Assembly (NCBI RefSeq): GCF_000189295.2 | Contig: NC_016803.1 | Span: forward strand, 2,430,001-2,462,000 | Reading direction: 5' to 3' | Origin: Pseudodesulfovibrio mercurii | GTDB lineage: Bacteria > Desulfobacterota > Desulfovibrionia > Desulfovibrionales > Desulfovibrionaceae | Length of the DNA stretch: 32,000 bases | Part shown: piece by piece, positions 1-32,000 of the stretch | Layout of the letters: every line of letters begins with the position of its first letter | Position numbering within the stretch: the stretch's first letter is position 1 | Program-made: the position numbers and the translations under genes | The notes under the pieces: model-generated | Seen by the model: the letters and a program-made list of their open reading frames with translations, nothing else | Told to the model about the DNA's origin: nothing | Databases searched by the model: none

Positions 1-1
1 G

Positions 2-700
2 GCCGTGGCCATCGAACGCGGCATCATGAACCGCGAGCTCATCCTGCGCATGATGCAGATGGCCGAGCTGCGCGACCCCTCGGAGACCGGGGCCCACGTC
101 CAGCGGGTGGGCGCGTACTGCGCCGAGATCTACGGCACCTGGGCCGCCCGCCGGGGCCATTCGGCAAAGGAGATCAAGCGGACCCGCGACAACCTGCGCC
201 TGGCCGCCATGCTCCACGACGTGGGCAAGGTCGGCATCTCCGACGCCATCCTCAAAAAGCCCGCCAAGCTGACCGCCGAGGAATACGACATCATGAAATG
301 GCACACGGTCTACGGGGCCCGGCTCTTCCGGAACCAGACCTCGGAGCTGGACCGCATGTCCATGGAGATCGCCCTGTGCCACCACGAAAAATGGGCGGCA
401 CCCGGCTACCCCTCCATCCCCCTGGACCAGGTCTGGCACGAGTCCCCGGACCTGGGCGGCGCCGTCCTCAACGGCGAGGACATCCCCCTGTCCGCGCGCA
501 TCTGCGCCGTGGCCGACGTGTACGACGCCCTGGCCTCGCCCCGGTCCTACAAGGACCCCTTCCCGGACGAGAAGTGCCTGGACATACTGGAGAAGGACGC
601 GGGCACCCACTTCGACCCCGAGGTCGTGGAAATCTTCCTGGAGATCTTCGACGTGATCAAGGCCATCCGCGACAAGTGGGTGGAGGTCCGGGAAAAGTAG
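2..700 (+). CDS. HD-GYP domain phosphohydrolase (c-di-GMP phosphodiesterase type), 5' end cut by window edge
   Basis: The frame is open to the window start. It has an HD motif (LHDVGKVGI) and an HHE..GYP-type motif (CHHEKWAAPGYP). Stop at 698-700. Confidence 0.75.
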   Translation, partial: AVAIERGIMNRELILRMMQMAELRDPSETGAHVQRVGAYCAEIYGTWAARRGHSAKEIKRTRDNLRLAAMLHDVGKVGISDAILKKPAKLTAEEYDIMKWHTVYGARLFRNQTSELDRMSMEIALCHHEKWAAPGYPSIPLDQVWHESPDLGGAVLNGEDIPLSARICAVADVYDALASPRSYKDPFPDEKCLDILEKDAGTHFDPEVVEIFLEIFDVIKAIRDKWVEVREK

Positions 701-704
701 GCCC

Positions 705-1616
705 ATGACCATATCCGACATGAAACTGTACGACTTCGTCGATCCGGTGGACGCCGAGTGCGTCCGGCGGGAGACCGAGGACCTCATGCGGGCGCTCTTT
801 CCCGACTGCGACGCCACCCTGTTCCGCACCGCCTTCGCCGACGTGGAGGACCTGTTCGCGGGCCGCTACCCCGGCTACCGGGCGAGCAACACCCGCTACC
901 ACAACTTCGAGCACACCTGCTCCGTGGTCCTGGCCTCGGCCCGCCTGCTCTACGGGGCCATGGTCCAGGGCGAGCCCCTGACCGAGGCCGACTGCCTCAA
1001 GGGACTGCTGGCCTCGCTCTTCCACGACGTGGGCCTCATCCAGGACGTGGACGACACCCGGGGCACCGGGGCCAAGCACACCGTGGGCCACGAGGAGCGG
1101 TCCATCCTGTTCATGCGCGGCTACCTGGACAACGTCCTGTCCGAACAGGACATCGAGGACATCGCCGACTGCATCCGCTGCACCATCCTGGCCATGCCGC
1201 CCTCCAGGATCGCCTTCCGCACCGAGACCATGCGCCTGATGGGCTACTTCACCGGCACCGCCGACCTGCTGGCCCAGATCGCGGACCGCTACTACCTGGA
1301 AAAGCTCCTCCTGCTCTTCGAGGAATTCAAGGAGGCCAGGCTGCCCGGCTACGACAGCGCCTTCGACCTGGTGATCAAGACCCGCTCCTTCTACAAGGAC
1401 GTGGCCCGCCCGCGGCTGGACCGCGAATTCAAGGGCGTGGACCGCCACATGCTCGCCTACTTCCGGTCCTGGCGCAACGTGGACAAGGACCTCTACCGGG
1501 AGGCCATCGACCGCAACCTGGCCTACCTGGACAAGATACTGGCCGAATGCAATGCGAACCTGGACGAATTCGTGGCCAGACTCCGCCGCAGCAACAACCA
1601 GGAACCGCTCTGCTGA
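705..1616 (+). CDS. HD-domain metal-dependent phosphohydrolase-like protein
   Basis: 303-aa ORF starting 5 nt after the previous stop. It has H...HD signatures (YHNFEHTCSV, LFHDVGLIQD). The overlapping frames look like GC-rich shadow ORFs (Arg/Pro/Gly rich). Confidence 0.6.
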   Translation: MTISDMKLYDFVDPVDAECVRRETEDLMRALFPDCDATLFRTAFADVEDLFAGRYPGYRASNTRYHNFEHTCSVVLASARLLYGAMVQGEPLTEADCLKGLLASLFHDVGLIQDVDDTRGTGAKHTVGHEERSILFMRGYLDNVLSEQDIEDIADCIRCTILAMPPSRIAFRTETMRLMGYFTGTADLLAQIADRYYLEKLLLLFEEFKEARLPGYDSAFDLVIKTRSFYKDVARPRLDREFKGVDRHMLAYFRSWRNVDKDLYREAIDRNLAYLDKILAECNANLDEFVARLRRSNNQEPLC

Positions 1617-1671
1617 CGGCCGCCGTCCGGCCGCCCCTGTTCCGCCGGGCCACCAAGGGAGACGACAACGC

Positions 1672-2922
1672 ATGAACCGCGACACCCAGGCCTTCGAATC
1701 CATGTTCATCGCCCGCCAGCCGGTCTTCACGCCCGACGAGTCCGTGTGGGGATACGAACTGCTCTTCCGCACCGGCCGCGACAACGTGGCCGTGATCGGC
1801 GACGAGTCCCAGGCCACGGCCTCGGTCATCGCCGACGGCCTGACCCTGGCCACCGATGGCATGGACCAGGCCGCCCGCATCCTCATCAACTTCCCGGAAA
1901 AACTGCTCGTGGAAGACGCCGGGTTCGCCCTGCCCAAGGACCGCTGCGTGGTCGAGATCCTGGAGAACGTCCGGCCGAGCAGGGCCGCCCTGGCCGCCAC
2001 CCGGCGGCTCAAGGACGCGGGCTACACCCTGGCCGTGGACGACTTCGTCGGACAGGACGAGCTGCGCCCCTTCCTGGAGCTGGCCGACATCGTCAAGGTG
2101 GACGTCCTGGCCCAGAACAGCGACCCCGCGCGCATCGGCCGGTCCCTCCGGGACCTGCCCGCCGATACCACCCTGTTGGCCGAAAAGGTCGAGGACAACG
2201 AGACCTTCAAGGTCCTGCGCGACATGGGCTTCACCCTGTTCCAGGGATTCTTCTTCAGCCGCCCGGAGATCATCCCCGGCCGCAAGCTGACCGCCAACGA
2301 GACCACCAAGCTCCAGATCCTCGGCGAACTGGCCAAGCCGGACTTCGAACCCGCCCGCCTGGCCGCCGTGCTCCAGTCCGACCCGAGCCTGACCTACCGC
2401 CTGTTCCGCTACGTCAACTCCGCCGGGTTCGGCCTGGCCGAGAAAATCACCTCGGCCAAGCGGGCCATGGACATGATGGGCATGATCCGGGCCAAGCAGT
2501 GGCTACGCAGCGTGATCATCGCCGACCTCAACCCGTCGCCCAGGGCCGGGGAACTGGCCTACCTGGCCGTGCACCGGGCCAAATTCCTGGAATCCGTCTG
2601 TTCCTGCTCCAACCGGCCCGTGTGCGAGCCCGACACCCTGTTCATGACCGGCCTGTTCTCCCTGCTCGACGCCATGCTCGGCATGCACATGAACGATATC
2701 CTCAAGTCCCTGCCCCTGGAGGAATCCGTGGCCCAGGCCCTGAACGGCACCGGCGACCTCTACGACCTCCTGCGCCTGGCCACCAGCTACGAACGCGGCC
2801 AGTGGGGAGAGACCACCCAGCGCCTGAAGAAACTCTCCATCGACTCCCTACAGGCCGAACTGCTCTACATCCAGGCCCGCACCTGGGCCCAGAAGACGCT
2901 CGGCTACTCCAAGAACGACTGA
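1672..2922 (+). CDS. EAL-domain plus HDOD-domain signalling protein
   Basis: EAL-family motifs are present in order: QPVF, VVEILEN, LAVDDFVG, IVKVD, LAEKVED, QGFFFSRP. A helical C-terminal half resembles HDOD. I chose the ATG at 1672 (MNRDTQ) because the upstream part of the 1552 ORF is Arg/Pro-rich junk that overlaps the previous gene. Confidence 0.75.
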   Translation: MNRDTQAFESMFIARQPVFTPDESVWGYELLFRTGRDNVAVIGDESQATASVIADGLTLATDGMDQAARILINFPEKLLVEDAGFALPKDRCVVEILENVRPSRAALAATRRLKDAGYTLAVDDFVGQDELRPFLELADIVKVDVLAQNSDPARIGRSLRDLPADTTLLAEKVEDNETFKVLRDMGFTLFQGFFFSRPEIIPGRKLTANETTKLQILGELAKPDFEPARLAAVLQSDPSLTYRLFRYVNSAGFGLAEKITSAKRAMDMMGMIRAKQWLRSVIIADLNPSPRAGELAYLAVHRAKFLESVCSCSNRPVCEPDTLFMTGLFSLLDAMLGMHMNDILKSLPLEESVAQALNGTGDLYDLLRLATSYERGQWGETTQRLKKLSIDSLQAELLYIQARTWAQKTLGYSKND

Positions 2923-3026
2923 TCCGCCGGGCCCGACCCCGTGCCCACGATTGGTTTAGACATTTTCATGGAAATGTGTAGACTTTTGGGCGCGGCGGAA
3001 AACCGCATCCCAGGGAGTCAAAGAAG

Positions 3027-3866
3027 ATGAAGAATCAGGCAAAGTTGCCCATCGGCATGTTCGATTCGGGCGTGGGCGGGCTGACCGTGCTCAAGGCGCT
3101 GCGCGAACGCATGCCCTGCGAGGACGTCCTCTATCTCGGCGATACCGCGCGGCTGCCCTACGGCACCAAGTCGCCCCAGACCGTCACCCGCTACGGCGTG
3201 CAGTGCGGCGCGGAACTGATCAAACGCGGCATCAAGCTGCTCGTGGTGGCCTGCAACACCGCCTCGGCCGTGGCCCTGGACGCCCTGCGCGAGGCCAACC
3301 CCGGCGTGCCCGTCATCGGCGTGGTCGATCCCGGCGCGCGCGCCGCCTGCCAGGCCACCACCAACCAGGCCGTGGCCGTCATCGCCACGGAATCCACCAT
3401 CGCGGGCGGGGCCTACCAGCGCGCCATCCACGCCATCAACCCCCAGGCCCGCATCCTTGGCCACCCCTGCCCCCTGTTCGTCGCCCTGGCCGAAGAGGGC
3501 TGGACCGACGGACACGTCCCCGAAGCCGTGGCCGCCCGCTACCTCGACCCCATCTTCAAACCCGCGTCCGGCACCGAACACCCCGTCATCCCCGACACCC
3601 TCGTGCTCGGCTGCACCCACTTCCCCCTGCTCGCACCGGCCATCCGCAACGTCGTCCCCGAACACACCACCATCGTGGACTCCGCCGCCACCACCGCCGA
3701 AACCGTGTACCGCGAACTCGACCGACTCGGCCTCAACCGGCCCGAAAACGGCTGCGGCTCCACCCGCTACCTCACCACCGACGACGTCCCCCGCTTCGCC
3801 CGCACCGGCTCCCGCTTCCTCGGCACCCCCATCGCCGAAAAAGACGTCGAACTCGTCGACCTGTAA
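3027..3866 (+). CDS. murI: glutamate racemase
   Basis: 279 aa with the classic Asp/Glu racemase motifs GMFDSGVGGLTV, VVACNTASA and LGCTHFPLL. Confidence 0.9.
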   Translation: MKNQAKLPIGMFDSGVGGLTVLKALRERMPCEDVLYLGDTARLPYGTKSPQTVTRYGVQCGAELIKRGIKLLVVACNTASAVALDALREANPGVPVIGVVDPGARAACQATTNQAVAVIATESTIAGGAYQRAIHAINPQARILGHPCPLFVALAEEGWTDGHVPEAVAARYLDPIFKPASGTEHPVIPDTLVLGCTHFPLLAPAIRNVVPEHTTIVDSAATTAETVYRELDRLGLNRPENGCGSTRYLTTDDVPRFARTGSRFLGTPIAEKDVELVDL

Positions 3867-3898
3867 CAGGGCAGACGGACGGGACGGCGTGCGGGGAA

Positions 3899-4543
3899 GG
3901 CCTCCGGCGGCCCTCCGGGAGCCCCTTCCGGGGGAGCCTCCGGCGGCCCCTTCGGGGAGACCAGGGCGCTGCCCTATCGCTGCTGTCGACGGCTCTAAGA
4001 CCGAGCAAGCTCGGCCTAAGACCCGACGCGGCCCCGCTCAAGGCCGAGGGCCTTGAGAATCCCATTGCCTCGCTGCGCTCGGAGTGTGTGCGGCGGAGGA
4101 AGGCTGGCGCGGGACGCCTTCCGCCGTGCCTGTGCGCGATTTCGGGCGGGTGTTTTTCTTTAAGAAAGAAATAGCTCACTATATCTACCGCTTCGCCACC
4201 GATTACCAACGCCGCTAAACCTTCATAATGCGTCCCGCCATCCCCGCCTGCGGCGTTGGCAACCGTCCCGAAGGGTTCGCGCCGGGTGGCCACGGGCCCC
4301 GGAGGGCCGCCCGGCGCGAACCCTTCGGGACACCGCCTGCCCGCCCCCAGCCAATCCCCCGCCAACGATCTCCCACTCTTCCGCTACCCCTCCTCTCCCC
4401 ACACGCACACCTCCCCGCGTCCGCACGCCCCTGCCGAAGGCACACAAAAAGTTTGGGAGAGTCCAGAGAACCCTTTTCAAAGGGTTCTCTGGCGGGGTCC
4501 GGGGCAGCGCCCCGGCCGCCGGAGGCATCCCCCGTGGCGGAGG
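3899..4543. repeat. gene-free spacer packed with GC-rich dispersed and palindromic repeats
   Basis: The 13-mer GCCTCCGGCGGCC occurs at 3900 and 3936 (+) and 4514 (reverse complement), and again at 6528. A 22-bp perfect inverted repeat spans 4265-4286 / 4310-4331. A 13-bp-arm hairpin spans 4463-4475 / 4480-4492. The ORFs predicted here are Pro/Arg/Gly-rich on both strands. Confidence 0.8.
4445..4530. repeat. REP-like element copy A (CAAAAAGTTTGG - hairpin - CCCGGCCGCCGGAGGCAT)
   Basis: It shares its termini and a central AACCCTT/AAGGGTT hairpin with the copy at 6526-6634 (opposite orientation) and partly with 6753-6824. Confidence 0.7.
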
Positions 4544-5191
4544 TCAGGCCTCGGCGTGGGGGAGGAGGATGTCGTTGCCGTCCATGGCGATCTCGCCGTT
4601 GTCGGCCATTTTGCGCAGGGTACGGGAGAGTGCTTCGGGGGTGATGCCGATGATTTTGGCGAGTTCGCGTTGGGAGAGGTCGAGGGTGACGCGGCCGTTT
4701 TGGTGTCGACTTTCGAAGTAGGCCATGAGTCGCGAGGGCACCTGTTTGAGGGACAGGGAGTCGATCATGTCCATGGCGTCCTTGAGTCGTCGGGACATGA
4801 CCCGCATCATGGTCAGGAGGATAGACGGGTCTTCGCGCACGAGGCGTTCGTATTCCTTGGGTCGGATGAACAGGACGCGGCTGTCTTCGAGGGCGCCGAG
4901 GTTGGCGGGCAGTTTGCCGTCGGAGAAGGTGGAGCAGAGGCAGAAGGGTTCGCCGGGTCCGAAGACGAAGATGGTCTGTTCCTTGCCGTCCTCGGCCAGG
5001 CGGAAGAGTTTGACCTGTCCGGACAGGAGCACGTGCAGTCCCTGGGCGGAGTTGTCCTCGCTGAAGAACAGGGAGCGCTTGGGAAAGCGCAGGACCTCGG
5101 CGTGGGAGGCGATGCGGTCGAGCTGGGTCTCATCGAGCCGGGCGAAGACGGGAAAGGCGCGGATTTCGTTCTTGAGATCGATGGGCTGCAT
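4544..5191 (-). CDS. Crp/Fnr-family transcriptional regulator
   Basis: 215 aa. The N-terminal part looks like a cNMP-binding beta-roll (GEPFCL..., RLAEDGKEQT). The C-terminal part is an HTH (SQRELAKIIGITPEALSRTLRKM). Confidence 0.85.
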   Translation of the reverse strand: MQPIDLKNEIRAFPVFARLDETQLDRIASHAEVLRFPKRSLFFSEDNSAQGLHVLLSGQVKLFRLAEDGKEQTIFVFGPGEPFCLCSTFSDGKLPANLGALEDSRVLFIRPKEYERLVREDPSILLTMMRVMSRRLKDAMDMIDSLSLKQVPSRLMAYFESRHQNGRVTLDLSQRELAKIIGITPEALSRTLRKMADNGEIAMDGNDILLPHAEA

Positions 5192-5217
5192 AAAAATCCC
5201 CGAAAAAATGCTGATCG

Positions 5218-5231
5218 TTGATCGAGATCAA
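5218..5231. promoter_or_regulatory. perfect FNR/CRP-type palindrome TTGAT-CGAG-ATCAA
   Basis: Read directly in the divergent intergenic region. It lies 27 nt upstream of the Crp/Fnr gene start (5191) and 63 nt upstream of the ATG at 5294. Confidence 0.6.
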
Positions 5232-5293
5232 TGTGTGACGCGCGATTTGGGCCTAGTTTGGGGGCGAAAACGAGAAAAAGCAAGGAGGACCCC

Positions 5294-5512
5294 ATGAGCG
5301 CAACCATTCACTGTCCGTACTGCAACGCCGCCCGCGAGGCGGGCGAGTTTGACGGCTACGCCCCCTTCTACGTCAATTGCGAGGAATGTTCCAGGCGGTA
5401 CATCGTCGAGCCGGTGCGCAGCGGGGTGGTCGTCTACCGCGACGGCGAGGCCCCCTGTTGTTCCGACCCCGAGTGCCGCGCCACCGAGATGGCCGGATCG
5501 GGCCAGGAATAG
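5294..5512 (+). CDS. Cys-rich miniprotein (zinc-ribbon-like, 72 aa)
   Basis: An AAGGAGGA RBS at 5282-5289 sits 4 nt before the ATG at 5294. Cys pattern: CPYC...CEEC...CC..PEC. It ends 18 nt before the permease gene. Confidence 0.55.
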   Translation: MSATIHCPYCNAAREAGEFDGYAPFYVNCEECSRRYIVEPVRSGVVVYRDGEAPCCSDPECRATEMAGSGQE

Positions 5513-5530
5513 ATTTTACGAGGAGTTTTC

Positions 5531-6517
5531 ATGTTCAAATTATTGCAGAAACTGACCAGGAACCTGATCTACGCCATTCCCGCGATGATGCTTGCCGGGT
5601 TCGCCTACGGGTTGTGGGCGGACACCGGCTGGCTGAAGAGCGCGATCATCCCGTTCACCTTCCTCATGGTCTATCCCATGATGGTCACGCTCAAGGTACG
5701 GAAGGTCTTCGAGGGGGGCGACGCCAAGGCGCAATTCCTGACCCAGCTCATCAACTTCGGGCTGATTCCCTTCCTGACCTTCGGCGTCGGCCTCCTCTTC
5801 TTCAAGGACAACCCGTACATGGCCCTGGGGCTGCTCCTGGCCGGGCTGGTGCCGACCAGCGGCATGACCATCTCCTGGACCGGGTTCGCCAAGGGCAACA
5901 TGTCCGCCGCGGTCAAGATGACGGTCATCGGGCTCATTGTCGGGTCCCTGGCCACGCCGCTGTACGTCAAGACGCTCATGGGCGCGACCATCGAGATGCA
6001 GCTGCCCGCCGTGTTCAAGCAGATCCTGTTCATCGTCTTCCTGCCCATGCTCCTGGGCTACCTGACCCAGCGGCTGCTGGTGAAGCGCTACGGGCAGCAG
6101 ACGTTCCAGCGCGACATAGGGCCGAAGTTCCCGGGGCTGTCCACGGTGGGCGTGCTCGGCATCGTGTTTGTGGCCCTGGCCCTCAAGGCCAAGACCATCG
6201 CGGCCGCGCCCGGCGTGCTCGTGGACATCCTGGTGCCGCTGATCCTGCTCTACGCCTTCAACTTCCTGCTCTCCACGGTCATCGGCAAATCCCTGCTGCC
6301 GCGCGGCGACGCCATCGCCCTGGTCTACGGCTCGGTCATGCGCAACCTGTCCATCGCCCTGGCCATCGCCATCAACGCCTTCGGCGCACAGGGCTCGGAC
6401 GCCGCCCTGGTCATCGCCATGGCCTACATCGTCCAGGTCCAGTCCGCCGCCTGGTACGTCCGCTTCACCCCCAAGGTCTTCGGCCTGCCCGAAGAGATGC
6501 TCCACCAACCGGCTTAG
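5531..6517 (+). CDS. BART-superfamily permease (ACR3 arsenite / bile acid:Na+ symporter-like)
   Basis: 328 aa and polytopic. The segments MVYPMMVTLKVRKV and LAGLVPTSGMTISWTGFAKGN parallel the ACR3/SBF signature regions. No substrate is assigned. Confidence 0.6.
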   Translation: MFKLLQKLTRNLIYAIPAMMLAGFAYGLWADTGWLKSAIIPFTFLMVYPMMVTLKVRKVFEGGDAKAQFLTQLINFGLIPFLTFGVGLLFFKDNPYMALGLLLAGLVPTSGMTISWTGFAKGNMSAAVKMTVIGLIVGSLATPLYVKTLMGATIEMQLPAVFKQILFIVFLPMLLGYLTQRLLVKRYGQQTFQRDIGPKFPGLSTVGVLGIVFVALALKAKTIAAAPGVLVDILVPLILLYAFNFLLSTVIGKSLLPRGDAIALVYGSVMRNLSIALAIAINAFGAQGSDAALVIAMAYIVQVQSAAWYVRFTPKVFGLPEEMLHQPA

Positions 6518-6525
6518 GAGGAAGA

Positions 6526-6634
6526 ATGCCTCCGGCGGCCGGGGGAAGGGGAGAGGGGAACCCTTTTCTCAAAGGGTTCCCCTCTCCCCTTCCCCCGGAC
6601 CCCCCATCCCCTCTCCCTTCCTAAACTTTTTGGC
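6526..6634. repeat. REP-like element copy B, containing a 27-bp perfect-stem hairpin (6539-6565 / 6572-6598)
   Basis: Its reverse complement aligns with copy A at both ends (CAAAAAGTTT... / ...CCCGGCCGCCGGAGGCAT). I verified the stem base by base. It starts 9 nt after the permease stop. Confidence 0.75.
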
Positions 6635-6752
6635 GCCGCTTCGCGGGGCGGGAATCGGGGGACCGTGCGAATTGGCGAAGATATCAACGGGTCGGGAAAC
6701 CTGTTCGCGAAAACCGCACGGCCCACCGCGACCGACCCCGCGAACGCGGCGA

Positions 6753-6824
6753 CAAAAAGTTTGGAAGGGGGGTCCAGGGGGGAAACTTTTCCCCAAAGTT
6801 CCCCCCTGGCCGATCGCTGCTGTC
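6753..6824. repeat. REP-like element copy C (CAAAAAGTTTGG - imperfect hairpin - ATCGCTGCTGTC)
   Basis: It has the same 5' end as copy A. The hairpin at 6774-6809 has one bulge. The 12-mer ATCGCTGCTGTC (6813-6824) also occurs at 3976-3987. Confidence 0.6.
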
Positions 6825-6840
6825 CTCATTCGTAGGCATC

Positions 6841-6886
6841 AAAAAAAAACCCCCGCCCGACGGCTTGGCCGTCGGGCGGGGTTTTA
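6841..6886. terminator. bidirectional rho-independent terminator
   Basis: A9 run, then 14-bp GC stem CCCCGCCCGACGGC / GCCGTCGGGCGGGG (6851-6864 / 6868-6881), then TTTTATT. It lies between the permease region and the convergent ligase gene. Confidence 0.8.
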
Positions 6887-6906
6887 TTGATAGCGTCAGT
6901 GCGCGG

Positions 6907-8172
6907 TTAGTCCCAGGTGCGTTTGTCTTCGATGGGGCGGATCTGCGGGGGCAGGGTGCCGGGGGCGAGGACCTTGAGGATGGGGCGCAGTTTGATCTTT
7001 TCGCGGAAGAGGTGGAGGAGTTCGTCCTCCTGGTTGAACTGGCCCGCCTCGATGGACAGGATCATCTCGTCGATGCCGCCGGGGTTGGTGACTTCGATCT
7101 GCCAGCGCTTGACCTCTTCGAACCGGGCCATGACCTGCTCGACCTGGTGGGGGTAGACGAACATGCCCTTGATGCGGGCGGTGGTGTCCACGCGACCGAC
7201 GATGCCGCCCAGGCGCGGGGAGGTGCGGCCGCAGGCGCACGGGGCGCGGTCCAGGTAGCCGAGGTCGCCGGTGGCCAGGCGGATGAGCGGGTAGGTGCGG
7301 TTGAAGGCGGTGACCACGATCTCGCCGACCTCGCCGTCCTTGAGCGGGATGCCGGTGTCGGGGTGGCAGATTTCCACGTAGGCGCGGTTGGACAGGTGCA
7401 GGCCGGACTTGTGGAAGCATTCGTAGCCGATGCAGCCCACGTCGGCGGTGCCGTAGCCCTGGCGCATGATGCAGTCGAACTTCTTTTCCAGGGTGGAGCG
7501 CATCTTCTCGGAGAACTTTTCGCCGGTGACGAAGGCCACTTCGAGGAACAGGTCCTTGCGCAGGGACAGGCCCGCTTCCTCGGCCTTCTGGGCCAGGTGC
7601 ATGAGGTAGCTGGGCGTGCCCACGTAGCCGGTGACGCGCAGCTTCTGCATGATCTCGATCTGGGAGTTGGTGTTGCCGGGCCCGGCGGGCACCACGGCGC
7701 AGGACAGGTTGCGCAGGGGTTCCTCGAACATGAGGCCCGCGGGCGCGAGGTGGTAGTTGAAGGTGATCTGGGCCAGGTCGCCGGAGCGGAAGCCCGCGGC
7801 GTAGAAGCCTTCGGTCCAGCCCCAGTAGTCCTCGGAGCGGTCCTCGGGGTCGAAGATCGGACCGGGGGAAAGGAACACGCGCTGCAGCTCGCCCAGGTCC
7901 TTGGTCAGCAACCCGCCGAGGCGGGGGCCCATGGACTGGAGAAAGATGAGTTCCTTTTTCTTGATGATGGGGATATGCTTCAGGTCGTTCAGGGTGCGGA
8001 ACTTGTCCACGTTGAACTGGGCGCGGTCGAACCGCTTCTTGACGTCCTCGGAGTAACGGTAGGCGTAGGAGAGCAGCTCCTTCAGCTGCAACTGGCAGTA
8101 CTGCCTGCGCTCGGACTCGTCGAGCACCTCGCGGCGGGAATAGATTCCCTCGGTGCGGTCTTTTCGTGTCAT
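6907..8172 (-). CDS. phenylacetate-CoA ligase (PaaK) / F390-synthetase-family adenylate-forming enzyme
   Basis: 421 aa, colinear with the PaaK layout: N-terminal L..IP.I.KKEL, GTPSY, GYGTADVG..GYEC, IRL.TGDL, CACGRTSPRLGGIVGRVD, GMFVYP.QVE. The canonical SSGTTG P-loop is not seen. Confidence 0.65.
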   Translation of the reverse strand: MTRKDRTEGIYSRREVLDESERRQYCQLQLKELLSYAYRYSEDVKKRFDRAQFNVDKFRTLNDLKHIPIIKKKELIFLQSMGPRLGGLLTKDLGELQRVFLSPGPIFDPEDRSEDYWGWTEGFYAAGFRSGDLAQITFNYHLAPAGLMFEEPLRNLSCAVVPAGPGNTNSQIEIMQKLRVTGYVGTPSYLMHLAQKAEEAGLSLRKDLFLEVAFVTGEKFSEKMRSTLEKKFDCIMRQGYGTADVGCIGYECFHKSGLHLSNRAYVEICHPDTGIPLKDGEVGEIVVTAFNRTYPLIRLATGDLGYLDRAPCACGRTSPRLGGIVGRVDTTARIKGMFVYPHQVEQVMARFEEVKRWQIEVTNPGGIDEMILSIEAGQFNQEDELLHLFREKIKLRPILKVLAPGTLPPQIRPIEDKRTWD

Positions 8173-8372
8173 ATGTGTGCTCCTTGGTGGCTTGATACCC
8201 GTTTTGAACGGGGAGCGGGACTATAACACGGCAGAATATTTTTGCAAGAAAAACTTTAAATTTACAGATATTCCGATCAGTTGCAAGGACAAAATTACAT
8301 CTCCCGCAAGTTGCAGAATATGCTTGACACCACAATCCCAAATGGATACTCATACCTTCCCTGAAGGGTCAT

Positions 8373-8448
8373 GGGTCGTTAACTCAGTTGGTAGAGTATC
8401 TGCCTTTTAAGCAGAGAGTCACTGGTTCGAGCCCAGTACGACCCACCA
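8373..8448 (+). tRNA. tRNA-Lys (anticodon UUU)
   Basis: 76 nt. Acceptor GGGTCGT/ACGACCC, D-loop AGTTGGTAGA, anticodon loop CTTTTAA, T-loop GGTTCGAGCC, encoded CCA. Confidence 0.9.
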
Positions 8449-8454
8449 GAATGC

Positions 8455-8530
8455 GTCCCCATCGTCTAGTGGCCTAGGACTCCGGCCTCTCACGCCGGCA
8501 ACAGGGGTTCAAACCCCCTTGGGGACGCCA
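8455..8530 (+). tRNA. tRNA-Glu (anticodon CUC)
   Basis: 76 nt. Acceptor GTCCCCA/TGGGGAC, anticodon loop CTCTCAC, T-arm AGGGGTTCAAACCCCT, discriminator G plus CCA. It is colinear with E. coli tRNA-Glu as I recall it. Confidence 0.9.
8486..8530 (+). repeat. attL: 45-nt direct repeat (3' half of tRNA-Glu)
   Basis: CCTCTCACGCCGGCAACAGGGGTTCAAACCCCCTTGGGGACGCCA recurs at 28141-28185 with one mismatch (A8501 vs G28156). Confidence 0.85.
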
Positions 8531-8539
8531 AGACAAATC

Positions 8540-8577
8540 AACGGGTTACGGTGAATGCCGTAACCCGTTTCTTGTTT
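8540..8577 (+). terminator. tRNA-distal hairpin/terminator (copy on the integrase side)
   Basis: 12-bp stem AACGGGTTACGG / CCGTAACCCGTT followed by TCTTGTTT. It is a diverged paralogue of the hairpin at 28196-28234. Confidence 0.6.
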
Positions 8578-8615
8578 ACGTGGCTCGTCCGCGTGGCTCG
8601 AGCGCCACGTCAGCA

Positions 8616-9701
8616 TCACCGGACCAACTTCAGGGCGGGCGATTCCCTGTCCCCGTCATTCCGCCAGGCCGCATCCAAGGCATCCACCGCGCCGGTGCTT
8701 TTCTTGACCTTGTGGATGTATCGCTGGGTCGTCGCAATGGACTTGTGACGAAGCAACTGCTGCACTTCCACGATGGTCGCCCCGTTATGGATGGCGATGC
8801 TGGCGGACAGGTGGCGGATTCCGTGATAACCGAAGTTCCTCACGCCGACATCGGCACACAGCCGCCGCAGCCAACGGTTGTTGATGTCCAGAAGGCCTTC
8901 GAACCGGCTTCCGAACACCAGTTCCTCGTCCCTGGACATCAGCATCCATTCCGCCAGGTGCGCCCTGAGCATGTCGGAAATGGGCAGCTCGTCGAACTCG
9001 GCATTCCCGCTTCTGCGCTTGTTGGTCCAGAAACCGATCATGCCCGTGGCCAGATTGACTTCCGAGCACTTGAGCTTCCACAATTCGCCCCGGCGGGCAG
9101 CCGTGTGGAACGCCAGCAGAAGCAGTTGCCGTTGCAAGGGCGTTGCCGCATCCACGACCTTGCGGAAGTCCTCAAGGGGCGGAACCCACCTCGGGTGGCG
9201 CTGCTCTGGGAACTTGTCCACGGATCGGAACGGATTCGTCTTGTCCATTCCCAGATACCGCGCACCCCACTTCCAGGCGGCGGCAAGGTTTTTCCGGTCC
9301 CGATTGGCCGTGTTCCCCGTGGTCTGCTGCTTGAGCCGACTCAGGTGGTTCAGGGCCACCACAGGGCTGATCTCATGAACCAGCTGTGTCGGTCTTGCCG
9401 TCATTTCGAACAACCGTCGAAACGCAAGGCGCTTGTCCGAGCAGCTTCCCTTGGACCATGTGGCCGTGGCGTAATCCATGTAGGCATTCGCCCAATCCCC
9501 GACCAGGACTTCCAGGCCCACGCGATGCATGTCCTTTCGTTTTTCCGCATCGGCGAGCTCCAAGGCTTCTCGGGTCTTGTTTTCCCATTTTTCCGCGTCT
9601 TTCATTTTGTCAAAGAGCTGGGTGCGCCTGATCTGCCGCGACCCGTCGGTGGGTGTGTACCGCACGGCCCCACGCCACCGTTTTCCTTCCTTATAAGGCA
9701 T
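8616..9701 (-). CDS. int: tyrosine-type site-specific integrase
   Basis: 361 aa. The C-terminal catalytic region reads HGIRHLSASIAI...LLRHKSIATTQRYIH (H-x-x-R...Y). An AGGAG RBS lies 9 nt upstream of the ATG. Confidence 0.9.
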   Translation of the reverse strand: MPYKEGKRWRGAVRYTPTDGSRQIRRTQLFDKMKDAEKWENKTREALELADAEKRKDMHRVGLEVLVGDWANAYMDYATATWSKGSCSDKRLAFRRLFEMTARPTQLVHEISPVVALNHLSRLKQQTTGNTANRDRKNLAAAWKWGARYLGMDKTNPFRSVDKFPEQRHPRWVPPLEDFRKVVDAATPLQRQLLLLAFHTAARRGELWKLKCSEVNLATGMIGFWTNKRRSGNAEFDELPISDMLRAHLAEWMLMSRDEELVFGSRFEGLLDINNRWLRRLCADVGVRNFGYHGIRHLSASIAIHNGATIVEVQQLLRHKSIATTQRYIHKVKKSTGAVDALDAAWRNDGDRESPALKLVR

Positions 9702-9730
9702 TGTCCTTTCTCCTTAATAGGGAAGGCCGC

Positions 9731-10012
9731 TTACCGGGATTCACGCTGCCATAGCTTGTGTTTGTCGGTCAAATTCTTCCGCTGCCGCTTTTTAGGCATG
9801 GGGATATCGTCTGGCTGATCCGATGCTCCCACTGTGTTCCGTGCCTCGTAGGCGTCCACGTGTTCCCGGCGAAACCGGATTCCACGCGACCCGACAATGA
9901 AGGCCTTCAGGCGGACCTTCATATCGCGACGCCTGACAAGGCTTTCGGAAATTCCCAAAAGCTGGGCAACTTGTTTAACCGTCAACACATCATCCACGTT
10001 CACGACCTTCAA
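9731..10012 (-). CDS. AlpA/MerR-like HTH protein, probable excisionase/regulator
   Basis: 93 aa. LTVKQVAQLLGISESLVRR...GIRFRREHVDAY is typical of Xis/AlpA-type HTH proteins. It sits 29 bp upstream of int on the same strand. Confidence 0.65.
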   Translation of the reverse strand: MKVVNVDDVLTVKQVAQLLGISESLVRRRDMKVRLKAFIVGSRGIRFRREHVDAYEARNTVGASDQPDDIPMPKKRQRKNLTDKHKLWQRESR

Positions 10013-10142
10013 CCGGTTTCGTCGAGCCGGACATCCTGACGCTCAACACACCAGTTCAACACTCCCGGCATGCGCAAAGTCAAACGGCTGGAGGGGGAAA
10101 AGAATAAAAAAACGACCCCGCCGGGAAATGGCGGGGCCGCAT

Positions 10143-11102
10143 CTAATAGGAACTGCCCAGATAGGCGTTCGATATGTCACGGCGACCGGGGGAATGCCCT
10201 GCCGCTTCCTCGATGGCGTCTCGCGCTTCGTTGTCGAGCCGGGGCCATTCGTCCCCGACCGTTGCCTGGGCTGCCTCCTGGAACACCTGCACGCTCTCGT
10301 GCTGGTTGGGCGGCTCAAAGCCCGCGTGATTCACATACATTTGATGAAACCTTTCGTGCCGAAGACCGTGCAAGGTTCCTCCGGCATTCTTACCGGCAAG
10401 GCCGTGTTTCCTGGCCGCATAGTCCAGCCGGTGCAGCCAGTTGTCGCCCATGCCCTCGGGCATGAGGTTGTGAATACCCTTCCTGTTGGAGGGGGACACG
10501 TATTCCTCGGCTCGTTCAAGAGCCGCTTCCTGTTGCCGGGACAGACCATGCAGGGTCCGAGGCCTGCCGCCCTTTGTCCCGTACTGAACGAGAAGGCTAT
10601 GGTTTTCCCGGTCCCAATCGTTGGGCAGGTCCAGCTTGGCTGATTCTTCCCGACGCAGCCCGAGCTCATACATCAGCTCGATCTGAGCCGCCGCCCGGCC
10701 GGCATGCCGGAACGACGCGTCGTTCCGCATGCTGGCCAGGGATTCTTTAACCATATCCGGGATGACCGCGCGGGACGCCTGATTGGCGATGGAGCCGCGC
10801 CGCACCCCGAAGGTCGCGTTGCTATTGCTGATATTGTCGTTCTCGTAGGCTCGGCAGACGTGGCGGGCAGCGGTGAAGACTTCGGCAATCCTGCCGTCGC
10901 CCACGCCGTCCGCACGCATGGTATCCGCCACGCTCTGGAAGTGCCTGTTTGTCACCTTGGTCCACTTCTCGACCCCCATGTTCGCCTGGCGCAAAACATC
11001 GACGAAATGGCGGGCCGTCTGGCGGATTCGGTGTTGTTTCGATTTTGGCCCGGACAAGGTTGCCCGGTTCGCCGCAAACTTGAGGCTGTCGGATTTTCCC
11101 AT
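10143..11102 (-). CDS. integrase-domain protein (divergent tyrosine-recombinase-like, Phage_int_SAM_2/Integrase_1-type architecture)
   Basis: 319 aa. The N-terminal helical region resembles plasmid integrase-domain proteins. It contains GGRPRTL and GGTLHGLRHERFH (H-x-L-R-H-like), with C-terminal Tyr residues (SNAYLGSSY). The call is from memory of the family, not from a search. Confidence 0.45.
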   Translation of the reverse strand: MGKSDSLKFAANRATLSGPKSKQHRIRQTARHFVDVLRQANMGVEKWTKVTNRHFQSVADTMRADGVGDGRIAEVFTAARHVCRAYENDNISNSNATFGVRRGSIANQASRAVIPDMVKESLASMRNDASFRHAGRAAAQIELMYELGLRREESAKLDLPNDWDRENHSLLVQYGTKGGRPRTLHGLSRQQEAALERAEEYVSPSNRKGIHNLMPEGMGDNWLHRLDYAARKHGLAGKNAGGTLHGLRHERFHQMYVNHAGFEPPNQHESVQVFQEAAQATVGDEWPRLDNEARDAIEEAAGHSPGRRDISNAYLGSSY

Positions 11103-11601
11103 TGGAATTCTCCTTCCGTTAAAGGTTCGGGGCAGCGCCCCGGGGCCAAGCAGGTCGGACTTTTCCCGTTATCCGGGAAAGACCTGCCTGTGGCGGTAAA
11201 CCCGCCACGCATCACCAGCTAAGGGAAGAATGAATGCCCGTTTCCCATTGGAAGAAGATTCCGGAAGACCCAGTCAATAAGGGGTGCTGCCCCGCAAGCG
11301 CATACGTCTTGCGGATAGAATGGCAGCCGTAGGGGAAGTGCGGCAATGACAAGCGTAGATACTTGCCATTCCACCATCGGCGGGTGCTGCGTTACAGCCT
11401 GCGTGTTTGGATTCTGAAATGGCCGTTTGTTTGGAAAACGGCGCGTGGATCGTTGAAGCTCAAGGCTTCTTCATGCGTCATCAGTTCGGACTTCGTCACG
11501 AACTTATGACGCGCGTCAATGCGTCTCACCTCCTTTTGGTTACGGAATTATCCGGTGGATATGCCCCACCATATGACGCCGCGAAATCTTCGCGCAAGCT
11601 C

Positions 11602-11637
11602 CGGCGGGACGATTTCTTCACCTCCCGCCGTTTTTTT
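11602..11637 (+). terminator. terminator-like hairpin plus T7 run in a gene-poor region
   Basis: CGGCGGGA (11602-11609) pairs with TCCCGCCG (11623-11630) across a 13-nt loop, followed by TTTTTTT (11631-11637). No convincing upstream CDS. Confidence 0.35.
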
Positions 11638-11807
11638 CGCGAGCGTGACGCAAGCAGCCGCCGAGGCAAGGCCAAGCCCTTCGGGCGGACGCTTCGCGAT
11701 CCGGCCTTGCCCCGACGACTTTACTTGCGTCGTGATTACCGCAGGCGACGGCGAGAGGGATGGCGGTTTCGACTCCGGCTCAAGGGATATTCCCTGGCCC
11801 TTGCTCT

Positions 11808-11892
11808 CGCATCCATCCCAAAAACAGTAACAAACTTCTTGCTGCTGTTTACTAACTTATTACTTAATCTAATTAATAGACAAGTTACTTAC
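11808..11892 (+). repeat. AT-rich module R1 (paralogue of R2)
   Basis: CGCATCCATCCCAAAAAC...CTTCTTGCTGCTG...TAACTTATTACTTAAT aligns with 11964-12050. The two share CGCATCCA, CCCAAAAA, TCTTGCT, TAACTTATT and TTACTTAAT. Confidence 0.7.
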
Positions 11893-11963
11893 CACTGTTG
11901 ATGATGTGGTTGGTTAACTCGATTTTGAATCCGGCTCAGGGGCTATCCCGTGGTCCGCGCTCA

Positions 11964-12050
11964 CGCATCCACCCAAAAAAGCGACAACCCTCTTGCTATT
12001 GGTAATTAACTTATTTATTATCTTAACTAAGCAACTAATTACTTAATTAT
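11964..12050 (+). repeat. AT-rich module R2 (promoter/operator region of the HTH-MTase operon)
   Basis: See R1. It lies directly upstream of the ATG at 12074. Confidence 0.7.
11993..12021 (+). promoter_or_regulatory. sigma70-like promoter inside R2
   Basis: -35 TTGCTA (11993-11998), 17-nt spacer, -10 TATTAT (12016-12021). It is ~52 nt upstream of the HTH gene start. Confidence 0.45.
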
Positions 12051-12073
12051 GTTAACAAGGCAGTTGATTAATC

Positions 12074-12562
12074 ATGACTGAAGACAGCGTCGTTGACCTC
12101 ACCCCTGTGAAGACTCCGGAACAATTGTTGAAGGAAGAAGTGGGGCTTTATCTGAAGATTGTCCGGGAGACTCAGGGCAAGCCTTTGCGGTGGGTGGCCC
12201 AGAAGTTGGGGGTCTCCAACTCGTTCATATCCCAGATCGAAAAGGGGGACGCTTCGATTCCACTGGATCGGGTACTGGACTTCTCCCTTGCCTATGATCT
12301 TCCTGTGCCGGAGTTCGTTCGAATCGTTCTCGTCACCATGCACAATGACACATATCGAGCGCTGATGAGCATACTGGAGAATGACCCGGAAATGGCTAAT
12401 GCCGCCAACCGTTGCCACACGATTGCAAATCCCAAAGAACGAGCCAAGCGGCGCAAAGTTCTCAACCCTGGGCTGAGTTCAAAATCGCTTCAACGAATGC
12501 GGGAATTCATTTTGGAAAACCAAAAGCCGACGTATGGAAAACCGGTGGCAGGTGACTCGTGA
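12074..12562 (+). CDS. XRE-family HTH regulator (C-protein-like position upstream of a MTase)
   Basis: 162 aa. The HTH reads PLRWVAQKLGVSNSFISQIEKGDASIPLDRVLDF. Its stop overlaps the MTase GTG start (GTGA). Confidence 0.75.
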   Translation: MTEDSVVDLTPVKTPEQLLKEEVGLYLKIVRETQGKPLRWVAQKLGVSNSFISQIEKGDASIPLDRVLDFSLAYDLPVPEFVRIVLVTMHNDTYRALMSILENDPEMANAANRCHTIANPKERAKRRKVLNPGLSSKSLQRMREFILENQKPTYGKPVAGDS

Positions 12563-13287
12563 TTGATCTACGGAAACAAGACCACCTGGGGGTAACCTCG
12601 TCGTCCGATGACGGCGACATCCACAACGATGACGCGTTCCTTTTTTTGGAGAATTGTCCTTCCCACCGGTACGAGGCCATAATCACGGACCCGCCTTTCG
12701 AGATCGGTATCGCTGGCAAGGATTGGGATTGCAAAAAGCTTCGGACCGACGTTCTAGCCTACCAATTCTATCGCGTTCTGAAACCTGGCGGCAATGTCTT
12801 TGTATTCTGCTCGGATTTTCAATTCGGCGATTGGTATCGGGAGCTTTCCCGCTATTTTACCAAGTTGCGCAAGTATGCTTGGTGCAAACCGGATTCGCGA
12901 AGCACCAACAAGGGGATGTTTCAGGAGAGCTTCGAACTCGGGCTGCATGTGTGCTCAGAAAATTCATATTTCGACAAGGAAGGCCGCTATAAAAATTATG
13001 TGGTCGCTGGAAAAACATCAGGGAATGAACGGATGATGCCTGACCCCGATGAGGAATGGTCAACCAAGAAGGGCGAAAAGACCCTTCACCCAACGCAAAA
13101 AAAATTGTCGGTAATCGAAACGCTGGTTACCGCATTGAGCAAAGAAGGCGACACCATTTTTGATCCCTTCGCAGGCACCGGAACGCTCGGGGTCGCAGCC
13201 AAAAATTTGGGTAGAAAATTCGAGATGGTCGAGTACGGCTTCCGAAACCACATCGCTGCATGGGACAGGATTTTAGGGGAAGAGTAA
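12559..13287 (+). CDS. beta-class N6-adenine/N4-cytosine DNA methyltransferase (N6_N4_Mtase type), no adjacent endonuclease
   Basis: 242 aa. Motif IV is ITDPPF (aa 42-47) and the AdoMet motif I FDPFAGTGT lies near the C-terminus, i.e. the IV-then-I order of the beta class. Confidence 0.8.
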   Translation: MIDLRKQDHLGVTSSSDDGDIHNDDAFLFLENCPSHRYEAIITDPPFEIGIAGKDWDCKKLRTDVLAYQFYRVLKPGGNVFVFCSDFQFGDWYRELSRYFTKLRKYAWCKPDSRSTNKGMFQESFELGLHVCSENSYFDKEGRYKNYVVAGKTSGNERMMPDPDEEWSTKKGEKTLHPTQKKLSVIETLVTALSKEGDTIFDPFAGTGTLGVAAKNLGRKFEMVEYGFRNHIAAWDRILGEE

Positions 13288-13309
13288 GGCCAAACACCAA
13301 CAAGCCGAA

Positions 13310-14068
13310 TTAATATTCGAGACGAAGCTCGACTGCCCTATTCAACTTCATCCTAAGATGTTCCCATTTTGGGACGACTCGGGACAACAGGCGATAAAAC
13401 GCTGCCGAGTGGTTCCTGACGCGCAAATGGCAAAGTTCGTGGAAAATCACGTACTCGATGCAATCCTTCGGCGCTGCGACAAGCTCAGGGTTCAGGATGA
13501 TCGTACCGCTATTGGTACAGCTTCCCCAACGTTTTCGCATCCGAAGCATTCGCCACTCCGGAACGGTTTTCACGCCCATCCCGGAAGTTCTCTCCAGGCA
13601 CGATCCCACCAGGGAATGGAAAATCGCATCCGCCCGATCACGAAGCCACGCATCCACCAGTTTCTTGGCCACATCTGCGCCATCCTGGGCCAGGAGGGTC
13701 ACTTCCAGATGCGCTCCTTTGAGCTTGGCTGAACGTTCGTGGCCAACCAACAGCTTCAACCGATATTGCCGTCCCAGATACCTGACTTCCTCGCCGGAGA
13801 CATATCGCCTGGCCGGGATGGCCGGGGGATAAGCCGCGAATATCCTCTGCTGCTTGAGGACCCAAGCTCCCCGGCTTTTTACCTTGGCCGCTATCTCATC
13901 GACAGTTGCCGTCCGAGGCGTATCCGTGACGACGGTACCATCGGGGAAGACATGGATGGCCAAGGTCTTCCTGGTCGCTGGCCGGATGGAGTAATCGATT
14001 CTGGTGGTCCCGTAATGTACGGAACCGCGGGCTGGCAAATCAGGCAAGGTCACGTCTCTTGGCAACAA
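13310..14068 (-). CDS. YgjP/DUF45-type zinc metallopeptidase-like protein (M48-related)
   Basis: 252 aa with HELCHLRVRNHS (HExxH...H). The annotated start is TTG and overlaps the hsdR 3' end by 29 nt; an in-frame GTG at 14053 is an alternative. Confidence 0.7.
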   Translation of the reverse strand: MLPRDVTLPDLPARGSVHYGTTRIDYSIRPATRKTLAIHVFPDGTVVTDTPRTATVDEIAAKVKSRGAWVLKQQRIFAAYPPAIPARRYVSGEEVRYLGRQYRLKLLVGHERSAKLKGAHLEVTLLAQDGADVAKKLVDAWLRDRADAIFHSLVGSCLERTSGMGVKTVPEWRMLRMRKRWGSCTNSGTIILNPELVAAPKDCIEYVIFHELCHLRVRNHSAAFYRLLSRVVPKWEHLRMKLNRAVELRLEY

Positions 14069-17000
14069 GAATCAATTTATCGATGACAGCATCTATCACT
14101 TCGCCGGGAAATGTCACACCGGATGATTCCGAAGCGTCATACAAAACGTCTTCAATATCGTTCTTCATTTCGTTGACAATATCAATATTGTCGCTCCAAT
14201 CCCTGATTTTCCTGGATGTTACGGCGTCGTCTATGGATATCGCCATCTGGGGCAAGGAAGCTTCGGCGATCTGCCCCTCCAGCATTTCCCCCAGGATTCC
14301 GAAGTAAACGGCGGCTTCGTCCTTGCCCTTGAGGGACGGCGGCAGGTTGCCACGTTCCCCCTGTTGCAAGTCATCCAGCAGTCCCCGCATCTTGCCGAGA
14401 TATTCGGCATCGGAAAGCCGGTGCGCACGATGGCTGCTGATGGTTTCGTTGATGATTTCCGACAGACGCTTGAAGAGGACCGGGTCCTCGTCCATTCGGA
14501 CGGTGATCGTTTTCTTCACCCGGGCCGCGATGTGGTCGGCCTTGGCGGCATCCCCCTGGATCAGCTCCAACTGTTGCTCGAAGGCGTCCACGGCAAAGAT
14601 ATCCACCGGGGCGACCACCTCCTGCACGGCATCCGCTCCGATGTGCTTGCTGACCATGTTCTTGAGCTGCTGCTCGTAGGCCGAGTAATCCACGGCCTCG
14701 CCAAACCGACGCTTGACGGCGTTGCGAAGGTTTAGGAAATCCTTCAAATCGGCCTTGTACCGGCGGATCGTCTTTTCGGGCGTATTGTCTAGAAACCGCG
14801 CGCTGCTCAGCGCCAGTTGCAGGGTGTTGGCAAAGAGGCGCAGGGCATCGTAAAACCGCTCCCGGATGTCTTCCGGCTCCAGAGCCAGTTGCATGGCCTC
14901 GATGTCCACCTTGTTCCCGACTTCCTTGAAAATCTCCCAGACATTAGCGTGCCTGGCCTTAAGTTGTTCGATCTCGCCGCTGACGTCGAGAATGGTATTC
15001 TCGATGTCGGCCCGGTCGAACCCTTCCTTTTCCAGGGCGGCATAGGTGTCGATGGCTTCATTCAAGGCCCCGAAGATGCCCCGGTAATCCACAACCAAGC
15101 CGTAATCCTTGCCGTCCCACAAACGGTTCACCCGGGCGATGGCCTGAAGGATGTTGTGCTCCTTGAGGTTCTTGTCCAGGTAAAGGACGCTGTTCCGGGG
15201 CGCGTCGAACCCGGTTAAAAGCTTGTCGATGACGATCAGGATTTCGGGGTCGTCATTGTGGTTGAAGGCGTTGATGATGCTTTCGAGATACTGCTTCTCG
15301 TTGCCATACCGGCGCATCATGTCGTTCCAGAACACCTGCACCTCGGGTATCTTGAATTCATCGGTGGAGGTGTTGCCCTCTCGGCTGTCGGGGGAAGACA
15401 TGACCACGGCCACGGAGACTTCGTCCTGTTCCTCGAAACACCGAAGGTAGGCCAGAGCCGCCGGGCGGCTGGCAACCGCGAACTGGGCTTTCTTGCCGGT
15501 TCCCTTGCAAAACTGCTTGAAATGCTGGGCGATGTCATAAGCGACTTCGGCAATCCGCGACTCGGCGGAAAAGAGCTGCTCGGCCTGCCTGAACTTCTTT
15601 TTGAGGTCGCGTTTCTGCTCGGGAGTCAGCCCTTCGGTAATACGATCAAACCACTTGTCCAGTTCGGCATCGTCCCCGTGCAGTTCGCTCATGCGGCCTT
15701 CGTACCTGAGCGGGGCCACGGCCCGATCCTGGACAGCCTGGTTCATGGTGTACTTGTGGATGAAGCCGCCGAACTGGTCGGCCGTGCTCTTCTCTTTCTT
15801 CAGGAGTGGAGTACCCGTGAAGCCGATATAACAGGCGTTGGGGAAGACCACGCGCATCTTGGCATGGCTCTGGCCGTATTGGCTGCGATGGCTTTCGTCC
15901 ACCAGCACGAAAATGTTCCGGTCCTCGTCCTTGGTGCGCTTGTTGGCCACGGTCTCGAACTTATCGATGATGGTGGTGACGATGGAGGCGCGTTCCCCGG
16001 CAATGAGCTTGAGCAGGTGTTCCCCGGTCCGGGCTTGGACCACGTCCTTGCCGCACGCCTTGAAGGTCTTGGAAATCTGGTTGTCCAGGTCGATGCGGTC
16101 GGTGACGATGACCACCTTGGGATTCTTGATGCGGGGGTCGAGCGCCAGGGCCTTGGCGAGCATGACCATGGTCAGGGACTTGCCCGATCCCGTGGTGTGC
16201 CAGATGACCCCGCCCCGGCGGCGGCTGTCGCCCTTGACGTCGGTGACCCGATCCACCGTGGCCTTGACCGCGAAATATTGCTGGTAGCGGGCGATTTTCT
16301 TGATGCGGCTGTCGTAGATGATGAAACCGTATATGAGTTCCAGGAGCCGCTCCGGGCGCAGGAGGGAATGCAGGGTCTTGTCTTGCGGCGTGGGGGTGCG
16401 ATGCCCGGAAGTGAGGATACGTGTCAGGGCTTCCCGCTGTTCGTCCGTGGCCTCGGCCATGAGCCGGAACCGTTGCGCTTCGGCCAAGGGTGCGTTGACG
16501 ATGGCGTCCAGGGCTTCGTTTTGGCCGTCAGCGTCCTCTTCCTTCCAGATCGACCAGAACTTCGCATCCGTGTCCGTGGTGGCGTACATGGCCCGATTCT
16601 GGCTGATTGAAAGCAATATCTGGCTGTAGATGTACAACTCCGGGATTTCCGTGACCCGCTGGTTGCGCAGGTGCTGGCTGATGCCTTCCTTGATGGCCCC
16701 GCGCTGGTCGGGCCGCTTGCACTCGATGATGGCCACGGGAATGCCGTTGACGAACAGCACGATGTCCGGCCGGCGCACGGCATCGGAATGGCGCCGCTCG
16801 AACTCGAATTCGTCGCACATGTGGTAGACGTTGTTTTCCGGGTGTTCCCAATCGATATATTTCAGGGAATGGCTTTTCACGGACCCGTCGATGGTCTGTT
16901 CCAGGCTGATGCCCAGGGTGAGCAGGTCATAGACCTGTTCGCTGGTGGCGATCAGACTGTCAAACGGCACCTGGGCGATTTCCCGAACGGCACGCGCGAT

Positions 17001-17219
17001 ATTGGCATCCGAAAACTCGTGCCTCTGCCCCTTGAAGGTGATGGAATTCATCTCCCGCAACCGGGCTTCCAACACGTCCAGCAGGACCGGCATGGACTTG
17101 CGTCCCCCACGCATGGCCAGGGCCTTGATGGGCGGAACATATTCGTAACCGAGCTGTTCCAGCAAGATCAGGGCAGGGGCGTGAGATGCGGTGTATTCCT
17201 TGAAATCGATGCTATTCAT
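14040..17219 (-). CDS. hsdR: type I restriction enzyme, R (helicase-nuclease) subunit
   Basis: 1059 aa. Motifs: TGSGKSLTM (Walker A), VLVDESHRSQ (DEAH box variant), GFTGTP, LTGFDAP. The N-terminal nuclease region includes PDIVLFVNGIPVAIIECK. Confidence 0.92.
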   Translation of the reverse strand: MNSIDFKEYTASHAPALILLEQLGYEYVPPIKALAMRGGRKSMPVLLDVLEARLREMNSITFKGQRHEFSDANIARAVREIAQVPFDSLIATSEQVYDLLTLGISLEQTIDGSVKSHSLKYIDWEHPENNVYHMCDEFEFERRHSDAVRRPDIVLFVNGIPVAIIECKRPDQRGAIKEGISQHLRNQRVTEIPELYIYSQILLSISQNRAMYATTDTDAKFWSIWKEEDADGQNEALDAIVNAPLAEAQRFRLMAEATDEQREALTRILTSGHRTPTPQDKTLHSLLRPERLLELIYGFIIYDSRIKKIARYQQYFAVKATVDRVTDVKGDSRRRGGVIWHTTGSGKSLTMVMLAKALALDPRIKNPKVVIVTDRIDLDNQISKTFKACGKDVVQARTGEHLLKLIAGERASIVTTIIDKFETVANKRTKDEDRNIFVLVDESHRSQYGQSHAKMRVVFPNACYIGFTGTPLLKKEKSTADQFGGFIHKYTMNQAVQDRAVAPLRYEGRMSELHGDDAELDKWFDRITEGLTPEQKRDLKKKFRQAEQLFSAESRIAEVAYDIAQHFKQFCKGTGKKAQFAVASRPAALAYLRCFEEQDEVSVAVVMSSPDSREGNTSTDEFKIPEVQVFWNDMMRRYGNEKQYLESIINAFNHNDDPEILIVIDKLLTGFDAPRNSVLYLDKNLKEHNILQAIARVNRLWDGKDYGLVVDYRGIFGALNEAIDTYAALEKEGFDRADIENTILDVSGEIEQLKARHANVWEIFKEVGNKVDIEAMQLALEPEDIRERFYDALRLFANTLQLALSSARFLDNTPEKTIRRYKADLKDFLNLRNAVKRRFGEAVDYSAYEQQLKNMVSKHIGADAVQEVVAPVDIFAVDAFEQQLELIQGDAAKADHIAARVKKTITVRMDEDPVLFKRLSEIINETISSHRAHRLSDAEYLGKMRGLLDDLQQGERGNLPPSLKGKDEAAVYFGILGEMLEGQIAEASLPQMAISIDDAVTSRKIRDWSDNIDIVNEMKNDIEDVLYDASESSGVTFPGEVIDAVIDKLILVAKRRDLA

Positions 17220-17229
17220 TGGTGATCTC

Positions 17230-18702
17230 TCAAGGTTTCGTACACAACGCGTCTATGGTTATCAAATATGCAGGGCTAAACGATTCGAACCCCCATTTTG
17301 GCGGTTCAATTTTCCCGGTGGCAAATTCCCCACACAATTCAACCAAAGGGACTTTAGACTCTACGCCTAACGCCACCTTCATTCTTTCAAAATAAGCCGT
17401 AGATTGGGATCGCGCAAAGACTTCAAAGGGCGCACTCCTGTACCCTATATATAGCAACGAAATAGGGTACCACAGATGTCCCTCTTCTCTGCCGTGAAGA
17501 TAGCTATGCAGATATAAGAAAAAATCTGCCTGCATCAGATGGTAAAAGCTTAAGGACGGGCACATGTCGGCCCGACTTTTTAACATGTCGGCATGAATTG
17601 ATCTCCTATTCAATTCAAGGCGGGCATTTCGCACATCATTGAGCCCCCCGAGATATGGTCGATAGCGAGTGTACGACTTCATAGGGTGTTCATTGGAGCT
17701 AAGCCGACCGACGAAATAGAAATCCTGTACCAATTCGGGAACCACTTCAAAGCGTTCTTCCTTCAAGGCAATGGCAACGGCGCATAAGAACAACTCATGA
17801 AGAAAAAATCGGTAATTGTCGGCAGCAATTTCCACCCATTGATGCCTTCCGTCATCGGGCCACTGGGTAAACGGATAAAGCCTTTCAATGAACCGACGAA
17901 GAGTCTCTCCAGCCTGCTGAGCAGGGACATATCGAATTAAGGTTGCGAAAAATTCAACCAATTCGTTTTTGGGTTCTTCCAGCATCTCGATGCTCCGCAC
18001 CAAGCGATCGTCCAGTTCCCCATCACCTTCAGGCTCAACCCGAAAACGCTCAAGGTTCTCGATAACCGTATCGAAATAGTCCCTGCAGGCCCCAAGAGCA
18101 TTTGCTTTCCCAGATTGAAGCGCCGTCATGGCAGCTCGTTGCTTCGAGGTACTTCCGAGAGTGATTTCTTCGTCACTAAGAATATACGCAGGCGGTTTTC
18201 CCAATTCCGGCTTTTTAAAAACCGGCTTGTTGAAGATCGCCCGTAGCAACTGTTCAAATCCCTTCTCAAACAAATCAGGGGTGGACATATCGATATAACT
18301 TCTACCAGAAAGAAATATCGGGCAGCACGCGTGGCCCTGTTCATCCCGTTCCATTATAATCGGGATATATCTTTGATCCTTGCTTGCGGGATCTGTTTGA
18401 CCGTAAATCTCCGGGGTGATGATAAGCGTTTCCGTTCCAACCCCGCCTTTGCGGCTATCGGCTTTCTCCGCATAGGCTTTGTCACAGAGCATAAGGACCT
18501 TGGAAATATTAGCGTCCGCCCTCATCTGCTCCATGTATTTGTTGACGTCCGCACCTTCTACAAGGTCCCATTTATCCAGCACAACATCGACGCCCATCTC
18601 GACAAGCCGCTCCGCAAGAGCAACGACTTGTGATTCGTAATCGGGGGTTGTCCAGCTATAGGAAATAAACACTTTGGGGACGGAATTTTCGATATTGCTC
18701 AT
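17230..18702 (-). CDS. TIR-like (SEFIR/TIR_2-type) N-terminal domain fused to an unrecognised ~330-aa helical C-terminal domain
   Basis: 490 aa. The N-terminus KVFISYSW..D..QVVALAERLVEMGVDVVLDKWDL..GADVNKYMEQ...KVLMLCD..Y..KADSRKGGVGTE matches the bacterial TIR-like pattern as I recall it. I could not assign residues ~170-490. The stop is 10 bp before the hsdR ATG. Confidence 0.65.
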   Translation of the reverse strand: MSNIENSVPKVFISYSWTTPDYESQVVALAERLVEMGVDVVLDKWDLVEGADVNKYMEQMRADANISKVLMLCDKAYAEKADSRKGGVGTETLIITPEIYGQTDPASKDQRYIPIIMERDEQGHACCPIFLSGRSYIDMSTPDLFEKGFEQLLRAIFNKPVFKKPELGKPPAYILSDEEITLGSTSKQRAAMTALQSGKANALGACRDYFDTVIENLERFRVEPEGDGELDDRLVRSIEMLEEPKNELVEFFATLIRYVPAQQAGETLRRFIERLYPFTQWPDDGRHQWVEIAADNYRFFLHELFLCAVAIALKEERFEVVPELVQDFYFVGRLSSNEHPMKSYTRYRPYLGGLNDVRNARLELNRRSIHADMLKSRADMCPSLSFYHLMQADFFLYLHSYLHGREEGHLWYPISLLYIGYRSAPFEVFARSQSTAYFERMKVALGVESKVPLVELCGEFATGKIEPPKWGFESFSPAYLITIDALCTKP

Positions 18703-18759
18703 GCTTGCACCGTATTGTTATAAACGAGGCCGGGAAGGAGGCCCTCCCGGCCATTCATT
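18703..18759 (-). other. GC hairpin between the 104-aa gene and the TIR-like gene
   Basis: Minus strand: GGCCGGGA-GGGCCTCCT-TCCCGGCC (8-bp stem) followed by TCGTTTATAA. The T tract is weak, so it could be a partial terminator or a processing/stability element. Confidence 0.35.
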
Positions 18760-19074
18760 CTATCGTTCTCCACAGGCCGGGTTATATTTCGCTCGAATAG
18801 CCTGTTCGATTTCTTTACGCCCGGCTTGCTGCTTGTTCGGGGTGTAGTGAGGGGCACATCCCAATATCCCCCGGCTGTGACGGCTCCAACACCCAGCACG
18901 ATCGTGAGTTTCGACACGAGACTTAAGTCCTTTCGATTCTCCAACATCCAGAACTGTCCATTTCTCGGTCGCATCTTTGCGCGTCAGGATCGTATATACC
19001 CCCGAGCGGTCTTCTAGATCATCAGTCGAGGTGTATGGTCCCTCCGCTGGGTAGCCTGCAATAGTTATAGACAT
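18760..19074 (-). CDS. small GIY-YIG-like protein (tentative)
   Basis: 104 aa. SGVYTIL...WTVLDVGES..LKSRVETHDR...KEIEQAIRAKYNP follows the GIY...YIG...R...E...N spacing. An AAGGGA RBS lies 5 nt upstream of the ATG. Confidence 0.4.
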   Translation of the reverse strand: MSITIAGYPAEGPYTSTDDLEDRSGVYTILTRKDATEKWTVLDVGESKGLKSRVETHDRAGCWSRHSRGILGCAPHYTPNKQQAGRKEIEQAIRAKYNPACGER

Positions 19075-19272
19075 GTTTTTCCCTTAAACAGATGAATGAG
19101 CCGTCTTGAACTATACCGGACCATTATGTATGCTCCGCGCACGCTTATGGCGGAGGTCCGATGAACCTGCAACGGCTCGTGTTCGAGCAGGTTGACCTCA
19201 AGGGCGGTCTGATGGTTCCAGCATCAGGCCGCTTTTCTTGTGGACTTCAATCATTTCCCTTCTCCTAGCCTG

Positions 19273-19500
19273 CTACCCTTTGGGCGGGTATGGGTCGTTG
19301 CCGTAGCTGTTTTTTTCACGGATTCTTCCATCCTTTCCGTGAATGCTGACCTCAAGACCTTCCCGTTTCCCCTGGTCAATGGCTCGTTCCCGAGCTTCGG
19401 CCTGGGTTTCGGCTTTGAAGGAAGCGCGCTTTGCGCCGCCTTTCTTGCCTTGCCAGCCACCATCAGGATGGGGCGTGACATGCATGTCTTTACCGCTCAT
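19273..19500 (-). CDS. DUF2188-family small protein
   Basis: HVTPHPDGGWQGKKGGAKRASFKAETQAEARERAI...EVSIHGKDGRIREKNSYGNDP fits the DUF2188 pattern. An AGGAGGTG RBS lies 6 nt before the ATG at 19500, so the GTG at 19509 falls inside the RBS. Confidence 0.7.
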   Translation of the reverse strand: MSGKDMHVTPHPDGGWQGKKGGAKRASFKAETQAEARERAIDQGKREGLEVSIHGKDGRIREKNSYGNDPYPPKG

Positions 19501-19549
19501 TCGTATCACCTCCTTTGGTGCTCATTTCCCGGTTGCCCGGATGCGAAAA

Positions 19550-20374
19550 TTACAATTTCTTTGCCGCCCAGTATGCCGCCACCTTATCGATGATGGCATG
19601 GGCTACCTTGTCCATGTGCTTGCCTTTCGAGTAGTCCGCCGGGGCCACATAATGAACCCGGCCTTCGCTCCTCAGTTGCTCGGCAAGCTCCTTCGAAGTC
19701 TTCGGTTTATAGACAGCGATGGAGTGTCCCCCCTGCGCCTTGACAAGCCGCATACACGGGACATCCGTCGCCCCATCGCCGATGAAAATCATATTGGTGA
19801 ACGGCACTTCCCGCTGATCGGACTCGATATACTGGTTGATCTTCTTGTTGTCGCAGATATCCCGAACCCCTTTGTTAATCCGAAACAGGAACTGCGTCTT
19901 GGTCGTATAGTTGACGGCAAGCCCTGGGGCCTCGGCGACGCCATGCTGGTCGTACATGAACGACGAAGCGAACACATCGGTAAATTTGTTGGCAATGCTC
20001 GTTCCCAAAAGCATTTCCCGTATGCCGGAGGAGATGATGTAATGTTGGGGAATCAGCCCTTTTTCTTTGGCGTAGTCGTCAACTCGGTCAAACCATCCCG
20101 AGACCCCGGGAAACATCTCGATTCTCTTGGCGTATTGTTTGAAGTCCTGCCGCGTGACCCTCATGTCGTTTTCTTTGGCCTTTCGAAGCATCAGATACAT
20201 GTAGGCAAGAATTTCATCTGCCTGCTGATCCTTGGCGCGCCTTTTCACCTCATTCCAGAACGTTTTACTGGTCAGCTTGAGTTTCGGGATGAAGTCGTAT
20301 TCCTGCATATTCCCGGGGGCAAGCGTGCCGTCGAAGTCGTAGACAAATGCAATTCTCTGTTTGCGAAAGCTCAT
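19550..20374 (-). CDS. HAD-superfamily hydrolase/phosphatase
   Basis: 274 aa. Motif I is FVYDFDGTL (D13, D15), motif II IISSG, and motif IV FIGDGATDVPCM. Confidence 0.75.
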   Translation of the reverse strand: MSFRKQRIAFVYDFDGTLAPGNMQEYDFIPKLKLTSKTFWNEVKRRAKDQQADEILAYMYLMLRKAKENDMRVTRQDFKQYAKRIEMFPGVSGWFDRVDDYAKEKGLIPQHYIISSGIREMLLGTSIANKFTDVFASSFMYDQHGVAEAPGLAVNYTTKTQFLFRINKGVRDICDNKKINQYIESDQREVPFTNMIFIGDGATDVPCMRLVKAQGGHSIAVYKPKTSKELAEQLRSEGRVHYVAPADYSKGKHMDKVAHAIIDKVAAYWAAKKL

Positions 20375-20418
20375 GCGGCCCCCTTCAGAATTGTTTTTAG
20401 ATTTTTTCTAGACTTCAA

Positions 20419-20447
20419 AATATACTCTCTCCGGTCCCCGAAGCCAA
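20419..20447 (-). promoter_or_regulatory. sigma70-like promoter for the HAD gene
   Basis: Minus strand: -35 TTGGCT, 17-nt spacer, -10 TATATT. It lies in the 130-bp AT-rich gap after hsdS. Confidence 0.4.
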
Positions 20448-20503
20448 GCCTTCACGCCGCGTGCTCGCAACTATCTTTTATAGTTAATTTTAATTTGCAC
20501 GCG

Positions 20504-21721
20504 TTATGATTTTACTCGCACTTTTCCGGTCAATAATTGCTGCATGAGGCCCTTTTTCTGTTCCTTGAGGGCGGCGAGCTGGTTGCGGTGCTCGTCTATT
20601 TCCGCGACGGCGGCATTGAGGACTTTGGCGATGGCCTCTTGTTCCCTGGGTGGTGGGCACGGGACGTTGATCTTGAAAAAATCCTTCTTGTTCAGATTCA
20701 AAAGACCGTCGGAACGGGCTCCGCTTGTGATGTACCGCTTCAATTCCCTGGCGTGGTAATCGGCGATGAAGAAATGTTCATAGAAATCGGCCGAGACTTG
20801 ATCGGACTTGGGGCGGAAACTGATAAAGACGTTCGGGACGGAAATCTCGTCCTGATCGCGCAAAAGGTAGGCGCAGCCGCATTGGTATTTCTTCGAGTTG
20901 CCCTTGTTGTAGGCAAACTCGCCTTTCCGCAAATGGGTGTAGTTGGCATATTGCCGACCGGCGATGTCCTTGCCCCATTTTTCGCGCTGGGAGACAAAAC
21001 CGATTCCGGCGGAAATGCTGTAGGGGGGGATATCCTTGTCCCCAACGGTATCTGCGACCGGTTCGAACAAAGTGCCCAAGGGAACTTCCTTCCACGCTTC
21101 CCCGGCAAATTCCCCGAACCGAACCTTGCCCGTCAGAAGTCGCTGCATGAGACCCGTTTTCCGTCGCTCCTTGGCCTTGATGAGGGCCTCGGCCTTCTCG
21201 ATGGCGCGGTCCCAGGTGGACAAGATGGTGGCAATGGCCTTTTGTTCTTGTTCTTTGGGAAAAACGAACAAGCAGTTTCGTATATCTGCCAAGGACAGAT
21301 TAGGACGCGCAGAATCTGACTGGATACCCAAAAGCATCCTAACCGTACTTGGAAGTTGGAGATACAGTGAGAAAAAGCGGACATTATAGCCTTTTTTCAA
21401 TCTCAACAAACAAACGGCCTGATTGATGTTCGCAGGGACACCGTTGTTCTCATATATACAACTACGGCCAATAGAAGCTCCCACAATATTTATGAGAATA
21501 TCTCCATCAGCCAAGCGACTGTTCTTCATCTTTTCGCCAAACTCGTCCGGCAAGAACTTTGGCCTAGAAATATCCAAAAAGCCGTCCCTCACATTTTCGC
21601 TTGTGACGAACAAAATCCCATTCTCTTGGTACTCGAAGCCTTGCCACTTCGGGGAGGCTCCCTTGGTAATCTTATCCGCTATCTCCACACCTTTTGCTTT
21701 CTGCCACCCTTCAGGAATCAT
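20504..21721 (-). CDS. hsdS: type I R-M specificity subunit (two target-recognition domains)
   Basis: 405 aa. The conserved spacer region is duplicated (KTGLMQRLLTGKVR and KKGLMQQLLTGKVRV), as is the EQ.AIA motif (EQEQKAIATIL, REQEAIAKVL). Confidence 0.9.
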   Translation of the reverse strand: MIPEGWQKAKGVEIADKITKGASPKWQGFEYQENGILFVTSENVRDGFLDISRPKFLPDEFGEKMKNSRLADGDILINIVGASIGRSCIYENNGVPANINQAVCLLRLKKGYNVRFFSLYLQLPSTVRMLLGIQSDSARPNLSLADIRNCLFVFPKEQEQKAIATILSTWDRAIEKAEALIKAKERRKTGLMQRLLTGKVRFGEFAGEAWKEVPLGTLFEPVADTVGDKDIPPYSISAGIGFVSQREKWGKDIAGRQYANYTHLRKGEFAYNKGNSKKYQCGCAYLLRDQDEISVPNVFISFRPKSDQVSADFYEHFFIADYHARELKRYITSGARSDGLLNLNKKDFFKINVPCPPPREQEAIAKVLNAAVAEIDEHRNQLAALKEQKKGLMQQLLTGKVRVKS

Positions 21722-21993
21722 TCCCCACCATCCTTCTTCGCCCCAAGCGCCTTCTTCTCCGCAGCCTTCACGCGCCGGGCGACCTTCGCCAGGTCCTCAT
21801 CCGGCACGGGCAGTTCCTCGGGCATGGTTCCGCCCAGCTCCTTGATGGTCTGGCGGACCTTCTTGCCGACCTCGAAATGGGTCTGGTTGGCCGTTTGTTT
21901 GCCCCGGAGATTCTCTCGCCGGAGCTTCTCCTCGGTCTGCGTGGCTCGGAACAGGTTGGCAGCGAGCTCGGTGATATTTTTTTCAACCATCAT
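21718..21993 (-). CDS. DinD C-terminal-like small protein (91 aa)
   Basis: TQTEEKLRRENLRGKQTANQTHFEVGKKVRQTIKELGGTMPEELP resembles only the C-terminal third of DinD/Bro-type proteins. It has ATGA overlaps with both neighbouring genes. Confidence 0.55.
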   Translation of the reverse strand: MMVEKNITELAANLFRATQTEEKLRRENLRGKQTANQTHFEVGKKVRQTIKELGGTMPEELPVPDEDLAKVARRVKAAEKKALGAKKDGGE

Positions 21994-23015
21994 TCCCCAC
22001 CTTCCTTCTTTGCCTCGATCGCCTTCACCGCCTTGTCAAAGTCCGATTCGATACGCTGGGTCGCGTTGAACTTCTCGTACTCGGCACGGGCCTTGGCATC
22101 GGCCTGCTTGCGGGAGATGGAGCCGTAGCCTTCCAGCACCTTGTACTCGTTGAATTCCAGGAAACGGTTCACGCTGTCGGCAAAGGCCCTCATGGTGAAC
22201 GTGGTGCGGCTTTCGATGATCCGCTCAATGTAATCGAAAAAGCTGGATACCGTCCGTTCCAGTTGCTTGATCTCGTCCTCGGCCAGATAATTCTTCCCGA
22301 CCTTGGTGTCCGACAACAGAACCCGGCCATCCGGGGCGTTCTTGTAGGTTTGCAAACCCATCCTCGGCTTGTCGGCGTCGGCCCGTTGATGGATCAGCTC
22401 GCTTGAAGTCTGCCCGGTGATGGCAAAGTGAAACTTGTCCTGCACATGGGCATAAAACAGATGCGCTTCCTCGGAATTCTTGTCGTAATCCTCGCTGCAC
22501 TCGGCAAAGATGTCGGTGATCTGTTGGTAAATGCGCCGCTCGCTGGCCCGGATCGACCGGACCCGCTCCAACAATTCCCGGAAATAGTCCTTGCCGAAAT
22601 AGCGGCCATTCTTGAGCCGCTCGTCGTCCAGCACGAACCCCTTGACGATGAACTCCCTGAGCCGTTCGGTGGCCCAGATACGGAACTGGGTGGCCTTGGA
22701 CGAGTTCACCCGGTAACCGACGGAGATGATGGCATCCAAATTGTAGTATTTTGTCTTGTAATTCTTGCCGTCTGCGGCAGTTGTTTCCAAAACGGAAACA
22801 ACTGAATCCTCGGCCAATTCTCCGCTTTCAAATATGTTGGCAAGATGCTTGGAAACGGCCGGGACACCGACTCCGAATAGCTCGGCGATCCGCTTTTGCG
22901 GCAGCCAGATATTCTCGTTGTGCAGGAAGACCTCAACGGCCACCTTGCCGCCCGGGGCGGTATACAGCAGGAATTCCGTGGTCTGATCCATGGGGGTCAG
23001 GCTTTTTTCACTCAT
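21990..23015 (-). CDS. RhuM-family protein
   Basis: 341 aa. The hallmarks are WLPQKRIAELFGV...HLANIFESGEL, YYNLDAIISVGYRVNSSKATQFRIWATERLREFIVKGFVLDDERLKNG. It has an ATGA overlap with hsdM. Confidence 0.85.
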   Translation of the reverse strand: MSEKSLTPMDQTTEFLLYTAPGGKVAVEVFLHNENIWLPQKRIAELFGVGVPAVSKHLANIFESGELAEDSVVSVLETTAADGKNYKTKYYNLDAIISVGYRVNSSKATQFRIWATERLREFIVKGFVLDDERLKNGRYFGKDYFRELLERVRSIRASERRIYQQITDIFAECSEDYDKNSEEAHLFYAHVQDKFHFAITGQTSSELIHQRADADKPRMGLQTYKNAPDGRVLLSDTKVGKNYLAEDEIKQLERTVSSFFDYIERIIESRTTFTMRAFADSVNRFLEFNEYKVLEGYGSISRKQADAKARAEYEKFNATQRIESDFDKAVKAIEAKKEGGE

Positions 23016-24520
23016 CGCAGCACCCCCAGCTCTTCCAGGTATCCGGCCATTTCCTTGCGGACTTCGACCAACTCCTTTTCCAGTTCCTCGATTTCGCCCT
23101 GCACCTTGGCGATGTCCACTTCTTCCTCTTCCTCGAAGGTGTCCACATAGCGGGGGATGTTCAGGTTGAAATCGTTCTCCTTGAGTTCATCGAACCCGGC
23201 CACATAGGCGTACTTGTCCACGAACTCGCGGGCCTTGTACGTGTCCACGATCTTCCGGACATTCTCGGGACGCAGCTTGTTCTGATTCTTGGCGTCGGCG
23301 TATTCCCGGCTGGCGTCGATGAACAGGACATCCTTGTCGGGCCGGTTGCGCTTGAACACCAAGATGGCCGCCGGGATGCCCGTGCCAAAGAACAGGTTCG
23401 CGGGCAGGCCGATGACCGCGTCCAGAAGGTTTTCCTCGATGAGTTGCTGCCGGATCTTGCCTTCCGCGCCACCCCGGAAAAGAACACCGTGCGGCACGAC
23501 CACGCCGACCCGCCCGGATTCCAGAGTGGTGGTCTCGATCATGTGCGAGATGAAAGCGTAATCCGCCTTGGACTTGGGCGGCAGGCCGCGGTGGAACCGA
23601 TTATGCGGATCGCTCTGGGCCGACTTGTAGCCCCACTTGTCGAGGGAGAAGGGCGGATTGGCCACGACCACCTCGAACTTCATGGTGGTGTCGTCCTCGA
23701 TCAGCTTGGGTTCACGCAGGGTGTCGCCCCATTCGACCCTGGCCCGGTCCATGCCGTGCAGAAACATGTTCATCTTGGCGAGCGCCCAGGTCTCTCCGTT
23801 GATCTCCTGCCCGTACAGGGAAAAATCCTCGGACGTCCAGCGAACCCGATTGCCGCACTTGATGAGCAACGAGCCCGAACCGCAGGCGGGATCGCAGATG
23901 CGCTCGCCCGGCTGGGGGGCGACCAGTTCCGCGATCAGCTCCGAGACCTCCGGCGGCGTGTAGAATTCCCCGGCCTTCTTGCCCGCGCCGGCGGCGAAGT
24001 TGGCGATGAGGTATTCATAGGCATTGCCGATGACATCCAGGTTGCCCACCCGCGACGGGCGCAGGTCCAGGCGAGGATCATTGAGGTCCTCCAGAAACTT
24101 CTTCAGACGACGGTTACGGTCCTTGGTCTTGCCGAGATTCGCCTCGGAATTGTAATCGATATTGCGGAAGACACCCTGCAACTTGGCACGGTTCGCGTCT
24201 TCAATCTTCTCAAAGGTGGTGTTGATGACCTCGCCCACATTGGTGGCGTTGCGCTGGTCGTAAAGGTCATAGAAGGTGCACCCTTCCGGCATGACGAAAC
24301 GCTCCCTGGCCAGACGGCGTCCGATGCGCTCCTTGTCACCCTTGAACTGCTGGCTCAACTCGTCATACCGCTCCCGGTAAACGTCCGAGAGATACTTCAC
24401 GAAAAGCATCGCCAGGATATAATCCTTGTACTGGCTGGCGTTGAGGATTCCCCGGAAGGTGTCGCACGCCTTGAAAAGGATATCATTGATCTCTTTCTGG
24501 TTCACTTTGGTGGTGGTCAT
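23012..24520 (-). CDS. hsdM: type I R-M DNA methyltransferase subunit
   Basis: 502 aa. HsdM_N-like N-terminus (YKDYILAMLFVKYLSD), AdoMet motif DPACGSGSLL, and catalytic VVANPPF. Confidence 0.92.
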   Translation of the reverse strand: MTTTKVNQKEINDILFKACDTFRGILNASQYKDYILAMLFVKYLSDVYRERYDELSQQFKGDKERIGRRLARERFVMPEGCTFYDLYDQRNATNVGEVINTTFEKIEDANRAKLQGVFRNIDYNSEANLGKTKDRNRRLKKFLEDLNDPRLDLRPSRVGNLDVIGNAYEYLIANFAAGAGKKAGEFYTPPEVSELIAELVAPQPGERICDPACGSGSLLIKCGNRVRWTSEDFSLYGQEINGETWALAKMNMFLHGMDRARVEWGDTLREPKLIEDDTTMKFEVVVANPPFSLDKWGYKSAQSDPHNRFHRGLPPKSKADYAFISHMIETTTLESGRVGVVVPHGVLFRGGAEGKIRQQLIEENLLDAVIGLPANLFFGTGIPAAILVFKRNRPDKDVLFIDASREYADAKNQNKLRPENVRKIVDTYKAREFVDKYAYVAGFDELKENDFNLNIPRYVDTFEEEEEVDIAKVQGEIEELEKELVEVRKEMAGYLEELGVLR

Positions 24521-24530
24521 ATATTCTCCG

Positions 24531-25151
24531 TTATTTTTTCTCTTGCGATGCGGCGTCCAATATCTCGGACAACAACAATTCCCGTTGCTCCACGATCCGT
24601 TCCGTCAAAATTTTTTCTTGCAAACCACACTGGTAGACCTTGGCTATCAGCGCTTGCCTTTCGAGAGACGGCACCGGAACCGGAAGCGCCTCCAACGTCT
24701 TTCGGGTGATATGCGGCAAGGCCGTCCCGGCCGCGCACTGCCCATAATATCGCTGGGCCTGCTTGCCGTTCAGGAACCAGGCCAGATAATCCGGGCGAAC
24801 CAACGCGGGGTTGGCCTTGATAATGAAAAAATGCGGTGCGGCCACGGCTTTTTCAAGCGGCTTGTCGACCAGCGCTCCGAAAAAACGCATCCCGCGGTTT
24901 ACGAAAAGGATATCCCCTTCCTCCAGAAATGTCGGGCGGCGGCGCCCAGTCGGTACGACTTTGGGCAACCGCTTCTCGTTCACGCCCAGAACAGGGTCCA
25001 CATTCTTGAGCTGGACCACGGATATCGTACCTTCCGGATCGTGTTCAATCCTGCCCCGGAACGGATGCCCGGCGAACAATTTCGCCACGCGCTTCAAGGG
25101 AGCCGATTGGCATTTTGAATGCACCAAGCTTTTTGTTTTTTCTCGAATCAT
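24531..25151 (-). CDS. half-size (single-TRD) type I specificity subunit
   Basis: 206 aa from the ATG at 25151. PLKRVAKLFAGHPF... forms one variable domain, followed by ITRKTLEALPVPVPSLERQALIAKV and a helical tail. The upstream 56 codons of the 25319 ORF look non-coding. It ends 10 bp before hsdM. Confidence 0.6.
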   Translation of the reverse strand: MIREKTKSLVHSKCQSAPLKRVAKLFAGHPFRGRIEHDPEGTISVVQLKNVDPVLGVNEKRLPKVVPTGRRRPTFLEEGDILFVNRGMRFFGALVDKPLEKAVAAPHFFIIKANPALVRPDYLAWFLNGKQAQRYYGQCAAGTALPHITRKTLEALPVPVPSLERQALIAKVYQCGLQEKILTERIVEQRELLLSEILDAASQEKK

Positions 25152-25435
25152 GTGTTTCGATATAAGCAAGCGGGACCAGCTCGTCAAGTGCAGTTTGCAT
25201 TTTGATGCAAAAAATATTTTGGATACACTTTGGGGTACTGATCGCCGCCCCCATATCCCAGTTTGAAGCGTTAACCTATTGGCCGTTTTGCCGCGCAACA
25301 GCACTGGGGCTCCCAACATCTCTGGACTTGTTTTCCACCCCAGAAATATTTCTAACCTCTTGCCGCCCCCTCCCTAGTGAACGACCTTTTCACTTGGGCA
25401 ACGCTCTTTCCATTTTCAACTTGCACAGTCGCAAA

Positions 25436-25485
25436 GACTAACATATATATTAGTCAAAACGATTTAAGCTAATATTCATGTTAGC
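25436..25485. promoter_or_regulatory. two operator-like palindromes upstream of / overlapping the hipB-like start
   Basis: GACTAACATATATATTAGTC (25436-25455) is a 20-bp palindrome with 2 mismatches. GCTAA-N8-TTAGC lies at 25468-25485. Confidence 0.45.
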
Positions 25486-25840
25486 AAGCGAGGTGCGCAT
25501 GGGAAATACATCGCTCGCAAGCAAGGCGTTGTCCCCCGATGCTGCGGAGACGTTGAAACAACTGGGTGCGAACATCAAGGAAGCACGTGTGCGTCGAGGG
25601 ATGACGCAGGTCGAGCTGGCCACACGGGCATCGACCAGTCATGCCGCCCTGGGGCGGCTTGAACGCGGCGAACCGTCGGTGGGCATCGGCATCCTGGTGC
25701 AGGTCCTAGACGTGCTGGGGCTGGCCGCAGGGCTTGGCCAAGTGGCCGATCCGGACATGGACGACGTCGGGAAGTCTCTCCAACAGTTGAAAAGCCCAAA
25801 GCGAGTCCGCACCAAGAAGCGTGACGACCTTGATTTCTAG
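25478..25840 (+). CDS. hipB: XRE-family HTH antitoxin (HipB-like)
   Basis: The HTH reads RRGMTQVELATRASTSHAALGRLERGEPSVGIGILVQVL. An alternative start at the ATG at 25499 has a GAGGTG just upstream. It ends 8 nt before hipA. Confidence 0.75.
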   Translation: MLASEVRMGNTSLASKALSPDAAETLKQLGANIKEARVRRGMTQVELATRASTSHAALGRLERGEPSVGIGILVQVLDVLGLAAGLGQVADPDMDDVGKSLQQLKSPKRVRTKKRDDLDF

Positions 25841-25848
25841 GAGGCCGC

Positions 25849-27099
25849 ATGCCCACGGACAAAACCTACGTCTATATCCATCTTGGCGGCGAATTCGTCC
25901 CGGCGGGACTGCTGACCATGCACCAGGACGGCCGGGAGGTGGTCTCCGCCTTCGCCTATGGTCGGCGTTACCTGGAACGAAGGGATGCCGCACCCGTTGA
26001 TCCGCTTCAGTTGCCGCTGGGGCAGGCCGAATATCATGCCGGAGGCATGTTCCGGGCCTTCCAGGACGCCAGCCCGGACGGATGGGGCCGCCACCTACTG
26101 GATCGGGCTGCGGAACGGGACGGGGTTGTCCCCTCGGAATTCGACTATCTGACTGTCCTGAACCAGGAGGACCGCATCGGCGCGCTCGCTTTCGGGCCGG
26201 ATCTGAATGGCCCGCGACCGGCGACGCCTGTCTGGCGGCCCGAGGAAATCCCCGGCGACCGCCTTGACCTGGCCGCCATGCTCCGGGACGTGGATGCGGT
26301 CCTCAATCACGAGGCCTTGCCCGCCGACCAACGGCGCTTTCTGATTCGCGGCTCGTCCGTAGGCGGCGCACAGCCCAAGGCGGCCGTGGAGTACGAGGGC
26401 AGGTCCTGGATCGCCAAATTCTCGCGGGAGCTGGAACAGTGGCCAACCTGCCGCATCGAGTTGGCGGCCATGCGGCTGGCCGCGAAATGCGGCATCCGGG
26501 TTCCCGAATGCCTGGTGGTGGACGTGGGCGGACGGGATGTATTCCTGGCCGCCCGGTTCGACCGGGGCGGAAACCCGCCCATGCGCCATCACTTCCTGTC
26601 AGCCATGACGCTCACCGGGGCCGACGACATGGCGAACGGAACCTACGGCGACATCGCCTTGGCCTTGCGCCGTTTCGGGGTGGCGGGCCACCTCAAGGCC
26701 GACCTTGAGGAGCTGTTCCGCCGCATGGTCTTCAACATCCTGTGCAACAACTGGGACGACCACCTCAAGAACCACGGCTTCCTCTACGACACCGCAAGCG
26801 GCAAATGGCGGCTCTCACCCGCCTACGACATCGTGCCGCAACCCCAGCGCGACGGCGACGACGCCAGCCGCCTGACCCTGGGCATCGGCAAACAGGGCCG
26901 GGTTGCTACGCTCGACAACGCGTTGTCACGATGTGCTGATTTCGATCTCGATTTGCCCAAGGCCCGGGAAATCGCCCTGGGCATGGCCGTATTGGTGCGC
27001 GAAAACTGGCAGGGAGAGAATGAGCGGGCAGGCGTGCCGGAAGCGAAAATACGGTTGATCGAGGAGGCGTACCGGGTTGCCCTTTTGGAAGGGGGATAA
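25849..27099 (+). CDS. hipA: HipA-family serine/threonine kinase toxin
   Basis: 416 aa. Motifs: SVGGAQPKA, NNWDDHLKNHGFLY, LSPAYDIVP. Confidence 0.85.
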   Translation: MPTDKTYVYIHLGGEFVPAGLLTMHQDGREVVSAFAYGRRYLERRDAAPVDPLQLPLGQAEYHAGGMFRAFQDASPDGWGRHLLDRAAERDGVVPSEFDYLTVLNQEDRIGALAFGPDLNGPRPATPVWRPEEIPGDRLDLAAMLRDVDAVLNHEALPADQRRFLIRGSSVGGAQPKAAVEYEGRSWIAKFSRELEQWPTCRIELAAMRLAAKCGIRVPECLVVDVGGRDVFLAARFDRGGNPPMRHHFLSAMTLTGADDMANGTYGDIALALRRFGVAGHLKADLEELFRRMVFNILCNNWDDHLKNHGFLYDTASGKWRLSPAYDIVPQPQRDGDDASRLTLGIGKQGRVATLDNALSRCADFDLDLPKAREIALGMAVLVRENWQGENERAGVPEAKIRLIEEAYRVALLEGG

Positions 27100-27204
27100 T
27101 TCAGCCCTTCGCTTTTCTCGAACCAACAACGTGATCACGCCATTCCTCGGGGACTCAAGCGCCTCGCACGTAAACAAGTCGTTCCCGTCTCGGCCCGGGC
27201 AAAA

Positions 27205-27921
27205 TCAATTTGAATACTTGATGCTGTAATCGTTCAGCATCCTGGCAAGCCGGGGAAAGTTCTCTTTTTTCCATTCCATGCACAAAAAGTATTTCCCCAA
27301 GGCGTCCTTATAATACCGCCGCCGTCCGTTGGCATCAAAAACCTTGAAGGGATCTGTCGTCAAAACCGGATGCCCCAAACCCAATACTTTTCGACAAAAG
27401 GCATGGTCCTGCAAAAGGCCAATATCCTTAGGTGAAAGTTTTTGAACCAATATGCCCATGACAAGAAACAAATAATCTTTACTTGTTTCATTGCCCAAGG
27501 CCGTTGGCAACTTTGTTCCCTTTATCTCAACAAAAGATTTTATTCTGCCTTTTCTGTAAATAGCGTGATTGACCTTGGAAACAGTTTCTTCATCTTCATT
27601 ATCATACTTCCCATGGCATTCTTTACACAAAAATGCACATGTTTCTGATATCGGATAATGTGACACCTCTATCAGATGAACCATTTCTTCTATTTCGATA
27701 GAATATTCGGAACCTACTTTTTCAGAACGCTCCAAACATTCTTTTATGATATCATTTCTTTTTCTGGTCATTAGATGAGCGGATTGCAACGATCTTTTTT
27801 TCCCGCAACAATCACAAACGGCATTTTTCTTATATTGCCGGGTAGTTTCCTTGATATTATTGCGTACCTTGGGACCCAAGAAACACACGAAGTCGTCATG
27901 AGAAATGGTGCAGGTGGCCAT
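27205..27921 (-). CDS. AT-rich hypothetical protein with HNH/His-Me-finger-like Cys/His pattern
   Basis: 238 aa. It has CDCCGKKRSLQSAHL ... FLCKECHGKYD, and the C-terminal ~120 aa are unassigned. By eye (not computed) this is clearly the most AT-rich coding stretch in the window. Confidence 0.4.
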   Translation of the reverse strand: MATCTISHDDFVCFLGPKVRNNIKETTRQYKKNAVCDCCGKKRSLQSAHLMTRKRNDIIKECLERSEKVGSEYSIEIEEMVHLIEVSHYPISETCAFLCKECHGKYDNEDEETVSKVNHAIYRKGRIKSFVEIKGTKLPTALGNETSKDYLFLVMGILVQKLSPKDIGLLQDHAFCRKVLGLGHPVLTTDPFKVFDANGRRRYYKDALGKYFLCMEWKKENFPRLARMLNDYSIKYSN

Positions 27922-28140
27922 GTTAACCTCTTTTCTTTTATATTACAATAGCATAAAGAGCAGGTGTCGTCAACAAATATTTGAAAGTCGATGGCCACGG
28001 CTGAGATTGCCGGGGAGACCCATTTCCACGTGGCTCGTCCGTGGCTCCATACGTGTCAAACGTGCTTTTCGTGGCGTTGGTGGCGTTTGCAACTGGCTGA
28101 AATCACGTAGGTAAGCGGCCTCCCGTGGTTTTCAATATAC

Positions 28141-28185
28141 CCTCTCACGCCGGCAGCAGGGGTTCAAACCCCCTTGGGGACGCCA
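28141..28185 (+). repeat. attR: displaced 3' half of tRNA-Glu
   Basis: 44/45 identity with 8486-8530. There is no 5' half of a tRNA upstream of it. Confidence 0.85.
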
Positions 28186-28195
28186 CCGACAAAAC

Positions 28196-28234
28196 AACGG
28201 GTTACAGCGGAAGCTGTAACCCGTTTTTTGTTTT
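28196..28234 (+). terminator. rho-independent terminator (probable original tRNA-operon terminator)
   Basis: 13-bp stem AACGGGTTACAGC / GCTGTAACCCGTT, GGAA loop, then TTTTTGTTTT. Confidence 0.75.
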
Positions 28235-28261
28235 GGCCGCTCGCCGTTTTCCCGGCCCGTT

Positions 28262-31129
28262 CTACTTCTTTTGCGGCAGGAAGGCCCGCCAGCTTTTCTT
28301 GAAGGTCTCGCGGTTGAGGGGCTGGTCGTTGAACACGAACTGCGAATAAAACCAGCCGATGAGGATCAGGCAGACGCCGAGGCCGAGGAAGGAGAAGGCG
28401 CGCAGCAGGCCCGTCAACTCCGAGGCGTCGTACAGGAAGATCTTCACCACCGAGGGGGCCATGAGGCACAGGGAGGCCAGCCGGAGCATGCGGTTGCCCC
28501 GGATGGTCCCGATGATGAGAAATGCCATGGCGAGGACGATCCAGGCGACCGAATAGGTGAATATCTCCAGGTCCGTGGTCGCCCCCAGGCCGAGCCCCAC
28601 GGGGTGATAGACCTGGCGGACCTCCAGGGTGACCAGCAGGAACAGGAGAACCAGGCAGAAGACCCGGGAGCCGGTGCCGATGAACCGGATGCCCAGGGGG
28701 CTGAGAAGCCGGGCGAGCAGGCTCAGCCAGACGATGGGCGGGATGTATTCCGCAAGGAGCAGGTTGAAGACCGGGACGCTCCCGACCGAAATGCCGCGCA
28801 GCCAGGGGTTGAGCGCCACGTCCAGGCAGGCGACCCGCCAGACGGCCAGGGCGGCCAGCCCCAGGGCGACCCAGTTGAGGGAATGGTCCTCGCTGCGCCG
28901 GGCAAGGTGGAACCCGGCAAAGGCCGCGACGAACAGGCCGTTGGTGACCAGCCCGTTCTCGATGAGGGACGACAGGCCTTGCGGGATGCCGCCCGAGGCC
29001 AGAGCCCTGACCAGGACGGCCAAACTCAGGGCCAGCAGGATGCCGGCCGCGCCCTCCAGCCCTCTCCGGGAAAGCCGGGGCAGGTCGCGGACGAGCACGA
29101 GCGCGCCGATGACGAGGACGCACGGCAGCAGCAGGGAGAAGGTGGCGGTTTCGAGCCAGTAGGGACGGGAAAAGGCGTGCAGCGTCGCGCCGAACAGGGT
29201 GATCGTCCACGGGAGTATGCCGAGGCTCACGGTCTTGTACGCGAGCGCGGCCAGGGGCAGCAGCGGGAGATGGCCATAGGCCTCTTCCCGCGTCCACCGC
29301 CACAGCAGGGCTGCGGCCGCGATCAGGGCCGCGTACCCCAACGCCTCGTAATGGGACGACAGGCCGTAGGCCACGGCCCAGAGAAACCCGAAGCCGCCCA
29401 CCCAGGCAAAGGCGCGGGCCGCGTTGCGTGTGGCCGGATCGTCCCGCAGCCGTCCCACCCGTGGGGCCATGCCCAGGGCGACCGCGCCCAGGGCCGAGGC
29501 CGCCGCCGACCAGAAGGCCACCGGCATGAGCCGACCGAAATCCCGGTGGAAGAGATAGAATGCCGCCACGCCCGCACCGAGGACCAGGGGCGTCCATTTG
29601 CCGGGGGTCTCGGATTGCATCAACAGCAGGATGCCGCCCAGGCAGAAGACCCCGGCATAGGCCGCCAGCCACAGATGGTAGGGCGAAGGCGCCGAGGGCA
29701 GGGCCTCGGCTCCCACCACGGCCAGAAAGACGGCCGCCATGTAGGCCGCCGGAAGATAGGTCCGCTCCTGGAACCAACACAGGACCATGATCCCGGCGGC
29801 CAGGACGAGCAGGAAGATCAGGTTGACGGCGTTGCCGGAATAGAGATGGCCCATGCCCGAGGACAGGACCACGGCAAAGGCCACGGAGGCGATGCTGAGC
29901 AGGCTCCAGCGGTTGGACGGCAGGAACTTGTCGTCCGGGACCTCGGCGTCGGAGCGCTGCCACAGGAGCCGGACGATGAGGCCCGCGTCGAGCAGGATGA
30001 ATCCCAGAAGCACGCTCTGGTCCATCGGGGAGATCACCCGGACCAGCCAATAGCCGAGCCACAGGGCCACCAGGACGTTGGACAGGACGGCGGTCAGGAA
30101 AAAGCCCTTGCGGCGGCAGATGAACAGGAGGCCGCCGTGCAGCAGGATGAGATAGCCGAAGAAGACCACGGGGGACGGCGAGGCCCGGCCCACGAGCAGG
30201 GGGGCCGCGAAACCGCCCGCCATGCCGAGCAGGGCGATGGGTTCGCCCATGAGCAGGGATTCGAGCACGGCCCCGGCGGTGACCGCGGCCAGGCCCAGGA
30301 AGCCGAGCCACAGCGGGATGAGGCCGTAGAGCACGGAGGCGGCATAGAGCGTGCCGTACAGGATGGCCAGCCCGGCACCGGCCAGGGACATGGCCATGCG
30401 CTCGCGGTCCACCACGCCTTCGCGGTGGTACAGGTTGAGTCCGGCCGCCTGGAGCGCCGCGCCGAACACTCCGCCCAGGATGCACCGGCCCAGGGGGCCG
30501 AGCAGCCCCTGCTCGATGGAATACTTGACGAGAAAGATTCCGGCCAGGATCAGGGCGGCCCCGCCCAGCCAGACCGGCAGCCGGGCGCCCAGCCGCCACT
30601 CCATGCCGCGCGCCGGGGTGGCGTCTTCCGGCACCTCGCCGCCAACGGGCGCGGGCTCGACGGGCGTGGGCTCGAAAGGCGAGGTCGCGGGTTCGGCCGC
30701 CCGGCGGGCCATGGCTTCGCCGCCCGCTCCGGCTTGGGGCTCGGGCACGGGCGCAACCAGGGGCTCCGGTTTCGGCTCAGGCACGGGCACGGCCTGGGGC
30801 TCCGGCTCGGGCGCGGGCGTCCAGGCGGGGGAGGCCTCATAGGTGAAGTCGGCCGCTGGTTTCCGGGCAGGTTCGACCGGGGTCTCGTCCGGGGCCTCGT
30901 CCGGCTCGGGCGCGGGCGGGCGCTCCCCGTCCCGCCGGGCGGCGGCGAGCCGGGACAGTTCCTTTTCCAGGGACCCCAGCCGGGTGACCAGCGCCTCCAT
31001 GCGGGCCGACTGCCCCTTGACCTTGACCAGACAATAAATGGGAAGAACGATGGAAACCGCCACCCAACCGAGACCGATAAGCAAGAGCATCTCCAAGGAA
31101 CGCCTCCCGGCAAGCCATATACGCAGCAT
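28262..31129 (-). CDS. DUF2339-like large polytopic membrane protein
   Basis: 955 aa. Layout: N-terminal TM, a short coiled coil (LVTRLGSLEKELSRLAAARR), a Pro/Glu/Ala-rich linker, then more than 20 hydrophobic segments. The start is uncertain (an in-frame ATG lies at 31090). Confidence 0.65.
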   Translation of the reverse strand: MLRIWLAGRRSLEMLLLIGLGWVAVSIVLPIYCLVKVKGQSARMEALVTRLGSLEKELSRLAAARRDGERPPAPEPDEAPDETPVEPARKPAADFTYEASPAWTPAPEPEPQAVPVPEPKPEPLVAPVPEPQAGAGGEAMARRAAEPATSPFEPTPVEPAPVGGEVPEDATPARGMEWRLGARLPVWLGGAALILAGIFLVKYSIEQGLLGPLGRCILGGVFGAALQAAGLNLYHREGVVDRERMAMSLAGAGLAILYGTLYAASVLYGLIPLWLGFLGLAAVTAGAVLESLLMGEPIALLGMAGGFAAPLLVGRASPSPVVFFGYLILLHGGLLFICRRKGFFLTAVLSNVLVALWLGYWLVRVISPMDQSVLLGFILLDAGLIVRLLWQRSDAEVPDDKFLPSNRWSLLSIASVAFAVVLSSGMGHLYSGNAVNLIFLLVLAAGIMVLCWFQERTYLPAAYMAAVFLAVVGAEALPSAPSPYHLWLAAYAGVFCLGGILLLMQSETPGKWTPLVLGAGVAAFYLFHRDFGRLMPVAFWSAAASALGAVALGMAPRVGRLRDDPATRNAARAFAWVGGFGFLWAVAYGLSSHYEALGYAALIAAAALLWRWTREEAYGHLPLLPLAALAYKTVSLGILPWTITLFGATLHAFSRPYWLETATFSLLLPCVLVIGALVLVRDLPRLSRRGLEGAAGILLALSLAVLVRALASGGIPQGLSSLIENGLVTNGLFVAAFAGFHLARRSEDHSLNWVALGLAALAVWRVACLDVALNPWLRGISVGSVPVFNLLLAEYIPPIVWLSLLARLLSPLGIRFIGTGSRVFCLVLLFLLVTLEVRQVYHPVGLGLGATTDLEIFTYSVAWIVLAMAFLIIGTIRGNRMLRLASLCLMAPSVVKIFLYDASELTGLLRAFSFLGLGVCLILIGWFYSQFVFNDQPLNRETFKKSWRAFLPQKK

Positions 31130-31390
31130 CCGTTATCTAGCAAAAACAAGAAGCTACAGCAACCTTTCAGGATGACGGGATAAACCAACGGCGCCCCTGC
31201 CGCTGAAAGGACCTTTACAAGCCGTCGGGTTCGATGTTTGTATCCCCCCGGCCCATTCTCCTTCCTTGGTCGTTCGCCAGGCCGTTCGCGCCGCCCGCTG
31301 AAGCTTCAAGAAGAGAACCGTTGACAATCCCCAGCCGCGCGGAGCCCGACAGGCCCTTGCGGCGTTCATGAATTTGGAGAACCATCGCAA

Positions 31391-32000
31391 ATGGACGAGA
31401 ACACGGAGACCATGCGCCCGGGCGACGGACCGGCGGACCGGGACGACGCCCGGCCCCGGCAAGAGCGTCACGGGCGTTTCCTCATGATCCTGGCCTTTTT
31501 CGCGCTGTCCGTGAACATGCGGGCGGCCATCACCTCCCTGCCGCCCATCATCCAGGAGCTGCGGGCCCTGTTCGACATCTCCGGCGGCTTCGCCGGATTC
31601 CTGACCTCCATCCCCGTGCTCTGCTTCGGCCTGCTGACCCCGCTCGTGGGCTATTGCATGAAGGGCATCCGGCTTGAGACCTCCGTCTTCGCCACGCTCA
31701 TGGGGCTTGTGCTGGGGTCGGTGCTGCGTTCCACAGGGGGCATCGGACTGGCCGTGGCCGGGACGGTGGTCATCGGCGTGTCCCTGACCATGGGCAACAT
31801 CGCGGCCCTGCTGGTCATCGGCCGGGAATTTCCGCAGCGCATCGGCGCCATGACCGGGCTCTACGTCTGCGGCATGTCCTGCGGCTCCATGGGCACCATG
31901 GCCCTGACCGCGCCCCTGTCGCACGGCCTGGGCTGGCGATACGCCCTCGCCTTTCCGGCCGCCCTCGCCCTGGTCGGCCTCGGGCTCTGGCTGGCGGTCG
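31391..32000 (+). CDS. MFS transporter, CynX/cyanate-permease-like, 3' end beyond the window
   Basis: My own translation from the ATG at 31391: ...FLMILAFFALSVNMRAAITSLPPIIQELRALFDISGGFAGFLTSIPVLCFGLL... It stays open to the window end and is not in the ORF track because no stop is reached. Confidence 0.65.
   Translation, partial: MDENTETMRPGDGPADRDDARPRQERHGRFLMILAFFALSVNMRAAITSLPPIIQELRALFDISGGFAGFLTSIPVLCFGLLTPLVGYCMKGIRLETSVFATLMGLVLGSVLRSTGGIGLAVAGTVVIGVSLTMGNIAALLVIGREFPQRIGAMTGLYVCGMSCGSMGTMALTAPLSHGLGWRYALAFPAALALVGLGLWLAV

Follow-up and report, generated by a model that had tools for sequence, protein, structure and literature searches.

A predicted bSEFIR abortive-infection gene embedded in a type I restriction-modification operon of Pseudodesulfovibrio mercurii

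A gene with a TIR-like N terminus that lies directly upstream of hsdR in a type I restriction-modification (R-M) operon of Pseudodesulfovibrio mercurii raises the question of whether it represents a new kind of suicide effector controlled by its own restriction complex or a known defence gene that is embedded in the operon. The gene is located in a 32,000-nt stretch of contig NC_016803.1 (positions 2,430,001 to 2,462,000 of the forward strand), which is referred to here as the window. An initial annotation, made from the sequence alone, had proposed an undescribed R-M-coupled abortive-infection effector, possibly a guard of its own R-M complex in the manner of the anticodon nuclease PrrC, with an autonomous single-gene TIR defence as the fallback. 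The results presented here indicate that it is very probably a canonical bSEFIR gene, encoding an autonomous NAD+-depleting abortive-infection protein, and place the fallback essentially on target.

The SEFIR gene and its operon

The reading frame encodes 490 amino acids on the same strand as the R-M genes, as initially described, and is genuine rather than a chance reading frame, because the protein is 100% identical to the NCBI entry “SEFIR domain protein [Pseudodesulfovibrio mercurii]” (ND132) and has more than 1,291 homologues (E ≤ 1e-5) in many phyla; full-length homologues of ~480 amino acids number more than 1,200. A search of the protein against NCBIfam returned no model. The stop codon (TGA, 17230–17232) is followed after 10 nt (GAGATCACCA) by the start codon of hsdR (ATG at 17219). 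Because of this short spacer and because a scan for terminator-like sites found none between the two genes, they are almost certainly co-transcribed, in agreement with the initial annotation. The SEFIR gene would share its transcript with both hsdR and ygjP and is probably translationally coupled.

On the minus strand, the genes run hsdM-rhuM-hsdS-cargo-SEFIR-hsdR; they are part of a tRNA-linked, low-GC defence island (Table 1). The stretch between hsdS and the SEFIR gene is not empty but contains three more minus-strand genes, encoding a 274-aa HAD-like protein, a 78-aa DUF2188 protein, and a 104-aa product, together with a hairpin. The hairpin (RNA fold –31 kcal/mol, z –3.1) is located 25 nt upstream of the SEFIR start codon and is the strongest terminator-like site in 13 kb; a second copy was not found within the window, which identifies it as a non-repeated element. 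It may act as a terminator or an attenuator on the boundary of the cargo cassette that lies upstream. The total numbers of promoter- and terminator-like sites did not exceed the shuffled expectation.

Two other open reading frames in this stretch were rejected. A 91-aa frame (18699–18974), whose stop codon overlaps the SEFIR start codon (ATGA), was treated as probably spurious because it overlaps the more protein-like 104-aa frame and crosses the hairpin; it had no match in Pfam, PADLOC, or NCBIfam. The same databases gave no match for a 388-aa frame on the plus strand (19343–20509) in the gap between hsdS and SEFIR, whose junk-like translation marks it as antisense noise, and which was dropped in favour of the HAD-like gene on the opposite strand. 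The gene remnant downstream of rhuM matches the NCBIfam model DinD only with its C-terminal 80 residues and aligns to the 3′ part of an intact 291-aa Bro-N gene in a related locus (L082).

Table 1. Features of the SEFIR gene and the surrounding operon; coordinates refer to the window.
Feature	Coordinates	Strand	Evidence
YgjP-like metallopeptidase gene, overlaps 3′ end of hsdR	13310..14068	-	Pfam YgjP-like, 1.8e-51
hsdR, type I restriction subunit, 1059 aa	14040..17219	-	Pfam HSDR_N, SWI2_SNF2, T1R_D3-like, T1RH-like_C; PADLOC REase_I, 3e-224
10-nt spacer, SEFIR stop to hsdR ATG	17220..17229	-	Sequence
bSEFIR gene, probable single-gene NAD+-depleting anti-phage system	17230..18702	-	ORF, 490 aa, ATG start; PADLOC; BLASTP
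Family-specific all-helical C-terminal domain, aa 170–490, presumed sensor/regulatory	17233..18195	-	AF2, alignment
N-terminal SEFIR domain, aa 9–166, predicted NADase	18205..18678	-	Pfam, PDB 5y8e, alignment
Stem-loop, 11 bp, 9 G-C	18728..18752	-	Between 104-aa ORF and SEFIR ATG
104-aa ORF, weak PDC-S14 similarity, variable cargo	18760..19074	-	PADLOC PDC-S14, 3e-5; no Pfam match
DUF2188 gene, 78 aa, PADLOC candidate PDC-S16, variable cargo	19273..19509	-	Pfam DUF2188, 3.5e-21; PDC-S16, 6.5e-31
HAD-like hydrolase gene, 274 aa, PADLOC candidate PDC-S34, variable cargo	19550..20374	-	Pfam HAD, 1.8e-15; PDC-S34, 4e-121
hsdS, specificity subunit, 405 aa	20504..21721	-	Pfam Methylase_S; PADLOC Specificity_I, 2.8e-89
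91-aa remnant, C-terminal part of Bro-N/DinD-like gene (PDC-S13)	21718..21993	-	PDC-S13, 2.8e-33
RhuM-family gene, 341 aa, PDC-S05, between hsdM and hsdS	21990..23015	-	Pfam Virulence_RhuM, 1.7e-100; PDC-S05, 3e-146
hsdM, methyltransferase subunit, 502 aa	23012..24520	-	Pfam HsdM_N and N6_Mtase, 4e-109
Half-HsdS-like gene, 262 aa, operon head	24531..25319	-	Pfam Methylase_S, 4.9e-5; PADLOC Specificity_I, 1.3e-18

Domain architecture and family membership

The motifs FISYSW (aa 12–17), GVDVVLDKWDL (aa 37–47), and GGVGTE (aa 86–91), from which a TIR/SEFIR-like N terminus had been deduced, are all present where they had been placed, and several lines of evidence assign this domain to the SEFIR/TIR superfamily. 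The Pfam match to SEFIR (PF08357; 61.8 bits, E = 1.2e-16, aa 9–119) exceeds that to TIR_2 (PF13676; 52.7 bits, E = 7.6e-14, aa 11–153), and the crystal structure solved for a B. cereus SEFIR domain (5y8e) is matched by the N-terminal sequence in PDB (E = 8.7e-31) and is also the best Foldseek match of the structural model; structural matches to the TIR proteins PdTIR, BtTir, and SPARTA are weak (E > 0.1). An alignment of 40 diverse homologues revealed that D43 and E91 are invariant, and the P. mercurii copy has retained all 46 family-invariant residues, these two included. The AF2 model has low confidence at the GGVGTE loop (pLDDT < 50, aa 85–91). The likely catalytic residue is E91, within this invariant loop.

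Full-length comparisons place the protein in the bSEFIR family. It matches the PADLOC bSEFIR profile (PDLC03957) over aa 3–488 with an E value of 5e-102, and BLASTP aligned it with the experimentally verified SEFIR protein of Bacillus sp. NIO-1130 (38% identity, E = 2e-79; first 399 of its 468 residues used, residues 6–395 of these aligned), colinear over aa 9–415. The homology to this protein as well as to the bSEFIR profile therefore includes the C-terminal domain, and the conserved aspartate that defence requires (D40 of the Bacillus protein) and the glutamate of the GGVG[TD]E loop (E88) correspond to D43 and E91. The family was originally delimited by a SEFIR match stronger than the TIR match (Millman et al., 2022), which is also the case here. 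Moreover, Table S6 of the same study lists a Sefir gene on the minus strand (OID 2503787033) for Desulfovibrio desulfuricans ND132, which is identical with Pseudodesulfovibrio mercurii. A full-length match to a named defence family is the finding that the initial annotation had itself set against its claim of an undescribed architecture, and this claim therefore fails; standard tools (PADLOC, DefenseFinder) would label the gene as SEFIR.

The C-terminal domain is predicted by AF2 with high confidence (pLDDT mostly > 90), and it carries residues that are invariant across phyla (e.g., E273, D295, E303, R358, R361, Q391, D393, and W411). The observation that this part of the protein lacks a recognized domain stands insofar as its 321 residues had no Pfam match even at E ≤ 10; searches of PDB with sequence profiles and of PDB and BFVD with Foldseek yielded nothing significant. 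It does not hold at the level of the family, because the domain is covered by the bSEFIR profile and is colinear with the verified protein up to aa 415. The fold and trigger of this conserved domain are a question for the entire family rather than for the P. mercurii locus; a literature search found no paper on the trigger of bSEFIR.

The function of the family is documented for its verified member. In B. subtilis, this protein confers protection against phage phi29 by itself, and the D40A mutation abolishes the effect (Millman et al., 2022). According to the literature, SEFIR acting alone causes bulk depletion of NAD+, with ADP-ribose and nicotinamide as products; infection-triggered NAD+ depletion and phage protection are known for the verified Bacillus protein only. 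The P. mercurii protein has the same two-domain architecture (490 vs. 468 aa) and does not differ from it in kind; its specific setting is a sulfate-reducing deltaproteobacterium and a type I R-M operon, whereas the tests of the verified copy were made with the gene on its own. The flanking regions of 70–80 homologues are heterogeneous and contain no recurrent neighbour family, as expected of a system without an obligatory partner gene. Because the SEFIR family is already described and the embedding of defence genes in R-M operons is a known habit, the gene does not represent a novel type of suicide system coupled to restriction.

Linkage to type I R-M operons

Type I R-M genes were tabulated within the available flanks of 160 sampled loci and were present near SEFIR in only 7 of them (2 of 80 genome loci and 5 of 80 metagenome loci). 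The position of SEFIR in these loci varies (before hsdM, between hsdM and hsdS, or after hsdS), and the linked copies are scattered rather than monophyletic, with closest relatives that are not linked to R-M genes (e.g., L140 vs. L126, 91% identity). HsdR was absent among the downstream genes of 70 homologues. A location downstream of hsdS occurs also in three independent lineages (L009, L118, and L136), one of which (L136) carries a ThsA-ThsB pair as a separate system beside its distant SEFIR homologue. R-M linkage in the bSEFIR family is sporadic.

The order hsdS-(cargo)-SEFIR-hsdR is kept only in a small clade of proteins with at least 68% identity, which comprises the P. mercurii copy and two relatives with 86% (L081) and 69% (L085) identity. 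The P. mercurii protein and that of L081 are 85–86% identical, encoded by ~92% identical DNA without frameshift; the spacer between SEFIR and hsdR is also 10 nt long in L081, albeit with another sequence, and 42 nt in L085. In L081, a Kiwa system takes the place of the HAD-like and DUF2188 genes, with kwaB ending 2 nt before SEFIR and the hairpin of P. mercurii absent. The shared segments of the two operons have ~93% DNA identity, and the N-terminal recognition domains of their HsdS differ. In L085, the N terminus of HsdR is only 34% identical to that of P. mercurii. The ygjP gene follows hsdR also in L082, and the half-HsdS-like gene at the operon head is conserved in both L081 and L082.

Within this clade, SEFIR belongs to the conserved backbone, immediately before hsdR, and the cargo beside it is swapped. 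The adjacency is steadier than expected for a random cargo position, which could hint at a functional tie to hsdR. A metagenome scan with the single SEFIR protein found no close relatives; a scan with the clade alignment recovered only distant relatives (32–48% identity), which were fed into the context statistics and did not enlarge the R-M-embedded clade. A copy from Dethiosulfatarculus (L001; 60% identity) is broken into three frames beside remnants of RhuM and hsdS genes.

Proposed mechanism and alternative readings

On the model of the verified family member, the helical C-terminal domain would keep the SEFIR protein inactive and answer a cue of phage infection. Once triggered, the SEFIR domain may self-associate via a surface that includes D43 and would cleave NAD+ to ADP-ribose and nicotinamide, probably with E91 in catalysis; the loss of NAD+ would starve the infected cell and stop the replication of the phage. 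The embedding in the R-M operon would then provide co-expression and co-transfer of complementary defences, without mechanistic dependence on the R-M complex. NADase activity and autonomy are documented in the literature on the family, and we infer that the P. mercurii copy is active.

A guard arrangement, in which the surrounding type I R-M complex would hold the SEFIR protein inactive, appears quite improbable. The gene occupies the same slot between hsdS and hsdR as prrC in EcoprrI, both encode suicide-type effectors, and the close junction with hsdR would suit such a role. The persistence of the SEFIR-hsdR adjacency in both relatives, despite exchanged cargo, a different HsdS recognition domain, and a strongly diverged HsdR N terminus, is consistent with it, as is the location downstream of hsdS in the three independent lineages. 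However, PrrC, which combines an N-terminal ABC-ATPase with a C-terminal anticodon (tRNA) nuclease, occurs almost solely within type I R-M loci, whereas bSEFIR proteins are NADases that mostly stand alone, even as closest relatives of R-M-linked copies, with the few linked copies in variable positions. Neither Pfam nor PADLOC detected an ABC-ATPase or other PrrC-like module in the P. mercurii protein, and PADLOC gave no match to PrrC or RloC. Moreover, the verified member works without an R-M partner, and the P. mercurii copy's C-terminal domain has the invariant residues of stand-alone copies and no extra domain specific to its clade. The guard function initially proposed is therefore left without specific support. 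The same low probability applies to a version restricted to the clade, in which SEFIR would be tied to HsdR as a fail-safe that sets off NAD+ depletion once a phage anti-restriction protein blocks HsdR or the R-M complex; if true, such an NADase counterpart of PrrC would carry this paradigm over to NAD+ depletion.

It is even less probable that the gene is an inactive passenger, either non-functional or encoding only a protein-protein interaction module. The broken copy of Dethiosulfatarculus indicates that SEFIR copies of the clade can decay, and generic interaction roles for bacterial SEFIR domains were suggested before 2022 in an earlier structural paper. The P. mercurii frame, however, is intact and full-length, and both the complete set of invariant residues and the absence of frameshifts relative to L081 argue against decay. 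SEFIR domains belong to the TIR superfamily, some members of which make signals, such as the TIR protein ThsB of Thoeris. A SEFIR domain that makes a nucleotide second messenger for another protein of the operon, such as the HAD-like or RhuM protein, is the least probable of these readings, although several uncharacterized candidate defence genes are present in the operon. Domain and defence-profile searches found no ThsA/SLOG/Macro protein, cyclase, or Argonaute partner in the window, as the initial annotation had noted, and SEFIR does not keep the same partners in the operon, as illustrated by the Kiwa system of L081; the bulk NAD+ depletion described for SEFIR alone also speaks against this reading. 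TIR NADases and signal generators (Thoeris ThsB, the TIR effectors of CBASS and Pycsar, and SPARTA) share the superfamily fold with SEFIR and, according to the literature, the glycosidic cleavage of NAD+. The P. mercurii protein differs from them by its best match to SEFIR and by a C-terminal domain of its own in place of a partner-supplied sensor; the pairing with a ThsA-type (SIR2/Macro-SLOG) effector that characterizes Thoeris is absent from the window.

The interpretation as an autonomous bSEFIR protein agrees with what is known of embedded defence genes. Independent defence genes are embedded in type I R-M, BREX, DISARM, and Hma loci (“guilt by embedding”; Payne et al., 2024), and TgvAB, which is embedded in the type I R-M locus of VPI-2 of V. 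cholerae, acts without HsdR activity. The P. mercurii locus likewise nests a known system beside the candidates PDC-S05 (RhuM), PDC-S13, PDC-S16, and PDC-S34; SEFIR is absent from the main text of the 2024 preprint. It is distinguished by the place of SEFIR in the conserved backbone of a small clade, with swapping in the slot next to it. The locus neatly exemplifies a type I R-M operon acting as a platform for several defence cassettes, which are exchanged at fixed slots: SEFIR, RhuM, HAD-like, and DUF2188 genes in P. mercurii versus Kiwa and a Bro-N gene in the relative with ~93% DNA identity.

Membership in the bSEFIR family

The product of the SEFIR gene matches the PADLOC bSEFIR profile (PDLC03957) over aa 3-488 (E 5e-102) and is colinear over aa 9-415 with the Bacillus sp. 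NIO-1130 SEFIR protein, whose role in defence is verified (38% identity, E 2e-79; BLASTP against the first 399 of its 468 residues, as given in the supplementary data of Millman et al. 2022). Besides the SEFIR domain, the alignment spans most of the C-terminal domain that had been called "unknown"; D43 aligns with D40 of the verified protein, whose mutation abolishes defence, and E91, which closes the GGVGTE motif, aligns with E88 in GGVGDE. The NCBI entry "SEFIR domain protein" of Pseudodesulfovibrio mercurii has the identical sequence (100%). Table S6 of Millman et al. (2022) assigns a single minus-strand Sefir gene to Desulfovibrio desulfuricans ND132, the former name of the strain with the identical protein; the gene was almost certainly already catalogued by the discoverers of the family. 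Because it matches a named defence family over its full length, it is not the undescribed effector proposed in the initial annotation but a known feature.

The ORF itself is as that annotation described it (coordinates, strand, 490 aa, ATG start, 10-nt gap to hsdR), and the motifs FISYSW, GVDVVLDKWDL and GGVGTE with E91 lie at the positions it gave. It correctly recognised a defence effector of the TIR superfamily that shares a transcript with hsdR: Pfam reports both SEFIR (PF08357, 1.2e-16, aa 9-119) and the lower-scoring TIR_2 (PF13676, 7.6e-14), the SEFIR stop codon (TGA) is separated from the hsdR ATG only by the 10-nt spacer GAGATCACCA, and a scan for terminator-like sites found none between the two genes. 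The C-terminal 321 residues, in which it had recognised no domain, likewise gave no Pfam match even at E<=10.

With a threshold of E<=1e-5, a word-indexed search returned at least 1,291 homologous proteins. Query coverage is 90-100% for each of the best 120 and 98-100% for nearly all of them; most have a length of ~474-500 aa, and their sources span many phyla, among them Vibrio, Yersinia, Pseudomonas, Clostridium and Planctomycetes. An alignment of 40 sequences contains 46 invariant columns across both domains, including D43-K44-W45, G87-V88-G89 and E91 in the N-terminal domain and E273, D295, E303, R358, R361, Q391, D393 and W411 in the C-terminal domain. The N-terminal domain matches the crystal structure of a B. 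cereus SEFIR domain (5y8e) by sequence (E 8.7e-31), and 5y8e is also the best Foldseek match of the AlphaFold2 model (mean pLDDT 82). The C-terminal domain, predicted to be all-helical with pLDDT mostly >90, has no significant match among PDB sequences, PDB folds (Foldseek) or BFVD, and is presumably the family's own sensing domain.

Operon structure and genomic island

In PADLOC, the hsdR product is recognised by the type I REase profile (3e-224). The SEFIR ATG is preceded, at a distance of 25 nt, by a strong, unique hairpin that is followed by TCGTTTAT. This hairpin may terminate or attenuate the transcript running from hsdM through the cargo genes, in which case SEFIR, hsdR and ygjP would be transcribed separately or by read-through. 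Between the hairpin and the ATG sits a TATAAC hexamer. The three genes embedded between hsdS and SEFIR match PADLOC "phage defence candidates" (PDC profiles). The gene directly upstream of hsdM, which may encode a half-size specificity subunit or be a remnant, is kept in the 86%-identical relative (L081/L082; called there with 206 and 212 aa), and ygjP follows hsdR also in L082.

Features of the island in the window
Feature	Position	Strand	Remarks
tRNA-Lys(ttt)/tRNA-Glu(ctc)	8373-8530		
Tyrosine-integrase-like gene	8616-9701	-	
Tyrosine-integrase-like gene	10143-11102	-	
HTH_3/HTH_31 gene and N6_N4 DNA methyltransferase gene	12074-13287	+	convergent with ygjP
YgjP-like (DUF45/SprT-like) metallopeptidase gene	13310-14068	-	overlaps final 29 nt of hsdR
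hsdR	14040-17219	-	1059 aa; HSDR_N, SWI2_SNF2, T1R_D3-like, T1RH-like_C (Pfam)
SEFIR ORF	17230-18702	-	490 aa, ATG start
Hairpin	18752-18728	-	11 bp, G+C-rich, -31 kcal/mol, z -3.1
104-aa ORF	18760-19074	-	weak PDC-S14 match, 3e-5 (PADLOC)
DUF2188 gene	19273-19509	-	PDC-S16, 6.5e-31 (PADLOC)
HAD-like gene	19550-20374	-	PDC-S34, 4e-121 (PADLOC)
hsdS	20504-21721	-	
Bro-N/DinD-like gene, C-terminal remnant	21718-21993	-	PDC-S13, 91 aa
RhuM gene	21990-23015	-	PDC-S05
hsdM	23012-24520	-	
Half-HsdS-like gene	24531-25319	-	262 aa, single HsdS-like recognition domain
HipA-type toxin kinase gene	25849-27099	+	divergent from R-M operon
238-aa ORF	27205-27921	-	

The whole R-M/SEFIR block is located on a tRNA-linked genomic island, which starts just behind the two tRNA genes and the two integrase-like genes and is flanked on both sides by housekeeping genes. 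The GC content falls from ~0.66 to 0.49-0.61 until ~27.9 kb, compared with 0.65-0.70 in the flanks. The hipA gene marks the other end of the island; L081/L082 likewise carry HipA and an adjacent HTH gene. The 238-aa ORF at the island edge lies in a stretch with a GC content of 0.43 and has no match in Pfam or PADLOC. An HTH_3/HTH_31 gene runs into the start of the methyltransferase gene; because no cognate nuclease was found among the ORFs scanned, this methylase is possibly orphan or controller-regulated. A diverged copy occupies the same position in L082. The window encodes no ThsA, cyclase or Argonaute.

Cassette exchange among close relatives

Relatives with at least 68% identity keep the SEFIR-hsdR arrangement. 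In the 86% relative, represented by four contigs, the order is hsdM, Bro-N gene, hsdS, KwaA, KwaB, SEFIR, 10-nt spacer, hsdR, YgjP; the 69% relative has RhuM, hsdS, SEFIR, 42-nt spacer, hsdR, with an HsdR N-terminus just 34% identical to that of the window. In Dethiosulfatarculus sandiegensis (L001, 1133-3407), a 60%-identical SEFIR pseudogene, split over three frames, adjoins RhuM and hsdS fragments without hsdR and represents a decayed form of the same module. The SEFIR gene of a 49% relative lies outside any R-M operon.

The window and the 86% relative share a backbone of 92-94% identical DNA (27000-23012, 21973-21716, 21225-20510 and 18679-13303), whose last segment comprises SEFIR, hsdR and ygjP. 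Comparison of the exchange zone (18680-23011) with L081/L082 revealed three swaps: RhuM in place of the Bro-N part of the DinD-like gene, of which the 91-aa remnant is left; a different first recognition domain of hsdS; and the HAD-like gene, DUF2188 gene and 104-aa ORF in place of KwaA-KwaB (Kiwa). SEFIR therefore behaves as backbone in this lineage, and the slot immediately upstream as a cargo site. The locus is a type I R-M operon with cassette exchange at fixed slots.

Autonomous defence or guard of the R-M complex

Across the family, linkage to R-M genes is sparse. Iterated HMM searches seeded with HsdM, HsdS and HsdR of the window detected type I R-M genes no further than 8 kb from SEFIR in only two of 80 species-representative genome loci, ordered hsdM-hsdS-x-x-SEFIR before a contig end (L009) and SEFIR-x-hsdM-hsdS-hsdR (L033). 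The 70 downstream neighbours of SEFIR homologues represent 88 different families in a Pfam scan; each listed family occurs in at most three members, and HsdR domains are absent among the 25 most frequent ones listed. A second set of 80 loci came from metagenomes (32-48% identity; the median locus is only 6 kb long). Five of these loci carry same-strand type I R-M genes, with SEFIR immediately behind hsdS (L118), between hsdM and hsdS (L119), ahead of hsdM (L140), downstream of hsdM (L154), or behind hsdM/hsdS and a Thoeris ThsA-ThsB pair (L136). In L136 (5887-9284), a distant SEFIR homologue immediately follows ThsA (SIR2-STALD) and ThsB (TIR), so that two NAD+-related defences are stacked in one R-M operon. 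The total of 7 among 160 sampled loci is probably well above the level of a random gene, as for a defence-island gene, but far below the near-exclusive R-M embedding reported for the anticodon nuclease PrrC.

The R-M-linked copies are mutually only 31-59% identical, except the L136/L140 pair (77%), and each has nearer relatives without R-M linkage in the sampled flanks; L140, for example, shares 91% identity with L126, which has no R-M gene within 8 kb on each side. Therefore, the linkage arose repeatedly and is facultative, and the link to hsdR is not a property of the SEFIR family.

The PrrC-like position of SEFIR and the stability of its junction with hsdR in the close clade would agree with the earlier proposal that it guards the surrounding R-M complex, but this is very improbable, given that the family's R-M linkage is sporadic, polyphyletic and variable in position, that embedded and stand-alone copies share identical invariant C-terminal residues, that PrrC-like domains are absent, and that the verified family member works autonomously, protecting B. 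subtilis from phi29 on its own. According to the literature on the family, SEFIR cleaves NAD+ to ADP-ribose and nicotinamide; a literature search for its trigger found no paper. We consider it highly likely that the window protein, too, is an autonomous bSEFIR defence. Such embedding is an already described, general phenomenon: type I R-M, BREX and DISARM operons frequently host embedded, independently acting defence genes, and TgvAB, in the type I R-M cluster of V. cholerae VPI-2, defends without HsdR activity. The SEFIR gene of P. mercurii belongs to a named family that has been validated experimentally and in which it is catalogued, and its genomic arrangement is of a known type.

Follow-up and report, generated by a model that had tools for sequence, protein, structure and literature searches.

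A type I restriction-modification operon of Pseudodesulfovibrio mercurii with a likely slot for exchangeable defence cargo and an embedded HAD phosphatase

The gap between hsdS and hsdR (slot B) in a type I restriction-modification (R-M) operon of Pseudodesulfovibrio mercurii is likely to be the main cargo slot of a mobile operon, where three independently recombining modules would give layered immunity. The modules are a HAD phosphatase (PDC-S34), a unit of DUF2188 gene, leader, orf104 and terminator-like hairpin, and bSEFIR, and they would be exchanged separately between related islands. The cargo is co-oriented with and wedged among the R-M genes and is therefore inherited with them, and it would also be transcribed together with them. 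In the layered immunity, R-M would cut unmodified DNA first, while bSEFIR through NAD+ cleavage, and probably also the mini-nuclease encoded by orf104, would act as back-up or abortive-infection effectors.

The window, i.e. the whole stretch of 32,000 nt that was analysed, contained the following island and operon features:

8502-8530, + strand: attL at the tRNA-Glu 3' end, copy 1 of a 29-bp exact direct repeat
8616-9701, - strand: tyrosine integrase of the island, adjoining attL (Pfam Phage_integrase 1.2e-14)
13310-14068, - strand: YgjP/SprT-like metallopeptidase, conserved last gene of the R-M family (PF01863 1.8e-51)
14040-17219, - strand: hsdR (Pfam HSDR_N, SWI2_SNF2 and T1R_D3; PADLOC REase_I 3e-224)
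20504-21721, - strand: hsdS (Pfam Methylase_S; PADLOC Specificity_I 2.8e-89)
21718-21993, - strand: orf91 in slot A (PDC-S13 2.8e-33; NCBIfam DinD, 205-284 of 288, 3.7e-31)
21990-23015, - strand: rhuM (PADLOC PDC-S05), cargo of slot A (PF13310 1.7e-100; PDC-S05 3e-146)
23012-24520, - strand: hsdM, N6-adenine methyltransferase (PF02384 4e-109)
24531-25088, - strand: single-TRD half-hsdS-like gene at the operon head (PADLOC Specificity_I 1.3e-18)
28157-28185, + strand: attR and island end, copy 2 of the 29-bp repeat

The operon was carried by a genomic island of 19.65 kb integrated at tRNA-Glu, as the direct repeats (CAGGGGTTCAAACCCCCTTGGGGACGCCA), the adjacent integrase and a shift in composition (G+C 0.49-0.61 within the island and 0.64-0.73 outside) were all present. 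Homology of the island to the related loci L091 and L092 ended exactly at position 28185. Two tRNAs and no other RNA family were revealed by an Rfam scan of the whole window. The operon was arranged as half-hsdS, hsdM, slot A, hsdS, slot B, hsdR and the YgjP/SprT peptidase gene, which followed hsdR in 13 of the 15 related loci and also in plasmid loci. The half-hsdS gene preceded hsdM in related loci and was annotated as a 185-aa gene in L091. The type I R-M system was intact, with full-length matches and uninterrupted ORFs for hsdM, hsdS and hsdR in one orientation. In slot A, the predicted product of orf91 corresponds to the C-terminal part of a DinD/Bro-N (PDC-S13) protein, either as a remnant or as a module, with 97% identity to the C-terminus of a full-length 291-aa gene in L092.

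Slot B contained the following features:

17230-18702, - strand: bSEFIR, single-gene defence system (PADLOC bSEFIR 5.2e-102; Pfam SEFIR 1.2e-16)
18728-18752, - strand: G+C-rich hairpin at the end of the DUF2188-orf104 module (stem of 11 pairs, including 9 G-C)
18760-19074, - strand: orf104, minimal stand-alone GIY-YIG-fold protein (fold matches; 72 homologues)
19075-19272, - strand: conserved 198-nt leader between the DUF2188 gene and orf104 (pairing and compensatory changes)
19273-19509, - strand: DUF2188 protein, PADLOC PDC-S16 (PF09954 3.5e-21; PDC-S16 6.5e-31)
19550-20374, - strand: HAD-IB, C1-capped phosphatase, PDC-S34 (PDC-S34 4e-121; PF12710 1.8e-15)
20419-20447, - strand: promoter-like TTGGCT-17-TATATT (present, not significant)

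What the original prediction had described in the sequence was correct in every detail. The ATGA overlaps were exact at hsdM/rhuM, rhuM/orf91 and orf91/hsdS, the gap of about 3.3 kb measured 3,284 nt from the hsdS stop to the hsdR start, and all genes in it lay on the - strand in the same orientation as the hsd genes. The genes were separated by 129 nt (hsdS-HAD), 40 nt (HAD-DUF2188), 198 nt (DUF2188-orf104), 57 nt (orf104-bSEFIR) and 10 nt (bSEFIR-hsdR). GC3 was 0.49-0.69 in the cargo versus 0.79-0.82 in hsdM and hsdR, and the identity of L092 to the window was mosaic, so the cargo appears to have been acquired recently and separately. The promoter-like motif proposed before the HAD gene was indeed present, but as evidence of a promoter it was at chance level, with 6 such sites found and 7.0 expected in shuffled sequence; it is therefore no evidence of a promoter, and no claim about transcription units rests on the scan.

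Related hsdS/hsdR pairs differed in the content of the gap, as predicted, and R-M loci of the same family held different cargo there, which agrees with the proposed hotspot for accessory defence-type modules. HAD-DUF2188-orf104-bSEFIR occupied the slot in P. thermohalotolerans, and DUF2188-orf104-KwaAB in a Desulfovibrionaceae MAG. In L094/L095 the order was DUF2188-orf104-KwaA-KwaB, with KwaA-KwaB (Kiwa) in the place of bSEFIR and no HAD, and in L097 only DUF2188-orf104 was present with nothing at the bSEFIR position. HAD was alone in the slot of Geobacter (G. sulfurreducens) and five other loci, and the same gap in plasmid loci contained Abi, Fic, or Shedu with HAD. All the other kinds of cargo seen in slot B were defence or toxin genes. 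The "one or two" accessory modules first proposed had to be replaced by three units, which assorted independently among the sibling loci.

For the second module, the DUF2188 protein predicted in the gap was confirmed by Pfam, and a PDB sequence search with it gave no relative. The 198-bp spacer behind its gene was also confirmed, and it is a conserved and probably structured leader, in which 89% of cells were paired, compared with 25-46% when slid, and compensatory changes occurred at 8 pairs, compared with 0-2 when slid, with about four independent sequences behind the covariation. When its covariance model was run against 165 other loci, matches were found just in seven DUF2188-orf104 loci; the leader is lineage-restricted, since the model found nothing beyond these seven, and it matched no Rfam family. 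The spacer also has a small ORF, which was not accepted as a gene because it is 18 aa long in the window and 60 aa in L095 and its frame was not conserved.

The GIY-YIG-like protein of 104 aa that had been predicted proved to be a conserved family with 72 homologues of about 102 aa each, and its model matched GIY-YIG folds. With an AF2 pLDDT of 91.7, all nine best PDB matches were UvrC GIY-YIG domains (prob 1.00, E 1.5e-3 to 1.8e-2, TM 0.50-0.64), followed by PD-T4-3 and then Eco29kI. The conserved pattern was GVY..DVGES..R..H..E, where Y27, H57 and E90 were invariant and R53 nearly so; the position of the "YIG" Tyr was occupied by an invariant Asp (D43), and there was no invariant Asn, all these residues being assigned by motif order. 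No Pfam or NCBIfam match was obtained for orf104, including the Pfam GIY-YIG family, no relative appeared in the PDB sequence search, no phage homologue was present in PHROGs, and PADLOC, which has no model of its own for orf104, gave just a weak PDC-S14 match (3e-5, aa 22-65). The family was absent from current defence catalogues; it recurred within two distinct type I R-M families and also beside CapH/CapP-like regulators. Judged from the predicted fold, orf104 probably encodes a candidate GIY-YIG-fold mini-nuclease. The hairpin noted after orf104 was confirmed, and it was kept with stem changes in the diverged sibling L094, directly upstream of different cargo. The DUF2188 protein, the structured leader and the mini-GIY-YIG protein are a possible candidate for a new type of toxin or defence module under RNA regulation.

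The third module had been described as a TIR-like gene. Its SEFIR match (1.2e-16, aa 9-119) was stronger than that to TIR_2 (7.6e-14) and the family model was matched as well, and on these two grounds of sequence the gene is assigned to bSEFIR. bSEFIR is a validated single-gene defence system (10.1101/2022.05.11.491447) and is reported to be an NAD+-cleaving effector that stands alone and does not generate a signal.

The first module belongs to PDC-S34, as its protein matched the PADLOC model PDLC05002 (E=4e-121, spanning 4-272 of 274 aa) and its gene is embedded between hsdS and hsdR. Both motifs named in the original prediction, DFDGTL and GDGATD, were found together with the Pfam HAD domain (PF12710 1.8e-15), and motifs I-IV (D13-F-D15-G-T17; S115-S116-G117; K159/K168; G199-D200-G201...D204) were invariant in 24 diverse homologues. 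By all four catalytic motifs the sequence is that of a HAD superfamily phosphatase; in NCBIfam only a weak HAD-IB match below the family cut-off was observed. The AF2 model (pLDDT 92.3) was a capped HAD with a helical insert at residues 28-104, and its best folds were cytosolic 5'-nucleotidase III/IIIB and SerB (2jga with E=1.1e-9, 7zeh and 4eze), these matches being modest (TM about 0.5-0.57, 12-17% identity) with phosphoserine phosphatases scoring nearly as high. A PDB sequence search gave no relative of HAD, PHROGs contained no phage homologue, a viral fold library gave just weak generic HAD or 5'-nucleotidase matches (TM<0.5), and no defence-type sensor domain was found in the window copy. 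The family comprised 662 clusters at 50% identity (E<=1e-30), and 14 unrelated kinds of C-terminal extension were observed among 19 long members. In the literature, including the supplement of Payne et al., no paper naming PDC-S34 or HADs in hsd operons and no published test of the anti-phage activity of PDC-S34 were found.

C1-capped HADs act mostly on small-molecule substrates. Tentatively, the HAD of slot B may be a small-molecule phosphatase whose substrates would be nucleoside monophosphates or other nucleotides, perhaps in modified form, e.g. m6dAMP. Such an enzyme would drain or sanitise the deoxynucleotide pool beside the m6A-type R-M system, and would be neither a protein or DNA phosphatase nor a partner of SEFIR. 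Two recent HAD precedents are MisB of Metis, which converts m6dAMP into m6dA (10.1101/2025.11.05.686725), and the HAD of PUA-Cal-HAD, which converts dATP into dADP (10.64898/2026.01.15.699771). These precedents, the 5'-nucleotidase folds and the Ham1 and ribonucleotide reductase neighbours are among the points in favour of a nucleotide phosphatase. The narrower proposal, in which the R-M-embedded HAD would be a 5'-nucleotidase for modified dNMPs linking m6A-type R-M to pool control, as a single-gene counterpart of MisB, is unlikely; there the enzyme, once a housekeeping pool sanitiser, would clear m6dAMP or drain dNMPs from degraded DNA. Two other activities were considered and rejected. For a protein phosphatase reversing phage kinases, the T7-kinase paper gave no support and the C1 cap points to small molecules; ADPR-1''-phosphate phosphatase activity belongs to Macro-domain proteins, and HAD showed no co-occurrence with NADase systems.

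The contexts of the HAD family across genomes bear on two alternatives. Among 50 informative HAD loci, 11 (about 22%) were embedded in R-M, with two or more co-directional hsd genes, and about 78% were away from R-M and recognised defence genes. Scattering in non-defence contexts, which would count against the original prediction, was in part found for HAD alone, most of whose family members occur there. In a Bacteroidales clade, HAD had conserved housekeeping-like synteny with nitroreductase, Ham1 and FolE; Ham1/ITPase adjoined it in 15 loci of the single lineage Rikenellaceae, class II ribonucleotide reductase in 2 loci from two alphaproteobacteria, again a single lineage, and HAD stood alone amid housekeeping genes in Desulfoluna and one other genome. 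An ordinary metabolic phosphatase, e.g. for nucleotide-pool housekeeping, which hitch-hikes without a defence role, would suit the Bacteroidales synteny, the copies standing alone, and a window copy with neither PHROG match nor sensor domain. It is nevertheless rather unlikely, because embedding at 22% is far above chance, R-M loci being estimated at well under 1% of a genome, the embedded copies were scattered over the family tree, the remaining cargo of the slot was all of defence or toxin type, and many unrelated C-terminal extensions are typical of conflict-system effectors. The embedded copies were confined to one R-M family, the half-hsdS and YgjP type, where HAD was often the sole gene between hsdS and hsdR and abutted or overlapped both by 1-4 nt as in translational coupling (with hsdR in L013, L014, L015, L022, L023 and L185). 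Such an arrangement would suit a HAD that serves this R-M family as its own accessory subunit or cofactor, for example by regulating restriction or by processing a product of HsdR action, but this role is improbable in view of the absence of HAD from the closest siblings L094/L095 and L097 (hsdR 73-81% identical) and from plasmids H2 and H3, of the many family members without R-M nearby, and of the usual small-molecule activity of C1-capped HADs.

A third alternative joins HAD, DUF2188, GIY-YIG and SEFIR proteins into one system, with HAD processing a SEFIR/TIR-derived product of the ADP-ribose type, and the original prediction had likewise speculated on a TIR-derived ADPR-type signal as its substrate. 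The four genes are tightly packed and co-oriented in the window, and the set co-occurred in identical order in L092, L093 and L098; these three loci, the only ones with all four genes, belong to close relatives of this island with 80-99% identity, so the link between HAD and the TIR-like gene is unsupported. Neither bSEFIR nor orf104 was present in any of 80 HAD loci, and beyond the close island relatives HAD and bSEFIR were both absent from all 82 other orf104 loci. Kiwa stood at the bSEFIR position in L094, that position was empty in L097, and bSEFIR works as a single gene. A four-gene system is therefore very improbable and largely refuted by the co-occurrence data, and the reading of three separately exchanged modules is preferred.

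Read as three modules, the locus illustrates cleanly how type I R-M operons serve in nature as landing pads for exchanging defence genes, where close relatives differ by bSEFIR versus Kiwa and by the presence or absence of HAD. The HAD family, widespread and recurrent in one R-M family, may link phage defence to DNA methylation and nucleotide pools, a connection suggested by recent work on m6dAMP-sensing immunity. Both the HAD family and the 104-aa GIY-YIG protein are flagged as candidates for defence study, and if HAD were just a housekeeping hitch-hiker, it would be a helpful warning for predictions based on "guilt by embedding".

Compared with known systems, the HAD model has the core-plus-cap architecture of cytosolic 5'-nucleotidase III/IIIB (NT5C3A/B) and SerB, although the likeness is structural with only 12-17% identity. 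The UvrC N-terminal domain, R.Eco29kI and PD-T4-3 have the predicted fold and the motif order GVY...VG(E/S)...R...H...E in common with orf104, which differs from GIY-YIG nucleases in being only 104 aa long without a DNA-binding or partner domain. bSEFIR of Millman et al. 2022 (10.1101/2022.05.11.491447) is a single gene of about 490 aa with an N-terminal SEFIR domain, as is the window copy, which had strong PADLOC and PHROG family matches; the window copy, unlike the published one, sits inside an R-M operon, with a putative function.

MisB and the HAD of PUA-Cal-HAD are C1-capped anti-phage phosphatases on deoxyadenosine nucleotides, and the window HAD is likewise C1-capped; both are tied to N6-adenine methylation, and the window HAD lies in the operon of an m6A methyltransferase. 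In Metis, a HAD of the MisB family (PF13419) stands beside MisA (calcineurin-like) or MisC (3-TM protein) (10.1101/2025.11.05.686725), whereas the window HAD belongs to PF12710/PF06888. At this locus, where the neighbours are hsdS and DUF2188, no MisA, MisC, PUA-calcineurin, metallophosphatase or membrane protein was found. Identification of HAD as Metis MisB was rejected, with no PF13419 match at E<=0.01 and no MisA or MisC partner.

PrrC in EcoprrI is the classic case of a gene lodged within a type I R-M operon. Defence genes in such positions, this layout included, have already been published. Embedding in BREX, DISARM or type I R-M systems was the criterion that defined the PDC families (Payne et al., 10.1101/2024.01.29.577857, "guilt by embedding"), and in type I R-M operons accessory defence genes lie co-directionally between hsd genes as they do here, with HAD, DUF2188, RhuM and the DinD-like gene matching the embedded-gene PDC models. 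In contrast to the published embedded genes, the window locus has three modules lined up within a single slot, and PDC-S34 and PDC-S16 are candidates.

The R-M operon in the window is a member of one recognisable type I family, in which the genes are ordered half-hsdS, hsdM, a cargo site (slot A), hsdS, a second cargo site (slot B), hsdR and a YgjP/SprT-like peptidase gene. Exact ATGA overlaps joined hsdM, rhuM, orf91 and hsdS on the minus strand, and 3,284 nt were measured from the hsdS stop to the hsdR start, as the original prediction had described (about 3.3 kb). The predicted contents of this gap, namely a HAD phosphatase gene (HAD), a DUF2188 gene, a 198-nt spacer, a 104-aa ORF (orf104), a hairpin and a TIR-like gene (bSEFIR), were all located.

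Features of the operon and gap (PDC, PADLOC phage defence candidate; PDC and bSEFIR assignments are by PADLOC models)
23012-24520, minus strand: hsdM
21990-23015, minus strand: rhuM (RhuM, PDC-S05)
21718-21993, minus strand: orf91 (part of PDC-S13)
20504-21721, minus strand: hsdS
19550-20374, minus strand: HAD (PDC-S34, E=4e-121)
19273-19509, minus strand: DUF2188 gene (PDC-S16, E=6.5e-31)
18760-19074, minus strand: orf104, the 104-aa ORF
18752-18728: G+C-rich hairpin of 11 bp
17230-18702, minus strand: bSEFIR, SEFIR/TIR protein of 490 aa (bSEFIR, E=5e-102)
14040-17219, minus strand: hsdR

A promoter-like TTGGCT-17-TATATT was indeed present before HAD, but it carried no weight as a promoter because such motifs were no commoner than in shuffled sequence (6 vs 7.0 expected). 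Nested inverted repeats (CGCGTGC...GCACGCG around AACTAT-AAAAG-ATAGTT) were seen in the 129-nt hsdS-HAD spacer (20375-20503); at other loci HAD mostly followed hsdS directly, without a spacer.

The operon lies on an island of 19.65 kb bounded by two identical 29-bp direct repeats that copy the 3' end of tRNA-Glu (8502-8530 and 28157-28185), with integrases adjoining attL, one of them at 8616-9701. Position 28185 was the exact end of homology to two related contigs, and GC was 0.49-0.61 within the island vs 0.64-0.73 outside. The island also carried a HipB/HipA toxin-antitoxin-like pair and a pair of HTH and N6/N4 DNA methyltransferase genes, the latter with no adjoining nuclease identified; these two pairs flank the R-M operon (12074-13287 and 25478-27099).

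Comparison of synteny revealed differing cargo in the hsdS-hsdR gap of related R-M loci, including Kiwa, Abi, Fic, Shedu with HAD, HAD alone and DUF2188-orf104 alone, which supported the predicted cargo hotspot within the R-M locus.

Contents of the two slots in related loci (aa identity to the window)
L092, Pseudodesulfovibrio thermohalotolerans, flanks 97-98%: slot A, full DinD/Bro-N gene replacing rhuM and orf91; slot B, HAD-DUF2188-orf104-bSEFIR
L094/L095, Desulfovibrionaceae MAG, hsdR 73%: slot A, RhuM; slot B, DUF2188-orf104-KwaA-KwaB, without HAD or SEFIR
L097, short contig, hsdR 81%: slot A, outside view; slot B, DUF2188-orf104 only
L177, Geobacter sulfurreducens, same R-M family: slot A, Bro-N protein; slot B, HAD only
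L013, L014, L015, L022 and L023, hsdR 41-46%: slot A, varies; slot B, HAD only, abutting or overlapping hsdR
H2, Methylobacter plasmid, hsdR 63%: slot A, none; slot B, Abi
H3, Deinococcus plasmid, hsdR 51%: slot A, MazEF; slot B, Fic
H5, Neotabrizicola plasmid, hsdR 42%: slot A, RhuM; slot B, Shedu and HAD

The hairpin after orf104 was kept, with stem changes, immediately upstream of where the cargo diverges, and GC3 was 0.49-0.57 in DUF2188, orf104 and bSEFIR, 0.69 in HAD and 0.79-0.82 in hsdM and hsdR. From the varied slot B cargo, the hairpin before the divergence point and the GC3 contrast, the gap is therefore a hotspot of recombination and cargo with at least three independent modules. 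Against L092, hsdM, HAD, hsdR and YgjP were 97-98% identical and hsdS (20504-21721 vs 7366-8571) only 67%, which points to a probable exchange of the specificity subunit between two operons that are nearly identical elsewhere; mosaic identity was also seen for bSEFIR (85%) and orf104 (90%). In slot A, orf91 corresponded to the last ~80 aa of a DinD/Bro-N protein (PDC-S13), whose whole 291-aa gene occupied the position of rhuM and orf91 in L092, suggesting that a cargo swap may have left, or reused, this segment.

No match to orf104 was found in Pfam or NCBIfam, while 72 homologues of about 102 aa were collected. The label GIY-YIG-like held at the fold level, because the top matches of the predicted model (pLDDT 91.7) were all GIY-YIG domains (UvrC N-terminal domain, PD-T4-3 and R.Eco29kI). 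The conserved pattern was GVY...DVGES...R...H...E, with Asp at the usual tyrosine position of the second motif. In 17 loci orf104 separated the hsdM and hsdS genes of another type I family, followed by PDC-S19 in L102, L103, L106, L108, L114, L127, L128 and others, and it also adjoined CapH-like HTH and CapP-like peptidase regulators in divergent orientation (L107, L116, L138 and L139). In L091, a JGI contig that matches window 17937-28185 at 99.96% identity, orf104 was absent from the public gene calls though its family is conserved; small genes of this kind are easily overlooked in annotation.

DUF2188, whose link with defence in the literature is through genomic context only, adjoined orf104 in 10 of the 85 orf104 loci, and the spacer was 196-198 nt in six of these. 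Both the length and much of the sequence of this leader (19075-19272, minus strand) were shared by diverged loci (also L092, L094, L097 and L098), and it contained the invariant AGTTCAAGACGGCT. Its covariation, across only about four independent lineages, fitted a five-helix structure: 89% of cells in the consensus structure were paired vs 25-46% when slid, compensatory change was found in eight pairs vs 0-2 when slid, and G-U pairs fitted the sense strand only. The single-sequence z-score was only -1.4. A covariance model found no leader beyond DUF2188-orf104 loci, and Rfam held no matching family.

One joint system of HAD, DUF2188, orf104 and bSEFIR would join all four genes, as they stand in the window, yet it is essentially excluded by their distribution: neither orf104 nor bSEFIR was found at any of 80 genome loci of HAD relatives, and among the 85 orf104 loci HAD and bSEFIR were confined to L092, L093 and L098, whose islands are close relatives (80-99% identical) of the one in the window. 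The speculated action of HAD on a TIR-derived signal, or any other chemistry linking HAD and SEFIR, was likewise not supported, with bSEFIR at 0/80 HAD loci. DUF2188 adjoined HAD, on either side, in 7/80.

The HAD family gave more than 8,000 hits in a word-index search and 662 clusters at 50% identity (E<=1e-30); members from different phyla were 50-60% identical, and none of the four catalytic motifs varied. Their context was bimodal. At least two co-directional hsd genes were present in 11 of 50 informative loci (22%), always of the window's R-M family, an embedding that appears to be far above chance, and such copies were spread over half of the tree. A Bacteroidales clade kept synteny with nitroreductase, Ham1/RdgB ITPase and FolE (Rikenellaceae/Alistipes loci L025, L030, L034, L035, L038, L061, L070, L074 and others), and two alphaproteobacterial loci (L016 and L021) had the order class II ribonucleotide reductase-DUF2188-HAD. 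Many members were of 370-460 aa (e.g. P0194, P0197, P0204, P0224 and P0226), and the long ones fell into at least 14 unrelated C-terminal extension groups, one being DUF5655, a variety that resembles, by analogy, that of conflict-system effectors. A few N-terminal HNH or resolvase fusions were also seen, which may be gene-calling artefacts.

Domain assignments, catalytic motifs, embedding and modular cargo exchange are established for the locus, and three roles could be weighed for HAD. Tight overlaps with R-M genes at other loci would suit an accessory subunit of the R-M system, but HAD was missing from the nearest sibling loci. It could also be a housekeeping enzyme hitch-hiking in the operon; other copies stood alone amid housekeeping genes. 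The predicted model (pLDDT 92.3) was a C1-capped HAD, and C1-capped HADs generally act on small-molecule substrates. Its nearest folds were phosphoserine phosphatases and cytosolic 5'-nucleotidases III and IIIB (TM only ~0.57), the last of which is a 7-methyl-GMP nucleotidase. Nucleotides are the probable substrate, judging by these folds and by the genes next to HAD outside R-M loci. Given the C1 cap, the folds, these neighbours and the MisB and PUA-Cal-HAD precedents, the favoured reading is that HAD would be a nucleotide-directed, possibly modified-dNMP, phosphatase working with the m6A R-M system, though this reading is tentative and on balance less likely than not.

Among defence HAD phosphatases, MisB of Metis acts on m6dAMP and PUA-Cal-HAD on dATP, and both systems depend on N6-adenine methylation (10.1101/2025.11.05.686725; 10.64898/2026.01.15.699771). 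The window HAD belongs to another Pfam family than MisB, and its locus is without MisA, MisC or a PUA-Cal partner; membership of the MisB family was ruled out by the differing Pfam family and the partner absence. The bSEFIR defence system, which consists of a single gene, has been validated by experiment and is reported to cleave NAD+. The PDC families were defined by their embedding in loci of the BREX, DISARM and type I R-M kinds, and are only putative phage defence genes (Payne et al., bioRxiv 10.1101/2024.01.29.577857). Embedding of defence genes in type I R-M is an already published phenomenon. Of the three cassette genes, two are already catalogued as candidates; what makes the locus of interest is the candidate HAD family, together with the conserved leader and a mini-GIY-YIG family that is missing from the catalogues.
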